A stretch of DNA of 64,000 bases from Escherichia phage Ec_Makalu_003, in sequence record MN882349.1, one strand, 5' to 3'. The notes below the pieces were generated by a model. That model searched no databases and had not been told where the DNA came from. It saw only the letters and a program-made list of their open reading frames with translations. A program made the translations under genes and the position numbers. Below are positions 1-64,000 of the stretch, piece after piece (within the stretch, counting starts at the first letter, position 1; every line of letters begins with the position of its first letter).

Positions 1-269
1 GCTGGTTTAACTTCCCATAAATGCTCCTTGCCATCATCAAACTTAACGTAAAAATCCATAAAGTATCTGTGTCTTTTTCCATCTGTTGATGACTCATAAG
101 GAATTACTACGGTCTCAGATCCCCATTTTGCAACTCTAGGATTGCGGTCTAGCCACTGCATGATCCATCTTTCCCAGCTTGAACGGTATGTGATTTTCCG
201 TATATCCCCTTTATACTTTTCCTTATTCTCAGGAACATACTTGCCCTTATAAGTGTTAGATCCTCCCAT
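1..269 (-). CDS. head completion protein gp4-like, partial (3' end beyond window start)
   Basis: Open minus-strand frame from ATG (267-269) to the window edge, translation MGGSNTYKGKYVPENKEKYKGDIRKITYRSSWERW...; divergent from gene 53 as in T4. Absent from ORF track because no stop lies in the window. Confidence 0.4.
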   Translation of the reverse strand, partial: MGGSNTYKGKYVPENKEKYKGDIRKITYRSSWERWIMQWLDRNPRVAKWGSETVVIPYESSTDGKRHRYFMDFYVKFDDGKEHLWEVKP

Positions 270-284
270 TTTAGCACCCTTTAT

Positions 285-292
285 TATAAATA
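285..292 (+). promoter_or_regulatory. T4-type late promoter TATAAATA upstream of gene 53
   Basis: Exact TATAAATA 33 nt upstream of the gene 53 ATG. Confidence 0.55.
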
Positions 293-324
293 CATAATAC
301 TATTTATCAATTGAGGGTGCTAAA

Positions 325-879
325 ATGCTCTTTTCTTTCTTCCCTGCCATAGAATACAACGGCAAGATGATTACTGACATTGTGCGCAATTACCGCGCAT
401 ATTTCAACGCAATAATTTCTGATTATAACATACAAACATATTACATTCAAGGTAGTCCACGACCGGAACAAGTTGCATATGAAGTATACGGAAACCAGCA
501 ACTTTATTGGATCTTGCTGATGCTTAATGACGTATACGATCCGTTTCATGACTGGATCACCGATCAAGAGACAGCATATGAATCAGCCGAACAACGATAT
601 GCAAATGTAGGAGGAAATCAAGTATTATATCACGTTGATATTGACGGAAACAAGTATTGGAATCTTACCGAATATCCGAAAGGGTCAAGCAATTGGTACG
701 ACAAAGGGGATATTCATCACCGTCATTTGCAGTTTCATGGTGCACTGTCGGCTGTAGACACACTGGAAGATGCGATCCTCCGCAATGAGGAACGACGCAA
801 GATCAAGATCATAGATCCTACACAAATTAAACAATTTATTAACGCATTCATTCGAGAAATGGAAAAGGCTGATGTGTAA
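325..879 (+). CDS. 53: baseplate wedge protein gp53
   Basis: 184 aa; N-terminus MLFSFFPAIEY and YYIQGSPRPE, LYWILLM, NVGGNQ, KIKII segments match recalled T4 gp53 (196 aa); SD GAGGGTG; position before gene 5. Confidence 0.85.
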   Translation: MLFSFFPAIEYNGKMITDIVRNYRAYFNAIISDYNIQTYYIQGSPRPEQVAYEVYGNQQLYWILLMLNDVYDPFHDWITDQETAYESAEQRYANVGGNQVLYHVDIDGNKYWNLTEYPKGSSNWYDKGDIHHRHLQFHGALSAVDTLEDAILRNEERRKIKIIDPTQIKQFINAFIREMEKADV

Positions 880-890
880 GGTGATTAATT

Positions 891-2690
891 ATGCTAATGT
901 TTAATAACTCCGTTAAATGGTTTACCGGAATTGTGGAAAATAGGGAAGACCCGTTAATGTTAGGCCGAGTTCAGGTCAGGATTCATGGTATACATCCTTC
1001 GCTATCCGCACACGGTGACATTCAAGGTCTTCCAACCGAAGATCTATTATGGATTACGCCAGTACAAGATATTACAAGCGCGGCGATCTCCGGTATAGGT
1101 CAAAGCCCTACTGGTATTGTTGAAGGTTCAATGGTATTTGGTTTGGCCTTAGATGAACGTTATTTAAACTGCGTTATTCTGGGTACTATTGCCGGACAAT
1201 ATACAGAGAAACCACTCACTACAGAAGGTTTTTGCGACCCTTCTGGTGCATACCCGCGCTATATTGGTAATGATGTTAATATTCTTGCCCGTGGCGGTAT
1301 TAACCCAGAAACCGGACAAACAACAAAACCTGATAGTGTCTATATTCGAGATGAAAACACTGGAGTTGCAGTAAATCCAGACGACGAGCCATTAGATCAA
1401 ATTCCGGTTGATGATAATCCTGATTTTACAATAGAAAAAATGCTGCGGGGAGATGAGGGATATCGCGAGAAATGGTATCTTGATTCAGAAGGATACCCGA
1501 CAATAGGCATCGGGCATTTGATCATTTATAAGAAAACCAGTGATCTGGGTATTATCAATAATGAACTTTCTAAGCTGGTAGGGCGTGAAGTTACAAACGG
1601 AAGACTTACCGCCGAAGAAGTTAGTAAGGTATTTGCTGACGATATAGAAAAAACTCGTCGTGATATGCGCAAACATCCACGAATTGCACCTGTCTATAAT
1701 AAATGTAATGCTTCTCGTCGTATGGCATTAGAAAATATGGCGTTTCAAATGGGTGTTGGTGGATTGGGTAAATTTAAGAATAGTCTTGCTGCGATGTTAG
1801 CGGAAGAATGGAAACAAGCCTATGATGGATTACGTCAATCAGTATGGGCTAATCAAACTCCGGGACGCTCCAGCCGTGTTTCTAAAATTATTCTTACTGG
1901 CAACTTAGAATCCTATGGCGTAATTGCTCCTAAGAAAGAGGAATCTGTTTCCGATGATCCGCGAGCACGTTTGAGAAATGCCCGTATTGCTGCCTATAAG
2001 ACGCAGAGAGCAGAAGAAGACCCAGAAGCACCGTTTACCCCACAAGACACACGAATCATGTTTAAAGAGCCTAAGAGTTCGTATTCTGCAAGGTATCCAT
2101 ATAACCATGTGTACGAATCAGAGAGCGGTCATATTATCGAGATTGATGATACTCCTTCTCATGAGCGTTATCATCGCAAACATCCTTCTGGTACATTTGA
2201 AGAAACCAGACCGGACGGAACGAGGGTAGAAAAGATTGAAGGCGATGATTATTTGATCGTTAAGCAAGGCCGCAAAGTCAACGTTAAGGGAAATCTGCAA
2301 GTTGTTGTTGAAGGTGACGCGCAAGTTTATTATATGGGTAATGTGATGCAAACCGTTGATGGTAACGTCACTGAATTTATTCGTGGTAATGTTAATCAAA
2401 CCGTTGAAGGTACAGCTAATATGCATGTTGTAGGTGATGTTACCGCACAACTTGACGCTAATTTGACGGCTAACGTCAAGGGTAATGCTGAATTAATGAT
2501 CGAGGGTAACACTACCGAGACAATTAAAGGAAACTATGATTTAACCGTTGAAGGTAATTTTAATATGACCGTCAATGGCACTAAATCAGATCAGGTTAAT
2601 GGTGACTGGTCCCGTAATTGTGGTGCAAGCGTTAAAGATATTGCATCGGGTACAGTTAAAATTGATGGTAGCCGTATTGATCTTGGGTGA
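891..2690 (+). CDS. 5: baseplate hub subunit and tail lysozyme gp5
   Basis: 599 aa; N-terminal NNSVKWFTGIVEN like T4 gp5; central lysozyme segment (YLDSEGYPTIGIGHLI); C-terminal VxGxxxxx beta-helix repeats (VKGNLQVVVEGDAQV...). Confidence 0.9.
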   Translation: MLMFNNSVKWFTGIVENREDPLMLGRVQVRIHGIHPSLSAHGDIQGLPTEDLLWITPVQDITSAAISGIGQSPTGIVEGSMVFGLALDERYLNCVILGTIAGQYTEKPLTTEGFCDPSGAYPRYIGNDVNILARGGINPETGQTTKPDSVYIRDENTGVAVNPDDEPLDQIPVDDNPDFTIEKMLRGDEGYREKWYLDSEGYPTIGIGHLIIYKKTSDLGIINNELSKLVGREVTNGRLTAEEVSKVFADDIEKTRRDMRKHPRIAPVYNKCNASRRMALENMAFQMGVGGLGKFKNSLAAMLAEEWKQAYDGLRQSVWANQTPGRSSRVSKIILTGNLESYGVIAPKKEESVSDDPRARLRNARIAAYKTQRAEEDPEAPFTPQDTRIMFKEPKSSYSARYPYNHVYESESGHIIEIDDTPSHERYHRKHPSGTFEETRPDGTRVEKIEGDDYLIVKQGRKVNVKGNLQVVVEGDAQVYYMGNVMQTVDGNVTEFIRGNVNQTVEGTANMHVVGDVTAQLDANLTANVKGNAELMIEGNTTETIKGNYDLTVEGNFNMTVNGTKSDQVNGDWSRNCGASVKDIASGTVKIDGSRIDLG

Positions 2691-2698
2691 GGTAATTG

Positions 2699-3268
2699 AT
2701 GGTTGAAATTCTTCCTATGAGTTCAAAATTGGAGGATATCAGCGAGCGAGAAATCTTTGAGGTGGTGTTCTCTTATAAGGCAACGCCACCTGATGAAAAT
2801 ACCACATACACGATTAAAGAGTTTAAGATCAGCGAGTATCGCCCTAATAAGGGCGTTACCGTTGAAGAAACTAAAATATCTGGTGAGTATCGGGATAGTT
2901 TTTCGCTTGGCGCGGATTCTCTTAAATATATAACGAAAGATCGAATTAAAAAATCTGCCGGAAGTTTTGATGATTTACCAGATCCAACTACAGCAGATCT
3001 ATATTATTTTAACGCTCCTACACGTCTACAGGAGGTTTATACTTATAAAGTAACCCTAACCTATATCCAATCTGTTTCAGAGTCTTCTGGTGGTTCAGGT
3101 GAAGGAAATAGTGGTGGTTCTAACAGTCGAGAGGGTGCTGGTGAAACTAATCCGCCTCCGGTAGTAACCGAACACACAATAGAGAAAGTTTATACTCAAA
3201 CTGTTTTTGGAAATTGGGATGTGTGGAGTAAACAGTTAAGAGATTATGTTAGAAGAAGTGAGGGATAA
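2699..3268 (+). CDS. hypothetical protein at the T4 gene 5.1 position
   Basis: ATG at 2699 with SD TGAGGT; track ORF begins at an in-frame TTG 2696. Gly/Ser-rich C-terminal segment; no recognisable domain. Confidence 0.6.
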   Translation: MVEILPMSSKLEDISEREIFEVVFSYKATPPDENTTYTIKEFKISEYRPNKGVTVEETKISGEYRDSFSLGADSLKYITKDRIKKSAGSFDDLPDPTTADLYYFNAPTRLQEVYTYKVTLTYIQSVSESSGGSGEGNSGGSNSREGAGETNPPPVVTEHTIEKVYTQTVFGNWDVWSKQLRDYVRRSEG

Positions 3269-3269
3269 T

Positions 3270-3809
3270 ATGATTGAAGTAATTCATTACACCAAAGAAG
3301 ATGAAATTTTATATAATAGACTACATGAACTATTTTATGAAGTTGATGGAAAGGTTTATAGAAGGTTCTCTCGTGGGCGTTCTAAAGCAGGAAGTCTAGT
3401 TGGTGGATTGAAGATAAATCCGTGTGGATATAGATATTGGAGACTTGCTGTTGATGGTAAAGAGTTTCAGAGGTCTCATGTTGTTTATCATATGCATCAC
3501 GGACACACTCCAAGAAAACCACTACAAATAGATCATATTAACACAAACTCCCTTGACGACCGAGTTAGCAATTTAAGACCAGCAACCGTTACTCAACAAA
3601 TGTACAACCAAAATAAACAATCCGATTGCACATCTTCATATATTGGTGTTAATTGGAATAAAAACTCCAAAAAATGGGAAGCTAGAATTAGAGTTAATGG
3701 AAAACGAATCCGTTTAGGTCTATTTGATAATGAAATTGACGCTGCGATTGCCTATAACACCGCTGCATTATCTAGAGATTCAAAAGTTAACAAATTAAAC
3801 GATGTATGA
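3270..3809 (+). CDS. HNH homing endonuclease with AP2-type DNA-binding domain
   Basis: HNH segment HMHHGHTPRKPLQIDHINTNSLDDRVSNLRP; AP2-like YIGVNWNKNSKKWEARIRVNGKRIRLGLFDNEIDAAIAYN. Start 3270 chosen (SD GAGGGA); in-frame ATG 3246 also possible. Free-standing between 5.1 and 5.4. Confidence 0.75.
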   Translation: MIEVIHYTKEDEILYNRLHELFYEVDGKVYRRFSRGRSKAGSLVGGLKINPCGYRYWRLAVDGKEFQRSHVVYHMHHGHTPRKPLQIDHINTNSLDDRVSNLRPATVTQQMYNQNKQSDCTSSYIGVNWNKNSKKWEARIRVNGKRIRLGLFDNEIDAAIAYNTAALSRDSKVNKLNDV

Positions 3810-3824
3810 ATATGGGGGTGTTTA

Positions 3825-4118
3825 ATGGCTGGATTATCCTACGATAAAGCTAAAACTACAGGGCACGGAAACTACCCACCTACGGTAATTAATGCAACTC
3901 AATCTAAGGTATTTGTTGAGGGTATCCCTGTATTAGTCGAAGGAGACCCAATTACACCACATACAAAAACAACAAAACCTTATGATACACACGGGGGAAC
4001 TACGGTCGCCAGTACCCCGAAAGTATTTGTTACCGGAAAGAAAGCAATTCAAATGGCAGATCGTATTAGCTGTGGCGATACCGTCGCTATGGCATCACCG
4101 AAGGTATTCATAAAATGA
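3825..4118 (+). CDS. 5.4: PAAR-repeat baseplate spike tip protein gp5.4
   Basis: 97 aa, same size as T4 gp5.4; PAAR-like segments ([27 protein letters not shown]); directly precedes gene 6. Confidence 0.75.
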
Positions 4119-6019
4119 CAAAGCAAAAGATTACACAAATTCCTGATATTTTTAATGCTGCTACATTCGATGAAATTAAAAGCGCATTAACCGACTGGAT
4201 GAGAAACCAGGAAGAATTTAAAGATTTTGATTTTAATGGTGCTGGTATTAACGTATTGATGGACTTGCTCGCATATAACACTCTGTATATTCAGCAATTC
4301 GCCAACGCCGCGCTATATGAATCTTTTATCAGAACGGCAATTAAGCGTAGTTCAGTTGTTCAAGCCGCGCAAGATTTAGGATATTTGCCAGCGAGTAAAA
4401 CTAGTGCATCGACTACAATTATGTTGCATGTTTCCCATCCACGAAATCCGGCAAGTATTCGAATCCCACGAGGGACTAAATTTATTGCAAGTGTGGATCG
4501 CCAGACTTCTTACCCATTTGTTACTACAGAAGACGTTGTGAGCGTTTTAGGTTCAAATGGTTTATATACGCCTATGCTTAAAGTCGCACAAGGTCGTATT
4601 GTTCGTACAGAAATGTTATTTGATCCGAAGAAACAAATTCTGATCCGTGACCCTGATATTGACCGCGCTCAGGTTAAATTGTGGGTGGACGGTGCTGAAT
4701 GGAAAGACTGGACACGAGAAAGTATTGTTAATGCAACTGGCGCAAGCAATATTTTCTATATGCGTGAAACCGTAGACGGACATACAGAAATTTTCTTTGG
4801 TGAAGGTGAATCAACCTTATCTGCGGCTGGCGGGGCGCTGGAAGCAAATTATATTGGTGGACTTAAGCCGTCAACTGGCGCTAATATTGTTATCGAATAT
4901 ATCAGCACTAAGGGCGCGGAAGCAAACGGTTCAGTTAATTTCACATACGCGGATACCCTTGCATCTATCTCTATTGTTAAAATTATTGAGAATCCGACAA
5001 ATGATCGTGATTATGTCGGTGCAGATGGTGGTGGTGATCCTGAATCAATCGAACGTATCCGTGAACTTGCTCCGGTAATGCGTGAATCTCAGCGTCGTTG
5101 TGTAACTGCTTCCGACTACGAGGCTTTTGTTTCTAGCCGTTTTGGTAGTATTGTTCAGGCGGTACAATGTTTCACCGACCGAGAGAAACCGGGTTATGCT
5201 TTTGTTGCTGTTAAGCCTAAATCTGGATTGCGCTTGACAACTGTTCAAAAAGAAGATATGCGCGATTATCTGGCAAAATATAATCTTGCCCCTATCACAC
5301 CGAGCATCATTGACCCTAACTATCTGTATATTAAACAGAATATTAAAGTTTCCTATTCAATCAACGACTTGTCAGAATCAGAGCAGTGGTTGCGTGGTGC
5401 GGTCATTGATCAGATTGATGCATATTACACCGACGAAGTGGAAATTTTTAACCAGACCTTTAGTAAGTCTAAAATGCTTGCGCGCATCGACAAAGCTGAT
5501 GTATCTGTGATAGGTTCTAGTGCAGAAATCGAGATGGTGCGAGAGATCGACAACTTCTATAAAGCACCGATGGCTGGAATCAAGTTTTTAAACCAGTATA
5601 AGAGCGGAATCAAGTCTAGTTCATTCAACTTCGAAAAGGACGACAAGCAATATCCGATCCATTATGTAAGTACAGAAATGAACAAAGAATCCGGTTTAGC
5701 TAAATTGCTGGTTGGACCTTTCCCTGTTGGTTCTGCAATCGCTTTACCGCACTATTCCGGCACTGATTTTGATAAAGAGGTTATCGACGGTGCGGACCTA
5801 TACTTTGAGGTTGGAGAGGTTCAGCATTATGACGACCTTATTTCATGGGATCTGGGTAAACTGAATATCAATAGCGATCGCTTTACTGGTTCATATATTG
5901 AGTTGACAGCTAAACCGATTGCTGATAACATCTTTACTAAAGACGGTTCTTTGATCGTGTTTGAAAACGATCTCCGTCCTCAGTACACAACTATTAGTCT
6001 GGAGGCAATTGCTCAATGA
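4115..6019 (+). CDS. 6: baseplate wedge subunit gp6
   Basis: 634 aa (T4 gp6 660 aa); start overlaps gene 5.4 stop; gene order. Confidence 0.85.
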
Positions 6020-9000
6020 TTAAAGCGCCTAGTGTAACTAGCTTGACAATAGAAAAATTGTCTGCTAATCAGGCGTATATCACATGGGATGACGTAGGCG
6101 AAAACTTCTTTTATTTTGTAGAGTTAGCCGAAACCAGAACACGAGACGGGGAGATCATCCCCGTCGATGAGTTAAGCTGGGTAAACCTGGGATATACTGC
6201 CGATCAAAACTGGTTTGAGGATAAAAACCTTTTTCCAGAATATTATTACAAGTTTCGTGTAGCAGTAGCCGCAGAAGGATTCGAACAAAGTAAATGGATT
6301 GAAACCGAAGAGTTTCAGACATTTAAGACAAACGCATATAATTTTTCTATGATGCGAGAGTTCAACCTTGCAAACGAGTTTATAAAGGAAAAATTTACAT
6401 ACGATAATAGAGAGTATGTCAAGTTTAATACTGACCTGATTCAAGCATCATTGATGAAGGAAGATTTTGTCTTTAGTCCTGAATATGCAAACATGACCAA
6501 TATCTCAAACTACATTGTAGTTGATGAGAACTTTCATGAAATACAGGACCACATAGAAAAAGTTTGTACTGATATAAACCGCACGATGTTAGCGGAAATG
6601 AACGGTGTTTTGTACCTTTTCGAACGGTTCCAGCCGATCGTGAAAGTGTCAAATGATAAAGGTCAATCATGGAAAGCATACAAGGCTTTTAATGACCGTG
6701 TAGGCAATCCGGTTTCCCGTACATGCGTTTATCAGTCTAAAACCACTACTTACGTTTTAGGATATGACCGAATCTTTTACGGACGACAAGCGAGCGATAC
6801 TAGATGGAGCGCGGACGATGTTCGATTTAGTGATGATACGATCACTTTTGCAAAGGTTGGTGACGAAAACGACTTAGGGTTTGATGTTGAGGTCTTTGGT
6901 GTATTTTCCAGATTAACAGGTGATACCACAAAATACGCCGAAGCTATGGCGTGCAGTGATGACTATTTGTGGGTTGGTGCTAAGGATGTTATTCGCCGGA
7001 TTCGTCTTAAGAATACTCCAGTTGATACCGTTCAGGGTTCGCCTACATTTGGGGAAAAGATATTTGACCCTGATATTATCCGAGTAACAGGAAATGACAA
7101 AGCTGTTATTCAGAAAATGGATGTTGTTGACGGAAAATTACTGGTATTTGTTACGGGTGAAGTTAAACAGCGTTATCAAGATCCGACCAAACCAGAAAAC
7201 GTTGTACCGTCAGATGATGCTGGTGTATACTTAATAGGGAGTGATGGTCTGTCTTTTCAGAGAGTATTTGGCAACACTCCGCAGGAAAGGGAATATATTC
7301 AGCACGGGTTCAGTAATATGTCAACCAATGGTGATGAGGTGTTCATAAGCCATTATAATCATCACTTCGAAAGCATTTTACCTGATCCAGAAACTGCCGC
7401 AAAATATGAATTAGGCGAAGCTGTGAAATATTCTCAGGAGCCAACTTATCTAACTGATAAGAAAATACATCAAACGACTTTCAGAGCAAGTTATGATGAT
7501 TTGCGTATTTGGGAGTTAGGACCGCAAGCGTATTATAATGAGGCTGATTATACATGGATGCGTCGAAACGGTGTCCGTGTGTGGATCACAAATGATAATC
7601 GCCCGTTGGTTGTTTATCCAGAGGTTATCTATACCCAAGAAGTTGATACATCTGGCATTCTTGACCAAAATAGGGTCAACCGAGAAGTTTATGATAAAGG
7701 GACCGTGACCTGTTATCTTAACAATGTTAAATTTGAAGGGTTCAAACAATATGCATCCGGTGTAATGTTCCATAAAAACACGGGAGAGATCATTGGATTC
7801 TATCAATTTAATTATCGTGTTCGTGACCAAGTTGGTGTATATTGGAAACCTACAAATGTAGCATTTGTTGCTGAATTACAAAATCAGGTTCGAGAGGTTC
7901 CCTGGGTTCCTGTTCATTATGACAGAGAGCAAGACCCAGATTTACGGCCTTTACTGAATAAGATGACCCCGGATAGCTTTTTGCTTGAGAACGAAAATTT
8001 CAGAAAATTCTCTGAATATTATCTGCAATTCTTAAGTGATGGTTCAGGAACATATTATAATAAACTAAAAAATCTGATTAAAAACAAATACCCACGCGAG
8101 CAAGATGCATATGAGTATCTTTGGTCAGAGATGAACAAACGAAACATCTATGCAGATAAAAACAAGCGAGATGCGGTAGTAAGATTCTTCGAATCCCGCA
8201 AATCAGATTTTTATTCCACTAAGGGCGTGGAGGCTTCTTATAAGTTCTTGTTTAAGTTACTTTATAATGAAGATGTGGAAATTGAGGTTGAATCGCAAGC
8301 CGGACTAGAGTATGATATTGTTGTTAGTTCAACGAACATTGACGAGGATATCGTAGGTCGCACGATCTATACTCCAACCGGACGGGCTAACGTGACGTAT
8401 CTTGAAAGGGAATATGAAGGTGGTCGCCTACGCTGGCGAGTAACCATTCATAACCTGATCGGGCGGTTCGAAGAAGGTCAAGTGATCAAATCAGAGAAAA
8501 CAGCGTTTGAAGGGATGATCCTTGTTGGTGTACGTGGTAAAGAGTTGTTGAGTAGTTCAATCGACTATATCAACCGCTCACGAAGCCAATACACCATGAA
8601 GATTAAAAGTGCATTACCAGTTTCGCGCTATGCAAATGATGTAATGCGATTCGTTCATCCTGTCGGCTTTGGGTTTATCGGTGTTACCCTGCTTACGATG
8701 TTCATTAACAGCGGGTTGAGCATGAAGCACACCGAGACTATAATTCAATCTCTGAAAAATTATAAGTTTGACAGCGGATTGCCTAGCGTGTATCCTGATC
8801 GGGTGGCAGACCTTGACGTTGACGGAAACATTAAGAAAGACCCGCTTACCGGAAAAGCATTATATTTGACTTCACCTTTAATCGGTGAAGAATTTCCGGT
8901 TCCTCCTGAATATGATCAGGAGAACAGCGAATTGTTCCACGGACTTAAAGCAAGCGAACGAAGATTTGCAATGAGTCCACTGTTTGACCAGTCGGCGGTA

Positions 9001-9102
9001 TCATTCTCTATGTTCCGTGAACTTGTAGATAAACGGTTGAAGGATAATATAGGGAATCCACGCGATCCGAAGAATCCGACACAGAGGAAAATTAATGGCT
9101 AA
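6016..9102 (+). CDS. 7: baseplate wedge subunit gp7
   Basis: 1028 aa (T4 gp7 1032 aa); overlapping start/stop with genes 6 and 8. Confidence 0.85.
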   Translation: MIKAPSVTSLTIEKLSANQAYITWDDVGENFFYFVELAETRTRDGEIIPVDELSWVNLGYTADQNWFEDKNLFPEYYYKFRVAVAAEGFEQSKWIETEEFQTFKTNAYNFSMMREFNLANEFIKEKFTYDNREYVKFNTDLIQASLMKEDFVFSPEYANMTNISNYIVVDENFHEIQDHIEKVCTDINRTMLAEMNGVLYLFERFQPIVKVSNDKGQSWKAYKAFNDRVGNPVSRTCVYQSKTTTYVLGYDRIFYGRQASDTRWSADDVRFSDDTITFAKVGDENDLGFDVEVFGVFSRLTGDTTKYAEAMACSDDYLWVGAKDVIRRIRLKNTPVDTVQGSPTFGEKIFDPDIIRVTGNDKAVIQKMDVVDGKLLVFVTGEVKQRYQDPTKPENVVPSDDAGVYLIGSDGLSFQRVFGNTPQEREYIQHGFSNMSTNGDEVFISHYNHHFESILPDPETAAKYELGEAVKYSQEPTYLTDKKIHQTTFRASYDDLRIWELGPQAYYNEADYTWMRRNGVRVWITNDNRPLVVYPEVIYTQEVDTSGILDQNRVNREVYDKGTVTCYLNNVKFEGFKQYASGVMFHKNTGEIIGFYQFNYRVRDQVGVYWKPTNVAFVAELQNQVREVPWVPVHYDREQDPDLRPLLNKMTPDSFLLENENFRKFSEYYLQFLSDGSGTYYNKLKNLIKNKYPREQDAYEYLWSEMNKRNIYADKNKRDAVVRFFESRKSDFYSTKGVEASYKFLFKLLYNEDVEIEVESQAGLEYDIVVSSTNIDEDIVGRTIYTPTGRANVTYLEREYEGGRLRWRVTIHNLIGRFEEGQVIKSEKTAFEGMILVGVRGKELLSSSIDYINRSRSQYTMKIKSALPVSRYANDVMRFVHPVGFGFIGVTLLTMFINSGLSMKHTETIIQSLKNYKFDSGLPSVYPDRVADLDVDGNIKKDPLTGKALYLTSPLIGEEFPVPPEYDQENSELFHGLKASERRFAMSPLFDQSAVSFSMFRELVDKRLKDNIGNPRDPKNPTQRKING

Positions 9103-10090
9103 TGAAAATAGTGTGATCTATCGCTCAATCATTACTAGTAAATTCAGAACGGAAAAACTTCTGAATTTCTATAATTCTGTAGGCGATGGGGCAAATCAAA
9201 TTACAATTTATGGAACGTTTGGACGTTCGGAGCCGTGGTCAGAAAACGAAAAAGAGGTGGGCTTTGCCCCACCTTATCCGACCGATTCAACGGCTGGTGT
9301 TGTTGACATGTGGACCCATATGATGGGGGCGGTTAAGATTAATAAATCACTTCTTGATGCGGTTATCCCTCGTAAAGATTGGGGTGATACCGGACAGGAT
9401 AACCCGCGCACATTCTTTATCAATGACATTGTTGTTGTCAACTCAGCACCATATAACCGAACTGATGTTGGTAGCGGCTGGATGGTGTATCGCGTAACCG
9501 ATGTTCCTGATCGCGGTTACTGCTCGATTTCAAGCATTGACGCTAAAGTCGAGTGTTTGAAGTTGGGCGGAAAGTGGACACCTACTCATGAATCAATCGC
9601 GCCACCTGTAGGAAAGGGCGATTCTATTGATATGGGTGATGGGTATCGTTGGGAATATCTGTACACAATTCCACCTGATGCGGCGATCAACCGTTGCACC
9701 AATGAACATATTGTTGTACCGTTCCCCGATGAACTGCGACAAGATCCGGCGCGCTGGGGCTACGACAATGTGATCACATGGTATAATGACTATAATCTGC
9801 TTTATCGGCTGAAAGTAGTAACTTTGCGTTTTCAGGCTTATATGGACTCTGCGCAATTCCCAACTACCGCGTTAGTGGGTAATACTGGTTTCCGTCAGTT
9901 AAGCATTATCCTTAACCCATTGGAAAAGAAAGCACGCCCTAGCGATCCAGACGTTAAAGCGGTTCAAGATAAGTACCGTCCGCAAGACTTAGAGCCACAC
10001 TCAGGCGAAATGATCTACATGGAAAACCGACAACCTATCGTTCGGTCATTAGATCAAACAGAACTTGTTTCTGTACTGTTTGAGTTCTAA
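9095..10090 (+). CDS. 8: baseplate wedge subunit gp8
   Basis: 331 aa (T4 gp8 334 aa); gene order. Confidence 0.8.
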   Translation: MANENSVIYRSIITSKFRTEKLLNFYNSVGDGANQITIYGTFGRSEPWSENEKEVGFAPPYPTDSTAGVVDMWTHMMGAVKINKSLLDAVIPRKDWGDTGQDNPRTFFINDIVVVNSAPYNRTDVGSGWMVYRVTDVPDRGYCSISSIDAKVECLKLGGKWTPTHESIAPPVGKGDSIDMGDGYRWEYLYTIPPDAAINRCTNEHIVVPFPDELRQDPARWGYDNVITWYNDYNLLYRLKVVTLRFQAYMDSAQFPTTALVGNTGFRQLSIILNPLEKKARPSDPDVKAVQDKYRPQDLEPHSGEMIYMENRQPIVRSLDQTELVSVLFEF

Positions 10091-10102
10091 GTGTATGATT
10101 TA

Positions 10103-10131
10103 AAAGCCAATTCGAGAGAGTTGGCTTTTTC
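10103..10131 (+). terminator. rho-independent terminator after gene 8
   Basis: Hairpin AAAGCCAATTCGAGAGAGTTGGCTTT followed by TTTTT. Confidence 0.7.
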
Positions 10132-10142
10132 TATTTTGGGTG

Positions 10143-10170
10143 TTGACAATCTTGTCTGATAAGGTATAAT
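10143..10170 (+). promoter_or_regulatory. sigma70-type early promoter (TTGACA-16-TATAAT)
   Basis: TTGACA 10143-10148 and TATAAT 10165-10170, 30 nt upstream of the ATG at 10200 with SD GGAGGA. Confidence 0.65.
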
Positions 10171-10199
10171 GCTCACATCTAAACAACGGAGGATAAATT

Positions 10200-10457
10200 A
10201 TGGCACGTCGTAAATTTACAGATAATTGTGAAGCAATTCAGGTATCCCCTTGCGGTTGGGATGTGATCGCGAAAGGTGAAAAGATCGGAGAGATCATCGA
10301 TCATACTCATTCATCACTAGCCGATTACACCGATGAACTGTGGGAGGGTATCAACTTCATGAATGACACTAAACGATTCAAGACTATCGACGAAGCTATC
10401 TATTTTGTGTATAATCCAACTTTCGGTATGTGGACTGATAGAAAATGGCACGCGTAA
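10200..10457 (+). CDS. hypothetical protein (early cassette ORF 1)
   Basis: 85 aa; strong SD GGAGGA; first gene after the early promoter. Confidence 0.6.
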   Translation: MARRKFTDNCEAIQVSPCGWDVIAKGEKIGEIIDHTHSSLADYTDELWEGINFMNDTKRFKTIDEAIYFVYNPTFGMWTDRKWHA

Positions 10458-10774
10458 ATATTAAACGGCATTATACAATGGGTAAACCAAAACATCCAAT
10501 GCATAAAGTGTTTTGGGGCTTACATCTTCAAGAAAAATGGCATGATAACTATTGGTTTTGTGACCATGATAAGAAGTGGCATTCTCAAGATGAAGTTAAT
10601 GCGATGATGGAACAGGGTATAAAGTTTAATTACTCTAATTATGACCATAGCATTACTTGTATTCGAAAATTGAAACGGTTTATTCGAAAGAATCCACAAT
10701 TTAAAAACTTTGTGTTCTTTATGTCTCATGTTTATTTGGGGCATAGCGTTACCGTAACAGCAAAGGTTAAATAA
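10445..10774 (+). CDS. hypothetical protein (early cassette ORF 2)
   Basis: 109 aa, His/Trp-rich; start overlaps upstream stop (translational coupling). Confidence 0.55.
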   Translation: MARVNIKRHYTMGKPKHPMHKVFWGLHLQEKWHDNYWFCDHDKKWHSQDEVNAMMEQGIKFNYSNYDHSITCIRKLKRFIRKNPQFKNFVFFMSHVYLGHSVTVTAKVK

Positions 10775-11613
10775 TGGCACGACTTTCCAAACAAGAACAA
10801 AAATTACACGATCGGGCAATGGAGCTAATCAATTCAGACCGCCCATTGACATATGAAGAAAAGGAGTTTTGCTATAATAACTATCATGGAGATGGTCTAG
10901 GTGGTTCCGGTGCATTCTTTACCCCAGAGGGGCTTGCGTGGGATTTTACCATTGACGCACACTGCACCGGAAAAGTATTAGATTTGTGTGCTGGGATCGG
11001 TCGCTTATCTTTCTGTATGTTACATCGATGCAGACCAGAAAAGATCGTATGCGTCGAACTCAATCCAGAATTTTCGCGGATTGGCAAGCGACTATTACCG
11101 GAGGCAGAATGGATCACCAGCGATATATTCGAATTTGAGTCAAACGAAAAATTCGATGTGGTGATCAGCAATCCACCTTTCGGTAAAATCAATACAACCG
11201 ACACAAAGGATGTATTTGAATACACAGGCGGCGAATTTGAATTTAAGGTTATGACGTTAGGCCAGAAGTTTTCCGATGTAGGTTATTTTATTGTTCCTTC
11301 TGGTTCCGCTGGGTTTGCGTATTCTGGTAGACCTTATTATGATGGATCAGTGAAGTCTAATAAATATCTAAAGTGGAGCAAACAAACTGGCCTTGTGACT
11401 TATGCCGGATGTGGGATCGATACATCAATTTATCGCGATGAATGGCACTGCACCAACGTTTTAACAGAAGTGGTTGAGGTTCGGTATTACGAGAAAGAAG
11501 CCGTAGAAGCGCCTAAATCGCGTCCTAACGAACAAATAGAAGAAAGTAAGGAGATTACCTTACCAGAACAGGAAAGCGAGTCTGGGACGCTCTCAGACTT
11601 GTTTGACATTTAA
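10774..11613 (+). CDS. putative N6-adenine DNA methyltransferase (gamma-class motif order)
   Basis: 279 aa; motif X-like GAFFTPEGLA, motif I VLDLCAGIGRLS, motif IV VVISNPPFG in that order; TAATG overlap with upstream ORF. DNA versus RNA/protein substrate not decidable from sequence. Confidence 0.6.
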   Translation: MARLSKQEQKLHDRAMELINSDRPLTYEEKEFCYNNYHGDGLGGSGAFFTPEGLAWDFTIDAHCTGKVLDLCAGIGRLSFCMLHRCRPEKIVCVELNPEFSRIGKRLLPEAEWITSDIFEFESNEKFDVVISNPPFGKINTTDTKDVFEYTGGEFEFKVMTLGQKFSDVGYFIVPSGSAGFAYSGRPYYDGSVKSNKYLKWSKQTGLVTYAGCGIDTSIYRDEWHCTNVLTEVVEVRYYEKEAVEAPKSRPNEQIEESKEITLPEQESESGTLSDLFDI

Positions 11614-11616
11614 TTA

Positions 11617-11645
11617 AAAGCCGTCCTTGTGGGCGGCTTTTTTGT
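11617..11645 (+). terminator. rho-independent terminator after methyltransferase cassette
   Basis: Hairpin AGCCGTCCTTGTGGGCGGCT followed by TTTTTT. Confidence 0.7.
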
Positions 11646-11653
11646 ATGTATTT

Positions 11654-11661
11654 TATAAATA
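11654..11661 (+). promoter_or_regulatory. T4-type late promoter TATAAATA upstream of gene 9
   Basis: Exact TATAAATA 28 nt upstream of the gene 9 ATG. Confidence 0.6.
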
Positions 11662-11688
11662 ATACATCATAACATGAGGAATTAAACA

Positions 11689-12543
11689 ATGGCACAAGTT
11701 CCAAAGAAAAGAATAGACACAGGTACTGTCGGCAATCCATCGACTGGCGATATCTTATATGATGGCGGTAATAAAATTAACGATAACTTTGATTCAATAT
11801 ATGACGCATTTGCTGATCAGCGGTTTAAAGACGTAGACCACGGCGTGGGAAGAATGGTTATTCATGCAACCGGATACTATCAGAAGCATCCACGTCAAAG
11901 CTACGCTGGTTCCGCTGTTGAGATTGGGAGTCTACACGATATCGATACAACTCAAGGCGCACTTATTGCTATTCTACCTAAAGCAAAGGTCGGCGAGGGT
12001 GTTGTATTCATAAATAGTAACGGTAGCCTTTCAACGACTACACCGCTCAATATTCGAACTCAAGCAGGTGATTCTATTAGCGGGTATTCTGGTGATGCTA
12101 CAATAACACAACCATTTTCAAAAGTCACTGTTTGGTGTACTGCCGTTGAAGGTAGTCGCGTAACGTGGCGATTGGGTATCGAAAGTATGTTTACCGATAC
12201 AACAACGCCATTGGATAAAACAGTTAACGTAACTGGAGTAGCAACAAACGTTGCTATTGCCGCAAAAACAGAATACGTTTCCATCAAATTATTAACTACC
12301 GCTAGCAATACATCCGGTTCAAAAATGCGTTCAAGTGAAACGCTACTGATGATTGATTCTAAAGCCGGAAAAGTTTATGCGACGGAATATGCAGTTTTGC
12401 AGAAGACAGAAGATGAACTATACACGGTTCGTTATTTCATCGGTTCCGGCGATAAAGTATATGCAGAGTATAAGGCTACTGGCGAAAATATTCGTTTAGC
12501 AGTTAAAGCCGTAGACACTATTAAAATCGGGGTTGCTACATGA
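11689..12543 (+). CDS. 9: baseplate wedge / long tail fiber socket protein gp9
   Basis: 284 aa (T4 gp9 288 aa); gene order; own late promoter. Confidence 0.8.
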   Translation: MAQVPKKRIDTGTVGNPSTGDILYDGGNKINDNFDSIYDAFADQRFKDVDHGVGRMVIHATGYYQKHPRQSYAGSAVEIGSLHDIDTTQGALIAILPKAKVGEGVVFINSNGSLSTTTPLNIRTQAGDSISGYSGDATITQPFSKVTVWCTAVEGSRVTWRLGIESMFTDTTTPLDKTVNVTGVATNVAIAAKTEYVSIKLLTTASNTSGSKMRSSETLLMIDSKAGKVYATEYAVLQKTEDELYTVRYFIGSGDKVYAEYKATGENIRLAVKAVDTIKIGVAT

Positions 12544-14342
12544 AACAATTAATTAATATCGGTAACGTTGTTGATGACGGTACAGGTGATTATCTAAGAA
12601 AAGGTGGTCAAAAGATTAATGACAACTTTTCTGAACTTTATACTAAGCTGGGGGATGGTGATATCCCTCATGCATCCGGCGCGTGGAAAACTCACACACA
12701 ACCAGTATTAAAACCAAATTTTGGTGATGCATGGGCGATTAATACAACGAACAACGCTGTTTCTGTTGAATTGCCTAAAGGAAGCGCGAGTGATTATAAT
12801 AAAACAATTAAACTTCGTGATGTTTGGCGCTCATGGGCTGCACATAACGTAACGTTGAAGCCAGCACAAGGTGATACCATTAAGGGATCTCCAATCGACC
12901 GTGAGTTGTATAAAGATTTCATGGATGTTGAATTGGTTTATTGTGCGCCTGGACGTTGGGAATATGTCGAAAATAAACGAGTAGATACTATCACCACTTC
13001 CGATTTAAGCACAGTTGCCAAAGAAGTTTATATTGCAACCGAAGGACAAACAGACTTCCCTAATGTTTTTGGTTCCAATACTTACAATATTCGAAATGTT
13101 GAAGTGTATTATCGCGGTAACTTGCTTTATTATGGCAAGGATTTAACCGATGATTCTAACTATGGTTCAATCGGTGAAAACGGTGATATTGTTCCGCTGG
13201 ACGGTAAAAGCATTAAATTACGCTTCCCTTGTTCGGCTGGTGATACCATTCAAATCATAACTTATATGGACGGTATCGCATCCTTCCGGTCAAGCTATAT
13301 TACTCATACAATCCGCGTTTATGAAACAGGAATGACCACTTTGGAATCCATCCCCGGTGAAGTTTGGGTTGGTGAACTAGCTAATAAGAAAGAATTTACT
13401 AATGCTGAATTAGGCGTAAGTAAGCGAGATCTTATTAATCCAAATTCATTTGAATTGCTGATCAACGGCACACAAATGATTAAAGCGGGTGATGCGGATT
13501 TACCTTCCTTTATTTGTGAAGGCGCTGACGGTGAAACGGAAGAAACCTGCGTACTTGCTGGCGGTCAATGGGTGGAATCTGGGGAAGATTATTCATTGAT
13601 GTTCGACGAAAACAGCGTGGTGACTGGTATTAAATTATCTAAAGCACTAGATAACCGAGATACTATCACAATTCGCTGGTTTAATAATGATATCGGAACA
13701 TTAATGGAATGGGACGGTGTAGGCGGTATTAAAGAAAAAGCAGATAAAATCTATCTTAATAACGAAGATGAAGTTACTCTGACAAATCGAATTGAATATA
13801 CCGATTTCCAAAATCCAAGCCAAGCAACTAAACGCCCAATGGAAGATTATACAGGTCGTGTGATGGATATCTATTCCATATTCGATATTTTCTATCCTAT
13901 AGGCACAATTTATGAAAATGCGCATAACCCAGCTAACCCAGCGACATATATGGGATTTGGTACATGGGTACGTTATGCAGAAAAAGAATTTTTAGTTGGT
14001 TGGTCTTCTGACGCAAGCGATCAAAACTTCGCACTAAACAACAACGATCTTGATACACATGGTCAACCTACACACACCGCAGGTGGTAACGGTGGTGATG
14101 TTGCATACCAGATCAAGAAAAATATGATTCCTGAATTACAGAGCGACGTTCGGGTTCTTGTAAAAGATGATAACGGAAATATTATCATTGGTGGTTGTCA
14201 GGTAGACCCTGATGCAGTAGGTCCAGCGTTTACCAAATATCGAGAAGATAATGTTAAAGTTAATCAGGGAAATACCGACCCATCAATGATTGGTATTCTT
14301 CCTCCATACAGAACTGTCTATCGTTGGCTAAGGGTAGGTTAA
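12540..14342 (+). CDS. 10: baseplate wedge subunit and tail pin gp10
   Basis: 600 aa (T4 gp10 602 aa); overlaps gene 9 stop. Confidence 0.8.
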   Translation: MKQLINIGNVVDDGTGDYLRKGGQKINDNFSELYTKLGDGDIPHASGAWKTHTQPVLKPNFGDAWAINTTNNAVSVELPKGSASDYNKTIKLRDVWRSWAAHNVTLKPAQGDTIKGSPIDRELYKDFMDVELVYCAPGRWEYVENKRVDTITTSDLSTVAKEVYIATEGQTDFPNVFGSNTYNIRNVEVYYRGNLLYYGKDLTDDSNYGSIGENGDIVPLDGKSIKLRFPCSAGDTIQIITYMDGIASFRSSYITHTIRVYETGMTTLESIPGEVWVGELANKKEFTNAELGVSKRDLINPNSFELLINGTQMIKAGDADLPSFICEGADGETEETCVLAGGQWVESGEDYSLMFDENSVVTGIKLSKALDNRDTITIRWFNNDIGTLMEWDGVGGIKEKADKIYLNNEDEVTLTNRIEYTDFQNPSQATKRPMEDYTGRVMDIYSIFDIFYPIGTIYENAHNPANPATYMGFGTWVRYAEKEFLVGWSSDASDQNFALNNNDLDTHGQPTHTAGGNGGDVAYQIKKNMIPELQSDVRVLVKDDNGNIIIGGCQVDPDAVGPAFTKYREDNVKVNQGNTDPSMIGILPPYRTVYRWLRVG

Positions 14343-14343
14343 T

Positions 14344-14988
14344 ATGATTTCGAAAACACGTTCAAAAGCTAGTGTATTTTCCAGCGATGCGGCGTTTATT
14401 TCATACGATCCAGGATCGAAAGATCCTGTTATCGGTGGTTCTCGTCCAATTGGTGGCGTTAATGTCGATCAATCAAGAAAAGGTTCCTATGTAAGCAACG
14501 TTCAATCTGCAATTGATGACCTTTATTCATTGTCAATGATCCGAATTGGTGATGTGTTGGTTACAACCAACTCAACTCCACCACAAGCCGCAGGACAGAT
14601 TGAAACTCTGTCATTTTCTGGTTCTGTTAACAATCAGCATAATCCAGACGCAAACAAAGTATTAATTGATGTTTTGGGTTATCCATTTATTGTTGATGTT
14701 GGTTCTTCCGGCGTTTCTCTATGTGAGAAAGTAACGGAAAAATTTACCGAACTAATGAATAAAAACATTATGTTCAAAGAAGTAAAAAGAAAAGGAAGTA
14801 GCAACGACCAATTAGAAATTCATTATATCGATTCTCTTGAACACCCACCAACCGATATTAACAAGTACGGAATTACAATCACAGGAAATGTTGATTCCCC
14901 TTCCCGTGTTGGTTATGGTTCATGGTCTCGCATGGGTACAGAAGAGAAATTTGGAACTACCCTATATTATTTCAAACGTATTGCATAA
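14344..14988 (+). CDS. 11: baseplate wedge subunit and tail pin gp11
   Basis: 214 aa (T4 gp11 219 aa); gene order. Confidence 0.8.
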   Translation: MISKTRSKASVFSSDAAFISYDPGSKDPVIGGSRPIGGVNVDQSRKGSYVSNVQSAIDDLYSLSMIRIGDVLVTTNSTPPQAAGQIETLSFSGSVNNQHNPDANKVLIDVLGYPFIVDVGSSGVSLCEKVTEKFTELMNKNIMFKEVKRKGSSNDQLEIHYIDSLEHPPTDINKYGITITGNVDSPSRVGYGSWSRMGTEEKFGTTLYYFKRIA

Positions 14989-14999
14989 GGTGATGTATA

Positions 15000-16400
15000 A
15001 TGTCAAACAATACTATTAACCATGTAAAAGACGATGCTCAATACGTCAAGTTTAACCCTGTAAATGATTGGCCTCAAAGCATTACCAACGTACAAGCGGC
15101 TTTAGCCGCTATTAATGGCTTTGCCGTAAATGGATTACCGGACGCTACGGAAGATACAGCCGGGATCGCTGCAATCGCAACTCAGGAAGAAGTAAACGAC
15201 GGGGTAGTAGACAATAAGATCGTGACTCCAAAAACACTGGCTGTTAAAATGTCACGTCCAGATGCTACAAAAGAAGTAAAAGGCATTACCCGATTTGCCA
15301 CAATGGAAGAATCGCTGCAAGAGAGCAACGAGAACATGGCAATCGGTCCAGACACACTAAACCATTACTTCACCACTAAAAAGGCGTCAGAGAGCGTTCA
15401 GGGGACTATTAAGATATGTTCTCTTGAGGCGGCAAAGATTGGCAGTGATGACACAATGGCAGTAACACCGAAAAAGATGCACACTGCCATTGCACAGATT
15501 GTACCGGGATTAATTCCAGATCAAAACACAGCAACCGAAAGCGCACAGGGTTTAGTTCAGTTAGCAACCAGTGCGCAGGTTTTACAAGGCCAGATTCGAG
15601 AAGGTTTTGCAATTAGTCCTTATGCATTTGCAAATGCTCGCGCCAATGAGAATCAGGCGGGTACTGTTAAGATCGCCAGTCAGTCACAGATGAATGCTGG
15701 TTCAGATGATACTGTAGTTGTTTCTGCTAAGAAGTTTGCAAGCACTAAGGCAACAACGTCTCAATACGGTATTGTTAAACTACGAGACACCGTAGGAAGT
15801 GAGGCTAATGCTGCACTATCAGCAAATGCTAAGGTTCTTCCTAGCACTGGCGGTACGGTAAGCGGAAACGTCTATAAAGGTTCAAACTCAGACGGCAACC
15901 AGTTTGTTACTAAAAATGAATTAGCGAATCACGCAATGCCAATTGGTGGTATTATCCTTTCTGGATTCAATGCCGACCGAGGTGACTTTCTGATCTGTAA
16001 TGGTCGTTCACTGAATAAAAATCAATATCCGCAATTATTTTCTGCGATTGGTTATACCTTTGGTGGTTCAGGTGACAATTTTAACATTCCTGATATGCGC
16101 GGTTTAGTTGCTCGTGGTTGCGATCATGGAAGAAACCTTGATCCAGGTCGTCGATTTGGTTCTTATCAAGAAGACGCAATGCAGAGAATTACTGGTAAAT
16201 TCCCTGTAGCTGACCGCTGGCGCGGTTGGTATGGTGGCGCATTTACTGCACAGCGCGGTCAATGGAGCACGAACTATAAAAATGGTGGGGGTGATGATTG
16301 GGGTTCTACTGTTAACTTTGACTCAGGAAGATCCGTAAGAACGGCTAACGAGACTCGCGTCAAGAGTCTGGCATTAAACTATATCATAAGGGTGCGCTAA
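15000..16400 (+). CDS. 12: short tail fiber protein gp12
   Basis: 466 aa; internal fiber repeats (IGSDDTMAVTPKKM / AGSDDTVVVSAKKF); position between gene 11 and wac. Confidence 0.8.
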   Translation: MSNNTINHVKDDAQYVKFNPVNDWPQSITNVQAALAAINGFAVNGLPDATEDTAGIAAIATQEEVNDGVVDNKIVTPKTLAVKMSRPDATKEVKGITRFATMEESLQESNENMAIGPDTLNHYFTTKKASESVQGTIKICSLEAAKIGSDDTMAVTPKKMHTAIAQIVPGLIPDQNTATESAQGLVQLATSAQVLQGQIREGFAISPYAFANARANENQAGTVKIASQSQMNAGSDDTVVVSAKKFASTKATTSQYGIVKLRDTVGSEANAALSANAKVLPSTGGTVSGNVYKGSNSDGNQFVTKNELANHAMPIGGIILSGFNADRGDFLICNGRSLNKNQYPQLFSAIGYTFGGSGDNFNIPDMRGLVARGCDHGRNLDPGRRFGSYQEDAMQRITGKFPVADRWRGWYGGAFTAQRGQWSTNYKNGGGDDWGSTVNFDSGRSVRTANETRVKSLALNYIIRVR

Positions 16401-18169
16401 TGATTGAACAATTAAACATCCACGAGATCCCACATGTTGACGGTGTACCAAGCGAAGGACAGCACCGTATTAATTGGATCAAGAATGGCGAATGTTTAAG
16501 CGCAGCAACGACACAGACTGGCAATGACGGGACGCTTAACCGCGCCCCGGTTGCAATTCAAGAAAACGTTGCACGCGTAAACGAAAACGCAAAATCAACC
16601 GTCTCTAAAGTTAACGAGGTTGTAACGGCGGTTAACGATATTAAAACAACTTTAGGGGTAATTTCTGACGGAAGTATCATTGATGTGGTTAACCAGACTG
16701 TCGCAAAAGTTGAATCCGTCGAAGAGAACTTAGGAGAAACAGCAAGAACTCTGCAAACAACGGTAGACGCTGTATCAGAACTTAACATCAAGATTGGTGA
16801 TCGCCCCGCTGCCGATCCGAGCACAAGAACAATCTATGATGACATTTCTTTCATCAAACAAGAAATGGGTTCTTATCCTAACTTTAATATCAATGGTTCC
16901 CCTGATGCTGGCAGTTCCGGTTCTGGCATCAAATACCGAGTTATTCAGAATACCGCAGCATTAAATGACCACGGTCGCCGAATCGTTCAGCTTGAAAACG
17001 ACTGGCAAGATTCTGACGTAGGCGAGTTAACAAGACAAGTTAACAAAATGCGCAGTGAGATCGGCGACACGTCTCTTGCCACACAAGAAAATGTGTATGT
17101 TCGTCTCCGCACCAACGCAAGAAACATTGCTAACCTATCAAACGAAGTTCTAGAAGTCAAGAAAGCAATTTTGTTTGATTCAATCCCTGATATCGGGACT
17201 AAAGTCACTACGCTGGGCACTAATTATGAACTTCTAAACAATGATGTTAATGGTGTAGATTCCGGTATTCGTCCTCGTCTTCTGGCTGTCGAGAATAAGA
17301 TCGGAACGCCTCAATCGGCTGGAAGCATTGATTATCGATTAACCAACACAGAGCGAGAATTTTTAGATCTTAAACAGGTTGTTGGTGTAAGCGGTGCTGA
17401 CGGTTTGCGCGGTGAAGTTGTTCGACTTTCCAATGAGATTGGCACTGACAGCGATCGACATACTCTAGCCGGACGTATTAAAGTTGTAGAAAACACTCAG
17501 GGTCGGTTAGAAGCAAGCGTACAGGACATGGAGCAGATTGTAGGTGATCGCGAATCAGGTTTGACCGCTGGCGTCATTAAACTATCAAGTGATATCTATG
17601 GTGATGATGGTTCAGAAGATCCATTTACTCAGAAAGGCGTGATTAAAATCGTCAAAGAGCTACAAACATCTAACGGAAACAAAGTAGATGATGTACCTGA
17701 TGACGGTTTCCATTATCTGCGTAAGCGCGGAGAATGGGTGCAAGTTGCATATGCTGCTGGATCATTTAAAAATACCGCAGATATTACGGTTGAACTTGAC
17801 GAACAGGATGTTTATAAACAGATTCCACTTAACGACATGGCGGCAGAAGTTAATGCTCGTCAAATGGTGAAAAGTGAATCTGTTGTCACCGTTCAGGACA
17901 AAGGTTTATTCCGTTGTGTATTCCGTTGTGCTGTACAAGCTCAACATAATGCAACATTCACTGTTGCGATTTTCAAAAATGGACAGATGGTATATGAAGC
18001 GAAAAATGGTCATTACGGCACAGACGAATTGATCAGCTATTCTACCAGTGCTTTCCTAAATATTGAAAAGGGAGATCAGATTAACATCCGTATTAAGGGT
18101 GTATCTGCCGAAGCAGTAGCACAGCCAGTACAAATTAAAGAGTTCCTCTTTGGGATTTCTCCGGTATAA
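16400..18169 (+). CDS. wac: fibritin (whisker) Wac with foldon-like segment and C-terminal extension
   Basis: 589 aa; N-terminus PHVDGVPSEGQHRINWIKNGE matches recalled T4 fibritin; foldon-like DGFHYLRKRGEWVQV followed by about 130 extra residues. Confidence 0.85.
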   Translation: MIEQLNIHEIPHVDGVPSEGQHRINWIKNGECLSAATTQTGNDGTLNRAPVAIQENVARVNENAKSTVSKVNEVVTAVNDIKTTLGVISDGSIIDVVNQTVAKVESVEENLGETARTLQTTVDAVSELNIKIGDRPAADPSTRTIYDDISFIKQEMGSYPNFNINGSPDAGSSGSGIKYRVIQNTAALNDHGRRIVQLENDWQDSDVGELTRQVNKMRSEIGDTSLATQENVYVRLRTNARNIANLSNEVLEVKKAILFDSIPDIGTKVTTLGTNYELLNNDVNGVDSGIRPRLLAVENKIGTPQSAGSIDYRLTNTEREFLDLKQVVGVSGADGLRGEVVRLSNEIGTDSDRHTLAGRIKVVENTQGRLEASVQDMEQIVGDRESGLTAGVIKLSSDIYGDDGSEDPFTQKGVIKIVKELQTSNGNKVDDVPDDGFHYLRKRGEWVQVAYAAGSFKNTADITVELDEQDVYKQIPLNDMAAEVNARQMVKSESVVTVQDKGLFRCVFRCAVQAQHNATFTVAIFKNGQMVYEAKNGHYGTDELISYSTSAFLNIEKGDQINIRIKGVSAEAVAQPVQIKEFLFGISPV

Positions 18170-18175
18170 GAAATT

Positions 18176-18199
18176 AAAGGGGCGTTAAGCCCCTTTTTC
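18176..18199 (+). terminator. rho-independent terminator after wac
   Basis: Hairpin AAAGGGGCGTTAAGCCCCTTT followed by a T-run. Confidence 0.7.
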
Positions 18200-18215
18200 G
18201 TTTATAGGTGATATT

Positions 18216-19148
18216 ATGTCAGGATATGTAACCAATAACCCAAGAGAATTAAAAGACGCTATTCTGCGTCGTTTAGGCGCACCAGTGATTAACGTAGAAG
18301 TAACAGAAGACCAGATTTACGATTGTATTCAGAGAGCACTAGAACTCTATGGGGAATATCATTTCGATGGTGTGAATAAAGGATATAAAGTATTTCGTGT
18401 TAGCGCAGAGCAAGCACAACACGGGGTATTTGATTTAAGCGATTCTGGGGTATTCGCAGTAACTAAAATTATTCGAACAAACGTAGGTAGCGCGGCTACG
18501 ATGGATGGCACTGCCGTTTATCCGTGGTTTACCGACTTTCTGTTGGGTTTAGCGGGTGTAAATGGCGGTCTAGGATCTGGATGTAGTAAATTTTATGGTC
18601 CAAATGCAATGGGCGGTGATCTAGGATATTTCGAACAGCTTATGAGCTATCGAGCCACTATGCAAAATATGCTCAATCCGCTGCCAGATTATTGGTATAA
18701 CAGCGCAAACGGACAACTTAAGATAACAGGAAACTTCCGAGAAGGTGATCTCATTGTTGTTGAATTATATGTTAAAAGCTATGTAGACGTTCCTGATATG
18801 ATCGGCGCGGTTGCTGGTTATGCTCATGCGGGAGGATGTTCTACCGCTGGAGGAATTAGTGCCGTTTATGATAATCCAACTGCTGGTTTAAGCGGGATTG
18901 TTGCTGGCATGGGACCGATCAGTGAGAACAAGCAGGGCGCATATAATAACCGTTGGGTTAAAGACATGGCAACCGCTTTCACTAAGGAGGTGTGGGGGTC
19001 CATCATGGCTAAACATCAAGGTCTGCAATTACCCGGCGGTGTCACTGTTGATGGTATCCGAATCATTGAAGAAGCACGCGCCGACATTGAGAAATTGCGA
19101 CAAGAACTAGAATTATTAGATCCTCCGTTCGGCATCCTCATGATTTGA
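18216..19148 (+). CDS. 13: neck protein gp13
   Basis: 310 aa (T4 gp13 309 aa); SD AGGTGA; gene order. Confidence 0.8.
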
Positions 19149-19184
19149 TTTATTGGGGGAGTATTCCCCCATTTGGAGTAACAT

Positions 19185-19925
19185 ATGTTTAACAACACTC
19201 TTTTTGCTCGCCTTGAATCGCAAAAGGATTATGAGAATACACGACAAACCGAGATTCTCAATCCTTATGTGAACTTCAATAGGCATACTAATACCCAGAC
19301 GTTAGCCGACGTTATGGTCGCTGAAGCTATTCAGATGCGAGGTGTAGAATTATATTACATCCCTCGTGAATTTGTCAAACCAGACATGATCTTTGGCGAG
19401 GATGTTCAAAGCAAATTTACTAAAGCATGGAAATTTGCGGCTTATATTAACTCATTTGATGGGTATGAAGGAGCGGGGAATTTCTTCTCTAGTTTCGGTT
19501 ATCAAGCCAATGATGAACTAACTTTTACGGTTAACCCCAACCTATTCAAGCATCAAGTAGATGATCAAGAGCCAAAATCAGGTGACTTGATTTATATTCC
19601 AATGAGTAATGATTTATTTGAAATTAATTACGTTGAGCCATATCAGCCGTTTTTTCAGGCTGGCAAAAATGCTATGCGTAAAATTATTGCAGAGAAATTC
19701 GTGTATAGCGGTGAGGAATTGCGACCAGAATTACAACGCAACGAGGGAATTAATGTTGATGAGTTTGCGGATCTGGATCTTGCACCGATCACTAATCTGG
19801 ACGGGTTAACAGATATCAACTTAGATCAGTACAAAGAAGATAAGCAATTCAGAAGCGAAGGACAAGATTTTATTGATCCGTTTGATCCTATTAATGGCAA
19901 GGGTTCACCTTTCGCCGATTTTTGA
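19185..19925 (+). CDS. 14: neck protein gp14
   Basis: 246 aa (T4 gp14 256 aa); SD GGAGTA; gene order. Confidence 0.8.
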
Positions 19926-19953
19926 TAAATACTCATAAACAAGGGGGGGTCAA

Positions 19954-20787
19954 ATGTTCGGTTGGCACTATAATTCGTCAATTAGACGGTATATTGTATT
20001 GCTGGGTAATTTATTCTCCGGCGTACAAATTAAAAGGGTGCGTAGCGACGGTGAGCGTTTTATTAAAGTTCCTATCACCTACGCAAAGAAAGAAAAATTC
20101 ATGATGAGTCTGGACAAATATAACAATATCTCAAGTGAGGAAGACGTAGCAAAGGTAGAAACTATTTTACCGCGTATGTGTCTTTCTTTGATTGATATGA
20201 CATACGCCCAGAACTTTAAAACAAATATTGCAAATAAGACAGTACCAAAATATACGGCTGATGGAATCAGGAGCGTAACACAATATAATCCTGTACCATA
20301 TAAGTTTACTTTCGAGTTAGGGATTTATACGCGTAACGAAGATGATATGTTTCAGATAATTGAACAGATTCTTCCTTACTTCCAGCCTCATTTTAACTGT
20401 AAGATTAAAGAACTACACGGTAATGATGTATGGATTGATCGAGATATTCAGGTCACAATTAGTTCTATTACTCCAGATGAACAGGTAGGCGAAGATAAGT
20501 TTTCTCGTCGTCGTCTTGAGTGGACCATTATGTTCGAATTTATCGGATTTATATATCCTCCAGCTACCGACGTTAAAGGGGAAATTCGAACGATTTATCT
20601 TGATTTTCATGCCAATTCTCGTGAATTGAATCCTAGCGGTAATTTTGAATCAGTGGATCACGAGGTCGTTAAACGTGACGTCGAGCAAGAAGATTGGGAC
20701 GGAACTATCAAAGAATCATATTCTAGTGATATTCCAATACCAGTTGCACCGACTCCACCGGGTCCACGTAGTGTAAGAGAATTTTAA
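19954..20787 (+). CDS. 15: tail sheath stabiliser / completion protein gp15
   Basis: 277 aa; N-terminus MFGWHYNSSIRRY and segments VAKVETILPR, MFQIIEQILPYFQPHFN match recalled T4 gp15. Confidence 0.9.
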   Translation: MFGWHYNSSIRRYIVLLGNLFSGVQIKRVRSDGERFIKVPITYAKKEKFMMSLDKYNNISSEEDVAKVETILPRMCLSLIDMTYAQNFKTNIANKTVPKYTADGIRSVTQYNPVPYKFTFELGIYTRNEDDMFQIIEQILPYFQPHFNCKIKELHGNDVWIDRDIQVTISSITPDEQVGEDKFSRRRLEWTIMFEFIGFIYPPATDVKGEIRTIYLDFHANSRELNPSGNFESVDHEVVKRDVEQEDWDGTIKESYSSDIPIPVAPTPPGPRSVREF

Positions 20788-20800
20788 GAGGTAATTTATT

Positions 20801-24114
<3,314 letters not shown>

Positions 24115-24145
24115 CGATAATGCATAAAAAGATGAGGAAATTCTA

Positions 24146-26146
24146 ATGACTCTATTATCACCGGGTTTCGAAACGAAAGAAACTACTCTCTCCACTACCA
24201 TTGTGCAATCTGCGACTGGTCGCGCGGCACTGGTAGGTAAATTCCAATGGGGTCCAGCTTTCCAGATTATTCAAGTAACTAATGAAGTTGAATTAGTTAA
24301 TAAATTTGGTCAGCCGGATAATAACACCGCAGACTATTTCATGAGCGGGGCTAACTTCCTCCAGTACGGTAATGATCTGCGTGTTGTTCGTGTATTGAAT
24401 AAAGAAAAAGCGAAAAACGCAACCGCACTGGCTGGTAACATCGAGTTTGAAATCACAAACGAAGGTTCAAACTATGAAGTAGGCGATACCATCAAGATTA
24501 AACATAACCGTCAAGATATTGAAACGGCAGGTAAAGTAACTAAAGTTGATGGTGATGGTAAAGTTAAGGGCGTATTTATCCCAACTGGTAAAATTATCGC
24601 TCACGCTAAAGCAATCGGTGTATATCCAGAACTTGATGGCGGTTGGACGGCAGAGTTCACTTCTTCGTCAGGTAACGGTAGTGCGGCGCTGTCAGTAACT
24701 AAAATTGTTACTGATTCCGGTCTTCTGTTAACGGATCTGGAAACTTCCCGCGCCAATATCACAAATCAAACTTTCTTGACTAAACTCCAGAAGTATGATA
24801 TGCCAGCGGTAAGCGCGATCTATGCTGGTGAGATTGGCAACTCGCTGGAAGTTGAAATTCTGGCACGTAGTGCGTTTAAGAACACTGCACCGGATCTGAC
24901 CATGTATCCTTATGGTGGCGAGCGCACCGCAGCACGCAACCTGATTCCATATGCACCGCAGAATGATAATCAATATGCATTTATTGTTCGTCGCGATGGT
25001 GTTGTGGTAGAATCCTATGTACTGTCTACTCTGAAAGGGGATAAAGACGTATACGGCAATTCTATCTACATGGACGACTTCTTTGCTCGTGGTTCTAGCC
25101 AGTACATCTATGCAACCGCTCAAGGGTGGGTAGATGGTTTCAGTGGTATTATCTCTCTTGCTGGTGGTGTTTCTGCTAACGAAGCAACGACTGGTGGAGT
25201 TGGTGCTGATCCGTTCATCGGTGCGATGATGCAAGGTTGGGATCTGTTTGCTGAACGTGAATCTATTCACGTAAACCTTCTGATCGCTGGTGCATGTGCT
25301 GGCGAAGGCGATGCGTTCTCTACCGTACAGAAACATGCTGTTTCCATCGGTGATGAGCGTCAGGATTGCTTAGTAATGGTTTCTCCGCCGCGTAGCACTG
25401 TTGTTAATATTCCGGTGACTACTGCAATTGATAATCTGATTGCATGGCGCGAAGGTTCAGGAAACTATAATGAAAACAACATGAACATTAATACCACTTA
25501 CGCGGTTATTGATGGTAACTACAAATATCAGTATGACAAATACAACGACGTAAACCGTTGGGTTCCGTTGGCTGCTGATATTGCTGGTTTGTGCGCTCGT
25601 ACTGATGCTGTATCCCAGCCGTGGATGAGTCCGGCAGGTTATAACCGTGGTCAGATCATGAACGTGGTTAAACTGGCAATTGAGCCTCGCAAGGCGCACC
25701 GCGATCGTCTGTATCAGGCCGCAATCAACCCGGTGATCGGTGCTGGTGGTGAAGGGTTTATCCTGATGGGTGATAAAACCGCTACGACTGTTCCCAGCCC
25801 GTTTGACCGCATTAACGTTCGTCGTCTGTTTAACATGCTGAAAAAGAATATCGGCGATTCAAGCAAATACAAACTGTTTGAAAACAACGATAACTTTACT
25901 CGCGCTTCCTTCCGTATGGAGGTTTCGCAATATCTCAGCACGATTCGCTCTCTGGGCGGCATTTATGACTTCCGAGTACAATGCGACACCACGAATAACA
26001 CGCCGGATGTAATTGATCGTAACGAATTTGTTGCTAGTATGTTCATCAAACCAGCAAAATCGATCAACTATATCATGCTCAATTTCACTGCTGTTGCAAC
26101 GGGTTCTGATTTTGACGAAATTATCGGTCCAGCTAATCAGGCATAA
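24146..26146 (+). CDS. 18: tail sheath protein gp18
   Basis: 666 aa (T4 gp18 659 aa); gene order. Confidence 0.9.
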   Translation: MTLLSPGFETKETTLSTTIVQSATGRAALVGKFQWGPAFQIIQVTNEVELVNKFGQPDNNTADYFMSGANFLQYGNDLRVVRVLNKEKAKNATALAGNIEFEITNEGSNYEVGDTIKIKHNRQDIETAGKVTKVDGDGKVKGVFIPTGKIIAHAKAIGVYPELDGGWTAEFTSSSGNGSAALSVTKIVTDSGLLLTDLETSRANITNQTFLTKLQKYDMPAVSAIYAGEIGNSLEVEILARSAFKNTAPDLTMYPYGGERTAARNLIPYAPQNDNQYAFIVRRDGVVVESYVLSTLKGDKDVYGNSIYMDDFFARGSSQYIYATAQGWVDGFSGIISLAGGVSANEATTGGVGADPFIGAMMQGWDLFAERESIHVNLLIAGACAGEGDAFSTVQKHAVSIGDERQDCLVMVSPPRSTVVNIPVTTAIDNLIAWREGSGNYNENNMNINTTYAVIDGNYKYQYDKYNDVNRWVPLAADIAGLCARTDAVSQPWMSPAGYNRGQIMNVVKLAIEPRKAHRDRLYQAAINPVIGAGGEGFILMGDKTATTVPSPFDRINVRRLFNMLKKNIGDSSKYKLFENNDNFTRASFRMEVSQYLSTIRSLGGIYDFRVQCDTTNNTPDVIDRNEFVASMFIKPAKSINYIMLNFTAVATGSDFDEIIGPANQA

Positions 26147-26180
26147 TCAGTAAATTAGCATAGATTAAAAGTTAAATCAA

Positions 26181-26199
26181 GCGGGGAGAAAATCCCCGC
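26181..26199 (+). other. stem-loop GCGGGGAG-AAAA-TCCCCGC upstream of gene 19
   Basis: Perfect 7-bp stem; no downstream T-run; near-identical hairpin at 26727-26745. Confidence 0.5.
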
Positions 26200-26219
26200 T
26201 CTATTAAGGAATATCAATT

Positions 26220-26714
26220 ATGGCACTCGATTTGAATGATATTACACGCGGTTTCGAGTCTGGCGATTTTGCTCGTCCTAACCTGTTTGAAGTTGAGATC
26301 CCGTATCTGGGGCAAAACTTTAAGCTGATGTGTAAGGCTGCTACTGTCCCGGCTGCTACCGTAGAAAAAATTGCTGTAGGCTATCAAAACCGTAAAATTA
26401 ACATCGCTGGCGACCGTGTATACGACGACTGGACCATCACTGTATTCAACGATGACGCACACAAGATCCGTGATGCTATCGTTGCATGGAGCGATCAGAC
26501 ACATGGCACTGGTTCGGCGATCACGGGTGCAACTCCTGCACAATATAAGAAACAAGCTATTGTTCGTCAACTTAACCGTAACACCGAATCAACTAGCGAA
26601 AAAACATTGTACGGTATTTTCCCTACCAACGTTGGTGAAGTAACCCTCGATTGGGAACAAAACAACGAAGTTGAAACGTTTGAAGTTACTTTTGCTATCG
26701 ATTGGGTAGAATAA
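26220..26714 (+). CDS. 19: tail tube protein gp19
   Basis: 164 aa; segments FESGDFARPNLFEVEI, NRKINIAGDR, YKKQAIVRQ, ETFEVTFAIDW match recalled T4 gp19. Confidence 0.9.
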   Translation: MALDLNDITRGFESGDFARPNLFEVEIPYLGQNFKLMCKAATVPAATVEKIAVGYQNRKINIAGDRVYDDWTITVFNDDAHKIRDAIVAWSDQTHGTGSAITGATPAQYKKQAIVRQLNRNTESTSEKTLYGIFPTNVGEVTLDWEQNNEVETFEVTFAIDWVE

Positions 26715-26726
26715 ATATATTATCAT

Positions 26727-26745
26727 GCGGGGAGAAGTTCCCCGC
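26727..26745 (+). other. stem-loop GCGGGGAG-AAGT-TCCCCGC downstream of gene 19
   Basis: Same stem as the hairpin at 26181-26199; lies between genes 19 and 20. Confidence 0.5.
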
Positions 26746-26769
26746 CTAATTTCTCCCAATTCGAGGTGA

Positions 26770-28338
26770 ATGATGTTTAGTAGATTAAAAATGCTTGCGC
26801 GTTGGGCTGATTTTGACAACGACAAATACGAAGAACAAATTAAAGATAAAGCAGAGTCTATCGCCGCACCTAAAAACAATGATGGTGCTACGGAAGTAGA
26901 AATTAACGATAATTCACCTGCTAGCTCGTGGAACTCTCTTACCCAGCAATTTTACAGCACCGACCAGAAAATCAGCACAACTAAGCAATTAGTTAACACA
27001 TATCGCGGTTTGATGAATAACCATGAAGTCGAAAACGCTGTACAAAATATCGTTAACGATGCGATTGTATTTGAAGAAGGTCATGAAGTTGTTTCATTAA
27101 ATCTTGAGGCGACTGGCTTTAGTGAATCTGTAAAAGAGCGCATTCATGAAGAATTTAAAGATCTTTTAAACACTATCCAGTTTGATAGGCGCGGTCAGGA
27201 TATGTTCCGTCGCTGGTATGTCGATTCGCGTATTTTCTTCCATAAAATCATCGGCAAAAATCCAAAAGATGGTATCATAGAATTACGCCAGCTTGATCCA
27301 CGAAATCTTGAATATGTTCGCGAGATCATTACAGAAGACACACCGGAAGGTAAAATTTATAAAGCAACGAAAGAATATTTCATTTACACTGTAGGTAATA
27401 GCTCTTATTGCGCAGGTGGTCAAGTATTCTCTCCTAACAGTCGCGTTAAAATCCCGCGTAGTGCTATTACATACGCTCACAGCGGCTTGATGGATTGCGA
27501 TGATAAATATATCATTGGTTATTTGCATCGGGCTGTTAAGCCAGCAAACCAGCTTAAATTGTTGGAAGACGCGATGGTCGTTTATCGTATCACGCGTGCA
27601 CCGGAACGCCGAGTGTTCTTTATTGATACCGGAAACATGAACAACCGCAAGGCTGCACAGCACATGAACTCAGTGGCACAGTCTTTTAAAAACCGCGTTG
27701 TTTATGATGCATCGACTGGTAAACTTAAAAACCAGCAAGCAAATCTATCAATGACAGAGGACTACTGGTTACAGCGTCGAGATGGTAAAGCAATAACCGA
27801 CGTTACTACTTTACCTGGTGCATCCGGTATGAGTGATATCGATGATATTCGCTACTTTAACCGTAAATTGTATGAAGCGTTGCGTGTACCATTGTCACGC
27901 AGTAATCTCTCCGATGCTAATATGGTGATCGGTGGTGACGGTTCAGAAATTACTCGCGATGAGTTGGAATTTTCGAAATTCATTAGAACTCTGCAATCAC
28001 AGTTTTCGGAAGTATTGCGCGATCCTCTGAAATATAATCTGATTCTCAAAAATGTAATTACTGAAGATGATTGGGATCGTGAAATAAATAATATCAAGGT
28101 GGTTTTCCATCGGGACTCTTATTATACAGAAGTTAAAGACGCGGAAATTTTAGAACGTCGAATCGGTCTAATCGAACGTATTACACCTTACATTGGTAAA
28201 TATTTCTCTAACCAGACAGTGATGCGTGACATTCTGAAATATACCGATGACCAGATGGACACCGAGAAGAAACAGATCGAAGAAGAAGCGAACGATCCGC
28301 GCTTTAAACAAACTCCCGATGAAATAGAGGATTTTTAA
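26770..28338 (+). CDS. 20: portal vertex protein gp20
   Basis: 522 aa (T4 gp20 524 aa); gene order. Confidence 0.85.
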   Translation: MMFSRLKMLARWADFDNDKYEEQIKDKAESIAAPKNNDGATEVEINDNSPASSWNSLTQQFYSTDQKISTTKQLVNTYRGLMNNHEVENAVQNIVNDAIVFEEGHEVVSLNLEATGFSESVKERIHEEFKDLLNTIQFDRRGQDMFRRWYVDSRIFFHKIIGKNPKDGIIELRQLDPRNLEYVREIITEDTPEGKIYKATKEYFIYTVGNSSYCAGGQVFSPNSRVKIPRSAITYAHSGLMDCDDKYIIGYLHRAVKPANQLKLLEDAMVVYRITRAPERRVFFIDTGNMNNRKAAQHMNSVAQSFKNRVVYDASTGKLKNQQANLSMTEDYWLQRRDGKAITDVTTLPGASGMSDIDDIRYFNRKLYEALRVPLSRSNLSDANMVIGGDGSEITRDELEFSKFIRTLQSQFSEVLRDPLKYNLILKNVITEDDWDREINNIKVVFHRDSYYTEVKDAEILERRIGLIERITPYIGKYFSNQTVMRDILKYTDDQMDTEKKQIEEEANDPRFKQTPDEIEDF

Positions 28339-28578
28339 ATGAAACAATTTATCGAAGCAATTAAAACTCGCGATCTAACGCTGATCGAAAAAGAATTTGA
28401 TAAGATCATGGAGGCTAAAAAAGCCCAGATCATCGAATCCCAGCGTGTCGAAATCGCATCCAGTATCATGATCGAAGGTGAAGAAGAAAAAGACCGCGAT
28501 GATGAAGAAGATATGGAAGATGAGGACGACGAAGACGAAGATCGCAAAGACGATAAAAAAGACAAAGAAGACGAATAA
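28339..28578 (+). CDS. 67: prohead core protein gp67
   Basis: 79 aa with highly acidic C-terminus (EEEKDRDDEEDMEDEDDEDEDRKDD); position after gene 20. Confidence 0.75.
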   Translation: MKQFIEAIKTRDLTLIEKEFDKIMEAKKAQIIESQRVEIASSIMIEGEEEKDRDDEEDMEDEDDEDEDRKDDKKDKEDE

Positions 28579-28590
28579 TAGGAAGCCAAC

Positions 28591-28998
28591 ATGATTAAAG
28601 ATTTTACTCCTAAAGCTGACTTAGAAACTTTTCTGCCGGAAGCACAGGAAAAATTGGACATGTTGGCTATGTTTGAGTCAGAAGAACTGTTGAAAATCGT
28701 TGAAGGTATCGCCGAAGATGAGCCAGAATTGGCTGTAGCAATGTTGTCTATTATCGACGGAATTACTGTAAACGAAGCAATGGTTAAACATGTAAACGCA
28801 CGCGGGGAAGTTGCACGCAAGAAAGATCGCAAAACCCGTGAGCGTAATGCTTACATGACTACTGGCCTAAGCAAAGCTAAACGCCGTCAAATTGCCCGTC
28901 GTGCTGCAAAAACCAAACGCGCAAATCCATCTATCGAACGTCATGCGGAACGTAAGCGCAAAAAAGCAATGCGTAAACGTAAGGCGTTAGGATTATAA
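28591..28998 (+). CDS. 68: prohead core protein gp68
   Basis: 135 aa with basic C-terminal tail; position between 67 and 21. Confidence 0.7.
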   Translation: MIKDFTPKADLETFLPEAQEKLDMLAMFESEELLKIVEGIAEDEPELAVAMLSIIDGITVNEAMVKHVNARGEVARKKDRKTRERNAYMTTGLSKAKRRQIARRAAKTKRANPSIERHAERKRKKAMRKRKALGL

Positions 28999-29009
28999 CA
29001 GGAAACAAC

Positions 29010-29705
29010 ATGGAAAAGAACGAATTACTGATCGAACAATGGGGCGTTCCTTGTGCTCGCGGTAGTTCGTCATTGCTTGAATCATTTGATGATAAGGCTA
29101 CAGGAAATCTCTATATTCAAGGGATTTTCCTGCAAGCCGAAACGGTAAACCGCAATAAACGCTGGTATCCTCGCAGTGTTCTAGAAAATGCGGTTACTAA
29201 ATACATACATGAACAAGTTGAGACACATCAAGCTCTAGGCGAACTTAATCACCCAGCAAGAGCAATGCCAGATCCATCTAATGCTTGCATCATAATTGAA
29301 AAATTATGGTGGGAAGGTAATAACGTGATGGGTAAAGCCCGTGTTATTGAAGGGGATAAAGGCGCAGGTGATAAACTTGCTGCACTGATTCGCGCTGGCT
29401 GGATTCCTGGCGTTTCCTCCCGTGGGTTGGGTCGGTTGAAAGACTCTGGTCGCGGATACAATATTGTACAGGAAGGTTTTGTGTTGACGGTTGGTGTTGA
29501 TGTTGTTTGGGGTCCAAGCGCACCAGATGCGTGGGTAACTCCTGTGGTTGAGTCAACGGATAGCGATTCTAGCGCGTCAGACGCACCAGAAAGTGATAAA
29601 ACCGAAAAAGTGACTAACCCTACAGCCTCACAACAAAACATCGTAGAATTGAATAATAGCGCGTTTATGGCGCTCGCAGAAGCGTTATCTAAACGTTATA
29701 AATAA
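29010..29705 (+). CDS. 21: prohead core scaffold protein and protease gp21
   Basis: 231 aa; segments HQALGELNHP, ARVIEGDKGAGDKLAALIRAGWIPGVSSRGLG, GVDVVWGPSAPDAWVTP match recalled T4 gp21. Confidence 0.9.
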   Translation: MEKNELLIEQWGVPCARGSSSLLESFDDKATGNLYIQGIFLQAETVNRNKRWYPRSVLENAVTKYIHEQVETHQALGELNHPARAMPDPSNACIIIEKLWWEGNNVMGKARVIEGDKGAGDKLAALIRAGWIPGVSSRGLGRLKDSGRGYNIVQEGFVLTVGVDVVWGPSAPDAWVTPVVESTDSDSSASDAPESDKTEKVTNPTASQQNIVELNNSAFMALAEALSKRYK

Positions 29706-29736
29706 TAACGTCGTTATCAACAAGAAGGTTATAACC

Positions 29737-30531
29737 ATGCTTAAAGAAATGCTGCTCGAAGAAGCAAAACAGATCACCGTAGACGTTGCTCTCGATGACC
29801 TGTTTGAATCCGTCGAACTGTCGCCGGAAGTAAAAGAAAATTTTGGTACTATCTACGCTCAGGCGGTAAAAGCTAATGCTGTTGCTCTGGCAGAAAGCCA
29901 CATTGAAAAAATCGCCGCTAAAGCCGATGAACTGGTAGAATCAAAGGTCGAAGAAGCACGTACCGAGATTGAAACCAAACTATACGAAGATGCAGATAAA
30001 TTCCTGAATCACTTAGGCGCTAAATGGCTGGCAGAAAATAAAGAAGCCGTCACCCGTAATATTAAAGCGGATCTGTGCGAATCCCTGATTGGTTCTCTGA
30101 AAGATGTTTTCGTTACTCACAATGTTGTAGTACCGGAAGAATCTGTAGACGTTGTTGCTGAACTTGACGAAGCACTCAAAGAAGAAAAAGAAAAAACCTC
30201 TGAACTCTTTGATGCCAAACTGCAACTTGAAAGCGAAATTCGTGGCATGAAGCGCGAACAAGCGATCAATGAAAGCACTCGTGATCTTTCCGATACTCAG
30301 AAAGAAAAAGTAACCGCGCTGATTGAAGGTCTGGAATATAGCGAAACTTTCGATAAGAAATTAACTGCAATTGTCGAAATGGTTGCTAAGAAAGAAGACA
30401 AACCAGCGAAGATTGAAGAATCACTAAATACTGATGCCGACAAGCTGAATGTTATTGCAGAAGCTGTCGAAGAATCAGAGAAAAAGGCAACTGTAGATTC
30501 CGGCGTATCCCGCTACCTGAATTTCATCTAA
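29737..30531 (+). CDS. 22: prohead core scaffold protein gp22
   Basis: 264 aa; segments HNVVVPEESVDVVAE and KLTAIVEMV match recalled T4 gp22. Confidence 0.9.
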   Translation: MLKEMLLEEAKQITVDVALDDLFESVELSPEVKENFGTIYAQAVKANAVALAESHIEKIAAKADELVESKVEEARTEIETKLYEDADKFLNHLGAKWLAENKEAVTRNIKADLCESLIGSLKDVFVTHNVVVPEESVDVVAELDEALKEEKEKTSELFDAKLQLESEIRGMKREQAINESTRDLSDTQKEKVTALIEGLEYSETFDKKLTAIVEMVAKKEDKPAKIEESLNTDADKLNVIAEAVEESEKKATVDSGVSRYLNFI

Positions 30532-30549
30532 TGTAATTCAAATCTACTT

Positions 30550-30557
30550 TATAAATA
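30550..30557 (+). promoter_or_regulatory. T4-type late promoter TATAAATA upstream of gene 23
   Basis: Exact TATAAATA 34 nt upstream of the gene 23 ATG. Confidence 0.6.
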
Positions 30558-30590
30558 CTTTAGGTTAACAACAAACAAGGTTTAAAGAAC

Positions 30591-32177
30591 ATGAAAACTA
30601 CCAAAGAACTGATGGAAAAATGGTCCCCGCTGCTGGAGAACGAAAAACTGCCGGAAATCGCAACTGCGTCTAAGCAGAAACTGGTTGCTAAAATTCTGGA
30701 ATCTCAGGAAGCGGATTTTGCTGTAGACCCGATCTATAAGGATGAAAAAGTTGTTGAAGCATTCGGTGGCTTTATCGCAGAAGCCGAAGTTGCTGGCGAC
30801 CACGGTTATGATGCATCTCACATCGCGGCTGGTCAGACTACTGGCGCAATCACTAACGTAGGTCCGGCTGTTATCGGTATGGTTCGCCGTGCTATCCCTA
30901 ACCTGATCGCATTTGATATTTGTGGCGTTCAGCCGATGAGCACTCCGACTAGCCAGATCTTTGCAATCCGTTCTGTATATGGTGCTGATCCGCTGAAATC
31001 CGGTGCTCGCGAAGCATTCCATCCGATGTATGCACCTGATGCGTTCCATAGCTCTCTTGCTGCTAAAGGTGCAACGACTGTTTCTCCTACTGGTACTGCA
31101 TTCGCTAAACTAACTCTCAGTACTCCGATTGAAGCAGGTGATATTGTACACCACACATTCGCAGAAACTGGCATTGCATATCTGCAAAACGTAACCGCAG
31201 GACAAGTAACCCCGACTCAAGCTGGCAGCGAGTCAGATGATGAAGTTGTCATGAAGCTGATGGAAGAAGGTAAACTGGCTGAAATCGCTTTCGGTATGGC
31301 GACTTCCATTGCCGAAATTCAGGAAGGCTTTAACGGTTCCAGCAATAACCCGTGGGCTGAAATGTCAATGCGTATTGACAAACAGGTTGTTGAAGCGAAA
31401 TCTCGCCAACTGAAAGCCCGTTACTCTATCGAAGTTGCGCAGGATCTGCGTGCTGTACACGGTATGGATGCTGACGCTGAACTGAATGCTATCCTGGCTA
31501 ACGAAGTTCTGCTGGAAATCAACCGTGAAATCGTTGACGTTATCAACTTTACCGCACAGGTTGGTAAGACTGGTATGACTCAGACCGTTGGTTCTAAAGC
31601 TGGTGTATTTGACCTGCAAGACCCGATCGATACTCGCGGTGCTCGTTGGGCTGGTGAATCCTTCAAATCTCTGATCTACCAGATCGACAAAGAAGCTGCT
31701 GAAATCGCTCGTCAGACTGGTCGCGGTGCTGGTAACTTTGTTATCGCTTCCCGTAACGTTGTAAACATTCTGGCTTCTGCTGATCAGGGTATTAGTCTTG
31801 CTATGCAGGGTGCTGCAAAAGGTCTGAATACCGACACCACTAAAGCTGTTTTCGCTGGTGTTCTGGCTGGTAAGTACAAAGTATTCATCGACCAGTATGC
31901 TCGTCAGGACTACTTCACCGTAGGTTACAAAGGCGACAACGAAATGGATGCTGGTATCTACTATGCTCCGTATGTTGCTCTGACTCCGCTGCGTGCAACT
32001 GATCCGCAGTCTTTCCACCCGGTTCTGGGCTTCAAGACTCGCTACGGCATCGGTATTAACCCGTTTGCAGACAGCAAATCCCAGGCGCCGTCCGCTCGCA
32101 TCACCTCCGGTATGTTGAGCAAAGACAGTGTAGGTAAAAACGCATACTTCCGTCGTGTATGGGTTAAAGGTTGCTAA
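30591..32177 (+). CDS. 23: major capsid protein gp23
   Basis: 528 aa; long segments (MVRRAIPNLIAFDICGVQPM, RGARWAGESFKSLIYQIDKEA, DYFTVGYKG, NAYFRRVWVKG) match recalled T4 gp23. Confidence 0.95.
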   Translation: MKTTKELMEKWSPLLENEKLPEIATASKQKLVAKILESQEADFAVDPIYKDEKVVEAFGGFIAEAEVAGDHGYDASHIAAGQTTGAITNVGPAVIGMVRRAIPNLIAFDICGVQPMSTPTSQIFAIRSVYGADPLKSGAREAFHPMYAPDAFHSSLAAKGATTVSPTGTAFAKLTLSTPIEAGDIVHHTFAETGIAYLQNVTAGQVTPTQAGSESDDEVVMKLMEEGKLAEIAFGMATSIAEIQEGFNGSSNNPWAEMSMRIDKQVVEAKSRQLKARYSIEVAQDLRAVHGMDADAELNAILANEVLLEINREIVDVINFTAQVGKTGMTQTVGSKAGVFDLQDPIDTRGARWAGESFKSLIYQIDKEAAEIARQTGRGAGNFVIASRNVVNILASADQGISLAMQGAAKGLNTDTTKAVFAGVLAGKYKVFIDQYARQDYFTVGYKGDNEMDAGIYYAPYVALTPLRATDPQSFHPVLGFKTRYGIGINPFADSKSQAPSARITSGMLSKDSVGKNAYFRRVWVKGC

Positions 32178-32262
32178 TATAAGCCATTCCTGAAAAACTC
32201 CTGTCGGGTGCAATGCCCGACTTATCATAAACCTTATGACAGTGTAAAGTGTTAATTCCAAA

Positions 32263-32291
32263 GGGAAGACTCGAAAGGGTCTTCCCTTTTT
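32263..32291 (+). terminator. rho-independent terminator after gene 23
   Basis: Hairpin GGGAAGAC-TCGAAAGG-GTCTTCCC followed by TTTTT; a second hairpin without T-run sits at 32202-32221. Confidence 0.7.
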
Positions 32292-32307
32292 GCGTATCAT
32301 ACCCCGT

Positions 32308-32315
32308 TATAAATA
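32308..32315 (+). promoter_or_regulatory. T4-type late promoter TATAAATA in the 23-24 intergenic region
   Basis: Exact TATAAATA; nearest well-supported ORF starts about 265 nt downstream (32581). Confidence 0.45.
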
Positions 32316-32580
32316 AGGTTGCAAGCCTATATTCTATTGGGAGCGAAAATAGATACACACAACAAAAAATTCCACCAATTTTCGTAGTAACTGCATGGCA
32401 AAGGGACCAATGAATGAAATGAGCGTTCATGTTGATATTGGGTCGGATATATTTGGTAGATATACAGATCTGGTGTATGCCGACCTTGTTATGACATTCC
32501 AGCGTGACGCTAGCGGTAATTTTTGGTTTTGGTACGCTGTTACCTGAATTAACCCAAAATTCTCCATAAGGAGGAAATGC

Positions 32581-32733
32581 ATGAGTAAGAAAGAAAACAG
32601 CTATGTTATGAGTCGTAAGGAATACAACGAATTGATGTTAGCATTAGCTTATGCAATTATTCGTTCTGATCATGCAATTAATCTGGTAAACAAAGTTAAC
32701 CGTAGCGTTGATAATGTTTCTAGGAAGAAGTAA
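32581..32733 (+). CDS. hypothetical small protein (50 aa)
   Basis: ATG preceded by strong SD AAGGAGGA; MSKKENSYVMSRKEYNELMLALAYAIIRSDHAINLVNKVNRSVDNVSRKK; followed by a terminator. Below the size cut-off of the ORF track. Confidence 0.55.
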   Translation: MSKKENSYVMSRKEYNELMLALAYAIIRSDHAINLVNKVNRSVDNVSRKK

Positions 32734-32742
32734 GTTTATTTT

Positions 32743-32770
32743 GGAATCCTTCGGATTCCTTTTTCTTTTT
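32743..32770 (+). terminator. rho-independent terminator
   Basis: Hairpin GGAATCC-TTCG-GGATTCC followed by TTTTTCTTTTT. Confidence 0.7.
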
Positions 32771-32771
32771 G

Positions 32772-32779
32772 TATAAATA
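32772..32779 (+). promoter_or_regulatory. T4-type late promoter TATAAATA upstream of gene 24
   Basis: Exact TATAAATA 37 nt upstream of the ATG at 32817. Confidence 0.6.
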
Positions 32780-32816
32780 TGATATATCCATTAAGGCAAA
32801 TACAGGATTCATAAAC

Positions 32817-34058
32817 ATGACTCATATTTTTACTGAACTGTTGCGGGAATCTACTTCCTCAGTAGCTAACCAGACAGCGCGACCGCAACTATTATCATTA
32901 ACTCGCGCGGTAAACAACCTGATTTTCTCTGATCTGGTAGCAATCCAGCCAACGGATCAACCAGTATCTGCATTGTACGGACTACGTTATCTTAATCATG
33001 ATGGTCAGATGACTTTCCGAACTGCTGCAACCTACGGTGGCGCGGTTGGTGATCGCACAGAGATTGAAGAGTTTTCAAAAGAAAAATCTTATGAAGAAGG
33101 CGCACTATTCAAATCAGGCGATGTTGTATACGAAGTTGTGACCGCTGGTACAGTCGGTGAAGATGCCGCAACTCCAGAAGCTGCGATCTTTAAAGGCGTA
33201 ATGACAAACAAAATTCGTTTCTATAGCGATTGTGCATCGGTAGAATACTTTGAAGATAAAAACACCGAAATTGCGTCTACCTCTATGCAGTTTGACAAGT
33301 GGCAAGTTAATGTAGGTTCTCGTAAACTGAAAACCTCGTTCACCACTGAATTAATGCAGGATCTTGAGGCAAGCCAAATCAACTCTGAAAACTCTGTAAT
33401 TGATCTTCTGGCTACTGTTGCTTCCGAAGAGATCAACAAAGATATTATTCAGAAGTTGATCACTGTATCATCTCGCTATAAAATTAAAGGGATCACCCCT
33501 GATGGCGTACTTTCTCTCGTTAGCGTTCAGGATGCACCAACACAAGCGCGTGAACTTTACCGCTATGCTTGCGAGATGAGCAATCAAATGTTGCGGACTT
33601 CCTCCTTTGCTGGTACATACGTTTTGGCGTCTTCTCGCGTGGTTGGCCTCCTGCAATCTTCCGGTTGGATGGAAGAAACCGACAATGCTCTAAGCGAAGG
33701 TCGTCTACGTTGCGGTCTGGAAGTTTACGCAGACACGACAACACCTTTCGATTATATGCTCGTTGGTTGCAAGCACATGATCGGTGATATGGAGAGTGTC
33801 GGTTCTCTGTTCTACTCCCCATACACAGAAGCCGACGGCGCTGGCGCGTATAAGAGCGTAATTGACCCTAATAGCTTCCAGCATCATGTAGCTATTATGA
33901 ATCGTTATTCACTCTCTGTCAACCCATACACATCAAAAGTTGATCAGGAAGAACACCAGGTCATCAAGGGTGACGATTGGGGTAAAATGGCTGGACGTTC
34001 AGAAATGTCCTACATTTTAGGAATCGAACTGCCACCACTTGAGATTGACAACGCTTAA
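32817..34058 (+). CDS. 24: head vertex protein gp24
   Basis: 413 aa from ATG 32817 (MTHIFTELLRESTSS...LTRAVNNLIFSDLVAIQPTDQPVSALYG), matching the recalled T4 gp24 N-terminus; the track start 32769 is an upstream TTG that includes the promoter. Confidence 0.9.
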   Translation: MTHIFTELLRESTSSVANQTARPQLLSLTRAVNNLIFSDLVAIQPTDQPVSALYGLRYLNHDGQMTFRTAATYGGAVGDRTEIEEFSKEKSYEEGALFKSGDVVYEVVTAGTVGEDAATPEAAIFKGVMTNKIRFYSDCASVEYFEDKNTEIASTSMQFDKWQVNVGSRKLKTSFTTELMQDLEASQINSENSVIDLLATVASEEINKDIIQKLITVSSRYKIKGITPDGVLSLVSVQDAPTQARELYRYACEMSNQMLRTSSFAGTYVLASSRVVGLLQSSGWMEETDNALSEGRLRCGLEVYADTTTPFDYMLVGCKHMIGDMESVGSLFYSPYTEADGAGAYKSVIDPNSFQHHVAIMNRYSLSVNPYTSKVDQEEHQVIKGDDWGKMAGRSEMSYILGIELPPLEIDNA

Positions 34059-34646
34059 CTAAATATCTAACCAAGACAAGTCAGATCCGCCCAAGATTTT
34101 TTCGACGGCGGATCTATTTTCTTGATGATATAAGTTAAAACATGGTATCCCATGTCTACGGGCAACATAAACAGCAATTCGAGTTCCTCCCGAAACGATT
34201 CCATTAACTTCTTTCGCCCAGAATATCACACAATCTACAGGGTCATCAAGTGTCTCACCTAAGACTTGAGCAACATTTCTAGAAAACAGATTTTGCATGT
34301 ATAACGGTATAGATCGAGGATTATCATAAACGTGTTCTAATTCATCCATCGCCAGATTTTTTTGTTCTAAGGTTTGCCATGCAATCACATCATGACCGTT
34401 ATGCTTATGGTCGTAAAACTTCCAATTTGGAATGAAAATTTTTCTATAATCTGGATCGTAATACTTCATGAAAGCATTGTCCATACCGTAAGCCCCTCCA
34501 GAATGCGCTACAACGCGATTTTCTGACAATACCCTCCCAATGGTACTAGCCATTATCAAAATGTCGCTAGGCGCTTTTCTAGAGCCTATTAAAGCACATC
34601 TACGAAGTGGTTTTACTCCAAATAGATCTTGTAACTGGTCAAACAT
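34059..34646 (-). CDS. DprA/Smf-like (SLOG superfamily) Rossmann-fold protein
   Basis: 195 aa; strong SD GGAGGAAA; motifs CALIGSRKAP, VVAHSGGAYGMD, FSRNVAQVLG, IVSGGTRIAVYVARRHGIPCF resemble the DprA core. Confidence 0.6.
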   Translation of the reverse strand: MFDQLQDLFGVKPLRRCALIGSRKAPSDILIMASTIGRVLSENRVVAHSGGAYGMDNAFMKYYDPDYRKIFIPNWKFYDHKHNGHDVIAWQTLEQKNLAMDELEHVYDNPRSIPLYMQNLFSRNVAQVLGETLDDPVDCVIFWAKEVNGIVSGGTRIAVYVARRHGIPCFNLYHQENRSAVEKILGGSDLSWLDI

Positions 34647-34798
34647 AATATTTCCTCCATAGAAAGCAATATCATACTACAAGTTAATAACAAATACAAG
34701 TATCCGCGTAGCGGAAGCGAGCACAGCGAGCAATAAAACACTTCCAGTAATTGATTAATAAATGTTCGAAACAAATTTTTATTATTCTATAAGATAAG

Positions 34799-34824
34799 TC
34801 TTCGTTTTGATCATAATTTAATCA
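34799..34824. repeat. 26-bp perfect direct repeat, copy 1
   Basis: TCTTCGTTTTGATCATAATTTAATCA; identical copy at 34948-34973 within a 415-bp non-coding stretch. Confidence 0.8.
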
Positions 34825-34947
34825 TACATGTAAAAACGACACAAAAGGATATCGCTTCGCGAACTCCTACGGAGTATAACATTTGTGTTACATTATGTGG
34901 TGATTAATAATTAATCAAAGATACATTTTCTATGTTCTAAAGATCTT

Positions 34948-34973
34948 TCTTCGTTTTGATCATAATTTAATCA
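34948..34973. repeat. 26-bp perfect direct repeat, copy 2
   Basis: TCTTCGTTTTGATCATAATTTAATCA; identical to copy 1. Confidence 0.8.
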
Positions 34974-35024
34974 AACAGTATTAATATTGTCCATATGTAA
35001 ACTAAAATTATGTCAGTAATAGAT

Positions 35025-35052
35025 ACAAAAAAAGCCGCCCCGAAGGACGGCT
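35025..35052 (-). terminator. rho-independent terminator (minus strand)
   Basis: Hairpin AGCCGTCCTTCGGGGCGGCT followed by a T-run on the minus strand, downstream of the ORF at 35061-35498. Confidence 0.65.
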
Positions 35053-35060
35053 AATGTTAA

Positions 35061-35498
35061 TTATTTGTTGATAACGATCTGATTTCGGCGAATGGTGACA
35101 TTGCTCTTAGAGATGACCAGATCATCCGGCACTACGTTAGTTTTGTATGGTTGGAAGCGAACAAGCATCTGATTGCGTTTAGACCCTTCCTTAATCTTGA
35201 TTTCCATCTGGATATTGTTGCCTACGTGAGCAACCGCAATTTCACCTTTATTCTCATAGACCCACTTGCTGGTAACGTCTCCCGCAAAAGCCTTAATAAC
35301 TTGCAATGCTTCGTCGTATGCGGTAGAGCTGTGAACTTTCAGAAGGCCAGCCGTAGCAAGACGGGAGCAGGTGATCGCCGGAGATTGCCAAACATCAACA
35401 TTAATTTGCTCAATCAGAGTAACACCGCCCTGATCAACTGCTTTGAATGCTTCGAACATTGCCTTTTTCATTGCTACGTGGTTTTTACGGAATTTCAT
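35061..35498 (-). CDS. hypothetical protein
   Basis: 145 aa minus-strand ORF, last gene of a three-gene early cassette; no recognisable motif. Confidence 0.6.
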   Translation of the reverse strand: MKFRKNHVAMKKAMFEAFKAVDQGGVTLIEQINVDVWQSPAITCSRLATAGLLKVHSSTAYDEALQVIKAFAGDVTSKWVYENKGEIAVAHVGNNIQMEIKIKEGSKRNQMLVRFQPYKTNVVPDDLVISKSNVTIRRNQIVINK

Positions 35499-35544
35499 AA
35501 TTAGTCACCTCTATTGATTAGTTATTCAGAATATTAATTACAAA

Positions 35545-35820
35545 TCAGGACATTGCCCGTTTGAATGCGTCCATTATAACAGTGTTATTTGGCTTGTCAA
35601 CACGTTTTTGAACTTTATTTTTAAATTTTTTGTTTATGTGGTGTTTACGATAAACAACCTTTTCACGGCTGGCGTAAGCCTCGCGTGCATCTTTTACCAT
35701 CAACCATGCCTTAGCCGCATCTTGTCCGCTGATCCCGCCAATCTTCTTAGCAATATCAACAAAATTAAGACCGTGATCTTCGCGTAGCATGTAAACCATT
35801 AACGCTGTTTTCTTGTCCAT
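35545..35820 (-). CDS. hypothetical protein with putative helix-turn-helix
   Basis: 91 aa; segment LNFVDIAKKIGGISGQDAAKAW resembles an HTH; basic C-terminus. Confidence 0.5.
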   Translation of the reverse strand: MDKKTALMVYMLREDHGLNFVDIAKKIGGISGQDAAKAWLMVKDAREAYASREKVVYRKHHINKKFKNKVQKRVDKPNNTVIMDAFKRAMS

Positions 35821-36017
35821 TACTTCGCCTCATTGACGATTAACAGGATAGTGATCAGTACCGGAAACTGGATCATGACAGTACCAATAAACCGGATAAA
35901 CGCATTTTCTGACTTCCACACATGACATGCGACTAGCTGATAGACCATTGTTGCAACCAAAGCCAGAAAATACATCTCGATTGGCGTTTCTTTGATCAAT
36001 CGTACAATCTCATTCAT
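35820..36017 (-). CDS. hypothetical small membrane protein
   Basis: 65 aa with two hydrophobic stretches (YFLALVATMVYQLVA; VMIQFPVLITILLIV). Confidence 0.5.
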   Translation of the reverse strand: MNEIVRLIKETPIEMYFLALVATMVYQLVACHVWKSENAFIRFIGTVMIQFPVLITILLIVNEAK

Positions 36018-36143
36018 ACTTCACCTCATACATTCATAAACACAACAACGAATAGGACAGTAACAGTTATTAAAGCCATTTTCAACCCCATATTCATAAT
36101 ATTTTCTTCGCCTCACGATGACAGTAGCATGTCGATGCGTGCC

Positions 36144-36171
36144 ATTATAGGCATCTAAATCGCTCTGTCAA
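36144..36171 (-). promoter_or_regulatory. sigma70-type early promoter (TTGACA-16-TATAAT, minus strand)
   Basis: Minus-strand TTGACA (36166-36171) and TATAAT (36144-36149), just downstream of the hoc terminator; drives the 36017-35061 cassette. Confidence 0.55.
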
Positions 36172-36180
36172 GCACAAAAA

Positions 36181-36207
36181 CAAAAAAGCCACCCCGAAGG
36201 ATGGCTG
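36181..36207 (-). terminator. rho-independent terminator after hoc (minus strand)
   Basis: Hairpin AGCCATCCTTCGGGGTGGCT followed by TTTTTT on the minus strand. Confidence 0.7.
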
Positions 36208-36217
36208 ATAGATTTCA

Positions 36218-37420
36218 TTAATCACGAATGCGTAGAACTCGCTCTAACGTCTCTCGGTCCAGTTTATGTAACTCTTTGGAATGATACATGAAACCATTGC
36301 GAGATTCCATGCAAGTGCAATCACTATATTTTTCTTCCGCTGCCGCGATTGTCTCCAGATCTTTGGCGTACTTGCTGGTTGAATAAACTTCTCGGTTACG
36401 CCACTCTAAACCAGCCTCATTGAATTTAACAATCTCGTCAAATACCCACCATCCAATGTAGATAAATGAAGTTTTGCGCCACGGGATCGGGTGTACGTAA
36501 CGAAACATTTTAACAACTTCCATTGAACATTTTCTACTTGTACTTGTTGCAACTTCTACTGTTTCATCTTCGATCTGTTGATATAGTTTAGCAACACACC
36601 AGAATTTGGCTGTGTCATCGTAAGTAGCACTCTCTTTGAACAGATGACCGTCTGGCATGATAGAAAATCCTTCCAGTGCTTCGCCGACCTCACTACCGAT
36701 TAGAGTCGGTGACATTTGCCCTTCGCGCTGCAAATACCAGTTATATTTGATCGTCAAATTAGGCATACCGCTAGAATCGCCTACAATGTTCTCTGACACA
36801 ACATAATTAAGTAAGATCTCATTACCTAGTGCCACGGTCTTTGATTCCACCACATCCTGATCTACGTTCATTGTTGCCAGCATGATTTTAGTCGATGCGC
36901 TATCGGCTGAATCTTCCGACTCACCCCACACTTTTACAGTATACACGCCGTTTTTATCTGCTGTAAATTTTTGGATCGTAATATCCTGTGTTGTGTCTAT
37001 AACTTCTTCGCCCTTACTCCAACTATAATGTAGTTCATAGTTGTCTGCTGGAGTCTTCCCACCCGAAAATTTTACTGTTGCATGTAATTCTACGTTTGTT
37101 TGTGATGATACGTAGAATTGCTGCGGTTCGGTGATATTTACGATTAATTCAGCTTCTTCCATGAGGAAAACTTCAGATTCTACTGATTCCATCGTATCGG
37201 TATCTTGTACCGTTACTTTATAGCTACCCGCATTTTCACTTGTTGCGTCTGCTACAGTTAGCGTAGCTGTGCTATTTTCATGCGGTTGGTCGTCTTTTGT
37301 CCATGTATATGTCAAATTGCTGGGTAATGGTTCGTCACCCGCTACAGTCGCCGTTAAGGTGAAACCATCTCCAGCAAGAAAACATCTTTTGTTAGATTGT
37401 ATTGATACTGTGAAAGCCAT
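36218..37420 (-). CDS. hoc: head outer capsid protein Hoc
   Basis: 400 aa; Ig-like repeats; C-terminus YVHPIPWRKTSFIYIGWWVFDEI...ESRNGFMYHSKEL matches the recalled T4 Hoc C-terminus. Confidence 0.9.
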   Translation of the reverse strand: MAFTVSIQSNKRCFLAGDGFTLTATVAGDEPLPSNLTYTWTKDDQPHENSTATLTVADATSENAGSYKVTVQDTDTMESVESEVFLMEEAELIVNITEPQQFYVSSQTNVELHATVKFSGGKTPADNYELHYSWSKGEEVIDTTQDITIQKFTADKNGVYTVKVWGESEDSADSASTKIMLATMNVDQDVVESKTVALGNEILLNYVVSENIVGDSSGMPNLTIKYNWYLQREGQMSPTLIGSEVGEALEGFSIMPDGHLFKESATYDDTAKFWCVAKLYQQIEDETVEVATSTSRKCSMEVVKMFRYVHPIPWRKTSFIYIGWWVFDEIVKFNEAGLEWRNREVYSTSKYAKDLETIAAAEEKYSDCTCMESRNGFMYHSKELHKLDRETLERVLRIRD

Positions 37421-37515
37421 ATAAAGCCACTCCCATAGAAAATCCGAATTTAATTAATTGAAATAGTTGATTGCTATCAACCAGATAACCATTGCGAGAT
37501 TCCAATACATGAGTA

Positions 37516-37680
37516 TTAGAATAGTGATGTAACGAGGCCGAAATAGTATCGATCTCGTCTTGGTATTTGTTCTGTTATAAAGTCTGCTGTACTAACAACA
37601 ATCTTTAACAGAAGTGGATGACCAACGGAGCCATAAACCGGACCTTCTGTTTGATGTAATACATTGATTTTGTTAGACAT
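37516..37680 (-). CDS. hypothetical small protein (54 aa)
   Basis: Minus-strand ORF with SD AGAGGA; MSNKINVLHQTEGPVYGSVGHPLLLKIVVSTADFITEQIPRRDRYYFGLVTSLF. Below the size cut-off of the ORF track. Confidence 0.45.
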   Translation of the reverse strand: MSNKINVLHQTEGPVYGSVGHPLLLKIVVSTADFITEQIPRRDRYYFGLVTSLF

Positions 37681-37758
37681 GTAGTATCCTCTTTTAATTG
37701 CATAACGGAACTACAATTAAAATTATAACAAATATTTCACAACTTTTATCACCCAAAA

Positions 37759-38475
37759 TTACTTGAGTGTGTGGAATTGGCTATGTTTAGTCTCTCTCAC
37801 CTTGACAGACCCATCGCGTTTGATATAATAGATCAGTGACTTGAGGGTGTCGTGTACATACGCGTGCGGGAAACGCTCTGGATACTTCTTCCAATCTGGA
37901 GTATTAACGATCCAGTCGAAAATCCACCACGGGCAGGAGTAGTAACCACGACCGCCACCGATCAAGCAAATGGTCGGACGGAAACCAGTAAGATCACAAA
38001 ATGAATCAGTGTCATGTGCAGGAGAACGATGCTCTGCTTCGTCAGAGAAAATGTTTGCTACCGGAGATTCCACTTTAACTTCCGGTACAACCACAATTTC
38101 AACTGGTACTGTGTGTGGTTTGGCTTCTTCTACAACTGTAACTGGTTCTTCTTTTTGTTCTGGTTCTTTCATTGCTTCAACCAGAGACGGATCAACTTCG
38201 TCGAATACCACTTTATCATCTGCGGTGTCTGCTGCCAGAATAAGATCGTTAATACTGGTTCCTTCTGCCGGAGTTTCTTCTTCCATTTCGGAAGCCAGTT
38301 TAGTTAATTCGGTTTCTACGAACTCGATCATGTTCTCTAGTGATAAAGTCTTTTTGACCTTAATATCAAATTGTTTTGCGTAGTCAGCTAATTCTGTTTT
38401 AGCTGTTTTCTGTGCTTCTTTGTCGTCGGACGCCGCAATAGCGCGGAGTTCTTCGAAATATTCTTTATCAAACAT
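37759..38475 (-). CDS. inh: inhibitor of prohead protease Inh
   Basis: 238 aa (T4 Inh 226 aa); acidic central region; C-terminal CPWWIFDWI motif shared with Hoc; position next to hoc. Confidence 0.75.
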   Translation of the reverse strand: MFDKEYFEELRAIAASDDKEAQKTAKTELADYAKQFDIKVKKTLSLENMIEFVETELTKLASEMEEETPAEGTSINDLILAADTADDKVVFDEVDPSLVEAMKEPEQKEEPVTVVEEAKPHTVPVEIVVVPEVKVESPVANIFSDEAEHRSPAHDTDSFCDLTGFRPTICLIGGGRGYYSCPWWIFDWIVNTPDWKKYPERFPHAYVHDTLKSLIYYIKRDGSVKVRETKHSQFHTLK

Positions 38476-38501
38476 GCTATTCTCCTGATTGGGGGTGTTT
38501 G

Positions 38502-38509
38502 TATAAATA
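38502..38509 (+). promoter_or_regulatory. T4-type late promoter TATAAATA upstream of uvsW
   Basis: Exact TATAAATA 36 nt upstream of the uvsW ATG at 38546. Confidence 0.55.
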
Positions 38510-38545
38510 TTTGTATACTGTATTTATTGAGTGAGGCTATTCGCT

Positions 38546-40048
38546 ATGCAAGATATTAAAATTCACTTTCTGAACTACTCCCATGTTCAAATTGAATGTA
38601 GCGATTCAATTTTATTAGAAATGCGAGATTATTTTAGTTTTGAAGTCGAGGGAGCGCGGTTTCAAAAAAGATTTAAGTATGGCGGATGGGATGGGCGTAT
38701 TCGTCTATTAGATTACAATGGAAAGTTGCCAATCGGCCTAACTAAAACCGTTGGCATCTTCGCTAAAAATATGGGTTATTCTGTTTGGGTAGACCCTCGC
38801 TTATTCGAGAAAGAACAGGTTACAGAAGAAGAGATCACAAAATGGTGTAACGACTTAGAATTATATTCCGGTGCTAACAGGATCACCCCGCATTGGTATC
38901 AATCAAAGGCTGTCTTTGAAGGTATTCATCATAAACGCCGTATGTTAGTTTTGCCTACGTCCGCTGGTAAATCTGCGATTGCTTGTATGTTGTCTCGCTG
39001 GTACTTAGAGAACTACGAAGGGAAAGTGCTGATCATCGTTCCTACCACGTCGCTAGTGCTGCAAATGCGTGATGATTTTGTTGATTATCGCCAGTTTCCA
39101 TATGAAGCAATTCATACTATCATGAGCGGTACTAGTAAACACGTAGGTGATCGCCTGATCGTTGTTAGTACGTGGCAATCAGCATGTAAACAGCCTCGTG
39201 AGTGGTTCCAACAATTCGGGATGGTTATTGTTGACGAATGTCACAAGGCCACGGCTAAAAACCTGCTAAACATCGTTACTGATATGGATCATTGCCAATT
39301 TAAGATCGGTATGACTGGTTCCCCTCGTGACGGGAAAGCTAACATGATGCAGTATGTCGGGCTTTTCGGTGATATTTCTAAGATCGTGAGTATTGACCGC
39401 CTGATGGAAGAAGGGCAGGTGACAAAACTGAAAATTAACTGTCTTTTTCTTCGTTATACCGATGAGGAATGTAGCGCGGTTAAGGGGAGAGAATATGCGG
39501 AAGAGATCAAGTATATTACATCTAACCCACGACGTAATAAGTTTGCTTGCAATTTGGCGCTAAAACTCGCTAAGAAGGGCGAAAACGTATTCCTGATGTT
39601 CCGCAACACTAAGCACGGAAAACTTATGTATGATGCGTTACAGAAGGTACACGACAAGGTTTATTATATTGACGGTGGAGTTAAGACAGAAGAACGTGAT
39701 GAATTTAAGAAAATGGCGGAAGGTGACACTGGCTTAATCTGTGTTGCGTCTTATGGTGTGTTCTCTACTGGTGTTTCCATCAAGAACTTGCATCATGTTA
39801 TTTTCGGTCATCCAGTGAAGGAATCAACTATCGTTCGTCAGAGTATCGGTCGTGCATTGCGTAAACATGGTTCTAAGGATATTGCTACCGTTTGGGATCT
39901 TATCGATCATTTGGCGGTGAAGACAAAGAGCAAGAATGCTAAGAAACAGTTTAGCCACCTTAATTATGCTCTTAAACATGCCCTTGAAAGAATAAAAATT
40001 TACAACACCGATCGATTCGAATATGTCACGAAAACAATCGAGATTTAA
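38546..40048 (+). CDS. uvsW: UvsW DNA/RNA helicase
   Basis: 500 aa from ATG 38546 (MQDIKIHFLNYSHVQIE); Walker A LPTSAGKSAI, motif II DECH; segments match recalled T4 UvsW (LIIVPTT, GKANMMQYVG, ASYGVFSTG, IATVWDLID). Confidence 0.9.
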   Translation: MQDIKIHFLNYSHVQIECSDSILLEMRDYFSFEVEGARFQKRFKYGGWDGRIRLLDYNGKLPIGLTKTVGIFAKNMGYSVWVDPRLFEKEQVTEEEITKWCNDLELYSGANRITPHWYQSKAVFEGIHHKRRMLVLPTSAGKSAIACMLSRWYLENYEGKVLIIVPTTSLVLQMRDDFVDYRQFPYEAIHTIMSGTSKHVGDRLIVVSTWQSACKQPREWFQQFGMVIVDECHKATAKNLLNIVTDMDHCQFKIGMTGSPRDGKANMMQYVGLFGDISKIVSIDRLMEEGQVTKLKINCLFLRYTDEECSAVKGREYAEEIKYITSNPRRNKFACNLALKLAKKGENVFLMFRNTKHGKLMYDALQKVHDKVYYIDGGVKTEERDEFKKMAEGDTGLICVASYGVFSTGVSIKNLHHVIFGHPVKESTIVRQSIGRALRKHGSKDIATVWDLIDHLAVKTKSKNAKKQFSHLNYALKHALERIKIYNTDRFEYVTKTIEI

Positions 40049-40053
40049 TAAAT

Positions 40054-40077
40054 AGGGGCTTTAATGCCCCTTTATTC
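40054..40077 (+). terminator. terminator-like hairpin after uvsW
   Basis: Hairpin AGGGGC-TTTAAT-GCCCCT followed by TTTATT. Confidence 0.55.
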
Positions 40078-40091
40078 TACGGAGATTAAAA

Positions 40092-40328
40092 ATGATTAGC
40101 TTTAAACGTTTTTTGGTTGAGGCCGCTATTGACGGTTTTATGAGTAAGATTTATTCTTGTAATACTATCGAGGGATTGAATGAACTTGAGGCATATTATG
40201 AGAAGCGCAAGAAAGAAACAGAATTGAAACCTGCTGATGATATTTCGATTCGTGATGCCATCGCTGGACGCCGTAAGCAATTGGAGGCCGACAACGAGCC
40301 AGAAGAGGAGCCGGAAGAGGATTTTTAA
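40092..40328 (+). CDS. uvsW.1: UvsW.1-like small protein
   Basis: 78 aa (T4 UvsW.1 76 aa); acidic C-terminus; position after uvsW. Confidence 0.6.
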   Translation: MISFKRFLVEAAIDGFMSKIYSCNTIEGLNELEAYYEKRKKETELKPADDISIRDAIAGRRKQLEADNEPEEEPEEDF

Positions 40329-40332
40329 GATA

Positions 40333-40359
40333 TAAAAAAGCCCCATCATTGATGGGGCA
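40333..40359 (-). terminator. rho-independent terminator (minus strand) after the uvsY operon
   Basis: Hairpin GCCCCATCAATGATGGGGC followed by TTTTTT on the minus strand. Confidence 0.65.
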
Positions 40360-40391
40360 AAATAAACCAATTAAAATCGGTTATCAACAAA

Positions 40392-40568
40392 TTACATTAA
40401 CAGCATTGTTTGCTCTACGAGTTGTTCTTGTTCTTCGCCGTTCGCATCTTCACTGATCGAACGTTCTGTTACTAGCTGTAAGCAGTAGCCAGTGTGAACA
40501 ACGCCGTTTTCTGTCTGGACGGCTAACGCATCCTCGACAGGTTGTTTACAACAAATACAGATTTTCAT
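40392..40568 (-). CDS. small Cys-rich protein at the uvsY.-2 position (58 aa)
   Basis: Minus-strand ORF with SD GGAGG; MKICICCKQPVEDALAVQTENGVVHTGYCLQ...; immediately downstream of uvsY. Below the size cut-off of the ORF track. Confidence 0.5.
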   Translation of the reverse strand: MKICICCKQPVEDALAVQTENGVVHTGYCLQLVTERSISEDANGEEQEQLVEQTMLLM

Positions 40569-40589
40569 AAAAATTCCTCCTGCATGTAT

Positions 40590-40997
40590 TTAGCGACCAG
40601 ATTCCAGCATACGCAATTCTATTGCATTCTTGATCGCAAAGCCACGAGATTTAACGATATCAAGTGCGCGACCAGCGAAATCCATTACCATCTGGTAATA
40701 TGCAATTTTCGTATCAAGTGGTAAGATCTCGTCGTCTGCTGCCATGACAACTTTCAATTCTGATTTCTCATACTCAGCGCGACACCAGTCATCACTACGG
40801 TTAGTGTAAAAGTCAAGACGATTTTTCATAGCCTTTTTCTTTTTAGCCTCAAGTGCAATCGTCTCTCGCTTCGCCTCGCTGTAAATCCTTAACCACTTTG
40901 AGTATACTACCGGATTATTCAGCGCCTCCCATTGCAACTTAGTCGCATCGATCTTCATGTCAGCTTCTAATTGTTCTTTCAAATCGTTTAGGTCCAT
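40590..40997 (-). CDS. uvsY: recombination mediator UvsY
   Basis: 135 aa; segments TKLQWEALNN, YSKWL, YEKSELK, DIVKSRGFAIKN match recalled T4 UvsY. Confidence 0.9.
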   Translation of the reverse strand: MDLNDLKEQLEADMKIDATKLQWEALNNPVVYSKWLRIYSEAKRETIALEAKKKKAMKNRLDFYTNRSDDWCRAEYEKSELKVVMAADDEILPLDTKIAYYQMVMDFAGRALDIVKSRGFAIKNAIELRMLESGR

Positions 40998-41044
40998 AAT
41001 ATCCCCTTATTCACACTAAGACCTATATCATATCACCCACAAAA

Positions 41045-41443
41045 TCACTTTGCAAGTCTTATGCGTAGTTGTTCAAGATCATCTGGGTTATCTATTACTG
41101 AAAAGTAGATTGATACTATGATTGAGTTATCGTCGTACTGCGGAGTTACTTCTACTGTCAGGTTTCGGACCCGTGGTTCATAGTTTCGGATCGCCTCATT
41201 AATGTTTTTTGATAAGGTATCCACTGTCAGTGGGTTCATGTTCTCAAACAGTGATTTATTGAGATCACATCCAAACAGTGGATCAAATGGACGAGATCCC
41301 TTGCGAGTAGTCACGATCAGTAGAATCGAATCCTTAACCGCTTTAATTCCTATGTTCTTTTTAACGTCGTTATTCCATGACCTGGATATATTGAGATCCA
41401 AATCAGTATACATCTGATTAATAGTTGCCATGTTATACCTCAA
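41045..41443 (-). CDS. 25: baseplate wedge subunit gp25
   Basis: 132 aa, same length as T4 gp25; TTRKGSRPFDPLFGCDL, IRNYEPRV, FSVIDNPDDLEQ match recalled T4 gp25. Confidence 0.9.
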   Translation of the reverse strand: MRYNMATINQMYTDLDLNISRSWNNDVKKNIGIKAVKDSILLIVTTRKGSRPFDPLFGCDLNKSLFENMNPLTVDTLSKNINEAIRNYEPRVRNLTVEVTPQYDDNSIIVSIYFSVIDNPDDLEQLRIRLAK

Positions 41444-42069
41444 AGAATTTTAAGGAAACTGGATAGACCTGATAATGAATATACACCAGATTCCCCGCAT
41501 TCGCATTTGATCGGTACTGCCAGCGTGATTTGATTTCTTGTTAGCTCGTCGATCACTTCTTCCACTTTATCCGTGGTAAGCATATCCAGCACGCGGTCAA
41601 AGTCCTGTGCGTTCAGGTCGTCTATATTGAATTGCTGATCGCCGATCACGATATATTCGATACATGCAATTACCATCTGCATAATATCAACATCTTCTGT
41701 AAACTTAGGTTGACGAAACTTGATTTTTACTTGTCCTAAGTCCAGAATATACGGTTCAACTTCTGGTATCTGTGTGCGTGAAACATCAAGAGAATATACT
41801 TTCTCTTTATTACATACACCACACACCCAAGTAGCATCAATTTTCATCTTATTGAGGCTGTGACACCATAAGAGAAGAAAAATATATTCTGCTTCGCATT
41901 TCTCTAGCTCTAATGCATTGATTCCCGTACATTCGTATATAATCTCTATAACAACATCTGACAGCTTGCCAGTCTCTTTTGCTGCTACCAGTTTTTGAAA
42001 TTCGCCGAAGGTGAAAGCACGGGCGTGTATCAACTTTTCGCCTATTTGGATCTTGAAAAAGTATTGCAT
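41440..42069 (-). CDS. 26: baseplate hub subunit gp26
   Basis: 209 aa (T4 gp26 208 aa); overlaps gene 25 start; gene order. Confidence 0.8.
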   Translation of the reverse strand: MQYFFKIQIGEKLIHARAFTFGEFQKLVAAKETGKLSDVVIEIIYECTGINALELEKCEAEYIFLLLWCHSLNKMKIDATWVCGVCNKEKVYSLDVSRTQIPEVEPYILDLGQVKIKFRQPKFTEDVDIMQMVIACIEYIVIGDQQFNIDDLNAQDFDRVLDMLTTDKVEEVIDELTRNQITLAVPIKCECGESGVYSLSGLSSFLKIL

Positions 42070-42111
42070 AATAAAACACCCTTTATAAACACATAGAATT
42101 ATTTAGTATTT

Positions 42112-42119
42112 TATAAATA
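42112..42119 (+). promoter_or_regulatory. T4-type late promoter TATAAATA upstream of gene 51
   Basis: Exact TATAAATA 20 nt upstream of the gene 51 ATG. Confidence 0.55.
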
Positions 42120-42139
42120 CCCGAAAGGGGGATTATACC

Positions 42140-42910
42140 ATGAATATTATCCGAATAAAACTACCGGAAGGTGTACAGCGATTTAAACCTTTCACGGTTA
42201 AAGATTACAGAGATTTCCTTCTGGTGTCAACTGAAATTAAGATGAATCCAGAAGAAGAACAAACTATCCTGGATGAGCTACTAGAAGAAATATACCCAGA
42301 CGTAGACCCTGCATTTCGTGAATATATTTTCCTGAACGTTTTTACTAGCTCAATAGGTAAAACAAAGATACCGCTTTGCTTTACTTGCCCGACTTGCAAC
42401 AAAGAAAGAAAAATGTTGCTCAACTTACAGGTCGAAGCACTAAAACCAATCGTTCTGGAGGCCGCAGGGCTTAAAATAACTTTCCGGTATGTGAAACCAT
42501 CAACCGACTATGCAAAAACGTTTCTAGATGCGATAGAGCGTGTATCTGATGGTGTTAATGATTATCTGTGGACTGAATTGCCGGAAGACGTTCGAGATCA
42601 GGTTATTGATTCAATCTCATTTGCTGAATTTGAAGAAGTTGTTAAGCAGATGCACACGATCAAGATCGAACAAAAGATATCTTGTTGTGAAAGTCATGAC
42701 CTAAAATACATAGGTCTTCTTCCATTATTCAAATTGTTGTTGAATCCAGATGAGTTATTCATCTTTTATCGAATAAACCATCTATTGGCAAAATCAAATT
42801 ATTCTATCAGTGATCTTATGGACATGTTACCCGTCGAGAGAAACATTGCACTGACACTGGTCGAGAAAGACGTAAAAGAGGCAAACAATGCAAAGAACGG
42901 GGTTTCCTAA
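42140..42910 (+). CDS. 51: baseplate hub assembly catalyst gp51
   Basis: 256 aa (T4 gp51 249 aa); divergent from 25/26 as in T4. Confidence 0.75.
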   Translation: MNIIRIKLPEGVQRFKPFTVKDYRDFLLVSTEIKMNPEEEQTILDELLEEIYPDVDPAFREYIFLNVFTSSIGKTKIPLCFTCPTCNKERKMLLNLQVEALKPIVLEAAGLKITFRYVKPSTDYAKTFLDAIERVSDGVNDYLWTELPEDVRDQVIDSISFAEFEEVVKQMHTIKIEQKISCCESHDLKYIGLLPLFKLLLNPDELFIFYRINHLLAKSNYSISDLMDMLPVERNIALTLVEKDVKEANNAKNGVS

Positions 42911-43997
42911 TGTCTCAATAAAACTTTATCAGGATTATGAGGCGTTTCTAAATCATCGCTTTATAGAATTGGGTGCTACCTTTGTTACAATGACTCTGCG
43001 TGATTCGATTCGTGGGGTGAACGAAGGATTGTTGCAATTCTATGATAATAAAGCGATGCATACAAAATTAAACGGGCGGGAGATCATTCAGATTTCGTTA
43101 TCTACTGCCAACACAGATGAAGTGTTCAACCGAATCTATGGGATCTCTCATAGTAATGTAACGCTTGACCAAAAATCTGACAACATTTTAACATTCCAGT
43201 TAAAGAGCTATCACGAAACACTAAACCTTAAATTTTCTCGCGCATTGACAAATAACGCTGTTAATAACGTAACCAGCATGATTGACGCTATCTATAAAGA
43301 AGTTCCTTTATGGAAACCAACCATAAAAGGTGATAACGTGGTTATTCCTCGTTGTCCGTGGGTTAGTACCATAAATGACTATATGGATTTTGTGAGGGCA
43401 TACGGGCAAAGCGTAGAAACCGAGTCTTTCGTGTATTGCTGGGAAGATTTTGATGGTATAACGATCGCTGGACATGATACAATATTAAAAAATGAGCCAA
43501 TACCAGCTATAATCTGTGAGCCTAGACTCATTGGGCAATTTATTGATATGTCGCCTAATCTGATGGTTTTTAATTTCGAGTGGAAGACTAAGAGCAATGC
43601 TAAAGTTAAAAATTCATTTAGCAATGTGACATACACAACTATTGATTTTGTTACTAAGCAGTATAATAAAATTATTGTTGGTAATGGGGATAATATTGCA
43701 CACTTTGCTCATGGTGGCGCTTATGGCGATTTAACTTATAAGAATGCGTTTTTGGAAGGTTCTAAACTTGCCACAATAGAACAATATGATTCATATGCTA
43801 CCGCCGTGTGTCACGGTAATTTTTCGTTGCGCCCCGGTATGGTTATTCGATTCTTTGATGAGAAGCAACAAGCACGCAATGATTTTATTGTTGACGAAGT
43901 GGTGCATGAAATTAGCCGAGAGCAATCATTAACTCACCTGTATATGATCGGTAACAGCGAAGAATTGCAGGAAGTCAAATTTGAAGGTAAGATATAA
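42888..43997 (+). CDS. 27: baseplate hub subunit gp27
   Basis: 369 aa (T4 gp27 391 aa); gene order. Confidence 0.8.
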   Translation: MQRTGFPNVSIKLYQDYEAFLNHRFIELGATFVTMTLRDSIRGVNEGLLQFYDNKAMHTKLNGREIIQISLSTANTDEVFNRIYGISHSNVTLDQKSDNILTFQLKSYHETLNLKFSRALTNNAVNNVTSMIDAIYKEVPLWKPTIKGDNVVIPRCPWVSTINDYMDFVRAYGQSVETESFVYCWEDFDGITIAGHDTILKNEPIPAIICEPRLIGQFIDMSPNLMVFNFEWKTKSNAKVKNSFSNVTYTTIDFVTKQYNKIIVGNGDNIAHFAHGGAYGDLTYKNAFLEGSKLATIEQYDSYATAVCHGNFSLRPGMVIRFFDEKQQARNDFIVDEVVHEISREQSLTHLYMIGNSEELQEVKFEGKI

Positions 43998-44515
43998 TGA
44001 CAGAAACTAAACCTATGTTAAAATTTGTTGTTCCTGTAAAAAAATTAGAGATAAACGGGAAACATATCAAGATCCCAAAAATGGGGATTAAGCAACATCG
44101 ATTATTAAAAGATGTTCGTAGCTGTGATGAAACATTAAAGATTCTTCTTGATTCAATCTGTCCTGGGTTAAACGCTGCCGAGTCTGAATTGGTTATGCTT
44201 AACCTTTGTGCGTTTAACGGTAAGTGTCTGGAAGAAAAAGATGGTCTTAAGCTGTCTGATGTGTATATTTGTACAGAGACTGAATTTACTTTAAATGGTA
44301 AAGTCTTTAAATTTAAAAATCCAATGTATACTTCTGACCCCATTATCGATGACGCTGATTTCTTGAGTCATCATTATCACGATCCTAGTGTAGACTTCCA
44401 TGATTTCCCAGCTTTTATTATGGATTGGGCTACAGGATTAAGAAAAACTATTGCGCTGGATACACCGGAAGGTACTATCTATGGTGGAATTAACATATTG
44501 GATCGCCTATCATGA
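43997..44515 (+). CDS. 28: baseplate hub distal subunit gp28
   Basis: 172 aa (T4 gp28 177 aa); gene order. Confidence 0.75.
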   Translation: MTETKPMLKFVVPVKKLEINGKHIKIPKMGIKQHRLLKDVRSCDETLKILLDSICPGLNAAESELVMLNLCAFNGKCLEEKDGLKLSDVYICTETEFTLNGKVFKFKNPMYTSDPIIDDADFLSHHYHDPSVDFHDFPAFIMDWATGLRKTIALDTPEGTIYGGINILDRLS

Positions 44516-46245
44516 ATGACGCATTAACATCATTTCGCGGGATGCGCAAGGAAGCGGAAGAAAACCCGATTGATAAACTTAACAAATTAGATAAACTTGA
44601 TTCTATTGATAATTTGCAAGCCGCGACCGAATTGGTAGCGGAGACAGTAGAACAAAAATCTAATGAAGTTGTTGGTGCGGTAGAGGATAACACCGCAGCC
44701 AACGAATTGACGGCAGAAAATACACAATCTACCGCTGGCAATACCCAAAAAACTTATGAAGAATTGCAAAAACTCAATAATTTCTCTTCTCAGATGAATG
44801 AGAAATTACGTGGTTTTGGTGTTATGATGGAACGTAGATTTGGTGTTGTCAGTAAAATGGCTAGTGGTATTGGTGCGATTGAAGAAGCACTGAAAAAACC
44901 GGAACAACCGCAAACAATGCCATCACCTCAGCCAGTTTTGCCTACTGTACCTGAACAGCCTAATAATGACAACTATCAAGGTCTTCCAAAGAAAAAACCA
45001 GATGTTGATGACCGAAAGAAAAAGAACGCCACAGATAAGCGTAATGCGGATTCTATGGAAAATCTTCTTAAAGTTGTTCGTGGAGGATTTAAAGAAACCA
45101 TAGGTATCTCTAATAAGGTCTTAGGGATGTTATTTAAGATCACTTTGACCGCTATGGCAGAAGCCGCAAAATGGGGTGCTATTTTGATGGGTATTGTTTT
45201 TGTCATTGATACCCTGATGGTTCATTTCAGATATTGGAGCGATTTATTCGAGACAAAATTCAGTGAATTTATGGATAAGGCCGGAGATTGGGCTGGTCCT
45301 ATTAGCGATATTTTAACTACTGTTCGTCAGGTTAGAGATTATTGGTCTAAAGGAGAATATAAAGAATTAATTAAATCGCTGGTTATGGGTATTGGTGATG
45401 CATTCTATAAAACCTTTATCCAACTTGATCGAATTATCACTACTGGTATTGCTAAAATTCTTCGCATGATCCCTGGTATGGGTGATTATGCCGATAATTT
45501 AGAATACGGTGCTTTAAAGTCTGCTGTTGCTAAAGGCTATAAGCCAAATGACCGAGAACTCGAATTAATGGATAAGATCGAGTCTGAACACGAAGAAGAC
45601 AAATATGGAGAGCGCACAGGATGGACAGGAAAAGCCCGTGATATTGGCGAGGCCATAGGCGAATCTATTAAAGATAAATTTAATGAAGGTCTTGTTAGTC
45701 TGGGCTGGAGAGATCAAAAGGATGTTGACGCAGAGAAACGACAAGAAGAATTAAAACGCGGGGAATACAAGTCTGTTTCTGCTGAACAACGATCTGCTAG
45801 TCGTAAACTTAAAATTAAAAGCGAGGGAGCGATCAATAATATTAATGAAGTTATGGAGAATTTGAGCGGTGACTATGACAAAGAAAGAATGGAAGAGTTG
45901 AAAAAGGATATTGATGTTTACCGTGAGCAAGTTCAAGATCCTACATTAGTTGAAAGTGATCGTTCTCAGTTAGAGCGTCTTATTGAAAAATTTGATGAGA
46001 TGTATGCTGATAAAACTAAGGGTGTGGTTCCAACTAATCCTGTTCCTGCAACTGAAACGGAAACAGCAAAACAAGCGGAACGTACTGAACAAATGCAGAA
46101 ACAAGCTGCAATCCAGCAACAAACGACAAATCAGACCTCAAACGTAAATAATACACAAATTGTAACAAACAATAGAACTATTAAACAGGGTGCACCAACA
46201 ACTAGAATTGATGCCCCCGGTACAATTAATATGGGGAACTTTTAA
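44512..46245 (+). CDS. 29: baseplate hub subunit / tail length determinator gp29
   Basis: 577 aa (T4 gp29 590 aa); one internal hydrophobic segment (AILMGIVFVIDTLMV); Gln/Thr-rich C-terminus. Confidence 0.8.
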   Translation: MNDALTSFRGMRKEAEENPIDKLNKLDKLDSIDNLQAATELVAETVEQKSNEVVGAVEDNTAANELTAENTQSTAGNTQKTYEELQKLNNFSSQMNEKLRGFGVMMERRFGVVSKMASGIGAIEEALKKPEQPQTMPSPQPVLPTVPEQPNNDNYQGLPKKKPDVDDRKKKNATDKRNADSMENLLKVVRGGFKETIGISNKVLGMLFKITLTAMAEAAKWGAILMGIVFVIDTLMVHFRYWSDLFETKFSEFMDKAGDWAGPISDILTTVRQVRDYWSKGEYKELIKSLVMGIGDAFYKTFIQLDRIITTGIAKILRMIPGMGDYADNLEYGALKSAVAKGYKPNDRELELMDKIESEHEEDKYGERTGWTGKARDIGEAIGESIKDKFNEGLVSLGWRDQKDVDAEKRQEELKRGEYKSVSAEQRSASRKLKIKSEGAINNINEVMENLSGDYDKERMEELKKDIDVYREQVQDPTLVESDRSQLERLIEKFDEMYADKTKGVVPTNPVPATETETAKQAERTEQMQKQAAIQQQTTNQTSNVNNTQIVTNNRTIKQGAPTTRIDAPGTINMGNF

Positions 46246-47303
46246 TGAAAATTAGTGTTATCAATGATGCCGTTGATAGCTTTAAAGCGGGGGTTAAAAC
46301 CTCCGCTGGTTTTACCTCAAAAAATAAAGGGAAAACATTAACCGCTCAATTCCCCGCTGAACGTGCTAGCGGTAATGATGCTAGCGGTTATTATATCAAC
46401 GACTTATATAATAATGGTCTGTTATTCACTGCATACGATTATACATCTCGTACTACCGGATCGTTGCGTGATTTCAGGAAAAAGAAAAATGTTGCTAGTG
46501 GTTTTGGTGGTAGCGTTAATATCGCTGGTTTTGATTTAAATTTGGGTGGAAGAAATGCTGCATTTGACCGAGAGGCAATTGCTAATATTCTTCTTCCTCG
46601 TAGTCAATCTGACGTTGACGCTGCTAGCCATAAGTTTAATGATGTTGGTGAATCTGTTATTTCTCGCGGTGGTGGTACTTTAGGGGGTGCTCTTTCTAAT
46701 ATGGCATCTACTGCCGTTTTTGGTGGTATCGAAAGTATTACTGGTGGATATCTTGCCGATCACGGTGAACAGATTTATAATACTGCTCGAAGCATGTATG
46801 CTGGTGCTGACGCACGAACTAAAAACTACGTATGGCATCTAACCCCACGTAGTATTGAAGACCTTCGCAATATTCTAATCATATACGAAACGTTTTTAGA
46901 ATTGTCTTATGGTTCTAGTGGTATTTCCAGCACCGCAAAAGAATTAAAAGCGGAAGTTGATGCGTGGTATAAAAATACACTATTGAGAAAATCCACCCCA
47001 GAGGAAGCGAAGAGAAATGATACTCTGTTTGAAGGGATCACCGATTTTCTATCAAACGTAATTACTGTATCTAACCCGACAATATGGATGATCTCTAACT
47101 TCGGCAAGCGTACATCGTTTGAAGGGCGTAGCGATGCATTTGGTCCCGCTCAGATCTCAAGTGTACGTCTGGACAAGTCGCCTGATGGTAAGTTTAATGG
47201 CCTTGCTATTTCTCCTAACTTGCCGAGTACCTTTGTTCTGGAAGTATCATTTAGAGAGATCTTGACACTTTCCCGTGGTACTATATTTGGGAGTGCGGCA
47301 TAA
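46245..47303 (+). CDS. 48: baseplate tail tube cap gp48
   Basis: 352 aa (T4 gp48 364 aa); gene order. Confidence 0.8.
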   Translation: MKISVINDAVDSFKAGVKTSAGFTSKNKGKTLTAQFPAERASGNDASGYYINDLYNNGLLFTAYDYTSRTTGSLRDFRKKKNVASGFGGSVNIAGFDLNLGGRNAAFDREAIANILLPRSQSDVDAASHKFNDVGESVISRGGGTLGGALSNMASTAVFGGIESITGGYLADHGEQIYNTARSMYAGADARTKNYVWHLTPRSIEDLRNILIIYETFLELSYGSSGISSTAKELKAEVDAWYKNTLLRKSTPEEAKRNDTLFEGITDFLSNVITVSNPTIWMISNFGKRTSFEGRSDAFGPAQISSVRLDKSPDGKFNGLAISPNLPSTFVLEVSFREILTLSRGTIFGSAA

Positions 47304-48235
47304 TGTTTGATTTAAATGACTTTAACGAACAAGCCGCTAACCTTGACTTTCAGCGATCTAACTTATTCAGCGTGGCATTTGCCACCACTCCAAGTAATAA
47401 GACACAAGCGATCCTAGAAAGTATGGGCGGTGCGGTATATGATATTATACCAAATGCATTAAATGACTATTTCGGGATTACTCGTGGTGATTATACTGAC
47501 GCATTAACAAATCTTGCTGTACAGGGTGTTAGGCGTGCTGTTGATTCATCCGGTGTCAAAAAGTATCTTTTAGGTGCAATGTCATCCCGCGTAGTTCAAT
47601 CTCTTCTGGGGCAATTTGATGTTGGTACATATGCGCTTGACTGGTTCAATATGGCATATAAGACAAGCGGTCTTCTGGTGTATGCTGTTAAGGTTCCAGA
47701 AAACAGATTGAATTATGAAATAGACCGCAACCACAATGCGCCAAACATTCGAATTACGGGACGTGATTTTGATCCGCTTGTATTGAGCTTTAGAATGGAC
47801 TCTAGCGCATCAAACTATAGAGCAATGCAGGATTGGGTTAACTCAGTAGAAGACCCCGTTACAGGGCTTCGTGCGCTTCCTGTTGACGTTGAAGCAGATA
47901 TTCAGGTTAACTTACATAACCGAATGGGAGTTCCTCACACGATCATGATGTTTAATGGTTGTGTTCCTGTTGGTGTGAGTGCACCGGAATTAACCTATGA
48001 AAATAACAACGAAATTACAACATTCGATGTTACTTTTGCGTATAGGACTATGCAAACTGGTGCTGTAGGAGAGCAAGCCGCGCGAGAATGGATTGAGGAT
48101 AAGGCAATAAACGCAATAACAAACACTTTCGGCAACAATTTACTTGATAGTGGGTTATCTGCTGCTGGTAATGCTTTATCGCGTCTAAATGGCGTCGGTG
48201 GGCGTGTGGTGAATACTGTCACTAACTGGTTCTGA
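47303..48235 (+). CDS. 54: baseplate tail tube initiator gp54
   Basis: 310 aa (T4 gp54 320 aa); gene order. Confidence 0.8.
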   Translation: MFDLNDFNEQAANLDFQRSNLFSVAFATTPSNKTQAILESMGGAVYDIIPNALNDYFGITRGDYTDALTNLAVQGVRRAVDSSGVKKYLLGAMSSRVVQSLLGQFDVGTYALDWFNMAYKTSGLLVYAVKVPENRLNYEIDRNHNAPNIRITGRDFDPLVLSFRMDSSASNYRAMQDWVNSVEDPVTGLRALPVDVEADIQVNLHNRMGVPHTIMMFNGCVPVGVSAPELTYENNNEITTFDVTFAYRTMQTGAVGEQAAREWIEDKAINAITNTFGNNLLDSGLSAAGNALSRLNGVGGRVVNTVTNWF

Positions 48236-48242
48236 TAAGCGA

Positions 48243-48274
48243 AAGGCGGGGGACAATCCCCCGCCTTTTTATTT
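48243..48274 (+). terminator. rho-independent terminator after gene 54
   Basis: Hairpin GGCGGGGG-ACAA-TCCCCCGCC followed by TTTTTATTTT; sits between convergent genes. Confidence 0.75.
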
Positions 48275-48754
48275 TGCTAAATCATTGCAATATTTTAGTG
48301 CCTTAGTTTGAAACTCTGCGCTGTTAAGTTCTTCATAACGGTCATAATCACCGTTTAATGCTGCCTTTCTTGCTTCTTGTTCTATCTGCATGTCAGACAT
48401 GATAATACAACGATCCCGCGATTTCATCTTCTCAAGTTGTATAGACTCTTCTTGTTGCTTGCGCAATTCTTCTTGATGCTTCTTTTCTTCTCGTGCTTTC
48501 TCTTCCCGCGCTTCTTTGATTGCATCTTTGAACATCTGCGTTTGTGGTGCTAAACCAACTTTAACGCGATCCACGTCTCGACGTTCCATTTTAGAAATAA
48601 AACATGATTCGATCTGGTCATCGCTTGCATATGCTGCTTTACATTCACGAAGCAAGAAAACCGGATCTGATTTAGCATTCATCATAGCTTCCATGTTAGT
48701 ACAACCAGTAAGCATGAATGCAGCCGCAAGACCAATCAGTTTAATCATTTTCAT
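48269..48754 (-). CDS. putative lipoprotein
   Basis: 161 aa; signal peptide with lipobox LTGC (MKMIKLIGLAAAFMLTGC); charged coiled-coil-like segment; SD GAGGTG. Confidence 0.65.
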   Translation of the reverse strand: MKMIKLIGLAAAFMLTGCTNMEAMMNAKSDPVFLLRECKAAYASDDQIESCFISKMERRDVDRVKVGLAPQTQMFKDAIKEAREEKAREEKKHQEELRKQQEESIQLEKMKSRDRCIIMSDMQIEQEARKAALNGDYDRYEELNSAEFQTKALKYCNDLAK

Positions 48755-49575
48755 TTAGTCACCTCACCGAAAATTGTAAATTGTCTACGATTCTCATCGC
48801 CGAAAGATTCTACTACGTCGTTTACCTTGATGCAAGTCCCGCGCGGTAAAATTACTTCACATTCGCAAGGATTCCATGCAATAGACCCAACAACAAAACC
48901 TTTATGATCTTTTACGTCAATTACCCATGATACATTACAAGAATGTTGCATCTTTCCGGTCATTGATTCATATCGATTCTCACAATAAAGGCTAGTGCTG
49001 TTTGAAAGCCATCCTCCAAAGATGATCGGTGTCATGCTGGTCGATACAAAGTTTTTAAAGGTAAATTCCTTATCTTCAATAATACGCTCTATTGTCTGAA
49101 TGTCAAGATGTTGACCGCGATAAAGAGTACCGTTTAACTTTTCGGTTTTATCCATGACACAATCCATCAAATCGACAATCTCTGATATCTCATCGGTCAT
49201 GTCTTCTTCCCCTAAGAGAGCACCATTTACCCATTCGTATTGTTCAGACACATAATCGCAGATTGCATTATATTCTGCTGGGGTTATGTTGTTATGTTTG
49301 TAATGTTTGAATACATTATCTCCAAAATCTTCGGAATGTACTTCATACATCACATTAATGATTTTCTTGACAAATCCATAATCTTGCGTTTCTCGCTCAA
49401 GGAAACGGATAACTTTCACGTAATCATCAAAGTTAATATGATCGCTGATCATTTCAGTGATCATGTAACCATTAATCCCCTCAATGCCATATGTTTCGAT
49501 GTAATTATCCATACGTTCCATCATTGATTCGCGTGATTCTTCGGAAAGGCGAAAATCCTGTAATTTCTTGAACAT
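48751..49575 (-). CDS. ADP-ribosyltransferase, Alt-like paralog
   Basis: 274 aa; R-S-E motifs (LYRGQ, FVSTSMTPIIFGGW, ECEVILPRG) parallel those in the Alt C-terminus. Confidence 0.7.
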   Translation of the reverse strand: MFKKLQDFRLSEESRESMMERMDNYIETYGIEGINGYMITEMISDHINFDDYVKVIRFLERETQDYGFVKKIINVMYEVHSEDFGDNVFKHYKHNNITPAEYNAICDYVSEQYEWVNGALLGEEDMTDEISEIVDLMDCVMDKTEKLNGTLYRGQHLDIQTIERIIEDKEFTFKNFVSTSMTPIIFGGWLSNSTSLYCENRYESMTGKMQHSCNVSWVIDVKDHKGFVVGSIAWNPCECEVILPRGTCIKVNDVVESFGDENRRQFTIFGEVTK

Positions 49576-49593
49576 TTTAAATCTCCCATATAA

Positions 49594-49628
49594 CAGAAAA
49601 CGGGGCTAGTATAAAACTAGTCCCCGTT
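49594..49628 (-). terminator. terminator-like hairpin after alt (minus strand)
   Basis: Imperfect hairpin AACGGGGACTAGTTTTATACTAGCCCCGTT followed by TTTTCTG on the minus strand. Confidence 0.5.
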
Positions 49629-49653
49629 TGAGTCAACCATTATTTCTTAAAAA

Positions 49654-51705
49654 TTACATTTTAAATTTATCCGGCATAGCGTCTACAGACACAAGATCAG
49701 CGATAAGCTGACGTAGAGTTGCCTTATCTGCTTTCTTACGTTCGGTTTTAGCTTCGGTAATGAAGCTGGAGAAAGACAGGTCAGAAGCAGGTTTAACAAC
49801 ACCTTCACGGATGAATGCATCACCGTCCGCGATCATCTCACCAGATTCTTGTAATGCTGCCAGTTCATTTTTGTTCATAATATGTGCCTCAATGTAATAA
49901 GTTTCTTGTGAATCCGTCGATGCCGTAGCACGAGTTACCGTATCAAAGGATAACACAACACCGCGAGGAAGTAAAATCTCGCATTCTTTGTAAGCAAATG
50001 CTTTGTTACCTACTGGCAATACAGGGATGTTTTCCGCGCCAGCAATGGAGAAAGCAACATTAGCGCCACCTTCACCGCGAGATCCAGCCATAGAATCAAC
50101 ACCAGCAACGGCACTAGCCACGTTTGCATTCCATCCACCAAAAATATTAGGTGCAAGGGAAGTGCTCACATAGTTTTTAAAGTAAAACGCTTTTTGCTTA
50201 CGTGCAGTTTCCCACATTTGAGAACGGAAGTCCATACCACGATACAAGATAGTACCTGGATCAAGTTTAACACCATAGTTAGCAAATGCGTTATCCAGTG
50301 CATCACACATCTTGACCAATTCTTCTGGGTCTGCGATGCCTTCAAACTCTTCCAGCTTACGGTCGGTTAGGAAGTTGTTCATATTGATGTATGCTGCATC
50401 CGCATATTCGCTCAACACAAAACCTTCCGCGCCAGGCAGATCAAGATCAATATCTGCCATCATTTCACCCATGTTGCTAGCAATTGCTTCAAACATACCG
50501 GAAGCAACATTACGCAGGGCATCGGTTTTAATCTGCGTGATGTGACTACGCAGCATTTCAGCTTTTACATCTGCTGGCATAGACTGGTCGACGCGATCCA
50601 TTGCCAGGGCGGTGATCTTGTTTTCGAATACTTCCTCGCTCATGATTTCTTTTAAGCGTTTGATTGATGCTGCGATAACTTCCGCAGACAACGGATCATA
50701 TTGATCCTGAACTTTTACCAGTTCGCTTACTGCATATTTTGCATCGGCTTCGCTTTCAAAAATAGTACGCATGAAACCATAGCGAGTGATAATATCACTT
50801 GTCCAGTCATTCAGAGAACGGGCGGTTGAACGTTCTAAGGCTTGACGGTCAATCAGAGTATTAAACTGTTTCTTAGGTTCTGCTTCGGTGATATCTTCTT
50901 CCGGTTTAAGATTAATTTTTTCTGGATGATTCACATAGTCGCTGTTATAGGTCGCTTGAGTTTTCAGCATTTCTTCTTTAGTCAAACGAGATTTAGCCGC
51001 TACGCGTTGTTCTGCTTCCGCGTTTCGTTCTTCTTCCGACACAAGACTAGCCGCATACGCCTCATCTTTAGTCAGAGATTCACCAGTAGCCTTAGATACC
51101 CAGCGATCACCTAAATCACTTTCTACTTTAGTGAACAGGGATTCATCGAGTTTAATCCCTTTAATCTTATCAATCGCCATCCCGCGACGTTTGACAACAA
51201 CTAAAGCGATCTTTTTGCTGGTCATTACTTCCTGCTGGAATACTTCAAACTTCGGTGTACGACGCACCAAACGCTCTATAACGCGCTTAACCAGTTCGGT
51301 CTTACCTTTCATGCGGGATACGTTAAAACGGAACATAACAGCGTCTAATTGCGCTTTACGGGCTGTTTCCATGACCACATCAAAAGCACTTGACATAACT
51401 GCAATCGGGTTATCTCCTAGACCATTTTTAAGCTGTACAATACGACCGCTTTTGTTCATTTCGCACAGTACAACATGTGCGGTCTTGTCACCCATACGAA
51501 TGATTTTAGGTGTTTTGTTGGTGAAGTTACAAAGACGGACAATCACATCTTTATCGCGTGTCTGTACTGCAAAAAGCTGTTTAGGATTCTGCTTAGGCTT
51601 TAAGCACTGTACCGGAGCAATACTGCCAAAGTTTTCTTCCTCTTCCGTCAACAGCCATTTCTCGAAAGATTCAATCATTAGATCGTCGATTTCTAAGTTA
51701 AACAT
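49654..51705 (-). CDS. alt: ADP-ribosyltransferase Alt
   Basis: 683 aa (T4 Alt 682 aa); C-terminal domain with ILYRGMD, NYVSTSLAPNIFGGW, ECEILLPRG. Confidence 0.85.
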   Translation of the reverse strand: MFNLEIDDLMIESFEKWLLTEEEENFGSIAPVQCLKPKQNPKQLFAVQTRDKDVIVRLCNFTNKTPKIIRMGDKTAHVVLCEMNKSGRIVQLKNGLGDNPIAVMSSAFDVVMETARKAQLDAVMFRFNVSRMKGKTELVKRVIERLVRRTPKFEVFQQEVMTSKKIALVVVKRRGMAIDKIKGIKLDESLFTKVESDLGDRWVSKATGESLTKDEAYAASLVSEEERNAEAEQRVAAKSRLTKEEMLKTQATYNSDYVNHPEKINLKPEEDITEAEPKKQFNTLIDRQALERSTARSLNDWTSDIITRYGFMRTIFESEADAKYAVSELVKVQDQYDPLSAEVIAASIKRLKEIMSEEVFENKITALAMDRVDQSMPADVKAEMLRSHITQIKTDALRNVASGMFEAIASNMGEMMADIDLDLPGAEGFVLSEYADAAYINMNNFLTDRKLEEFEGIADPEELVKMCDALDNAFANYGVKLDPGTILYRGMDFRSQMWETARKQKAFYFKNYVSTSLAPNIFGGWNANVASAVAGVDSMAGSRGEGGANVAFSIAGAENIPVLPVGNKAFAYKECEILLPRGVVLSFDTVTRATASTDSQETYYIEAHIMNKNELAALQESGEMIADGDAFIREGVVKPASDLSFSSFITEAKTERKKADKATLRQLIADLVSVDAMPDKFKM

Positions 51706-51746
51706 TTTATATCCTCTAGTTGATAACCTATAAACCTATATTTATG

Positions 51747-51771
51747 AAAAAGGGGCTTAACACCCCCATTT
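51747..51771 (-). terminator. rho-independent terminator (minus strand)
   Basis: Hairpin GGGGGTGTTAAGCCCC followed by TTTTT on the minus strand. Confidence 0.6.
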
Positions 51772-51772
51772 A

Positions 51773-51985
51773 TTATAATGCACCATCGAGCAATTGCTCT
51801 AAGGTGTATCCTGAATAGTCTTTTTCAATCAGGATATATTTTCCTACTCGTTTAATACAACCGCGCATTTCAACGTATTCTGCGTAGTTGATGGTGCGAG
51901 TTGTTCCATCTTCTAGTAAAGCAGTACCGATTTCGTTAATGCGGTCATAAGTTACGTCGGTAATGATGATTTCGATGTTAGCCAT
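51773..51985 (-). CDS. hypothetical protein
   Basis: 70 aa; starts MANIE, sharing its first 15 nt with the ORF at 54109-54360; preceded by promoter cassette C1. Confidence 0.55.
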   Translation of the reverse strand: MANIEIIITDVTYDRINEIGTALLEDGTTRTINYAEYVEMRGCIKRVGKYILIEKDYSGYTLEQLLDGAL

Positions 51986-52021
51986 TTGATACTCCTTAGT
52001 AGTTCGTTTCGGTATGGGTGT

Positions 52022-52050
52022 ATTATGATATACACCCTCTGTTATGTCAA
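52022..52050 (-). promoter_or_regulatory. repeated early promoter cassette C1 (TTGACA-17-CATAAT)
   Basis: Minus-strand -35 TTGACA, 17-nt spacer, -10 CATAAT; inverted repeat GGGTGTAT/ATACACCC spans the -10; conserved leader and AGGAG SD. Confidence 0.6.
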
Positions 52051-52056
52051 CAACTT

Positions 52057-52236
52057 TTAGAACATTTTTGAAATTAATTCTGCTTTGATTTCGCAGAGAA
52101 CATCTAAAGATTTCTCGTCACCCGCTTTTGCTGCTTCTGCTTGCATTTTTGAAATGGCTTCAATGTCAGTGCAATTATAAGCCGCTTGAACTTTAGCGAT
52201 TGCGATGATTGCCGATTCGATGGTTAAGTGTTTCAT
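52057..52236 (-). CDS. hypothetical small protein (59 aa)
   Basis: Minus-strand ORF preceded by cassette C2 with SD AGGAG; below track cut-off. Confidence 0.5.
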   Translation of the reverse strand: MKHLTIESAIIAIAKVQAAYNCTDIEAISKMQAEAAKAGDEKSLDVLCEIKAELISKMF

Positions 52237-52268
52237 GTTTGATTCTCCTTTCGTTTCGGTATGTGTGC

Positions 52269-52297
52269 AGTATAGGGGATCGCCGATCCCCTGTCAA
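52269..52297 (-). promoter_or_regulatory. repeated early promoter cassette C2 (TTGACA-17-TATACT)
   Basis: The 17-nt spacer is the perfect palindrome GGGGATCGGCGATCCCC; same cassette as C10. Confidence 0.6.
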
Positions 52298-52304
52298 CAA
52301 CTTT

Positions 52305-52823
52305 TTAGTTATTTTTTAATTGCTCATCTTGCAATAATGCAATCACATGCTGGCGATGTTCTTCCGATTGAGGAACACCGAAAAAGTTTGTTTTGTAGAA
52401 ATACTCTAATCGGTCTTCTCGTGTGCTCTCTTCCATCATGATCGCGGGTAGTCCAAGATTTCGGAAACGTCGCTTTTCTGCTGGCGTAAAATCACTGTAA
52501 TACAACATAGAATCATCATTACCAGCAATGCTAAACTCATCCTTCATAAAGGAGAATATTGCGTTTAAACGCTGTTTACCGTCCACGATTTCGATCTCAT
52601 AGCGAGAGCCATCATCAATCTTAGCCATTGCGATAGCACCAACCGGAAAATCATTAATCAGGTTTTCGATAAACATACGTTTGTTTTCGGTGTCCCATAC
52701 CAAAGGACGCTGATAATCTGGGTTCATGTTGATATAGCCATCTTCTAACCACGCCTCATAAACAGAGATGACAAAGTTTTTAGTATTGGTATAGTAACGG
52801 CGTTTAGGCGTTAAACGGTTCAT
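52305..52823 (-). CDS. DUF262-like (ParB/Srx-fold) protein
   Basis: 172 aa from ATG 52823 (SD AGGAG); DYQRPLVW and VDGKQRL resemble the DUF262 N-terminal motifs (DGQQR type); last gene of a five-gene operon. Confidence 0.55.
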   Translation of the reverse strand: MNRLTPKRRYYTNTKNFVISVYEAWLEDGYINMNPDYQRPLVWDTENKRMFIENLINDFPVGAIAMAKIDDGSRYEIEIVDGKQRLNAIFSFMKDEFSIAGNDDSMLYYSDFTPAEKRRFRNLGLPAIMMEESTREDRLEYFYKTNFFGVPQSEEHRQHVIALLQDEQLKNN

Positions 52824-52824
52824 G

Positions 52825-53157
52825 TTATAGTCTCCTGAATGGATCATCACGTAAATCAATATCTTTTAAGAACTCATCCCATGAATGGCGGATAATGTTC
52901 TTAATTCTCCAGATAAGCGCAGGGATTGAACGCTCTCCCATCTGGAAGTAAGGATCATATGATCCATATGCCCAATATGCTACTACAATTCCACAATCGG
53001 CGCAATAATATTCTATTTCACTTGCTGGCGACCAAAGTCCATCAATATGATCACGGATCTTGCTTTCGATGTTATGGCTATGGCAATCAGGGCAACGGAT
53101 GCAATGACCTTGTTTATCGTAATTTGACGTTAGCGAATACTTAAACAATCTCATCAT
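52825..53157 (-). CDS. zinc-ribbon protein
   Basis: 110 aa; CIRCPDC ... CADCG (CxxC...CxxC); start overlaps upstream stop. Confidence 0.55.
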   Translation of the reverse strand: MMRLFKYSLTSNYDKQGHCIRCPDCHSHNIESKIRDHIDGLWSPASEIEYYCADCGIVVAYWAYGSYDPYFQMGERSIPALIWRIKNIIRHSWDEFLKDIDLRDDPFRRL

Positions 53158-53870
53158 AGATCCTTATTGGCTTCAAATACTGCCTTTGCGAATCCTCGCG
53201 GGGTAAGTGACCTGATAGTCTTTGTTCTGGTTCCTTTCCCGCCTAGCTTAGAATGCTGTTTACTGTACCCTTTATTAATCTGCAACGGTTTCTTTTCTGG
53301 CATTATAAAGCCTTGTCCGGTCCATAAGCAAGTCTTTTTCGGGTACATATCACGGGCGGCAATATACTCAGGAAACGTAGGATGCTTATCATCTTCCGGC
53401 AAATAACCGCCATATTCCCACGGATGGAACATGTAATCAGGCTTACGCCACATGCTAGAGATAACGCTTACAGGATTCTCTATCATGTAGGGAACTCCTA
53501 GCCATTCACCCAAATAAGCGGTTATTTTAGCTGCCCTTACATCATGAACTTGAATTAATGGTCCTTGTTCTCGTTTCTTTCGTTCAAAGTGCGCAGCGCC
53601 ACTAACAGCTAAATTGGTGCATGGTGGGAATGCAAAGATAATATCCGGTTTCCCCCATTCAAGGTCCATTGCTCTTTCCAGCCAATTTAAATCAATCCAT
53701 GTGTTTACATATGTAATGTTTGGATGTTCAAATCTGGTATTATATTTTTTGTATGTACCGTGGTCGCCATCGTCAGCATTAAAGCAGATCACCTTATGAC
53801 CTGCTTTAGCCCATTCTAACCCCATTATCCCCGATCCGTCAAAGTTGCAGAATATTAATTTTTGTTTCAT
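53154..53870 (-). CDS. C5-cytosine DNA methyltransferase-like protein (compact)
   Basis: 238 aa; motif I-like LIFCNFDGSGIMGLEWAKAGHKVICFNADD, motif IV-like IIFAFPPCTNLAVSG (Pro-Cys), motif VI-like MIENP; region after motif VI too short for a typical target-recognition domain. Confidence 0.55.
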   Translation of the reverse strand: MKQKLIFCNFDGSGIMGLEWAKAGHKVICFNADDGDHGTYKKYNTRFEHPNITYVNTWIDLNWLERAMDLEWGKPDIIFAFPPCTNLAVSGAAHFERKKREQGPLIQVHDVRAAKITAYLGEWLGVPYMIENPVSVISSMWRKPDYMFHPWEYGGYLPEDDKHPTFPEYIAARDMYPKKTCLWTGQGFIMPEKKPLQINKGYSKQHSKLGGKGTRTKTIRSLTPRGFAKAVFEANKDL

Positions 53871-54112
53871 ATACGCCCCTTTAACCCAACACAGATTTTA
53901 GAAGGTTCTTTGCCGTGCCACATTAAGTAAATTCCGTTAATGCGTCCTTGTTTTGTATATGATTCTTTTCTGATCTTCTTATAGTGTCGTGCTTCCTCAG
54001 CCGATTGTTTAGAATGTCGATCATAAAGGAAGAGGAACAAAGGCCAACCATTAGCGGCCTTAATGCAGTTATTCAAAAATTCCTTATTTCGTTTAATTAA
54101 TTTTCTTTTCAC
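53867..54112 (-). CDS. hypothetical basic protein
   Basis: 81 aa; GTG start overlapping the upstream stop; Lys/Arg-rich. Confidence 0.45.
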   Translation of the reverse strand: MKRKLIKRNKEFLNNCIKAANGWPLFLFLYDRHSKQSAEEARHYKKIRKESYTKQGRINGIYLMWHGKEPSKICVGLKGRI

Positions 54113-54360
54113 GCTGCCCCCATTGGTTTGATAGTAACAGAATCTAAAAGACCTTTGTTAGCCAGTTCGCGGCAAGTTTTCAGATCCGCAACTTCCCAGC
54201 CAGCCGCAATAAGGTTATCAATGAGGCTGTTAGCAACTTCTTCGCTCATGAAAGAGCACTGTTTGCCGATGGTGTAGCGTACACGCTGTAATTTCAGTTT
54301 ACGGAAGCCTTTAACGTTCAGGTCTTTAGCGATTTTCTTTGCGGTTTCGATGTTAGCCAT
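54109..54360 (-). CDS. hypothetical protein
   Basis: 83 aa; starts MANIE; first gene after cassette C3. Confidence 0.55.
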   Translation of the reverse strand: MANIETAKKIAKDLNVKGFRKLKLQRVRYTIGKQCSFMSEEVANSLIDNLIAAGWEVADLKTCRELANKGLLDSVTIKPMGAA

Positions 54361-54400
54361 TGTTTGATTCTCCTAAGTGGTATCTCGTCTTGATGGTTGT

Positions 54401-54429
54401 ATTGTAGGGGAGTTATCCTCCCCTGTCAA
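54401..54429 (-). promoter_or_regulatory. repeated early promoter cassette C3 (TTGACA-17-TACAAT)
   Basis: Spacer is the palindrome GGGGAGGATAACTCCCC; SD AGGAG downstream. Confidence 0.6.
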
Positions 54430-54443
54430 CACTTTTTATAAAA

Positions 54444-54611
54444 TTATTTGTTAATTTCTGGTGCGTTGCTAGGATAGTAACCTTCTTTAACTCCGAGGTA
54501 TTTTGCAACCATCCCTACAATCTTCTGTGCTACTACAATGTCAAATTTCAGATAATCTTCGCCGTGGGTTTCAATGATATATGCTTCACATGCTGCTTTA
54601 GTCTCGAACAT
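54444..54611 (-). CDS. hypothetical small protein (55 aa), paralog of 57726-57893
   Basis: MFETKAACEAYIIETHGEDYLKFDIVVAQKIVGMVAKYLGVKEGYYPSNAPEINK; near-identical to the ORF at 57726-57893. Confidence 0.55.
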   Translation of the reverse strand: MFETKAACEAYIIETHGEDYLKFDIVVAQKIVGMVAKYLGVKEGYYPSNAPEINK

Positions 54612-54644
54612 TTTGATTCTCCTATTTCGTTTCGGTATGTGTGT

Positions 54645-54673
54645 ATTATAGGGGATCTCCCGATCCCCGTCAA
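54645..54673 (-). promoter_or_regulatory. repeated early promoter cassette C4 (TTGACG-17-TATAAT)
   Basis: Palindromic spacer GGGATCGGGAGATCCCC; SD AGGAG downstream. Confidence 0.6.
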
Positions 54674-54687
54674 CAACTTTTTTAAAA

Positions 54688-54969
54688 TTATTCGTGATTA
54701 GTTTCGATATTGTGCATTTTGCACCAGTTCAGCCAATCGCCAAGATCTTGATAGTTGATGCTTTTATCTGCTGCCATCGTTTTTGTCTTGATACCCATAT
54801 GTGCGTTATGAGTAAGCATTTTTACAGTGAACTCAATTTTATCGCCTTTAGCTTTAACATCAACCAGTTTGGTCCACTGGCTACCAGCACCGCGAATGTT
54901 CATACCAACGATGTTTCCGATGTATGCTTCTTTGTTGTTCAGGATTTCGGTTGCTTTGATGAATTTCAT
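54688..54969 (-). CDS. hypothetical protein
   Basis: 93 aa; preceded by cassette C5. Confidence 0.55.
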   Translation of the reverse strand: MKFIKATEILNNKEAYIGNIVGMNIRGAGSQWTKLVDVKAKGDKIEFTVKMLTHNAHMGIKTKTMAADKSINYQDLGDWLNWCKMHNIETNHE

Positions 54970-55002
54970 TTTTGATTCTCCAGTTCGTTTCGGTATGGGT
55001 GT

Positions 55003-55031
55003 ATTATGCTATGTTCTTACTTTGGTGTCAA
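55003..55031 (-). promoter_or_regulatory. repeated early promoter cassette C5 (TTGACA-17-CATAAT)
   Basis: Same -35/-10/leader/SD architecture as C1; no palindrome in the spacer. Confidence 0.55.
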
Positions 55032-55039
55032 CAACTTTT

Positions 55040-55309
55040 TTAGATATTTTCAGAAATAAATTTTAAAACTTGACGTAAATGTTTCTCATCTTTGATAGTC
55101 GCCGGAAGTTCTTCTTTTACTTCCTGTGCAAGATAGATATTTCCGTTCCAAGTGAAAGACCCGTCTTCGTTTACGCGATAGCTGAACATCCATTCGCAAT
55201 CATTTTCGATTTCATATACACACAGAAGGGTGTAATCTTCAAAGCTATTGATTTCAAGGTCGAAGCCGTGGCGTTTTGCAAAGTTGGTAGTGGTTTTAGT
55301 CAGTGCCAT
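55040..55309 (-). CDS. hypothetical protein
   Basis: 89 aa; preceded by cassette C6. Confidence 0.55.
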   Translation of the reverse strand: MALTKTTTNFAKRHGFDLEINSFEDYTLLCVYEIENDCEWMFSYRVNEDGSFTWNGNIYLAQEVKEELPATIKDEKHLRQVLKFISENI

Positions 55310-55348
55310 TGTTTGATTCTCCTAAGTGGTATCTCGTTTCGATGGGTG

Positions 55349-55377
55349 TATTATGCTATAGGCGTGATCAGGTGTCA
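55349..55377 (-). promoter_or_regulatory. repeated early promoter cassette C6 (TTGACA-17-CATAAT)
   Basis: Same architecture; immediately downstream of the terminator at 55403-55428. Confidence 0.55.
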
Positions 55378-55402
55378 ATGCCTTTTTTAAAATTTTATGC
55401 AA

Positions 55403-55428
55403 TAAAAAAGCCGACACTAAGGTCGGCT
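55403..55428 (-). terminator. rho-independent terminator (minus strand)
   Basis: Hairpin AGCCGACCTTAGTGTCGGCT followed by TTTTTT on the minus strand. Confidence 0.65.
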
Positions 55429-55435
55429 AATAAAA

Positions 55436-55744
55436 TCATTTAGACAAATAATCATTCAGTGCAATCCGGTCGGCATGTTCCGGCGTTACATCAATCGCAA
55501 TCACTTTAACGCGTGCTTTCTTGCGACCTGGGTTTTCTCGTAACCAGTGCTCATGACCGTGAACATTTTTATACTGCGATGCTTCTTCGAAGGTACGGAT
55601 CGGACCAGGGTAATCAGCGTAAAGGATCTCTAGGTCATCGGTGATGTAAAAATATACGTTGTAATTACTGTTCTCTAGCTTAAGCAGAGACTTTCGGAAC
55701 ATTGGGAGATTTTCGCGGGTAAATTCAAAAGTAATATCTTTCAT
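55436..55744 (-). CDS. HxHW-motif small protein family member
   Basis: 102 aa from ATG 55744 (SD GAGGAT); YFYITDDLEILYADY ... HGHEHWL ... VKVIAIDV. Confidence 0.55.
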   Translation of the reverse strand: MKDITFEFTRENLPMFRKSLLKLENSNYNVYFYITDDLEILYADYPGPIRTFEEASQYKNVHGHEHWLRENPGRKKARVKVIAIDVTPEHADRIALNDYLSK

Positions 55745-55766
55745 AGTATTATCCTCAATAGTTGGA

Positions 55767-55788
55767 TGAAAAGGGGGCTTAACGCCCC
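55767..55788 (-). terminator. terminator-like hairpin (minus strand)
   Basis: Hairpin GGGGCGTTAAGCCCCC followed by TTTTC on the minus strand. Confidence 0.5.
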
Positions 55789-55793
55789 ATATA

Positions 55794-56081
55794 TTAAAAC
55801 AGTCCTTCCTGTACACCGTAGTAGAGTTCGTCGCTGATAATTTCATTAATGCGACGGTGTGCATATTCCTGATTTGCGAAGTTGTCAGCAAGTTCTACTT
55901 TAGTTTCACCGTCATGAGTCCATTTAGTGATAACTTTACCATCTGCAAATTTGAAGTTGAACTCTTTAGCTACTGCATCGCGTACCAGACGTGCGAACTT
56001 GTTGTTACGGATTGCATTATCGGTTTCGTGTGCAGCGTGAGCAAATTTGTTAACTTTCAGAGTGATAGTGATGTATGCCAT
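55794..56081 (-). CDS. hypothetical protein
   Basis: 95 aa; preceded by cassette C7. Confidence 0.55.
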   Translation of the reverse strand: MAYITITLKVNKFAHAAHETDNAIRNNKFARLVRDAVAKEFNFKFADGKVITKWTHDGETKVELADNFANQEYAHRRINEIISDELYYGVQEGLF

Positions 56082-56127
56082 AATTTGATTCTCCTAGTTA
56101 GAAAGTGTATCTCGTTTCGATGGGTGT

Positions 56128-56156
56128 ATTATGCTATACACCCGATCTTATGTCAA
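56128..56156 (-). promoter_or_regulatory. repeated early promoter cassette C7 (TTGACA-17-CATAAT)
   Basis: Inverted repeat GGGTGTAT/ATACACCC spans the -10, as in C1. Confidence 0.6.
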
Positions 56157-56163
56157 CACTTTT

Positions 56164-56442
56164 TTATAAAATAATTTTTTGATATTTTTCTATGATGTTT
56201 GTGTAATCCACATCAACCGCTATCACCGTTGCTTCGAATCCACCGTTTAGCCAATGGCTATGGTCATGATCGTGAAAGAAACCAAGACCAGTACGAAGAC
56301 CTTCTTTATATTCGGCGCGTACATTTAGATCATCATCGATAAACAGATAAAACCATGAATTTTTACTAGGATTGATGATACAACCTTTCAGATTAGGGAG
56401 AATATCACGACTAAGAATAAACTTATCACCTACTTTGAACAT
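56164..56442 (-). CDS. HxHW-motif small protein family member
   Basis: 92 aa from ATG 56442 (SD GAGGA); WFYLFIDDDLNVRAEY ... HDHDHSHWL ... VIAVDV. Confidence 0.55.
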   Translation of the reverse strand: MFKVGDKFILSRDILPNLKGCIINPSKNSWFYLFIDDDLNVRAEYKEGLRTGLGFFHDHDHSHWLNGGFEATVIAVDVDYTNIIEKYQKIIL

Positions 56443-56446
56443 AATA

Positions 56447-56767
56447 TTAGTCCTCACTTATAAGGTCAAACCAATTGTTTTTCGCATAATGCTTAATGCG
56501 TGCTTGATCTGCTTCCGCTGGTGATAGATTCCATGCAACCACTACAACTTCTGACGCGTCGTCATCCGTTTCTGATACCCAATGATTGTGATTCATACAG
56601 TTATTTGCGATCGAGTGAGCAAATGATTTCATCACTGGAGACGTATAATCATAGTAACGGATTTTCAGATTTTCATCAACATACAAGTAGATCGTATAAG
56701 GTTTATATTCAGTAACCAGTAACAGACAGTTACGCAATTCTGGGAAAATCTTTTTAGTTAATTTCAT
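56447..56767 (-). CDS. HxHW-motif small protein family member
   Basis: 106 aa from ATG 56767; YTIYLYVDENLKIRYYDY ... HNHW ... VVVVAW. Confidence 0.5.
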   Translation of the reverse strand: MKLTKKIFPELRNCLLLVTEYKPYTIYLYVDENLKIRYYDYTSPVMKSFAHSIANNCMNHNHWVSETDDDASEVVVVAWNLSPAEADQARIKHYAKNNWFDLISED

Positions 56768-56768
56768 T

Positions 56769-56987
56769 TTATAATCCTCGGTCGCGGCTATAGTACACGG
56801 TACGCCATACAATTTCATGTTTCGTGTCGCTCCAGCACACGATCTCATTTACTCTTAAATCTTTGTTATCAACAAAAGATGAACATTGTGACGCTTCTTT
56901 CATCATTTTATCTGCTGTTTTCTCATCAAATACAGCACAGATTTCTTTATACACTCGATAATCTTTGAATTGACTCTGGATACCCAT
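56769..56987 (-). CDS. hypothetical protein, tandem paralog of 56947-57204
   Basis: About 72 aa; SQFKDYRVYKEICAVFDEKTADKMMKEASQCSSF parallels the upstream ORF; start uncertain (56987 or 56999). Confidence 0.45.
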   Translation of the reverse strand: MGIQSQFKDYRVYKEICAVFDEKTADKMMKEASQCSSFVDNKDLRVNEIVCWSDTKHEIVWRTVYYSRDRGL

Positions 56988-57204
56988 AATTAACACCATT
57001 CCAACCAATTGTTTTTGAGAAAACGTTTATCCACTGTTGAGTGTAGCATGTTTCTTTCCATGATACAATACGAGTAGAATAATGGTTTTTGTTTCCAGAA
57101 AAGGACGGGCATTTTGATGCATCTTCCATCATCTTTTCGGCGAACTCCGCGTCATATACCCGCAGGATCTGTTGATATGCTTTATAATCTTTAAATTTGC
57201 TCAT
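56947..57204 (-). CDS. hypothetical protein, tandem paralog of 56769-56987
   Basis: 85 aa; MSKFKDYKAYQQILRVYDAEFAEKMMEDASKCPSF. Confidence 0.5.
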   Translation of the reverse strand: MSKFKDYKAYQQILRVYDAEFAEKMMEDASKCPSFSGNKNHYSTRIVSWKETCYTQQWINVFSKTIGWNGVNYGYPESIQRLSSV

Positions 57205-57469
57205 AATTGTTAACTACCTTATCAGCTTCTTTTATTGTTTTTACATCAACTGCGATAATCCGTAAAGGTTCGTCGAAGGTCCACCAGTGGTCATGAATAT
57301 CAGCTTGTGATTTATCACCAAAGGAATCACGAATATCATTTTTACATTTATAGCTAATATGGCCTTCATAGTCAACATAAAGGTAATTATCGAAAATCGG
57401 AGTTTTTAAGATCATACCGAAAAATCTTTCTTTGTGTGTCTTATCAAGTGTTGCAGTAATTCGCATCAT
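57191..57469 (-). CDS. HxHW-motif small protein family member
   Basis: 92 aa; SD GAGGA; NYLYVDYEGHISY ... HDHWW ... RIIAVDV. Confidence 0.55.
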   Translation of the reverse strand: MMRITATLDKTHKERFFGMILKTPIFDNYLYVDYEGHISYKCKNDIRDSFGDKSQADIHDHWWTFDEPLRIIAVDVKTIKEADKVVNNYEQI

Positions 57470-57481
57470 AATATATTCCTC

Positions 57482-57661
57482 TTAGAAAGGGATGGTCATT
57501 TCTTGAGCTTGTACATTCTCGTTAGGATTAAACTTCATCCAACCGATATTGTCTACCAGCATATGTACATTTTTATCATATCCTACGTGAGTAGTCAACA
57601 CTAAATGTGCTTTACCTTCAACGATGATTTCCATGTACTTCTGAACTTCGATAGCTTTCAT
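57482..57661 (-). CDS. hypothetical small protein (59 aa)
   Basis: Minus-strand ORF directly downstream of cassette C8; below track cut-off. Confidence 0.45.
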   Translation of the reverse strand: MKAIEVQKYMEIIVEGKAHLVLTTHVGYDKNVHMLVDNIGWMKFNPNENVQAQEMTIPF

Positions 57662-57693
57662 TTTGATTCTCCGTTTGTTGTCTTGATGGGAGT

Positions 57694-57722
57694 ATCTTAC
57701 TACTCCCTTTAATCATTGTCAA
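57694..57722 (-). promoter_or_regulatory. repeated early promoter cassette C8 (TTGACA-17-TAAGAT, weak -10)
   Basis: Inverted repeat GGGAGTA/TACTCCC overlaps the -10 region. Confidence 0.45.
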
Positions 57723-57725
57723 CTA

Positions 57726-57893
57726 TTATTTGTTAATTTCTGGTGCGTTGCTCGGATAGTAACCTTCTTTAACACCCAGATATTTTGCAACCATTCCGGT
57801 GATCTTCTGTGCTACTACGATATCGAATTTCAGGTAGTCTTCACCGTGGTTTGCTACAATGTATGCTTCGCATTCTGCTTTAGTCTGGAACAT
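57726..57893 (-). CDS. hypothetical small protein (55 aa), paralog of 54444-54611
   Basis: MFQTKAECEAYIVANHGEDYLKFDIVVAQKITGMVAKYLGVKEGYYPSNAPEINK; the track start at 57929 extends into the promoter cassette. Confidence 0.55.
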   Translation of the reverse strand: MFQTKAECEAYIVANHGEDYLKFDIVVAQKITGMVAKYLGVKEGYYPSNAPEINK

Positions 57894-57927
57894 TTTTGAT
57901 TCTCCTATATCTCGTTGGTATGTGTGC

Positions 57928-57956
57928 ATTATAGGGGATCACCGATCCCCTGTCAA
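57928..57956 (-). promoter_or_regulatory. repeated early promoter cassette C9 (TTGACA-17-TATAAT)
   Basis: Palindromic spacer GGGGATCGGTGATCCCC. Confidence 0.6.
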
Positions 57957-57961
57957 CAACT

Positions 57962-58255
57962 TTATAATGCTTTATACGCGTATTTCATAAATTTGTCTGC
58001 CACTTCATTGGCATGTTCAGATTCTACGCCTGATTCGAGAACAATAGCTAGGTCGGTTTCGTCATTCCCGCCGTACCAATGATTTGATGTTCGATTTTTT
58101 TCAATTGGAAATTGGTCACTTTTATCTGTGCGACAAAATACATCTAAATGCTCGTCGATGTAAAAGATCCAATCTTCATAAAGAATAACGGTATTAGCAA
58201 GATTTTTATTGCCTTCAACGAAAGGTTCCGCGACAAATAGCTTAGTTTGTTCCAT
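57962..58255 (-). CDS. HxHW-motif small protein family member (divergent)
   Basis: 97 aa from ATG 58255 (SD GAGGAA); ILYEDWIFYIDEHLDVF ... SNHWYGG ... LAIVLESG. Confidence 0.5.
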   Translation of the reverse strand: MEQTKLFVAEPFVEGNKNLANTVILYEDWIFYIDEHLDVFCRTDKSDQFPIEKNRTSNHWYGGNDETDLAIVLESGVESEHANEVADKFMKYAYKAL

Positions 58256-58271
58256 AGTAATTTCCTCAAAA

Positions 58272-58463
58272 TTATACAGTTTCGTAAACTTCCCAATGTT
58301 CAGCGCCAACACGCTTAACGAAAAGGTTTTCTTTGATGTTATTCATAAACGTCTGGATGGATTTAATGCGGTTTGAAGGTTTCCATTCTTCGTTGGCATT
58401 GCGTCGATACATCATAACATTACCAGTTCGCTTATATTCAGCAACCATTTTAAGACCACACAT
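58272..58463 (-). CDS. hypothetical protein
   Basis: 63 aa; SD GAGGA. Confidence 0.5.
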   Translation of the reverse strand: MCGLKMVAEYKRTGNVMMYRRNANEEWKPSNRIKSIQTFMNNIKENLFVKRVGAEHWEVYETV

Positions 58464-58520
58464 AATATTATCCTCAATTTGTGGGAGAGTATTACCCCTC
58501 CCAATGATTGTTATGTTATA

Positions 58521-58841
58521 TCACACAAAATGGCGTGTCAATGCTTCTTTTGCGGTTCCGCTAAGACTTTCAATCTCGCCTGGCATAACATCAACCGCCA
58601 GAACTTCTACAACATCTTCGGACCCTAACCAGTGAGTATGGCCTTTGTAGAACTTGATAACCAGACCACCTTCCTCGTCCCATTTAACGCTATCGCTAGC
58701 CCACCACACATCACCGTCGATAAAGTTGATGTAAAGCACACTACGCCACATTGAATTAATTACTTTCAATACTGCGCCTTTCATCTCTTCCACGGTATGG
58801 TCTTCCATTTTGAAGACCTCACCTACCTGAACTTTTGCCAT
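58521..58841 (-). CDS. HxHW-motif small protein family member
   Basis: 106 aa; VLYINFIDGDVWWASD ... HTHWL ... VLAVDV. Confidence 0.55.
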   Translation of the reverse strand: MAKVQVGEVFKMEDHTVEEMKGAVLKVINSMWRSVLYINFIDGDVWWASDSVKWDEEGGLVIKFYKGHTHWLGSEDVVEVLAVDVMPGEIESLSGTAKEALTRHFV

Positions 58842-58858
58842 TTAGTCACCTCTCTTTA

Positions 58859-59038
58859 TTACATAACAATCACGCCAGCCGTTGAAAGTTGATGTTTCAA
58901 CTGAGCATTTTCTGCTACTGTCAAATCAATGATTTCTTGTGACGCTGCAATCATATAACCATTGGTGATATTGTTTTGCATCAGTTCAATGGTTTCTTCG
59001 TTGTAGCGGATTTTAGCGATGATTTCGTTGAAGTTCAT
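58859..59038 (-). CDS. hypothetical small protein (59 aa)
   Basis: MNFNEIIAKIRYNEETIELMQNN...; preceded by cassette C10; the track start at 59104 extends into the promoter. Confidence 0.5.
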   Translation of the reverse strand: MNFNEIIAKIRYNEETIELMQNNITNGYMIAASQEIIDLTVAENAQLKHQLSTAGVIVM

Positions 59039-59072
59039 AATTGATTCTCCTAGTTCGTTTCGGTATGTGTGC

Positions 59073-59101
59073 AGTATAGGGGATCGCCGATCCCCTGTCA
59101 A
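59073..59101 (-). promoter_or_regulatory. repeated early promoter cassette C10 (TTGACA-17-TATACT)
   Basis: Spacer GGGGATCGGCGATCCCC identical to C2; begins right after the HNH gene stop. Confidence 0.6.
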
Positions 59102-59114
59102 CAACTTTTTTGAA

Positions 59115-59591
59115 TTATTTTTCTTGATGCTCGCGCTCGTACTTTTCGAAATAAAATTCTACTGGCTGATCGTGGATTGAAAGCAAGCCAAAGCGTTTAG
59201 CCGCACGTAATCCCATGTTACGTTGAATGTACTTCTGGAAGTTCTCGCGTATACACTTACGCCAGTATTCTAAGCCCATACAGCTTTTGTAAAGATTGCA
59301 TTGCACACAAGCCGGATTCATGTTGTCAAGTATATCGTGCTCCGGTTTATGCATTCCTACAACCTTATACTTCCACGATCCATCATCATTACGGGCAATT
59401 CGTCCATTTTCATCATAGACTACTTTTGAGCGTCGCAATACTGGTTTGATGTGGTCTGCGTGCCAGCGATCCCCTAGTTCCTCGCCACAATAGGCACAAC
59501 GCCCACCGTATTTCATTTTCAGGATCTGGCGTTGCTCTTTCTTTGACAATTTTTTAGGTTTAGGGGCTTTCGCCCCTTCATTATCACACAT
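59115..59591 (-). CDS. HNH endonuclease
   Basis: 158 aa; CAYCGEEL ... WHADHIKPV ... NMNPACVQCN; start overlaps the 3' end of DNA ligase gene 30. Confidence 0.75.
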   Translation of the reverse strand: MCDNEGAKAPKPKKLSKKEQRQILKMKYGGRCAYCGEELGDRWHADHIKPVLRRSKVVYDENGRIARNDDGSWKYKVVGMHKPEHDILDNMNPACVQCNLYKSCMGLEYWRKCIRENFQKYIQRNMGLRAAKRFGLLSIHDQPVEFYFEKYEREHQEK

Positions 59592-61080
59592 CGAATACCT
59601 CTTTTACTGTATTTGCAGTGGTCTTGTCGTAGCGAATACGTTTGATGATTGGGAGAAATAAAGAGAACTCCGGTTCATCTTCTTTACGTGATTTGCTGCG
59701 GATATATCCGTTGCATGTCATCTCAATGACTTTTCCGATCAGGTTATGACGGTCAGCCCATAACATTTCTCGGTCGAGTTCATTTCGACGATCGAACGGA
59801 ATTACACGTTCAATACCATCATCATCTTTTTCGGTTGTGGTGTCGGTCAATCCCGATCCGGTGTTAGTCGTCATTCGTCCGCACGCACTACGGACAGTAA
59901 AACCGCCTACCTTGTTAGGATCTTTACTATGCGGATATACATCAACAATTTCCGCGTCGAAGTCAATCACTTCTTTAAATTTAACCTGATCTTTACTGCG
60001 ACGATCTTCAAATACACCATGTAAATTTTTAAGGATAATACCTTCTAATCCCATGTTGACATAACGATGATATACTTCGCGAGCTTCATCGATATTGTTA
60101 ACTACAGTGTTTTCGATTATCTGAACACGAGGATCGTTAAGTTCTTCAACAATCTGTTTTAGTTCTTCGAATCGATCTTTATATTGCTTCGTTGCTTTCT
60201 CGTTTCCGTAATACACATCACGGTCGATAACATCCCAGACAGTGTAAACAATACATTGGGCTTCTTCTTTTGGAATAGTTCCTTTCAGTGATTTGTTGAG
60301 GATACCATTTCCGGTCTGACGGTCTGCAACAACGGATTCTTTCACTGCTTCCGCTACTGGCGTTAATGGCATTTCCTCTTCTTCAAATATCCATGATAGA
60401 GTACCATCATAAACGCTCTCAACGAAGTTCTGCGCTGGTGTTTGAGAAAGGGTAGGCATATATACCAACTCACCATCTAAAACAATTCCACGGCCTCGTA
60501 GACGCTCTAAAACAGCAAACAAATCATCCAGCCCCTGATAGGTATTACCTGAACGGGTATAGATTGCTAATGTTTCTCCGTCAATATCAGCCATACCACG
60601 AGCGCCATCGCTTTTAAGTTGTGCATACGCCGGATATTTGATATTGGCAATAGTCTTATCAGAACATGACGATGCAAGGTGGCACGGCTGCTGAGGAATC
60701 AGCTTCTTCCATACCTTGTTTGCGGTGGTAGCGGAACAACCGCATTCCAGATCACGATTCAGGACCATCATTGCAACTTTAGCATCATCTTCTGACAAGC
60801 AAGTCAGAGTATCGGTAACTAGCTGTAATGCAGCATTACCAGTTACTTGACGCGTGGCAAGTTTATTTTTAAAGACCTGTAATGCACCGGATAAAGACAA
60901 TACAGACGAATAGCGAGACGGTTTATCGTATTTCTTTACGCCAAACGTAACCTGCTTGCAATATGCCAGATAAAAGCATTCTTTCAGCGTTTCATTGCTT
61001 GCAGATTCTTTCAGGATCTTTTCTTTCAGCGATGTTTTGTCAGTGGCTGCAAGCTGATTAATGATATTAAGAATTGACAT
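59584..61080 (-). CDS. 30: ATP-dependent DNA ligase gp30
   Basis: 498 aa from ATG 61080 (track uses upstream GTG 61086); motif I KYPAYAQLKSDGARG; TGNAA, MVLNRDLECG, ANKVWKKLIPQQP match recalled T4 DNA ligase. Confidence 0.9.
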   Translation of the reverse strand: MSILNIINQLAATDKTSLKEKILKESASNETLKECFYLAYCKQVTFGVKKYDKPSRYSSVLSLSGALQVFKNKLATRQVTGNAALQLVTDTLTCLSEDDAKVAMMVLNRDLECGCSATTANKVWKKLIPQQPCHLASSCSDKTIANIKYPAYAQLKSDGARGMADIDGETLAIYTRSGNTYQGLDDLFAVLERLRGRGIVLDGELVYMPTLSQTPAQNFVESVYDGTLSWIFEEEEMPLTPVAEAVKESVVADRQTGNGILNKSLKGTIPKEEAQCIVYTVWDVIDRDVYYGNEKATKQYKDRFEELKQIVEELNDPRVQIIENTVVNNIDEAREVYHRYVNMGLEGIILKNLHGVFEDRRSKDQVKFKEVIDFDAEIVDVYPHSKDPNKVGGFTVRSACGRMTTNTGSGLTDTTTEKDDDGIERVIPFDRRNELDREMLWADRHNLIGKVIEMTCNGYIRSKSRKEDEPEFSLFLPIIKRIRYDKTTANTVKEVFDV

Positions 61081-61546
61081 TTTCACCTCGTTTTGTTAAA
61101 CGTTCACGAATATCATTTAGGATACTACAAAATTCCGATTCGGTCAATATGGTCTTTAACGGATCAGTTCCACCTATGCTATGACGCAATTTCTTATTTC
61201 CGGTAGCGAGCAATGCTTTACAAAAATCTGGGTTATTTCGTGCCATCGTAACAAATGCCAGATGTACCAGTCTGTAATAATGCTCACTCATTCGATGAAT
61301 CGGGCGACCCTGAAAATATAGCATGTGATTCTCTATCTTTTCAGTCCTTCCGGTTCTTTTTGCTTTGCAGCCGTGCATCAAAAAGATTTCTCTTTGTCTC
61401 TGAGGGTTCTTAAATCTTAGCCCCTGTAAAAATCCTTCTGTGCTGTTAATATCGCAACCAAATAGACGGAATGGCCTTTTATTGAAATTACTCAACTCGC
61501 CAGATGGATAAGGTCCACCCGCATAGATATCAATTTCAGAAGTCAT
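61067..61546 (-). CDS. NADAR (YbiA-like) domain protein
   Basis: 159 aa; LSNF, INSTEGFLQGLRF, AKRTGR, CKALLATGNKKL...ILNDIRERL parallel the YbiA/NADAR pattern (FSNF, TSEHYFQAQKF, GR, ALLLAT...). Confidence 0.6.
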   Translation of the reverse strand: MTSEIDIYAGGPYPSGELSNFNKRPFRLFGCDINSTEGFLQGLRFKNPQRQREIFLMHGCKAKRTGRTEKIENHMLYFQGRPIHRMSEHYYRLVHLAFVTMARNNPDFCKALLATGNKKLRHSIGGTDPLKTILTESEFCSILNDIRERLTKRGENVNS

Positions 61547-61700
61547 TGAAACTAATCTCGCTAATCAGAGAGAACGGATCATAATCGTCATGAGGAATAT
61601 CGATAGTAATCGAGTGAGGATTTACCCATACACCAAACTGGTCTTCTTCGGTGAATACTTCGGTATGGATTTCGTGGATGTTTACATTCATAGTTTTCAT
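61536..61700 (-). CDS. hypothetical small protein (54 aa)
   Basis: Minus-strand ORF between gene 31 and the NADAR gene, stop overlapping the NADAR start; below track cut-off. Confidence 0.4.
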   Translation of the reverse strand: MKTMNVNIHEIHTEVFTEEDQFGVWVNPHSITIDIPHDDYDPFSLISEISFNDF

Positions 61701-61743
61701 AATAAAAATTCCTTAATAATCAATAACTTACAAAATCATATAG

Positions 61744-61772
61744 CCAAAATATAGGCGGGATTATTTCCCGCC
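61744..61772 (-). terminator. terminator-like hairpin after gene 31 (minus strand)
   Basis: Hairpin GGCGGGAAATAATCCCGCC followed by a T-rich run on the minus strand. Confidence 0.5.
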
Positions 61773-61783
61773 GTTTAAACTCA

Positions 61784-62107
61784 TTAACCGTAAACTACCA
61801 CAATATTCTGTTTGTGTGTTACAGTCCATTTCAGGTCGATCTCTTCTTCCTTCTTAACGCCGTTAATAACGTCTGGATGAGGAACTTTATTCATCTTGCC
61901 GTGTGGCAGTAGAACAGTTTTACCCAGCAATTCTTTATCTACAGTTTCACCAATATCAATAATCTTACCTACCAGCGGAATCTCGCCCATAGTGCGCTTT
62001 TGCTCAATAATGATCCCCATAGAGCTTTTTACTTCGGTTCCTGCGCTTTCTGCTTTAGCTTCGATAATTACATAATCACCAAGTGCTTTAGGAGTTTTAA
62101 CGGTCAT
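61784..62107 (-). CDS. 31: co-chaperonin gp31 (GroES-like)
   Basis: 107 aa (T4 gp31 111 aa); GDYVIIEA and KMNKVPHP resemble T4 gp31 and the GroES fold; SD GAGGTAA. Confidence 0.8.
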   Translation of the reverse strand: MTVKTPKALGDYVIIEAKAESAGTEVKSSMGIIIEQKRTMGEIPLVGKIIDIGETVDKELLGKTVLLPHGKMNKVPHPDVINGVKKEEEIDLKWTVTHKQNIVVVYG

Positions 62108-62147
62108 AATTTCTTACCTCTTCAAATCAATACAGTTTAATGATGAA

Positions 62148-62462
62148 TTATTTATAAATTTCGACGATCTGCGCTGGAGTCAGCCCGTCTACATTAATCA
62201 GACTATCAAGCCCAAAACTACGGAAACCTTCAACTGCAATTTCATATACTGGCAAAGATGTTTCTGATTCTTTACGCGGTTTTTCTACATTAGGAACTAA
62301 CCATTTTTCGTATGTTTCAAAAGGCATCAGTGCCGGATCTCGCGTGGCGATCATCTCGCGGACAGTACCATCTTTCTTAGTAAACTGCAAAGAGTGAGTA
62401 CCGACCGAAAACATTTTCTTTAGTGCTTCACGAAGTGCGATAATATCAATTTGTTCAGTCAT
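62148..62462 (-). CDS. hypothetical protein
   Basis: 104 aa from ATG 62462 (track uses upstream TTG 62468); sits between cd and gene 31. Confidence 0.55.
   Translation of the reverse strand: MTEQIDIIALREALKKMFSVGTHSLQFTKKDGTVREMIATRDPALMPFETYEKWLVPNVEKPRKESETSLPVYEIAVEGFRSFGLDSLINVDGLTPAQIVEIYK
62149..62156 (-). promoter_or_regulatory. T4-type late promoter TATAAATA upstream of gene 31 (minus strand)
   Basis: Minus-strand TATAAATA about 41 nt upstream of the gene 31 ATG, inside the 3' end of the upstream ORF. Confidence 0.45.
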
Positions 62463-62961
62463 TATCAATACCCTTCAAATCAGTCAGTAATGCTTTTGGA
62501 ATACGCGTAACCGTAATGTCAGCTTTATCCAAAATATCAGCCCAATCACGCCCACCATTTCGATCATATGTGTCGCAATAGTATAGATGTTTAATTCCAC
62601 TGTTTGCAATTGCTTTAGCGCAATCTGGACACGGTGAAGCCGTACACCACATACTAGCTCCTTCAATCGATACACCGCTACGGGCAGCAAACAAAATAGC
62701 ATTTAATTCAGCATGGATCTCGTTTTTCTGTGACCATGCACTATGCTCTGGTCGTTTTTCTGGGATCATTTTACCTTCATCATCCAGCCAACCGCTTTTA
62801 TGTGCATGACAGCTACAGTTTTCTTGTCCTGCTGGAGTACCATTAAATCCAGTAGAAATGATTCGCCCGTCTTTTTCAATTAGTGCGCCTACCTTCCACG
62901 AAACACATTTAGAGTTCTTTGCGATCAGGTAGGCGATCTGCATGTAAGTTTGTGATAACAT
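62455..62961 (-). CDS. cd: dCMP deaminase
   Basis: 168 aa from ATG 62961 (SD GAGGA); HAELNAI and PCPDCAKAI zinc-binding motifs; QIAYLIAKNSKCVSWKVGALIEKDGRIISTGFNG matches recalled T4 Cd. Confidence 0.9.
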   Translation of the reverse strand: MLSQTYMQIAYLIAKNSKCVSWKVGALIEKDGRIISTGFNGTPAGQENCSCHAHKSGWLDDEGKMIPEKRPEHSAWSQKNEIHAELNAILFAARSGVSIEGASMWCTASPCPDCAKAIANSGIKHLYYCDTYDRNGGRDWADILDKADITVTRIPKALLTDLKGIDND

Positions 62962-62982
62962 AATATAATCCTCACATATCAA

Positions 62983-63186
62983 TTAACCGTATACGCGAAA
63001 GTATTCTACTGACCCGTCGCTATACTGTTTTACATTGAATGTATTCACACCATGATTATTTCTCATGATGACATATAAACTACGACGTTCATCGCTAAAC
63101 GGCATAACTGGTGCTGGTTCAATGTCAACATTAAAACCACGTTTAGCAAGTGCTTCGCCTAATTTCTTGATTTTATCGGTAAACAT
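62983..63186 (-). CDS. hypothetical protein
   Basis: 67 aa; sits between pseT and cd. Confidence 0.5.
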   Translation of the reverse strand: MFTDKIKKLGEALAKRGFNVDIEPAPVMPFSDERRSLYVIMRNNHGVNTFNVKQYSDGSVEYFRVYG

Positions 63187-64000
63187 TAAAAGTCTCCGTA
63201 GTTAACCTGAAAACATTCTACACCGATTGTGCGGTACATGTCAACCACTTGGTCACGGTCATCCACTGCCAAAACAACATGATAACGTGGTGCAATTTCC
63301 GAGAAAAAGATCTCTTTCTTCACTTCATGATCTGGACGTCGATCATTAGTTTCACGTTGAAAGTGATCGCTAGGTTCAATACCCTGTTCACGCAACCATT
63401 GCAGAGTATCTTCTTCGCAAACATCCTCACGCCCTGAGCATGTAATGATACGATAACCATTATCACGATACAGTTTAAGCATTTCGATCACTTGCGGACG
63501 CGGTTTATCTTCTTTGACCTTTGTCCAGTCAAACGGATGACGACCGCCCTTATCCGCTAATGTTCCATCAATATCAAAGATCACTGCCTTTGGCAGCATG
63601 GTATTCGGTTTGTATACTTCTTGACCCATATATTCTTGCATCAGATAAAATTGGTTACGTAAATGAGATAGCGGAATTGCTTTCTCGCCGCGATAGAAAT
63701 TACGTTTCTTTAGTGTCTCAAACGGTTCATTGAACACTTGTTCAGTATACACCGCGTTAAATTCTTTTGCAAGTTCTTTGTAGAATACACGATGTTTTTC
63801 TTTCAGGTTGGTATCAGAGATAATTATACTCAATCCGCGTGATAGAGTCTCGCGAGCAATCATTCTCTGAACAGACTCTACCAGCTTTTCCTTTTCCTTA
63901 GTATATTTGTATTTCAAAGGTGAGTCAACACCAAACAACATAAGACGAAGATCATCACGATTCACATTACGATAATTACTAAACCGTTTACACGTTTCCA
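63186..64000 (-). CDS. pseT: polynucleotide kinase / 3'-phosphatase PseT, partial (5' end beyond window)
   Basis: HAD phosphatase motif VIFDIDGTL; NRDD, KYKYTKEKE, IISDTNL, GVECFQVNYGDF match recalled T4 Pnk; the frame stays open upstream of the track GTG start, so the Walker A part lies outside the window. Confidence 0.85.
   Translation of the reverse strand, partial: ETCKRFSNYRNVNRDDLRLMLFGVDSPLKYKYTKEKEKLVESVQRMIARETLSRGLSIIISDTNLKEKHRVFYKELAKEFNAVYTEQVFNEPFETLKKRNFYRGEKAIPLSHLRNQFYLMQEYMGQEVYKPNTMLPKAVIFDIDGTLADKGGRHPFDWTKVKEDKPRPQVIEMLKLYRDNGYRIITCSGREDVCEEDTLQWLREQGIEPSDHFQRETNDRRPDHEVKKEIFFSEIAPRYHVVLAVDDRDQVVDMYRTIGVECFQVNYGDF

Follow-up and report, generated by a model that had tools for sequence, protein, structure and literature searches.

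The 26-bp direct repeat TCTTCGTTTTGATCATAATTTAATCA is, as judged from comparative sequence analysis, the upstream arm and best-kept part of a non-coding module of ~105–125 bp, which is tandemly duplicated between ORF164 and ORF165 in the 64-kb stretch of phage DNA analysed here (the window); the repeat reflects neither chance nor a scar. The module appears to represent a previously undescribed family common to RB49-type phages (four copies per genome), their uncultured relatives and E. coli prophages. The preferred reading, to which a probability of roughly 45 % is assigned, is that of a DNA-level, promoter-like element on the minus strand to which host Fis, or another protein of equal specificity, would bind. 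That Fis binds, that the module is active as a promoter and that it has a physiological role is inferred from the sequence features described below.

The source of the window is a T4-type coliphage assigned to Krischvirus (RB49/Phi1/JSE group; best match Ec_Makalu_002, 99.4 %). As originally predicted, the repeat occurs exactly twice (34799–34824 and 34948–34973 on the plus strand, 149 nt start-to-start). No third copy with ≤3 mismatches is present in the 64-kb window, and 100 dinucleotide shuffles yielded no match to the 26-mer. The gap, formerly given as 415 bp, measures 414 bp (34647–35060), is gene-free and is flanked by ORF164 (34059–34646) and ORF165 (35061–35498). Since both genes are encoded on the minus strand, the element is to be read on this strand, where the 26-mer reads TGATTAAATTATGATCAAAACGAAGA and is composed of a T, the 15-mer GATTAAATTATGATC and the box AAAACGAAGA. 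The likeness of the two copies extends beyond the 26 nt (34752–34828 versus 34901–34977, 73 % identity over 77 nt, in register). The relevance of the minus strand, the inclusion of the repeat in a module of ~105–125 bp and the dispersal of this module as a family had been missed in the earlier analysis.

The product of ORF164, previously termed DprA-like, matches PHROG 768 and is DprA/SLOG-like, the Pfam match being sub-threshold only. The reported lack of tRNAs and consensus promoters in the gap agrees with ARAGORN and the strict promoter scan, both of which returned no hit there. The claim that no convincing ORF is present likewise holds, since the two candidates (MIKTK..., starting within the 26-mer, and a 23-codon ORF over the hairpins) are unconserved and devoid of a Shine-Dalgarno (SD) sequence; small ORFs in the gap were rejected on these grounds and because of 1-nt indels between strains. 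Rfam 15 at gathering score revealed no family in the window, Rfam and tRNA scans had no match in the prophage region described below either, and an E-value-mode scan of the gap retrieved as best hits generic terminator matches far below threshold. In the RB49 genome, the ORF165 terminator was the sole prediction in this gap, with an early promoter predicted upstream of ORF165 (Nolan et al. 2006). No published PeSL or promoter prediction covering the module was found in the literature within reach, a mention in RB49 genome or PeSL sources being possible.

Each module comprises, in minus-strand order, a Fis-type arm with a weak −35-like hexamer, the invariant box CAAAACGAAGA, a TATAAT/TAGAAT-like hexamer 17–19 nt after the −35-like one, an A+T-rich tract, a second Fis-type arm and a tandem pair of mini-hairpins with C-G closing pairs. 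The array, all elements of which are given for the minus strand, is bounded upstream by the intrinsic terminator of ORF165 (35033–35052; AGCCGTCCTTCGGGGCGGCT followed by seven T), identified by the terminator scan. Three further sites in the window have hairpins resembling this terminator. A G+C-rich hairpin with a U-run, as typical of intrinsic terminators, is found in canonical form only here (35052–35033) and is formed neither by the 26-mer nor by hairpins A1 and A2 (see below). A near-Fis site with one mismatch (GGACAATATTAATAC, 34978–34992) precedes the left arm of module A by ~20 bp, and the homologous block matches the Fis consensus exactly in the relatives L005, L023 and L024.

The left arm of module A corresponds to the second copy of the 26-mer (34948–34973), i.e., T, GATTAAATTATGATC (34972–34958) and AAAACGAAGA, with the last six bases of the Fis 15-mer forming the −35-like hexamer ATGATC (34963–34958). 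Its −10-like element is degenerate (34934–34940; TTAGAA at 17 nt or TAGAAC at 18 nt), the position being occupied by TATAGA or TATAAT in relatives; alignment of the units and comparison with L037 point to a 1-nt deletion in the lineage of the window. The right arm GATTAATTATTAATC (34902–34916) is perfectly palindromic, agrees with the Fis consensus at every position and is followed by hairpins A1 (ACTCC-GTA-GGAGT, 34875–34863) and A2 (TCGC-GAA-GCGA, 34862–34852), both recognized by folding with DNA and RNA parameters and by covariation. In module B, the left arm is the first copy of the 26-mer (34799–34824; Fis 15-mer at 34823–34809, then AAAACGAAGA), which includes the −35-like hexamer ATGATC (34814–34809). 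The −10-like element (34784–34791) consists of TATAGA at 17 nt overlapping TAGAAT at 19 nt and is followed by a tract of 82 % A+T. The right arm GAACATTTATTAATC (34753–34767) also matches the Fis consensus exactly, its sequence being unlike that of the right arm of module A. Hairpin B1 (GCTCGC-TGT-GCTCGC, 34731–34717) carries a conserved internal CT/TC mismatch, and hairpin B2 (TCCGC-TAC-GCGGA, 34715–34703) is terminator-like in the scan, with a weak tail. Hairpin B2 directly abuts the −35 hexamer of a probable ORF164 promoter (TTGTAT-17-TATGAT, 34671–34699), which lies outside the results of the strict scan; SD (GGAGG, 34658–34654) and start codon (ATG at 34646) of ORF164 follow. The geometry of this promoter is kept in L024 (TTGATT-17-TATAGT) and L026 (TTGTGT-17-TATAAT).

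The hexamer ending the left arm is ATGATC in the window and TTGAAC, TTCATC, GTGAAC, ATGAGC or TACATC in relatives, and in most units a −10-like hexamer (TATAAT, TATAAG, TATAGT or TATAGA) follows exactly 17 nt after it. Modules A and B are thus describable as ATGATC-17-TTAGAA and ATGATC-17-TATAGA, respectively, with ATGATC agreeing with TTGACA in 3 of 6 positions. A promoter using the right arm as −35 (TTGATT-17-TAATGT) was discarded, as it is missing in L024 and L026, and candidates on the opposite strand or further upstream, sought by eye, are unconserved between lineages. A consensus promoter of PeSL type (12/12) is located at 35600–35573, upstream of ORF165.

The order DUF2774 gene, ORF165, gap, ORF164 and, on the opposite strand, gene 24 is shared by all relatives retrieved, whose flanking protein (ORF164; ORF165 for L037) is 93, 89, 87, 70, 59, 57 or 50 % identical to that of the window; the 89 % relative is ENA ERZ27295289 k141_165622 (170 kb). 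Tandem units are present in the same gap in 7 of 7 syntenic relatives (two each, three in L023). L024 (57 %) even possesses a perfect 27-nt repeat of its own (ATTGATTAAAATATGATCAAACGTCAT, 140 nt apart) that is homologous to the 26-mer. Across relatives, the left arm follows the consensus TTGATTAAA(A/T)TATGATCAAA(A)CG..., the core of the unit reads ATCT(T/C)TATA(A/G)..., the right arm ...TTAAT(T/A)ATTAATCA, and two short G+C hairpins follow each unit. Among 16 Krischvirus genomes, both 26-mers are mostly identical to those of the window. The changes private to one copy in G2248, PHB13 and L027 indicate that the two copies evolve independently and slowly within Krischvirus, and gene conversion between them is unsupported for the same reason. 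The identity of the two copies over 26 nt is attributed to the arm being the most constrained part of the module and to the low divergence of Krischvirus, rather than to a recent accident. The 16-mer TTCGCGAAGCGATATC has 15 matches in viral contigs, of which those in Krischvirus loci and in L005/L013 are real and the others are chance matches in G+C-rich coding DNA. An ORF164-alignment scan of metagenomes detected only two near-identical relatives, the module core was not found in genome contigs, and gaps of the L024 and L028 type matched nothing in cultured phages except the terminator.

The high-affinity sequence of E. coli Fis has been quoted as 5'-GNNYAWWWWWTRNNC-3' (PMC3302801). It is matched by GATTAAATTATGATC, GATTAATTATTAATC and GAACATTTATTAATC, so that all four arms of the window (4/4) are exact matches; the entire 64-kb window contains eight matches versus 4.2 expected, half of them being these arms. 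Per gap, four matches are found in the window, three in L027, six in L005, five in L023 and six in L024, numbers each reached by 0 of 1000 simulations (first-order Markov, fitted to each gap), and two in L037 (5/1000), two in L026 (4/1000) and one in L028 (33/1000). The eight homologous gaps (3,445 nt) together contain 29 exact matches to GNNYAWWWWWTRNNC, which are not independent events since the lineages are related. Six equally degenerate control patterns have 0, 0, 2, 1, 1 and 0 matches; in these, the ends, Y and R, or A and T had been exchanged, the ends had been set to A..T, or the distance between the ends had been shortened or lengthened by one base. The consensus still applies to arms of diverged sequence, e.g., GTTCAAATATTAAGC and GTGTAATAATTAACC, and this persistence of the pattern despite turnover of the arm sequence is as predicted for a protein site. 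The Fis consensus is degenerate and palindromic, implying that any dimeric protein reading G-N13-C with an A/T centre fits equally. With the arm hexamer taken as −35, the arm sites are centred near −37 and +20; the arm-to-arm distance ranges from 53 to 65 bp between lineages, meaning that no fixed helical phasing is conserved. Among the three functions suggested in the original prediction, duplicated regulator binding sites come closest, given that each 26-mer contains a stretch agreeing exactly with the consensus of E. coli Fis and that a second such site lies ~56 bp downstream in each unit, with binding itself being a prediction from these matches. Sites for Fur, IHF, LexA, DnaA, ArgR, PurR, CRP and TyrR, compared by eye, did not fit. 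Cytosines are canonical in the DNA of the Krischvirus TB34 and fully modified in that of SAP; canonical cytosines in some Krischvirus members make reading by a host protein plausible, perhaps not universally, and modification of the SAP type could disturb recognition at the G/C ends of the arms. A search of the literature within reach revealed no link between Fis and T4-type phages and no published Krischvirus transcriptome.

The four mini-hairpins of the window were compared across seven lineages, and changes on both sides of the stem were found at 11 pair positions. The loop-closing pair is C-G in every mini-hairpin, and G-T is absent from all 126 standard pairs, suggesting that the constraint acts on the DNA or on both strands. 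L037 represents an intermediate with a single A-G mismatch, and L023 possesses a perfect GCGAGC-TTTT-GCTCGC at the position of B1, where the others keep the CT/TC internal mismatch. The mini-hairpins fold identically with DNA or RNA parameters, so that energies do not discriminate, and the loops, among which GNA and the complementary TNC are both found, show no bias towards one strand. On this comparative evidence the mini-hairpins are regarded as selected structures. Mini-hairpins of the d(GCGAAGC) type have a GNA triloop closed by C-G. An exact GCGAAGC is present in A2, in its counterparts in L005, L037, L023 and L024 and in module C (see below), and most other loops of the modules are GNA or TNC closed by C-G. 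However, d(GCGAAGC) is a structural motif rather than a functional family, whereas the module hairpins are conserved tandem pairs with covarying stems. Hairpin B2 resembles what we take to be type I-E CRISPR repeats, and A1 of L024 presumably type I-F repeats; mimicry of CRISPR repeats was dropped as an explanation, since the stem sequences covary freely between lineages. The layout of type III toxin-antitoxin systems, in which tandem RNA repeats precede a terminator and a protein gene, was also rejected, given units of 140–170 nt versus ~36 and a DprA/SLOG-like ORF164.

The module is not restricted to this gap. Scanning an effectively complete genome assembled from pieces of Ec_Makalu_002 and the window (164.9 kb; 164.3 kb with overlaps merged) yielded two further members of the 26-mer family with 5 substitutions each, at ~62.4 kb and ~150.5 kb in Ec_Makalu_002 numbering (the latter at 150.1 kb in the merged composite). 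Both belong to complete modules, C and D, in which the unit is followed by GTGCC-TAC-GGCAC and then by TCGC-GAA-GCGA or GTCGC-AAA-GCGAC. Modules C and D share 91 % identity with each other and 61–64 % with A and B, and CAAAACGAAGA as well as ATCTT is invariant in all four copies. Their arms miss the Fis consensus by 1–2 positions, as do those of the prophage copies (partly assessed by eye), except for the exact right arm of C. Each of the two points to the next gene, with a T4-type late-promoter motif (TATAAATA or AATAAATA) at most 10–15 nt further on, followed by SD and ATG, and has an upstream terminator or a divergent gene on its other side. The late gene is that of a gp3-like tail completion protein at 62.4 kb and, amid tail-fibre genes at 150.1 kb, that of a tail-fibre hinge protein. 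The four copies probably account for the 3–4 places per record observed in Krischvirus genomes.

In E. coli, a stretch of ~75 bp with ~80 % identity to the unit is present in 53 of 5426 complete genomes, residing in a 1.3-kb gene-free divergent region of a prophage with genes for a Rha regulator, terminase and portal. This unit is followed by tandem C-G-closed GAA/GTA/TAC hairpins and, further on, by ~10 GTGTAGG iterons and a copy of the palindrome TGATTAATTATTAATC; the neighbouring genes have no informative family matches and none to replication proteins. The module core was furthermore detected in 30 viral-contig stretches, representing two Krischvirus genomes with three copies each and ~22 prophage-sized contigs with one module each, the latter conforming to the same plan with varying hairpin sequence. 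In the Krischvirus contig L059, the late promoter and the start of gp3 have given way to TTGACA-17-TAGATT and a new ORF just after the hairpins of module D, and an HNH endonuclease gene separates ORF165 from its terminator in L041. The gaps harbouring modules are therefore recombination junctions too, as known for PeSL-mediated shuffling in the Phi1/RB49 group (Arbiol et al. 2010; Comeau et al. 2014).

Explanations other than a Fis-bound promoter-like element differ in which of these features they account for. The element could work as RNA, i.e., as a structured non-coding transcript or leader for post-transcriptional control of the downstream gene, with the arms pairing in a long A-U-rich hairpin and the mini-hairpins serving as 3'/5' stabilisers, processing or protein-binding sites. 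The complementarity of the arms and the inner stems that differ yet pair (AAACGTCAT/ATGACGTTT in L024, GTACGTTTTCTCTATA/TATAGAAAAAACGTAT in L028) are consistent with this, as are mini-hairpins that covary and fold well as RNA and, for the small RNA originally considered, a −35/−10-like geometry followed by two conserved hairpins in each unit. Relative to shuffled sequences, the arm-to-arm hairpin folds better in several lineages (z of −5.6 for L024_B, −4.7 for L028_A and about −3.5 for L023_1 and L023_3), but is marginal in the units of the window (−1.7 and −1.9) and missing from L027, L005_A and L026 (−0.5 to +0.8), and hence probably not the primary constraint. Moreover, the left arm comes after a strong terminator with no evident promoter in front of it, and a start downstream of the −10-like element would leave this arm outside the transcript. 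The lack of any G-U among 126 pairs would be unusual for a selected RNA structure, no Rfam family matches, and the arms conserve the Fis-type pattern rather than their pairing partners, rendering a function as RNA unlikely. Still less probable is that the arms are operators at which a dimeric phage-encoded protein instead of host Fis represses or activates the module, candidates being the DUF2774/gp24.3-like protein, the ORF165 product or a DsbA-type dsDNA-binding protein. Such an operator function would agree with arms that are palindromes of 15–17 bp (TGATTAATTATTAATCA being a perfect 8-1-8), with the gene order from DUF2774 to ORF164 kept in all relatives and with the arms within a genome (window, L024) being more alike than orthologues, as co-evolution would give. 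However, the ORF165 and DUF2774 proteins possess no recognisable DNA-binding domain, the fit to the published Fis consensus is specific (29 versus 0–2 matches in controls), and the occurrence of the module in unrelated temperate prophages devoid of those genes favours a host factor. It is highly improbable that the repeat has no function of its own and merely reflects duplication by PeSL-type recombination or a selfish, MITE-like repeat, even though PeSL shuffling is documented in Phi1/RB49, the 3' edge of the module is a junction in L059, an HNH gene resides in the L041 gap, and the module is dispersed and common to prophages. Motifs, order and pairing are kept in syntenic relatives at 50–70 % identity of the flanking proteins, where neutral intergenic DNA would be unrecognisable; the Fis-type pattern outlasts sequence turnover, terminal inverted repeats with target-site duplications are not evident, and the copies evolve independently in Krischvirus without sign of ongoing conversion. 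Together with the covarying hairpins and the two further modules elsewhere in the genome, the conservation of the tandem units also speaks against the recombination scar or simple duplication considered originally.

A more specific reading, compatible with Fis binding and less favoured than it, holds that the modules are replication origins of MotA-less T4-type phages. The T4 origins oriF (uvsY) and oriG (34) span ~100 bp, combine a promoter with an A+T-rich unwinding element, use an R-loop as primer and are located in late-gene regions near strand switches (Kreuzer and Brister 2010); how the T4 origins other than oriF/oriG work is listed there as an open question. By analogy, the transcript of the weak module promoter would form a persistent R-loop in the A+T tract and prime the leading strand, with Fis bending aiding the opening and the hairpins on the displaced strand stabilising the open state. 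Similarities would comprise the size (~105–125 bp), a sigma-70-type −10 (−10-like TAGAAT/TATAGA), an A+T-rich element (73–82 % A+T over 45 nt from the −10-like element) and a box near −30 in place of a −35, CAAAACGAAGA probably being situated at roughly −30 to −21, where T4 origin promoters have the Mot box. RB49-type phages have neither MotA nor middle promoters, and the lack of a protein that T4 uses at oriF/oriG is counted in favour of this proposal. As in T4, several copies occur close to strand switches among late genes; the three dispersed loci are at 62.4 kb (next to the gp3-like gene), 99.8 kb (next to gene 24) and 150.1 kb (between tail-fibre genes), and the D and A/B loci are 1–2 kb away from the main turning points of cumulative GC skew (64 kb and 98–99 kb). 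The ~10 GTGTAGG iterons in the 1.3-kb gene-free divergent region of the prophage copy and the DNA-like evolution of hairpins devoid of G-T pairs add to this. Unlike the T4 origins, however, the module has no MotA box or gene and no sequence similarity to them, and Fis-type arms and hairpins are undescribed for T4 origins. The positional argument is weak (estimated p = 0.03–0.1), because large intergenic gaps and regulatory elements cluster at strand switches. In addition, the A+T content of the tract exceeds the 70 % background of the gap only slightly, tandem duplication or triplication has no obvious reason, the prophage neighbours lack matches to replication proteins, and a transcriptional role fits equally well, since each module immediately precedes a gene promoter and has the same orientation. 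One may speculate that the four modules are Fis-assisted origins of RB49-type phages and constitute a cassette shared horizontally with temperate E. coli prophages, where it is found beside iterons; this proposal is considered doubtful.

According to the preferred reading as a Fis-bound promoter-like module, host Fis dimers (or a protein of the same specificity) would occupy both arms (one dimer near −37, the other near +20 of a weak start site of the sigma-70 type), with the DNA being bent and initiation gated. Since Fis is abundant only in fast-growing cells, initiation at the module would be tied to the growth state of the host. The short transcript would extend into the A+T tract and then the hairpins, which directly precede the promoter belonging to the next gene. 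Conservatively, the module would act on transcription, either as an auxiliary promoter dependent on Fis, as an upstream activating region or by insulating the downstream gene.

In E. coli, clusters of Fis sites form the upstream activating sequences of stable-RNA promoters and are also present at Fis-repressed promoters, e.g., that of fis itself. The modules share with them several high-scoring sites within 100–300 bp of a promoter, some of these ~20 bp apart (L005, L023, L024) and some overlapping the −35 and the early transcribed region, but occur in a virulent phage and in prophages and have their sites arranged as a dyad with the −10 inside, not as a phased array upstream. The other obvious relation is to PeSL, which are known from the same phage group, contain promoters identical to the sigma-70 consensus and number ~50 per genome (Arbiol et al. 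2010; Comeau et al. 2014). Like PeSL, the modules are intergenic, combine a stable stem-loop with a promoter-type sequence and A+T-rich DNA upstream, and are located at junctions of ORF gain or loss (L059, L041); the junction between hairpin B2 and the ORF164 promoter is a PeSL-like arrangement. As to the stem-loop, which in PeSL acts as terminator or attenuator, two stable hairpins follow each unit, A1 and A2 without a U-run and B2 terminator-like with a weak tail. The module does not qualify as a PeSL as these have been defined: its −35 agrees with the consensus in only 3 of 6 positions, the −10 is variable and the copy number is four per genome. Furthermore, the modules possess paired Fis-type arms, the invariant CAAAACGAAGA box and two tandem triloop hairpins, and precede late promoters, two of the four being situated upstream of conserved late structural genes, whereas PeSL are mostly found in hyperplastic regions upstream of ORFans.

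At its most modest, the present analysis provides a parts list for ~230 bp of conserved, hitherto unannotated regulatory DNA in a therapeutic phage group. RB49-type phages have no mapped replication origins, and the modules offer concrete, testable sequences in this respect. If the modules fire replication, they would represent a second, MotA-independent origin design and explain early replication starting within late-gene regions. If Fis binds, a virulent phage would read the physiology of its host through a nucleoid protein.

The non-coding gap between ORF165 and ORF164 is a landing site for a free-standing gene of the homing-endonuclease type, as seen in the phage contig Logan SRR21291472_17602 (L041), the ORF165 of which is 88 % identical to that of the window. 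In this phage, a 197-aa HNH-endonuclease-like gene (PHROG 681/559) is inserted between the ORF165 stop codon and its usual terminator (2940-3847), accompanied by a 73-aa ORF and one additional terminator. Exchange at the edge of module D is encountered in the Krischvirus IMGVR_UViG_3300045988_033703 (L059), downstream of the match at 2805-2827: a consensus TTGACA-17-TAGATT promoter lies directly 3' of the module D hairpins, and this promoter together with a new ORF (MSGFKMWDD...) replaces the late promoter and the gp3 start beyond the module. This arrangement is an instance of cassette shuffling at the module edge. In the relative with an 87 % identical flanking protein (L005), an additional insert of ~150 nt (within 2280-2440) separates the ORF164 promoter region from the start codon. 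This insert, possibly a further structured element, includes a long hairpin (ATACCCTAAAA...TTTTAGAGGGTAT).

The promoter upstream of ORF165 (35573-35600, minus strand) matches the sigma-70 consensus at 12 of 12 positions and carries an extended -10 TG; it looks like a typical PeSL promoter, and its counterpart in RB49 is Pe:98401, which Nolan et al. list as an early promoter. The terminator hairpin of ORF165 (35028-35052) recurs in near-identical form (86-92 % identity) in three more intergenic stretches of the window (11619-11643, 36182-36206 and 55404-55431), so that these terminators make up a small family. The terminator of the more distant relative L024 (57 % identical flanking protein) is 97 % identical to one at ~58-60 kb of Krischvirus genomes.

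ORF164 (34059-34646, minus strand) has homologues in over 1,300 phage records. Its "DprA-like" label is based on PHROG 768 and a sub-threshold match to Pfam DNA_processg_A (22.3 bits, cut-off 29.6; residues 15-60 only). The stop codons of ORF164 and of the late gene 24 (plus strand) abut at 34058/34059 with no terminator between the two genes, and late read-through from gene 24 would run antisense to ORF164 and both modules (A and B).

A prophage in the chromosome of E. coli C325 (NZ_CP124819.1) contains a gene-free divergent region of 1.3 kb (L042, 4926-6229). Besides one module, this region harbours six or more additional C-G-closed mini-hairpins, several copies of the motif CCTTTC(T/G)A and an array of ~10 GTGTAGG iterons, and by this combination it resembles an origin or a control region. 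For the genes adjoining this region, no family match was found.

The Krischvirus TB34 (L001) contains canonical cytosines, whereas those of the 99.96 % identical phage SAP are fully modified (PMC13390438). This difference bears on the readability of these phage genomes by host DNA-binding proteins.

Follow-up and report, generated by a model that had tools for sequence, protein, structure and literature searches.

A predicted sigma-70-driven early gene cassette between hoc and a DprA-like gene of Escherichia phage Ec_Makalu_003, and its counterparts in other T4-type phages

Background

The genomes of the T4-type phages RB49 and phi1 each carry about 50 promoter-early stem-loop elements (PeSLs) (Arbiol et al. 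2010, PMC2839356). These consist of a sigma-70 consensus promoter and a stable stem-loop terminator, and five arrangements of the two have been described, including one in which the stem-loop precedes the -35 box (PMC2839356). Reporter assays with lacZ revealed promoter and terminator activity of PeSLs at other loci than the one considered here, and hoc was named among the PeSL-associated genes (PMC2839356). PeSLs are regarded as regulatory cassettes in RB49 and phi1 (PMC2839356; Comeau et al. 2014, PMC4122927). The early promoters of RB49 conform to the sigma-70 consensus, with mapped 5' ends (PMC1524935, citing Desplats 2002), and this phage lacks motA and middle promoters (PMC1524935). An architecture in which strong sigma-70 promoter/terminator composites are scattered around small accessory genes, late regions included, is known biology for RB49-type phages.

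A second described system is the early unit next to hoc in T-even phages. The gene order there is inh-hoc-24.3-24.2-rnlB, gene 24 faces this row, and hoc is followed by a terminator. Time-resolved omics of T4 assigned 24.3, 24.2, and rnlB to early RNA and middle-phase protein (PMC9697503 supplement). The hoc RNA of T4 was classed as 'early' too (PMC9697503 supplement), indicating that early and late genes are less clearly separated here than had been assumed. Together, the T-even gene order and the early class of the T4 genes indicate that an early unit in a late-gene neighbourhood is ancestral and no local oddity. Indeed, across T4-like phages, an early unit occupies the interval from hoc to gene 24. 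At this locus, Enterobacter phage CC31 carries hoc, 24.3, a 73-aa ORF, rnlB, and a DprA-like gene.

Results and discussion

Gene order and gene content of the locus

The window analysed consisted of 64,000 nucleotides of Escherichia phage Ec_Makalu_003 (MN882349.1). The region was matched at a nucleotide identity of at least 90% by 58 phage records, all belonging to Krischvirus (RB49, phi1, JSE, and GEC-3S-like T4-type coliphages), Ec_Makalu_002 being the closest record to the window (99.6% identity). The minus strand carries inh, a 54-aa ORF, hoc (37420-36218), the cassette under study, a non-coding gap of 414 nt, and a DprA-like gene (34646-34059), in that order, whereas gene 24 is located on the plus strand, facing the hoc, cassette, and DprA-like genes. 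The following features were found, listed in the direction of transcription:

36178..36206, minus strand: predicted intrinsic terminator after hoc, a stem-loop AGCCATCC-TTCG-GGGTGGCT followed by a T-run
36144..36171, minus strand: P1, a predicted sigma-70 consensus promoter, TTGACA-16-TATAAT, 12/12 consensus positions
36026..36097, minus strand: unannotated ORF for a putative hydrophobic micropeptide, MNMGLKMALITVTVLFVVVFMNV from the ATG at 36097
35820..36017, minus strand: 65-aa membrane protein with two predicted transmembrane segments (RB49 ORF167c), phrog_16558
35545..35820, minus strand: 91-aa gp24.3 orthologue, DUF2774 (PF11242; Pfam), phrog_1566
35573..35600, minus strand: P2, a second predicted sigma-70 consensus promoter, TTGACA-16-TG-TATAAT, 12/12 consensus positions
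35061..35498, minus strand: 145-aa protein (RB49 ORF165c), with a helical plus beta-hairpin fold in a predicted model, lineage-restricted by sequence
35026..35052, minus strand: predicted intrinsic terminator closing the unit, a stem-loop AGCCGTCC-TTCG-GGGCGGCT followed by a T-run

The initial annotation had described a TTGACA/TATAAT promoter just downstream of the hoc terminator, three small genes encoding products of 65, 91, and 145 aa, and a terminator of their own at the end of the unit, and all of these features were recovered. The three ORFs correspond to ORF167c, 24.3, and ORF165c of RB49 and carry an annotation in relatives. In an alignment of 14 genomes, on which conservation within Krischvirus was judged throughout, they look like real genes. 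Indeed, the codons of the 145-aa ORF displayed 28 synonymous and nine nonsynonymous alternatives (4, 2, and 32 changes at the first, second, and third codon position, respectively), those of the 91-aa ORF nine synonymous and seven nonsynonymous ones, and those of the 65-aa ORF 20 of each. Searches with the NCBIfam and PADLOC models yielded zero matches for the three proteins, and none of them matched a defence or anti-defence model.

More distant relatives were collected from metagenomes with the 145-aa protein as the query. This resulted in five diverged lineages (L016, L017, L020, L021, and L022), of which the ORF165 homologues are 58-89% identical to the query. The order inh-hoc-(small ORF)-DUF2774-ORF165-DprA-like gene, next to gene 24, is retained in these relatives. 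No Krischvirus transcriptome paper was found in the searched literature, so that the timing of expression and the use of the promoters discussed below are inferred.

Terminators and promoter P1

Both ends of the unit are marked by a GC-rich hairpin with a UUCG loop followed by a U-run in the RNA, a conserved structure that corresponds to that of intrinsic (rho-independent) terminators. Folding of the hairpin after hoc (36206-36187) gave -13.5 kcal/mol (z -4.7), and that of the hairpin closing the cassette (35052-35033) -14.8 kcal/mol (z -4.1). The equivalent terminators of RB49 were predicted as 'RB49ORF167c<--hoc' and 'RB49ORF164c<--RB49ORF165c' (Nolan et al. 2006, PMC1524935 supplement). The hairpin after hoc is retained in every lineage examined, with differing stem sequences and with a T-run in all but L020, and RB32 and CC31 likewise possess a terminator after hoc. 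Similarly, the ORF165 homologue is followed by a hairpin and a T-run in all lineages. A search of positions 34000-36500 against Rfam yielded solely sub-threshold matches, to the terminator.

P1 is located at 36171-36144, downstream of the hoc terminator, and would serve the micropeptide ORF, the 65-aa gene, and the 91-aa gene. Together, the hoc terminator and P1 show the composition of a PeSL. Firstly, the -35 and -10 boxes match the sigma-70 consensus at all 12 positions, with a 16-nt spacer. Secondly, a stem-loop is present, the end of which lies 15 nt upstream of the -35 box, as in the subclass with the stem-loop upstream of -35. Thirdly, both are intergenic, lying between the hoc stop codon (36218) and the first ORF. 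The hoc terminator provides the stem-loop of this PeSL-type element.

Six perfect TTGACA-N16-18-TATAAT sites were found in the window, compared with an expectation of 0.14, an approximately 40-fold excess; this expectation was derived from 100 shuffled sequences, none of which reached six sites. The motif CVCAT, with a background frequency of 2.4%, occurs just after the -10 box of ten of the 12 promoters considered, and it is common to P1, P2, the promoter at 10143, and the canonical early promoters with palindromic spacers at 52-59 kb. The hexamers of P1 are invariant in the 14 aligned Krischvirus genomes, in which its spacer and leader are hypervariable, including a 7-nt indel. Folding of the P1 leader revealed no significant RNA structure. 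Among the diverged lineages, P1 is a perfect match (12/12) in four of the five (L021, L022, L020, and L017). In L016, the terminator is present, but the sigma-70 consensus was not found upstream of the micropeptide ORF, indicating that P1 is not universal. As to the T-even phages, the sequence TATAATGGCAC occurs upstream of 24.3 in RB32, but this phage has no recognisable -35 box there, so that no orthology between P1 and a T-even promoter is claimed.

Micropeptide ORF and 65-aa gene

The initial annotation had assigned three genes to a single promoter. A unit running from promoter to terminator was indeed found, but a second promoter, P2, lies within the 91-aa gene, and a further ORF precedes the 65-aa gene. 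The latter ORF, located between P1 and the 65-aa gene, encodes a hydrophobic peptide of 17-23 aa, 17 aa being counted from the alternative ATG at 36079, and its stop codon overlaps the Shine-Dalgarno (SD) sequence of the 65-aa gene. In the 14 genomes, four synonymous and no nonsynonymous substitutions occur in this frame, compared with no synonymous ones in the other two frames. L022 contributes additional synonymous changes, and in L021, two residues are replaced conservatively and the third start codon is GTG. Furthermore, hydrophobic ORFs of 17-18 aa with an SD sequence of their own occupy the equivalent position in L020 (MILVTVAVLLIVVFGNM), where the ORF lies directly upstream of the DUF2774 gene, and in L016 (MILLPIVVIFVVVLKTMR). 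The micropeptide ORF is therefore probably a fourth gene of the cassette, the evidence being good but not conclusive because of the small number of substitutions. In the database annotations examined, this ORF is unannotated, placed in the wrong frame, or given a longer N-terminus. Some records contain a 31-aa ORF starting with GTG (36116-36021), which was rejected, as its frame accumulated nonsynonymous substitutions exclusively and is disrupted by the 7-nt leader indel.

The 65-aa gene overlaps the start codon of the 91-aa gene with its stop codon (TAATG). Its product had been described as a two-helix membrane protein, in agreement with the two hydrophobic segments seen here and with the transmembrane segments predicted at residues 7-29 and 39-61 of RB49 ORF167c (PMC1524935 supplement). 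This gene is confined to Krischvirus. Its slot is empty in L017, L020, and the T-even phages, and is filled by an unrelated 61-aa ORF in L016.

This variability bears on the possibility that the whole cassette is a recently mobile PeSL module, acquired horizontally rather than ancestral, and inserted or excised by recombination between flanking near-identical repeats, as in the mini-circles of Arbiol et al. (2010). Indeed, the two flanking hairpins are near-identical, AGCC(A/G)TCCTTCGGGG(T/C)GGCT plus a T-run, and lie as direct repeats at a distance of about 1.15 kb; downstream of the cassette terminator, a degenerate CTGACA resembling a -35 box occurs at the same distance as the -35 box does from the hoc terminator. 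In addition, the 5' half of the 65-aa gene, in the plastic slot next to P1, occurs as two diverged N-terminal alleles with a sharp mosaic boundary, and hoc belongs to the genes named as PeSL-associated (PMC2839356). However, the whole block was present in all 58 Krischvirus records in the database (at least 90% identity and at least 80% coverage), so that a presence/absence polymorphism of the unit is absent. Moreover, the gene order persists in the syntenic metagenomic relatives, although their genes are only 53-83% identical at the nucleotide level, and gp24.3 adjoins hoc in the T-even phages too. Recent mobility of the cassette is thus considered unlikely; the shuffled part looks to be the 65-aa slot at most, and not the unit.

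A promoter inside the gp24.3 gene

P2 (AAACAAAAAATTTAAAAATAAAGTTCAAAAACGTG-TTGACA-16-TG-TATAAT) combines an A-rich upstream tract with a TG-extended -10 box. It lies within the 3' tail (the last 25 codons) of the 91-aa ORF, 25 nt from its stop codon and about 75 nt upstream of the start of the 145-aa gene, and as a predicted promoter it would drive the latter gene. The P2 DNA encodes the C-terminal part of about 23 aa of the 91-aa protein. This tail is lacking in the T-even gp24.3 (71 aa), and tblastn matches of the 91-aa protein in other T4-like phages end at residue 68 approximately.

The hexamers of P2 are unchanged across the 14 Krischvirus genomes, and P2 is present in all five diverged lineages, although the DUF2774 gene is merely 53-79% identical at the nucleotide level; in L021, L020, L017, and L016, the -35 box matches at 6/6 and the -10 box at 5-6/6 positions. 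Two of the lineages changed the frame in which P2 is read. In L016, P2 has a 17-nt spacer and TTGACA is read as TTG ACA (L-T) instead of gTT GAC Aag (V-D-K). In L022, an upstream indel frameshifts the 91-aa homologue, which stops at the TAA within TATAAT, and P2 nevertheless keeps both hexamers, the spacing, and the downstream sequence. This truncated protein was found on six contigs, five of which are 50-200 kb long. P2 is constrained as DNA, independently of the reading frame, indicating that it is maintained inside a dispensable coding tail.

These data also speak to a quite improbable alternative, namely that P2 does not work and that the match is conserved as the C-terminal gp24.3 peptide VDKPxNxV[I/M]MDAF, the 145-aa gene being expressed from P1 alone. 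In its favour, four lineages conserve this peptide motif, and the site is embedded in an ORF and lacks an associated stem-loop, as folding downstream of the -10 box reached no more than -4.9 kcal/mol (z 0.2), which is not significant. Such a reading does not account for the retention of the hexamers in L016 and L022, for the absence of the tail from the T-even protein, or for the occurrence at P2 of an A-rich tract, a TG-extended -10 box, and the CVCAT motif, as in the canonical early promoters of this phage. Furthermore, an independent HMM scan had called the equivalent site of RB49 an early promoter, tabulated as 'Pe:98401' by Nolan et al. (2006, PMC1524935). A working P2, which is favoured here, would differ from a canonical PeSL, as it possesses the consensus promoter and the AT-rich upstream tract, but is not intergenic and carries no stem-loop.

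The gp24.3 orthologue and the 145-aa protein

The 91-aa protein matches the Pfam family DUF2774 with 100.3 bits (cut-off 29.2; E 6.7e-29). This family is kept in more than 850 T4-like phage records, and the position of its gene downstream of hoc holds in the neighbourhoods of RB32, CC31, and Erwinia phage Cronus. DUF2774 was not mentioned in the searched literature. The initial annotation had recognised a helix-turn-helix (HTH)-like segment in the 91-aa protein. In agreement, a predicted model, built on an alignment of eight sequences, resembles sigma region 4 and LuxR-type domains, so that residues 1-60 approximately are predicted to form an HTH domain with a sigma region 4/LuxR-like fold. 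At an E value of at most 1, DUF2774 was the sole Pfam match of the 91-aa protein, no Sigma70_r4, LuxR, or GerE family being found. Among PDB sequences, no meaningful match was obtained for the 91-aa protein, for the 145-aa protein, or for the DUF2774 profile.

The 145-aa protein has no distant sequence relatives, as indicated by a deep HMMER profile search of ORF165 that retrieved two clusters among 1.84 billion representatives. T4 gp24.2 was considered as a homologue and rejected (hhalign probability of 0.3%). At the level of predicted folds, counterparts may exist in CC31 and Cronus. The '24.3' protein of CC31 is 193 aa long; its N-terminal 67 residues represent DUF2774 (BLASTP, 5e-9), and its remainder should carry the ORF165-like fold, judged by its length. 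The single 113-aa gene of this region in Cronus is located immediately downstream of the DUF2774 gene, which it overlaps. This gene is presumably the Foldseek match of the predicted ORF165 fold. Comparison of the Cronus protein with the ORF165 profile by hhalign gave an E value of 7e-4 and a probability of 27%, over the same conserved stretch; BLASTP was not significant. The adjacency of the two genes and their fusion suggest that gp24.3 and the 145-aa protein likely act together, and their most likely role would be the binding of nucleic acid or of the transcription machinery.

As a tentative and rather doubtful extension, gp24.3 may be a free-standing mimic of sigma-70 region 4, acting with an ORF165-type partner on -35 recognition. 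Speculatively, it could occupy the TTGACA -35 boxes, including those of P1 and of P2 in its own gene. Equally speculatively, it could compete for the beta-flap of RNA polymerase or for region-4-binding proteins. If true, gp24.3 could help to shut off or retune the very strong consensus early promoters of RB49-type phages, in which MotA and middle promoters are absent, and the conserved micropeptide ORF, being the first of the operon, would add another early gene that had escaped recognition.

Predicted expression of the cassette

Taken together, these features make it likely that the cassette is an early operon transcribed from two sigma-70 promoters and enclosed by two terminators. Immediately after infection, the host RNA polymerase, still unmodified and carrying sigma-70, would initiate at P1, directly behind the hoc terminator, which would halt transcripts coming from inh and hoc. 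The P1 transcript would comprise the micropeptide ORF (17-23 aa) and the genes for the 65-aa membrane protein and for gp24.3, and overlaps between stop codons, SD sequences, and start codons apparently couple the translation of these three ORFs. P2, in the dispensable 3' tail of the gp24.3 gene, would provide an additional start of its own for the 145-aa gene. Both transcripts would terminate at the UUCG hairpin (35052-35033), short of the non-coding gap and the DprA-like gene, and four small early proteins would result.

The initial annotation had further viewed the cassette as an insulated early unit inside a late region. The predicted shielding by the hoc terminator and the sigma-70-type promoters agree with this, but the unit is no peculiar insertion, as gp24.3 stands beside hoc in the T-even phages as well. 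That the consensus matches are unused and that the cassette is expressed late, through read-through from inh and hoc, is very improbable: P1 is missing from L016 and the exact late promoter (TATAAATA) is absent from the minus strand near or upstream of hoc or inh, but the unit is flanked by two strong terminators, each a hairpin with a T-run, that persist despite changes in their stems, the perfect consensus promoters are invariant and some 40-fold above chance, and the orthologous T4 genes yield early RNA (PMC9697503).

The layout of the cassette is of a kind already published and its locus has already been annotated, both terminators and P2 having been predicted for RB49 in 2006 (PMC1524935). 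Apparently new with respect to the searched literature are an early promoter kept as DNA inside the dispensable tail of gp24.3, a conserved ORF for a hydrophobic micropeptide of 17-23 aa, the sigma region 4-like predicted fold of the widely conserved gp24.3/DUF2774, and the link, through fusion and neighbourhood, between gp24.3 and an ORF165-type protein. The predicted fold of DUF2774 and the CC31 fusion provide a concrete hypothesis for a T4 protein annotated as 'conserved hypothetical'.

Comparison with known systems

The 91-aa protein being the gp24.3/DUF2774 orthologue, the cassette is the counterpart, in this phage, of the T-even early unit 24.3-24.2-rnlB, or the Krischvirus form of a conserved T4-type early unit between the late genes hoc and 24. 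It resembles the T4 unit in its position, its strand, the terminator after hoc, and the gp24.3 orthologue, the gene of which is the first one after hoc in T-even phages. It differs in that 24.2 and rnlB are replaced by ORF165 and, past the terminator and the 414-nt gap, the DprA-like gene; in that 24.3 is preceded by the micropeptide ORF and by the gene for the 65-aa membrane protein; and in that the promoters match the sigma-70 consensus perfectly and gp24.3 has a tail that holds P2.

Within the same phage group, the hoc terminator and P1 resemble the PeSLs, as they combine a GC-rich stem-loop with a sigma-70 promoter in an intergenic position upstream of ORFans. In contrast with the variably present PeSL-associated genes, the cassette is fixed and syntenic; neither the 58 genomes nor the diverged relatives show presence/absence variation of the unit, only the slot beside P1 being variable. 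P2 differs from a PeSL in having no stem-loop and in lying within coding sequence. The main text of Arbiol et al. (2010, PMC2839356) contains no discussion of the junction between hoc and the cassette.

The pairing of gp24.3 with the 145-aa protein has its closest parallels in CC31 and Cronus, where a DUF2774 HTH domain is followed by a predicted ORF165-like fold, in one polypeptide (CC31) or in adjacent genes (Cronus), in the hoc-rnlB neighbourhood. Unlike in these phages, the partner gene in the window has a predicted promoter of its own, and the sequence similarity of the CC31 and Cronus counterparts to ORF165 is marginal. Finally, the predicted fold of gp24.3 is shared with sigma region 4 and LuxR-type HTH domains, such as region 4 of sigmaE on -35 DNA (PDB 2h27) and FliA (PDB 1rp3). 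Compared with sigma factors, gp24.3 is a free-standing protein of 70-90 aa that lacks regions 2 and 3, and its sequence matches no Sigma70_r4 or LuxR family profile.

Region between the early cassette and the DprA-like gene

The interval of 414 nt (window 34647-35060) that separates the terminator of the minus-strand early-gene cassette from the DprA-like gene was non-coding and is well conserved among Krischviruses. It and the adjoining gene contained the following features:

34752-34828 and 34901-34977: direct repeat pair, 77 nt each, 73% identical, spaced 149 nt
near 34715-34703: small hairpin
34059-34646, minus strand: gene encoding the DprA-like protein (phrog_768)

At the same position, the diverged metagenomic relative L016 carries a different, hairpin-containing direct-repeat pair (~50 nt each). 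A search of the interval against Rfam returned no match. The interval may be regulatory, or may specify a small RNA, ahead of the DprA-like gene. The DprA-like N-terminal segment of the phrog_768 protein was weakly matched by the PADLOC models PsyrA (E 4e-5) and ShosA (E 3.5e-4), and a DprA-like gene adjoins rnlB in the same neighbourhood of Enterobacter phage CC31.

hoc and its upstream genes

On the other side of the cassette, the 3' end of hoc (window 36218-36225) lacked 12 nt in the window and in its nearest relative, Ec_Makalu_002, compared with the other relatives (relatives listed for this comparison and the next: L006, L007, L009, L010, L015, L016, L017, L021, and L022); Hoc comprises 400 amino acids in these two phages versus 404 or more in the others. 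Furthermore, many relatives contain a second Hoc-like gene upstream of hoc, encoding a protein of approximately 846 amino acids with Ig domains, which is absent from the window. Concerning the transcription of hoc and inh, the exact late promoter TATAAATA was not found on the minus strand (window 37675-37765 (-) and 38470-38535); the late-promoter versions upstream of inh carried one mismatch only, and an extended -10 element (TGTTATAAT) was located upstream of the 54-amino-acid ORF preceding hoc.

Predicted early and antisense promoters

Several predicted promoters of sigma-70 type were retrieved elsewhere in the window:

52000-59110, minus strand: canonical early promoters in a dense array, their spacers palindromic (e.g. 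GGGGATCGGCGATCCCC)
37802-37829, plus strand: perfect consensus (TTGACA-16-TG-TATAAT) inside the 3' end of inh, antisense, toward uvsW
19349-19378, minus strand: perfect consensus match with an 18-nt spacer, antisense within a plus-strand late-region ORF

The leader of the array promoters is conserved (ACACCCATACCGAAACGA...GGAGAATCAAA-ATG). A further promoter, at 10143-10170 (plus strand), displays the same terminator-then-promoter layout as P1, the cassette promoter directly behind the hoc terminator. The sequence of the promoter within inh showed no differences in nine relatives, and its counterpart in the diverged L017 contains two spacer changes, the hexamers being intact. Unlike the early promoters of the phage, it possesses neither the CVCAT motif after the -10 hexamer nor an AT-rich upstream tract. 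An early RNA antisense to inh could originate from this predicted promoter.

Finally, a hairpin with TATAAT in its loop (AAAGAATCCGCGTGGTATAATGGTTTCACGGATTCTTT) occurs on the minus strand of CC31 (L025 11600-11760), downstream of its DUF2774 gene 24.3, and is a composite resembling the promoter-early stem-loop (PeSL) in a Karamvirus.

Follow-up and report, generated by a model that had tools for sequence, protein, structure and literature searches.

The alt region of an RB49-like Krischvirus encodes a T4 Alt ortholog and a predicted early operon for a short ADP-ribosyltransferase and an exchangeable lipoprotein

The DNA analysed here (the window; 64,000 nucleotides of Escherichia phage Ec_Makalu_003, MN882349.1) carries the alt region of an RB49-like Krischvirus, an RB49/Phi1-like T4-type coliphage, and is 99.8% identical to Ec_Makalu_002, also a Krischvirus. 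The locus probably combines an Alt enzyme that is made late, packaged and injected with an early operon for a cytoplasmic short ADP-ribosyltransferase (ART) and an exported lipoprotein that do not act as a physical pair. As an earlier note on this DNA had it, three ORFs lie on the minus strand, encoding proteins of 683 aa (49654..51705), 274 aa (48751..49575) and 161 aa (48269..48754). They appear to form two transcription units, with alt on its own and the short ART gene joined to the lipoprotein gene. Relatives read beyond Krischvirus keep the order Alt, short ART, lipoprotein and convergent gp54/gp48, even where lipoprotein identity is as low as 23%. GenBank and RefSeq already have annotations for all three genes, with both enzymes given as ADP-ribosyltransferases in Ec_Makalu_002, and the alt duplication was published in 2006, when the short ART gene (RB49ORF183c) was termed an alt paralog (PMC1524935).

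Alt and its putative late promoter

Judged by sequence similarity, locus and dN/dS, the 683-aa protein is orthologous over its full length to T4 Alt, the arginine mono-ADP-ribosyltransferase that T4 packages in its capsid. It matches T4 Alt in length and aligns with it at 26.6% identity over 695 aa (E=2.6e-61), PHROG 802 matches it over its full length in a profile search (E=1.3e-179), its dN/dS is 0.02, and its gene adjoins genes 54/48, as in T4. The catalytic domain, delimited with PF03496 and by alignment with the short paralog, spans residues ~426-610 (49876..50430, minus strand) and contains R489 (in LYRG), the STS motif and ECE. On the other hand, the T4 and Krischvirus proteins are only 27% identical, and the ExE motif is EME in T4 and ECE here.

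Upstream of alt, a terminator-like hairpin (51767..51751), which is weak (z=-1.7), is followed by CATAAATA (51746..51739), the whole element occupying 51739..51767 on the minus strand. This octamer is a 7/8 match to the T4 late promoter TATAAATA and not the consensus itself, and T4 alt is preceded by the same layout of a hairpin and TATAAATA. The ATAAATA core is kept in W115, GEC-3S, Whisky and the metagenomic relatives L007 and L008. A terminator and (C)ATAAATA at the position of the T4 late promoter suggest late expression and packaging of Alt. In T4, alt is expressed late and its product is found in the virion (PMC9697503), and a small N-terminal peptide of gpAlt is removed by the prohead protease gp21 (PMC9958956). 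By analogy, the Krischvirus Alt would be made late, enter the head via its N-terminal part and be injected with the DNA, and it would then modify host proteins on arginine by ADP-ribosylation within seconds of the onset of infection.

A catalytic-module paralog of Alt

The description of the two enzymes in the earlier note as paralogous ARTs, each with an R / STS / ExE triad, is borne out. Both proteins exceed the Pfam PF03496 cut-off of 23.4 bits, with 58.1 bits (E=1e-15) for the short ART and 36.0 bits (E=5.6e-9) for Alt, and they align with each other at 37% identity over 109 residues, well beyond chance (E=1e-16). LYRG, (F/Y)VSTS..P.IFGGW and ECE are present in both, while the longer pattern proposed around the last motif, ECE(I/V)LLPRG, fits Alt (ECEILLPRG) and misses the short ART by one residue (ECEVILPRG). 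The catalytic residues of the short ART are R153 (49119..49117), S178 (49044..49042), E238 (48864..48862) and E240 (48858..48856), all on the minus strand. R153, S178-T179-S180, E238 and E240 do not vary across a 9-sequence alignment extending down to 23% identity, so the catalytic glutamates of the short paralog are intact. The catalytic motifs are also found in two further relatives (ENE in L011, ECE in L012).

The short ART, a member of the RB49ORF183c family (PHROG 15144) recognised by PF03496, an Alt profile and an AF2 model, consists of an N-terminal helical region and a C3-like catalytic core. It covers positions 331-602 of the 674-position Alt profile, lacking the ~330 residues at the N-terminus of Alt and the C-terminal tail of ~70 residues, and the catalytic module that it has in common with T4 Alt aligns at 31% identity (E=1.6e-23). 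The AF2 model (pLDDT 83, pTM 0.80) has the ART fold, matching Vis, C3bot, Certhrax and iota Ia/CDTa with E~1e-9 to 1e-10 and probability 1.0. The likeness to these C3-like/VIP2-type toxins (C3bot, Vis, Certhrax, iota Ia, CDTa; PF03496) lies in the fold and the R/STS/ExE signature; unlike them, the short ART is phage-encoded and intracellular and has no delivery domain, and identity is 15-20%. By its sequence, the short ART derives from a duplicate of alt that has been truncated to the C3-like catalytic module.

Duplications beside alt are common in T4-like phages (PMC1524935; PMC13600099), and T4 itself carries at the same place a vestigial duplicate of the first part of alt, alt.-1/alt.-2, with 56-62% identity to the Alt N-terminus. 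These precedents raise the question of whether the short ART could likewise be a decaying, functionless remnant. We give this reading almost no credence, since its dN/dS of 0.03-0.12 places the gene under strong purifying selection, the ORF is intact at no less than 97.8% identity in 58 Krischvirus records, relatives with as little as ~45% identity retain the catalytic residues, the gene has a conserved promoter of its own, and its fold is predicted with confidence. Both alt.-1/alt.-2 and the tandem Alt paralogs of 44RR, SHFML-11 and 6phi13 are tandem alt duplications at the same locus. However, alt.-1/alt.-2 is a broken N-terminal duplicate, whereas here only the catalytic module survives, strongly constrained, and the Alt copies of 44RR and SHFML-11 are described as (near) full length, unlike the short ART.

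Located between alt and the short ART gene by promoter scan and hairpin energy, the promoter lies at 49598..49636 on the minus strand and consists of the sigma-70 hexamers TTGACT (49636..49631) and TATACT (49613..49608), separated by 17 nt. It is embedded in a strong hairpin (49629..49598; -20.6 kcal/mol, z=-4.6) followed by TTTTCTG, and the site carries a promoter annotation in GEC-3S. The hairpin and hexamers are kept in relatives L007, L009 and L011, with base changes in both stem arms, and this conservation holds in relatives whose ART is only 45-48% identical. Composite promoter/stem-loop elements of this kind have been defined as PeSLs (PMC2839356). Having sigma-70 hexamers and a GC-rich stem-loop and being one member of a repeated series present in the window, the element before the short ART gene is, by its sequence features, a PeSL. 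The PeSL cassettes of RB49 and Phi1 (Arbiol et al. 2010; Comeau et al. 2014; PMC2839356, PMC4122927) likewise combine a sigma-70 promoter with a GC-rich stem-loop, but in the present element the hairpin extends across the -10 box and also serves as the terminator of alt.

The predicted early operon would start at the PeSL terminator/sigma-70 promoter and end at a bidirectional intrinsic terminator (48241..48269, both strands) that separates the lipoprotein gene from the convergent gene 54. Its folding energy is -22.9 kcal/mol (z=-4.3) on one strand and -24.1 kcal/mol (z=-5.7) on the other, and the GEC-3S annotation marks it as a terminator on both strands; sub-threshold Rfam matches at 48241..48269 reflect only this hairpin.

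The earlier note had suggested a packaged or early pair of enzymes, and the evidence points to one of each, with Alt probably packaged and late, and the short ART probably early. An own sigma-70 promoter and the absence of the N- and C-terminal parts of Alt, features that also set the short paralog apart from T4 Alt, lead us to infer that the short ART is not packaged. It could instead be a second virion protein, packaged and injected together with Alt: its gene adjoins late structural genes, read-through from the late alt transcript is possible, and many phage ARTs are head-packaged (PMC9503650). We consider this unlikely, because the missing N-terminal ~330 residues hold the stretch that aligns with the T4 Alt N-terminus (Alt residues 27-63 match T4 alt.-1), the end at which gp21 trims a peptide in T4 (PMC9958956), and the conserved C-terminal tail common to Alt and longer Alt-like proteins (...MPDKFKM) is also missing. 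The dedicated sigma-70 promoter likewise speaks against it, although the PeSL hairpin may be a leaky terminator, so that short ART and lipoprotein could also be made late by read-through.

ExE rather than QxE goes with arginine specificity in the C3/VIP2 clade, and the short ART is most likely an arginine ADP-ribosyltransferase that is expressed early and not packaged. Newly synthesised at this stage and remaining in the cytoplasm (it has no signal peptide), it would provide a second wave of arginine-specific mono-ADP-ribosylation with a target range of its own, in a role analogous to that of T4 ModA/ModB. ModA and ModB are early proteins (PMC9697503), and the short ART would resemble them as a small (~200-270 aa) R-S-ExE enzyme expressed from an early promoter after injection. 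The enzyme sets of the two phages differ, T4 having Alt, ModA and ModB and RB49 having Alt, the short Alt-like ART and one Mod, encoded by a modB homolog elsewhere in the genome (first 50 kb read). Assignment of the short ART to the Mod family was rejected, as it descends from Alt and BLASTP detects no similarity to ModA or ModB (best E 0.43 and 5.0); the analogy is therefore functional only.

A lipoprotein gene with an exchangeable cassette

Translational coupling of the short ART gene to a lipoprotein gene, as put forward in the earlier note, agrees with the sequence at the junction. Stop and start overlap as ATGA (48751..48754, minus strand), and a Shine-Dalgarno sequence, GAGG, formed by the last ART codons (GAGGTG), lies 7 nt upstream of the lipoprotein ATG. 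An overlapping or abutting junction with GAGG/GGAG 7-10 nt upstream is kept in relatives L007, L010, L011 and L012. The signal peptide and lipobox occupy codons 1-18 (48754..48701, minus strand; Cys18 at 48703..48701), with a K-rich n-region and a hydrophobic core, MKMIKLIGLAAAFM-LTG-C18. The LTGC lipobox reported previously is present as L15-T16-G17-C18, and G17-C18 is invariant across 12 family members. A PROSITE-like lipobox rule matches 4 of the 339 ORFs in the window. We take the 161-aa ORF alone as a real gene among them, given its length and homologues, the other three being ORFs of 55-74 aa. The protein is, from its N-terminal sequence, one that carries a bacterial-type lipoprotein signal and is a predicted Lgt/LspA substrate. 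Consistent with this, the W115 record names it a 'putative lipoprotein' (the methods of the W115 paper name LipoP v1 for lipoprotein detection), and the UniProt entry of the KFS-EC homolog is named 'Lipoprotein'.

Following coupled translation, the protein would be exported through Sec, lipidated at Cys18 and, given Thr/Ala at +2, sorted to the inner leaflet of the outer membrane, leaving a disulfide-stapled helical domain exposed in the periplasm. The mature domain is helical with four invariant cysteines (C38, C51, C116, C156), and the AF2 model (pLDDT 86.6) is all helical, with a long helix at residues 72-133. The family (PHROG 16112) is tiny and phage-only, with 10 representatives in 1.84 billion proteins.

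The part of the gene that encodes the mature domain (48285..48717, minus strand), delimited by homology breaks and a jump in dS, is swapped as a unit between phages that are otherwise ~97-98% identical. In Whisky and L010 the homology is lost at 48698, in 011D4 at 48717/48285, and dS rises from ~0.15 in the short ART to ~1.4-1.5 in the lipoprotein gene. Eight Krischvirus genomes have a mature domain of only ~30% identity next to an ART of 98-99% identity. This exchange, too, differs from that of the PeSL cassettes, in that the lipoprotein cassette swaps via signal-peptide codons and terminator flanks and not via two PeSLs.

That the mature domain is swapped while the ART stays constant argues against a physical partnership, which the earlier note had envisaged and which finds no support here. 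As a true functional partner of the short ART, the lipoprotein would be an immunity or regulatory factor or a targeting subunit, and the coupling would mark a two-protein machine. In favour of such a machine, every context examined, down to 23% identity, has the lipoprotein family directly downstream of a short ART and nowhere else, including 5 of 5 relatives from outside the genus (of which three are near-identical contigs), and the overlapping or abutting junction with its internal Shine-Dalgarno sequence is conserved. It is very unlikely nonetheless: a protein with signal peptide, lipobox and four cysteines typical of the oxidising periplasm would occupy another compartment than an ART with no export signal, and interacting partners should co-vary, whereas the breakpoints fall inside the lipoprotein gene. 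Immunity proteins of ART toxins, moreover, are cytoplasmic, as in Tre1-Tri1, and a toxin-immunity pair was rejected on this pattern of an exported downstream protein with alleles that swap while the ART is unchanged. The two proteins are co-inherited and predicted to be co-expressed but do not look like partners, though their strict linkage and conserved coupling could reflect a functional link.

The preferred reading of the lipoprotein, and the weakest step of our account, is that its role is most likely an envelope function in phage-phage or phage-host conflict, for example blocking the entry of superinfecting phage. The more specific proposal of a superinfection-exclusion factor is a guess. 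Like Cor (T1/phi80/N15) and Llp (T5), it is a phage-encoded lipoprotein predicted to be early, but only its signal peptide matches the Cor PHROG (E=0.008, residues 1-45), and its mature domain, a helical fold with four cysteines, is an orphan for which neither a structural neighbour nor a receptor link was found. Searches revealed no similarity to Cor, Llp, Sp, solved structures (PDB) or viral predicted structures (BFVD) outside its own family, and homology to Cor/Llp was rejected for want of shared sequence or fold in the mature domain. The lack of similarity to known exclusion lipoproteins, together with alleles that do not track gp38 adhesin type or gp48/54 type, leaves room for a different role in the envelope. 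The protein might, for instance, influence when lysis occurs, protect against lysis from without, stabilise the outer membrane or interfere with a periplasmic host defence, and its long helix and charged, coiled-coil-like segment would be in keeping with a spacer or a binding protein. We regard such a role as possible but somewhat doubtful, given that Rz/Rz1 and rI are already present in Krischviruses and that the exchange of anciently diverged alleles would suit a conflict interface better than housekeeping. Nor is the protein spanin-like, an assignment we rejected: it has 161 helical residues ending in ...YCNDLAK with no hydrophobic segment or C-terminal membrane helix, the upstream gene encodes a soluble ART and not an adjacent i-spanin, and an apparently early promoter drives the operon.

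Significance for Krischvirus biology

Neither the ART nor the lipoprotein would surprise a specialist, and, the genes being already annotated, the value of the locus is that of a defined experimental lead and not of a discovery. Phage ADP-ribosyltransferases are of current interest through RNAylation by T4 ModB, the action of Alt on MazF, and AcrIF11. Krischviruses offer a natural contrast to T4, in that a module derived from Alt has apparently turned into an early enzyme and there is only one Mod (first 50 kb of RB49 read), and the targets of the short ART would show how a duplicated enzyme changes its range of targets. The lipoprotein belongs to an orphan family in which cassette exchange has left a clean signature, and it is a cheap candidate for exclusion or envelope phenotypes in therapeutically used phages. 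More tentatively, the early operon may form a two-compartment module with obligate linkage, joining a cytoplasmic Alt-derived ART to a new family of outer-membrane-anchored, disulfide-stapled helical lipoproteins whose mature domains are traded as allele cassettes because they act at a conflict interface. At such an interface, particular alleles might exclude related T4-like phages while these pass the periplasm during entry, or the lipoproteins might neutralise a host defence based in the envelope. If this were true, the two-compartment module would represent a new class of phage exclusion or anti-defence factor.

The alt locus and its two ADP-ribosyltransferases

The phage belongs to Krischvirus, the RB49/Phi1-like group of T4-type coliphages. 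Across the 4-kb alt region it shares 99.8% identity with Escherichia phage Ec_Makalu_002 and 97-98% with 56 further records. An earlier note had described three minus-strand ORFs, of 683 aa (49654..51705), 274 aa (48751..49575) and 161 aa (48269..48754); they lie exactly where it placed them, and all three converge on genes 48 and 54 of the baseplate/tail tube. In public records the first two are named 'Alt-like RNA polymerase ADP-ribosyltransferase' and 'ADP-ribosyltransferase' (ART), while the third is called 'putative lipoprotein' in one of them; the paper on the phage of that record lists LipoP for lipoprotein detection in its methods (PMC9355613). On the plus strand, a 200-aa GTG-start ORF at 51131..51733 overlaps the 5' part of alt in antisense. 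It is unannotated in the records inspected, and we regard it as a shadow ORF of alt, a gene under strong constraint.

The proposed paralogy of the two ARTs is borne out: both proteins score above the Pfam PF03496 cut-off, and their catalytic cores align with 37% identity (E=1e-16). By its match to T4 Alt (E=2.6e-61 over 695 residues), the 683-aa protein is identified as a full-length ortholog. The short ART matches only positions 331-602 of the 674-position Alt profile and therefore does not have Alt's N-terminal ~330 residues; the C-terminal tail (...MPDKFKM) common to Alt and longer Alt-like proteins is also absent from it. Its AlphaFold model (pLDDT 83, pTM 0.80) matches the Vis, C3, Certhrax and iota/CDTa toxins (E~4e-10, probability 1.0). 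The catalytic glutamates attributed to this protein are intact, as E238/E240, together with R153 and STS178-180, show no change down to 23% identity, and the motifs are also present in still remoter relatives. In this ART clade, ExE rather than QxE goes with arginine specificity, and the short ART is accordingly predicted from its motif to be arginine-specific. Its dN/dS of 0.03-0.12, which is similar to that of alt (0.02), and its identity of at least 97.8% across all 58 Krischvirus records show that the gene is not decaying.

Sequence similarity of the short ART to T4 ModA and ModB is absent, ruling it out as a homolog of either; a ModA tblastn match at 55145..55528 (E=2.8) is weak and due to chance. 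The first 50 kb of the RB49 genome contain one modB-like gene, beside srd, in a T4-syntenic position. Taken with our reading of the window, this suggests that the genus would have three ARTs, as T4 does, but in another mix. Tandem alt duplication has been described in 44RR (PMC1524935) and likewise recurs in SHFML-11/6phi13, while in T4 it is present as remnants, alt.-1 and alt.-2, which form a broken copy of the Alt segment no longer present in the short paralog of Krischvirus. These T4 remnants (2566..2951 of the T4 sequence compared) are 56-62% identical to T4 Alt residues 1-62 and 63-117.

Promoters and predicted timing

On its 5' side alt is preceded by a hairpin and then CATAAATA; the corresponding T4 site likewise has a hairpin, with the late promoter TATAAATA after it. 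Other Krischviruses and metagenomic relatives also have the ATAAATA core upstream of alt. In T4, alt is expressed late and its product is found in the virion (PMC9697503), and the N-terminus of T4 Alt is trimmed by the prohead protease (PMC9958956); no clean (L/I)-x-E gp21 cleavage site could be placed at the N-terminus of the Alt encoded here. The gap between alt and the short ART gene contains a different element (49598..49636, minus strand), TTGACT-17-TATACT within a strong hairpin (-20.6 kcal/mol, z=-4.6) ending in TTTTCTG. This is one of the promoter-early stem-loop (PeSL) elements that recur through the window's early region and have been described for RB49 and Phi1 (PMC2839356). Relatives whose ART has only ~45% identity still keep its hexamers and its hairpin, the latter with base changes in both arms of the stem. 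Downstream, the operon ends at a bidirectional terminator, and an Rfam scan of the locus gave nothing beyond sub-threshold matches to this hairpin.

The promoter sequences thus point to a division of what had been proposed for the pair as a whole, namely a 'packaged or early' role: Alt would be the late, packaged and injected enzyme, and the short ART, together with the lipoprotein, would be made early. Our literature search found no Krischvirus virion proteome or transcriptome. In the metagenomic contig L011 (1530..2345), the called start of the short ART falls inside the promoter/hairpin, with ATGATG within the -10 region; the true start is likely the ATG after GGGAGGTTCAAA, 12 codons downstream.

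Elsewhere in the window, a series of promoter/stem-loop cassettes that are nearly identical to one another precedes small ORFs at 52022..59101 on the minus strand (for example 52297..52269, 52050..52022, 54673..54645, 56156..56128, 57956..57928 and 59101..59073). One type reads AAGTTGTTGACAGGGGATCGGCGATCCCCTATACT... and a second has GGGTGTAT..ATACACCC; they match the RB49/Phi1 PeSL elements (PMC2839356). Four tandem small ORFs in this region (151, 97, 133 and 92 aa; 55436..57469, minus strand) are paralogs with 25-31% identity. They have an invariant H-x-H-W motif in common, with a V(I/V)A(V/I)D(V) segment after it; none reaches a curated Pfam cut-off, with one sub-threshold match. A phage-encoded 184-aa protein (52305..52859, minus strand), annotated 'DUF262 domain protein' in phage W115, consists of the N-terminal DUF262/GmrSD_N domain alone (PF03235, E=5e-20), the nuclease half being absent. 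The 238-aa ORF at 53154..53870 on the minus strand has no Pfam match, and carries FPPC and ENP motifs that may resemble cytosine-5 methyltransferase motifs IV and VI.

An orphan lipoprotein with exchanged alleles

The lipobox reported for the 161-aa protein is supported by an n-region, a hydrophobic core and L-T-G-C18, with G17-C18 invariant in 12 of 12 members. Asn at -2, unusual for lipoboxes, occurs in the alleles (MLNGC, MINGC) of relatives L010 (2712..3224) and L013 (1501..2016) and in P0050, which still have Gly-Cys. By the Lol sorting rule of E. coli, a lipoprotein with Thr or Ala at +2 goes to the outer membrane, the predicted destination of this protein. Its mature part is predicted to be all-helical with one 60-residue helix (pLDDT 86.6), and its four invariant cysteines could form two disulfides in the periplasm. 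The family is tiny, with 41 clusters among 5.8 billion proteins and 10 representatives among 1.84 billion, all 155-174 aa long. Searches of Pfam, NCBIfam and PADLOC returned nothing significant, Foldseek against PDB and BFVD found no structural neighbours outside the family, and we found no study of this lipoprotein in the literature. Similarity to T4 alt.-1, alt.-2 or alt.-3 is absent, which rules out a relationship to these.

In every context read, down to 23% lipoprotein identity, the short ART gene directly precedes the lipoprotein gene, and wherever a contig extends far enough, the pair is flanked by Alt upstream and by convergent gp54/gp48 downstream. The ART stop codon overlaps or directly adjoins the lipoprotein start codon, and a GAGG/GGAG within the final ART codons lies 7-10 nt before that start. 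Despite this linkage, in eight Krischvirus genomes the lipoprotein is only ~30% identical where the ART is 98-99% identical. A further allele class has ~82% identity to the window's own. Homology breaks at 48698 in two independent comparisons, and in phage 011D4 the replacement is limited to 48717..48285, with both flanks 97-98% identical. These sharp breaks, along with a ~ten-fold jump in dS across the ART/lipoprotein junction, argue for the exchange of old alleles rather than fast local evolution; with dS saturated, dN/dS between the alleles is not informative. The recombination arms were likely the conserved signal-peptide codons and the terminator. Exchange of alleles while the ART stays constant, together with the different compartments of the two proteins, argues against a physical ART-lipoprotein partnership, if the 'membrane-anchored partner' of the earlier note is read in that sense.

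A comparison with phage Whisky hinted that the allele co-varies with gp48/gp54. This idea is rejected because four of the eight divergent-allele genomes have standard gp48/gp54 (98-99% identity), and in 011D4 the lipoprotein segment alone is replaced. Nor is there an association with gp38 adhesin type, as might be expected of receptor masking, since both alleles occur with both types. This independence lends no support to receptor masking or tail-tip co-evolution. Any function is a guess, the leading but doubtful candidate being a role in envelope conflict such as exclusion.

The ART pair itself is nothing unusual among T4-like phages, and it has been described before: Nolan et al. (2006) list RB49ORF183c, apparently the 274-aa gene, as a paralog duplicated from the neighbouring alt (PMC1524935). 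What is modestly new is the temporal split suggested for the two ARTs, the strict linkage of an orphan lipoprotein to the short ART, and the exchange of its mature domain as a cassette.

Follow-up and report, generated by a model that had tools for sequence, protein, structure and literature searches.

The promoter-early stem-loops (PeSLs) of T4-type phages are said to go back to the work of Arbiol, Comeau, Kutateladze, Adamia and Krisch (2010, Genome Biol Evol 2:140), which was reportedly extended by Comeau et al. 2014. At the locus equivalent to the one considered here, PeSLs were described and partly tested in the close relatives RB49 and phi1, for which about 50 PeSL-type elements per genome were reported (Arbiol et al. 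2010, PMC2839356). The stem-loop usually lies between the -35 and -10 hexamers or overlaps the -10 (PMC2839356). Promoter strength, the terminator activity of one spacer stem-loop, the mini-circles and the RB49 early 5' ends are taken from this literature and not from our own analysis. In uninfected E. coli the spacer-palindrome element PeSL206/205 showed very strong promoter activity (about 13,000 Miller units), the spacer-type stem-loop of PeSL211/210 lowered lacZ expression to an extent comparable with rrnB T1, and mini-circles were reported at ORFan192 and ORFan210 (PMC2839356). The RB49 early promoter consensus fits mapped 5' ends (PMC1524935).

T4 early promoters are also of the sigma-70 type, with an A-rich UP-like element and Alt-modified RNA polymerase, and they share with RB49-type promoters recognition by host sigma-70, an A-rich tract at about -40 to -44 and a place upstream of small early genes whose function is unassigned (PMC1524935). 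They differ in the -35, which is TTGACA in the RB49 type and GTTTAC-like in T4, and in that the RB49 type has an embedded stem-loop and a common leader and Shine-Dalgarno block, which makes the entire intergenic region a repeat. Intrinsic (Rho-independent) terminators resemble PeSLs in closing a transcription unit with a G/C-rich nascent-RNA hairpin, and one PeSL stem-loop acted as a strong terminator in a reporter (PMC2839356). Integron cassettes are likewise small, mostly single-gene modules bounded by sites with imperfect inverted repeats, and circle excision followed by reinsertion has been proposed for PeSLs too, from their mini-circles. The PeSL array, in contrast, has no integrase and no attC/attI architecture, apparently exchanges its parts by general homologous recombination within the 70-100 bp that its cassettes share, and is made of cassettes with a promoter each, which integron cassettes usually lack.

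The locus and its relatives

The window, a stretch of 64,000 nucleotides from Escherichia phage Ec_Makalu_003 (MN882349.1), is Krischvirus DNA, from an RB49-like T4-type coliphage. Among 63 matching phage records (best match 99.5%), 58 are Krischvirus-type Escherichia/Shigella phages and the other five are short Salmonella-phage matches inside a methyltransferase gene. The hyperplastic region (51773..59114, minus strand) is bounded by alt (49654-51705) and by the HNH (ORF212; 59115-59591) and ligase (gp30; 59584-61086) genes, all named from annotation in relatives, and holds 23 small early genes, orthologs of RB49/phi1 ORF185-209, together with ten PeSL cassettes. An earlier sequence-only reading had counted 23 small minus-strand ORFs between these flanks and called the region hyperplastic; we reproduced the count (51773-59038), and the hyperplastic character is borne out by relatives that span just 49-100% of the region. 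The sequence-only reading had named such small early genes as candidates for host-takeover or anti-defence functions. In a Pfam scan of 20 of the 23 proteins (all except ORFs 205, 208 and 209), only ORF187 (GmrSD_N) and ORF188 (a weak, sub-threshold zinc-ribbon) gave matches; for ORF189 there is a PHROG match, to a DNA methyltransferase family.

The region corresponds gene for gene to RB49 ORF185c-212c and phi1 ORF185-212, and is the ortholog of the type locus of PeSLs. The repeated promoter and hairpin cassettes are genuine, and they are PeSL elements already described; the earlier observation was correct, not new. In the GenBank record of GEC-3S the cassette sites are already annotated as promoters, and a search for transcript data for the window's phage found none. 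The resemblance to PeSLs had been recognized in the sequence-only reading, but the contrast it drew from the palindrome inside the spacer is unfounded, since the paper that defined PeSLs already gives a stem-loop between the -35 and -10, or on the -10, as the most frequent layout (PMC2839356). Like the PeSLs of RB49 and phi1, the cassettes combine an AT-rich tract that includes the upstream stop codon, consensus sigma-70 -35 and -10 hexamers, a G-then-C-rich stem-loop between these or over the -10, and a Shine-Dalgarno site with ATG; they stand upstream of hyperplastic-region ORFans, are chimeric at indel junctions and are orthologs of the named PeSLs 186/185 to 210/209. The window differs in having no ORF192 (like phi1), no ORF195/196 and no ORFan210/ORF211, in a single chimeric PeSL from ORF209 to the HNH gene, and in slight loop and stem variants.

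Anatomy of the ten cassettes

All ten cassettes are intergenic, lie on the minus strand and run from an A-rich tract through TTGAC(A/G), a 17-nt spacer, a -10, a leader and GGAG(A/T)ATCAA to ATG, which agrees with the earlier proposal of such an arrangement in at least ten gaps; the -35, 17-bp spacing, -10, Shine-Dalgarno site and ATG are intact in 10/10. From C1 to C10 the -35 hexamers start at 52050, 52297, 54429, 54673, 55031, 55378, 56156, 57722, 57956 and 59101. The -10 hexamers TATACT, TATAAT and CATAAT were found as first read, with two more types, TACAAT (C3) and TAAGAT (C8). The nine occurrences of the Shine-Dalgarno block GGAGAATCAA in the 64-kb window are all minus-strand and all fall within 52248-59050; in C1 the block is replaced by GGAGTATCAA. 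A leader that had been called conserved is present throughout as related sequence, but the exact form ATACCGAAACGA is confined to five of the ten. The occurrence of these promoters is not random: at 51700-59200, nine minus-strand and no plus-strand sites agree with the sigma-70 consensus in at least 11 of its 12 positions, against a mean of 0.2 and a maximum of 3 in 500 dinucleotide shuffles, which supports their reading as early promoter/5'UTR modules.

A G/C-rich hairpin is found in eight of the ten cassettes, inside the spacer in five and across the -10 in three, and there is none in the promoters of C5 and C6. The eight fold at -12 to -19 kcal/mol (z-scores -2.0 to -4.7). The 380 nt of promoter cores hold eight distinct perfect hairpins of at least 7 bp, compared with about 36 in the remaining 63.6 kb; the cassettes being paralogs, these counts are not of independent events.

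GGGGATC-GGC-GATCCCC fills the spacer of C2 (PeSL187/186; 52237..52304; -35 52292-52297; -10 TATACT 52269-52274), where it forms the hairpin (A)GGGGATC-ggc-GATCCCC(T) at 52274-52292 (z -2.6), and that of C10 (59039..59114; hairpin 59078-59096), the chimeric PeSL in the gap between ORF209 and HNH ORF212. Variants are GGGGAG-gataa-CTCCCC at 54406-54424 (-19.4 kcal/mol, z -4.7) in C3 (PeSL191/190; 54361..54443; -35 54424-54429; -10 TACAAT 54401-54406), GGGGATC-ggga-GATCCCC at 54651-54668 in C4 (the PeSL upstream of ORF191; 54612..54687; -35 TTGACG 54668-54673; -10 TATAAT 54645-54650) and GGGGATC-ggt-GATCCCC at 57933-57951 in C9 (PeSL206/205; 57894..57961; -35 57951-57956; -10 TATAAT 57928-57933), which has a 12/12 consensus promoter and is identical to RB49 PeSL206/205 across the 77 nt compared. 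The earlier placing of the palindrome in C2 and C10 and of its variants in C3, C4 and C9 holds, but the 17-mers are inverted repeats with an asymmetric loop of 3-5 nt rather than perfect palindromes.

The inverted repeats that had been seen to span the -10 in other cassettes are those of C1, C7 and C8. GGGTGTAT pairs with ATACACCC at 52016-52037 (z -2.2) in C1 (PeSL186/185; 51986..52056; -35 52045-52050; -10 CATAAT 52022-52027) and at 56122-56143 in C7 (PeSL199/198; 56082..56163; -35 56151-56156; -10 CATAAT 56128-56133), and GGGAGTA with TACTCCC at 57688-57707 (z -3.7) in C8 (PeSL205/204; 57662..57725; -35 57717-57722; -10 TAAGAT 57694-57699). C5 (PeSL194/193; 54970..55039) has promoter, leader and Shine-Dalgarno site without a stem-loop (z +0.26), which is also missing in all nine compared genomes having C5, and C6 (the PeSL upstream of ORF194; 55310..55435; -35 55373-55378) is likewise a promoter without a hairpin.

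Transcription and the hairpins

We consider it highly probable that the region is the PeSL array of a Krischvirus hyperplastic region, in which the cassettes serve as expression modules, with their hairpins, and as recombination substrates. Each cassette would be a self-contained expression module, its A-rich UP-like tract overlapping the stop codon of the upstream gene and its near-consensus sigma-70 promoter, with 17-bp spacer, probably fired by unmodified host RNA polymerase straight after infection. We infer a start site at the conserved A after CCC, from which an unstructured leader of roughly 30 nt would lead to a strong Shine-Dalgarno site (GGAG) lying 5-7 nt ahead of the ATG. The G/C-rich inverted repeat would then lie wholly upstream of the cassette's own start, the -10-spanning type ending at -1, so that the hairpin should fold only in read-through RNA from upstream or in single-stranded DNA. 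Its most likely role is to attenuate or end transcription arriving from upstream, insulating each small unit. We infer termination by all eight hairpins; insulation would not be universal, because C5 has neither hairpin nor terminator.

The published terminator activity comes from one reporter construct with one element that is missing from the window, RB49 PeSL211/210 (GGGGATcacgtATCCCC). Unlike intrinsic terminators, the eight PeSL hairpins all lack a U-tract behind them, having UAUAAU/UAUACU or AUACCG/AUCGAA as their tails, and a sense-strand terminator scan called no PeSL hairpin. It called three canonical terminators in the region, which are separate elements on the minus strand: one at 51751..51767 after ORF185, AGCCGAC..GTCGGCT with T6 at 55409-55428 just upstream of C6, and GGGGC-gttaa-GCCCC with a T-run at 55774..55788 after ORF198. 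Of the two cassettes that have no hairpin, only C6 comes after a multi-kb unit, and a canonical terminator is present there instead, pointing to termination as the function under selection.

The hairpins might alternatively be RNA 3'-end stabilisers or processing signals (exonuclease barriers, or sites for RNase III or another endonuclease) with read-through continuing, a reading we think unlikely though by no means far-fetched. It would suit hairpins that have no U-tracts, that stand at the upstream message's 3' end and are no part of the transcript made from the cassette itself, and that tolerate G.U variants on the sense strand (three in the GGGGATC-type spacer stems, with no A.C variant); hairpin-caused cleavage or decay of the fusion RNA would also be expected to lower lacZ. 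The published effect, however, was comparable with rrnB T1 and was read as termination (PMC2839356), and the true terminator upstream of C6 again argues for the latter. Pairing itself is kept by compensatory changes at PeSL199/198, where the C7 orthologs of RB49, phi1 and GEC-3S have GGGGATAT/ATATCCCC (two compensatory pair changes), and between GGGGATC-type and GGGGAG-type stems. Formal covariation is weak: the numbers of double-change pairs, one and two, were also reached in 116 and 32 of 500 shuffles, respectively.

Recombination between cassettes

In ten other genomes (91-99% overall identity) the ten cassettes are kept at orthologous positions wherever the segment is retained, and they are present in 58 phage records, with ORFs inserted or deleted between them. 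Chimeric cassettes mark the junctions where ORF186 is deleted in Cognac, ORF191 in UPWr_E1 and ORF193-204 in FL04 and Cognac (with different crossover points), and where ORF210 is missing in the window, UPWr_E1 and Makalu_002; they show that the cassettes act as recombination substrates, and a recombination site was among the suggestions of the sequence-only reading. The insertions of ORF192, ORF195/196 and ORF210/211 are located at cassette edges: the upstream edge of C4 bears ORF192 in both RB49 and G2494, and another ORF in JSE, and segment 55331-55427 of C6 is duplicated around ORF195/196 in RB49, KMB43 and UPWr_E1. At C10, where ORFan210 and ORF211 are missing, the 5' flank matches phi1 PeSL212/210 and the leader and Shine-Dalgarno site match PeSL210/209. 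The 70-100 bp common to the cassettes would thus be a substrate for homologous recombination that removes, adds or exchanges the ORFan(s) lying between a pair of cassettes, with a chimeric cassette such as C10 as the product. Roughly 6 of about 15 structural events (about 40% of indels) lie away from PeSLs (ORF189.1, the 56200-56985 replacement, 58839/58841, ORF207 twice, 52820/52823), and with a PeSL at 10 of 23 gene boundaries the enrichment of events over gene boundaries is modest.

It is improbable that the palindromes act as DNA, whether as structure-dependent recombination hotspots (hairpin or cruciform extrusion with endonuclease VII-type cleavage or template switching) or through supercoiling- or Dam-dependent promoter strength. 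Each GGGGATC..GATCCCC spacer does hold two GATC sites, and 10 of the region's 37 fall in 170 nt of spacers, but paralogous cassettes inherit these sites from one another, and GATC exceeds expectation window-wide (O/E about 1.5). GGT and ACC loops, reverse complements of each other in orthologs, have the signature of hairpin-loop inversion; this pair is the single case, and GGC, ATC and GGGA loops are never inverted. With 6-8 bp, the stems are short for extruding a cruciform. Crossovers fall in varied sub-segments: Cognac has one in the leader and, at ORF191/205, one in the gene 5' end, and that of UPWr_E1 is in the -10/discriminator. Such a scatter fits general homologous recombination.

The sequence-only reading had preferred an operator or recombination site to a terminator; with an operator, a dimeric phage or host protein would bind GGGGATC-N3-GATCCCC and repress or time the early promoters. 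An inverted repeat exactly between -35 and -10 is in the classic operator position, and the GGGGATC..GATCCCC version, of which the window has four copies, is well kept among relatives. We nevertheless regard an operator as very unlikely because palindrome sequence and loop length vary between cassettes and orthologs. Several unrelated stem sequences occupy equivalent positions among the relatives compared, at least five of them at the same or an overlapping position (GGGGATC, GGGGAT, GGGGAG, GGGTGTAT/GGGGATAT and GGGAGTA); loop length, hence half-site spacing, ranges from 3 to 6 nt; stem type is swapped among phages in orthologous cassettes, for example GGGGATC..GATCCCC for GGGGAG..CTCCCC upstream of ORF209; and the repeat lies across the -10 in three cassettes and is missing from two. 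In the 20 local proteins scanned, Pfam gave no DNA-binding domain but the one weak zinc-ribbon match. One PeSL with a spacer palindrome works as a very strong promoter in E. coli that is not infected, and the spacer-type stem-loop of PeSL211/210 by itself reduces downstream lacZ as rrnB T1 does (PMC2839356).

A single recent local duplication without selected function, to which paralogous cassettes and four nearly identical spacer palindromes might point, can practically be dismissed given the conservation across genomes described above, the intact promoter and translation signals of every cassette and the reported abundance of such elements in RB49 and phi1 (PMC2839356).

Related elements occur beside the ten on the minus strand. 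A degenerate eleventh, PeSL208/207-like (58464..58541; TTGACA-17-TAACAT; RBS ATTGAGGATAATATTATG), is kept in relatives, has its -35 within the 3' end of ORF208 and carries a hairpin, GGGAG..CTCCC (58483-58502), that sits 3' of the -10. Downstream of alt, just outside the interval first reported, a PeSL-type element (49575..49653; TTGACT-17-TATACT) has the hairpin ACGGGGACTAG/CTAGCCCCGT over its -10, followed by TTTT. The terminator after ORF185 is followed by CATAAATAT, a late-promoter-like motif before alt.

The cassette array and its type locus

Twenty-three short genes (55-238 aa) lie on the minus strand between alt (49654-51705) and the HNH and ligase genes (59115-59591 and 59584-61086), as read from the sequence of 51800-59400 and the ORF list, and ten of the intergenic gaps among them carry copies of one promoter and leader cassette. 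The -35 hexamers of these cassettes, numbered C1 to C10 by rising coordinate, start at 52050, 52297, 54429, 54673, 55031, 55378, 56156, 57722, 57956 and 59101 (minus strand). The spacer is 17 nt long in all ten, and all ten carry GGAG(A/T)ATCAA 0-3 nt before the ATG. The 20 nt 5' of each -35 are 75-90% A+T and hold a run of five or six A residues together with the stop codon of the preceding gene. Nine sites have at least 11 of the 12 sigma-70 consensus positions, against a mean of 0.2 and a maximum of 3 in 500 dinucleotide-preserving shuffles, and the plus strand of the same region has no site at this threshold. Furthermore, the 64-kb window holds nine copies of the decamer GGAGAATCAA, all of them on the minus strand, within the region and preceding an ATG; C1 carries GGAGTATCAA in its place.

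These features are shared with the promoter-early stem-loops (PeSLs) that Arbiol et al. 2010 defined in phages RB49 and phi1, chiefly from this hyperplastic region, and whose parts are an AT-rich tract with an upstream stop codon, a consensus sigma-70 promoter, a stem-loop, and a Shine-Dalgarno sequence with start codon (PMC2839356). In the window, the 17-nt-spaced promoter, the AT-rich tract with its stop codon, the Shine-Dalgarno sequence and the ATG are joined by a stem-loop in eight of the ten cassettes, by a hyperplastic location upstream of ORFans, by orthology to RB49 and phi1, and by chimeric cassettes at indels. The window is collinear with the annotated loci ORF185c-212c of RB49 and ORF185-212 of phi1, and its cassette sequences are near-identical to theirs; C9 corresponds to RB49 PeSL206/205 (named by the flanking ORFs), with no difference over the 77 nt compared in a cassette table of eleven genomes. 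The sequence-only reading that preceded this analysis described the array accurately and was right to liken the cassettes to PeSLs, and the array is an already known feature at its type locus. That reading also held that a palindrome within the promoter spacer sets the cassettes apart from PeSLs, which is unfounded: the spacer palindrome belongs to the PeSL definition, in which a stem-loop of polyG then polyC lies most commonly between -35 and -10 or overlaps the -10, according to a figure legend (PMC2839356).

About 52 PeSLs are present per genome in RB49 and phi1, and PeSL206/205 yielded ~13,000 Miller units, with promoter-down mutations in most clones (PMC2839356). RB49 early promoters have an A-rich tract at -40 to -44 and prefer C at -3 to -1 (Nolan et al. 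2006, PMC1524935), a preference that fits the CCC|A junction present in the window cassettes. Desplats 2002, cited in PMC1524935, mapped the 5' ends of RB49 early transcripts, and the GenBank record of GEC-3S already annotates the same sites as promoters with -35 and -10 signals. A literature search yielded no useful transcriptome of a Krischvirus.

Matches to the region come from 63 phage records, comprising 58 Krischvirus (RB49-like) coliphages or Shigella phages and five Salmonella phages whose matches are short and lie within the methyltransferase gene. The best match, at 99.5%, is Ec_Makalu_001, and coverage of the region in relatives ranges from 49 to 100%. A single recent duplication without conservation in related phages is not what we find, as C10 alone matches 58 Krischvirus-type records, and only these, in 384 places. 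The exact spacer-palindrome pattern occurs in IMG/VR in just two contigs, both of Krischvirus size. Neither the C10 BLAST nor the IMG/VR pattern search gave evidence of transfer of the cassette between genera, and the cassette is confined to the genus.

Near-consensus sigma-70 promoters also occur elsewhere in the window, at 10143 (+), 36171 (-), 35600 (-), 37802 (+) and 63244 (-). Some of them directly follow hairpin-plus-T-run terminators, forming a terminator-promoter composite. The GGAGAATCAA leader block, which is specific to the hyperplastic region, is missing from these promoters.

Recombination at PeSLs

When 49600-61100 was compared with ten relatives by BLAST and the cassette table of eleven genomes was added, about 15 structural events emerged, about six of which are not at PeSLs. 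Among those at cassettes, the upstream edge of C4 (-35 at 54673) is the site of an insertion, ORF192 in RB49 and G2494 and another ORF in JSE, and C6 (-35 at 55378) is the site of an ORF195/196 insertion with a duplicate of 55331-55427. At C10 (59101), ORF210 with or without ORF211 is present in 8/10 of the relatives compared and missing from the window, UPWr_E1 and Makalu_002. ORF186 is lost in Cognac and ORF191 in UPWr_E1, and 3-kb deletions have removed ORF193-204 from both FL04 and Cognac, with crossover points that differ between the two phages. Both of these last deletions stem from recombination between two paralogous modules, C4/ORF191 and C9/ORF205. The events away from cassettes are an ORF189.1 deletion, a replacement of 56200-56985, insertions at 58839/58841 and 52820/52823, and the replacement or deletion of ORF207.

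Because PeSLs make up ~11% of the region and account for ~60% of the events, their enrichment by sequence length is large; measured against gene boundaries, 10/23 of which carry a PeSL, it is modest. The case for recombination therefore rests on the sequences of chimeric junctions, not on counts. In alignments, a Cognac cassette combines the 5' half of C2 with the Shine-Dalgarno sequence of C1, the crossover lying in ATACCGAAACGA; a UPWr_E1 cassette joins the 5' half of C4 to the leader of C3; and C10 of the window itself joins the 5' flank of phi1 PeSL212/210 to the leader of PeSL210/209. FL04 also carries a chimeric cassette. Inverse PCR had previously detected circles of ORFan192 and ORFan210 with chimeric PeSLs at their bounds (PMC2839356), and the window, with a chimeric C10 and no ORF210, is thus the genomic counterpart of the ORFan210 mini-circle reported in 2010. 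It shows the deletion topology only, complementary to the mini-circles.

What is new here is small: additional natural PeSL-mediated deletions in newer genomes, confirmatory in kind and including the loss of ORFan210, and a possible loop inversion. As a model of how T4-type phages can reshuffle small accessory genes without losing their expression, PeSLs are attractive.

Hairpins in the promoter core

The palindromes that the sequence-only reading had noticed are seen at eight cassettes. A G-then-C-rich inverted repeat fills the spacer in C2, C3, C4, C9 and C10, and an inverted repeat extends across the -10 in C1, C7 and C8. C5 has no hairpin, and C6 has a promoter without one, preceded just upstream by a canonical terminator (55409-55428) in its AT-rich part, an arrangement that corresponds to another published PeSL subclass (PMC2839356). 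The eight hairpins have predicted folding energies of -12 to -19 kcal/mol, with z-scores of -2.0 to -4.7, and distinct perfect hairpins of at least 7 bp number eight in the 380 nt of promoter cores versus ~36 in the remaining 63.6 kb. An Rfam scan of 49000-61500 gave nothing relevant, its single match being a sub-threshold snoRNA.

The stems themselves are diverse. At least five unrelated ones occupy the promoter core (GGGGATC/GATCCCC, GGGGAG/CTCCCC, GGGGAT/ATCCCC, GGGTGTAT/ATACACCC and GGGAGTA/TACTCCC), with loops of 3-6 nt, and the C7 ortholog in RB49, phi1 and GEC-3S has GGGGATAT/ATATCCCC in place of GGGTGTAT/ATACACCC. Stem type is also swapped between orthologous cassettes of different phages: upstream of ORF209, the window has GGGGATCggcGATCCCC, RB49 has an acc loop, and JSE, KMB43, G2494, FL04 and Cognac have GGGGAGgttaaaCTCCCC. 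Such diversity and swapping count against there being one operator and in favor of selection for pairing. Covariation is weak, as supporting evidence only, since the one and two double-change pairs in two gapless alignments were equalled by 116/500 and 32/500 shuffles. We also considered whether G.U pairs on the sense strand, found in three variants (GGGGGTC..GATCCCC in RB49, phi1 and Makalu_002), signal a role at the RNA level, given that A.C variants number zero in GGGGATC-type stems in the cassette comparison. All three represent one A-to-G change, and with so few independent events we set the asymmetry aside as anecdotal.

In the type that spans the -10, the last base of the 3' arm is at -1 relative to the inferred start, so the transcript of the cassette itself contains no hairpin. 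Folding is possible in just two settings, single-stranded DNA and RNA that reads through from the unit upstream. An intrinsic terminator is a G/C-rich hairpin followed immediately by a U-rich tract, and none of the eight PeSL hairpins has such a tract (their tails are TATAAT/TATACT or ATACCG/ATCGAA). A terminator scan of the sense strand likewise called 0/8 of them, while calling canonical terminators at 51751-51767, 55409-55428 and 55774-55788. The terminator role therefore rests on one published reporter result, in which the stem-loop of PeSL211/210 cut lacZ expression to a level comparable with that given by rrnB T1 (PMC2839356). PeSL211/210 is absent from the window; its spacer in RB49 is GGGGATcacgtATCCCC, a type common to C2, C4, C9 and C10 of the window. 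Insulation as the selected function fits the hairpin-less C6 with its preceding true terminator. A live alternative is that the hairpins act as RNA 3'-end stabilisers or processing sites for the upstream message. These results raise the question of how transcripts arriving from upstream are halted or processed by a hairpin that lacks a U-tract and sits in a promoter spacer.

The palindromes might also fold in DNA, as hairpins or cruciforms during replication or under supercoiling, and PeSLs may on that account be structure-driven recombination hotspots, cut by a junction resolvase or prone to template switching, instead of passive stretches of homology. We regard this as improbable, although there are two hints in its favor, a published crossover inside a loop and a difference in loop orientation between orthologous cassettes. 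C9 (57933-57951) and its orthologs differ by GGT versus ACC between identical arms, as do the ORF186, ORF209 and ORF210 cassettes. GGT and ACC are reverse complements, as expected of hairpin-loop inversion, which is thus a possible origin of the difference; GGC, ATC and GGGA loops were never inverted among the cassettes compared. If folding at the DNA level did occur, paired GATC sites would make early promoters stronger or weaker according to how far the genome is methylated or replicated. Ten of the 37 GATC sites in the region fall inside spacers. We rejected a Dam-related role for them, as they are inherited among paralogs, GATC is over-represented throughout the window, and they give no independent signal. 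Across the whole window, GATC occurs 389 times (233-267 expected), GGCC is far rarer than expected (29 copies against ~110) and CTAG is also scarce (102 against 140-233).

The proposal that the spacer palindrome points to an operator rather than a terminator is poorly supported, and we reject it on the diversity of stems, the variation in loop length and published assays (PMC2839356): an operator calls for one conserved sequence with fixed half-site spacing, and the stem repeats here occupy two different positions. In a Pfam scan of 20 local proteins, the one candidate DNA-binding domain is a zinc-ribbon that ORF188 matches weakly (E 4e-4, below cut-off).

Returning to insulation, directly after the terminator that follows ORF185 (51751-51767), and in front of alt, comes CATAAATAT, a sequence similar to the T4-type late promoter TATAAATA (51706-51772, minus strand). 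This arrangement would fit an early unit insulated from a late gene. In all ten cassettes, GGAG forms the Shine-Dalgarno core (for example, 59047-59050). The RegB endoribonuclease of T4-type phages cuts GGAG in early mRNAs, and RB49 regB has diverged (PMC3014915); by analogy, the common GGAG could double as a RegB shut-off target.

The small genes

In the 20 proteins scanned, the only Pfam hits are the GmrSD_N/DUF262 domain of ORF187 (E 4e-20) and the sub-threshold zinc-ribbon of ORF188. Those products of genes directly 3' of the ten cassettes that were scanned match no Pfam family and, among PHROGs, only families of unknown function. ORF189 matches a DNA methyltransferase family of PHROG, and its counterparts in relatives are annotated as C-5 cytosine methylases; the remaining proteins compared with PHROGs match only those of unknown function. 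ORF187 (52305-52823, minus strand) is a 172-aa protein consisting of the ParB-like GmrSD_N/DUF262 domain only, without the C-terminal nuclease domain of GmrSD-type restriction enzymes, and it adjoins ORF188 and ORF189.

Three paralog families are present among the small proteins. The first comprises six divergent proteins of 92-106 aa, encoded on the minus strand at 55436-55744, 56164-56442, 56447-56767, 57191-57469, 57962-58255 and 58521-58841, which share an invariant H-W (H.HW in most) and a C-terminal (I/V)AVDV and belong to no Pfam family. phmmer connects ORF197, ORF199, ORF200 and ORF208 (E 1e-13 to 1e-5), while ORF203 and ORF206 join them by the HW...(I/V)AVDV motif alone. ORF191 (54444-54611) and ORF205 (57726-57893) form the second family (E 5e-34), with 86% identity at the DNA level over 172 nt that take in their cassettes, and this pair is the crossover site of the FL04 and Cognac deletions. 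The third consists of ORF201 and ORF202 (56769-56987 and 56947-57204; E 5e-16).

A second conserved block for translation initiation, (A/T)TTGAGGA(T/A)AAT(A/T)(C/T)TATG, precedes ORF197 (55742-55759), ORF206 (58253-58270) and ORF207 (58461-58478). At ORF197 and ORF207 it lies just 3' of a hairpin, without a strong sigma-70 promoter, and the deletion of ORF207 in UPWr_E1 fuses two blocks of this second type.
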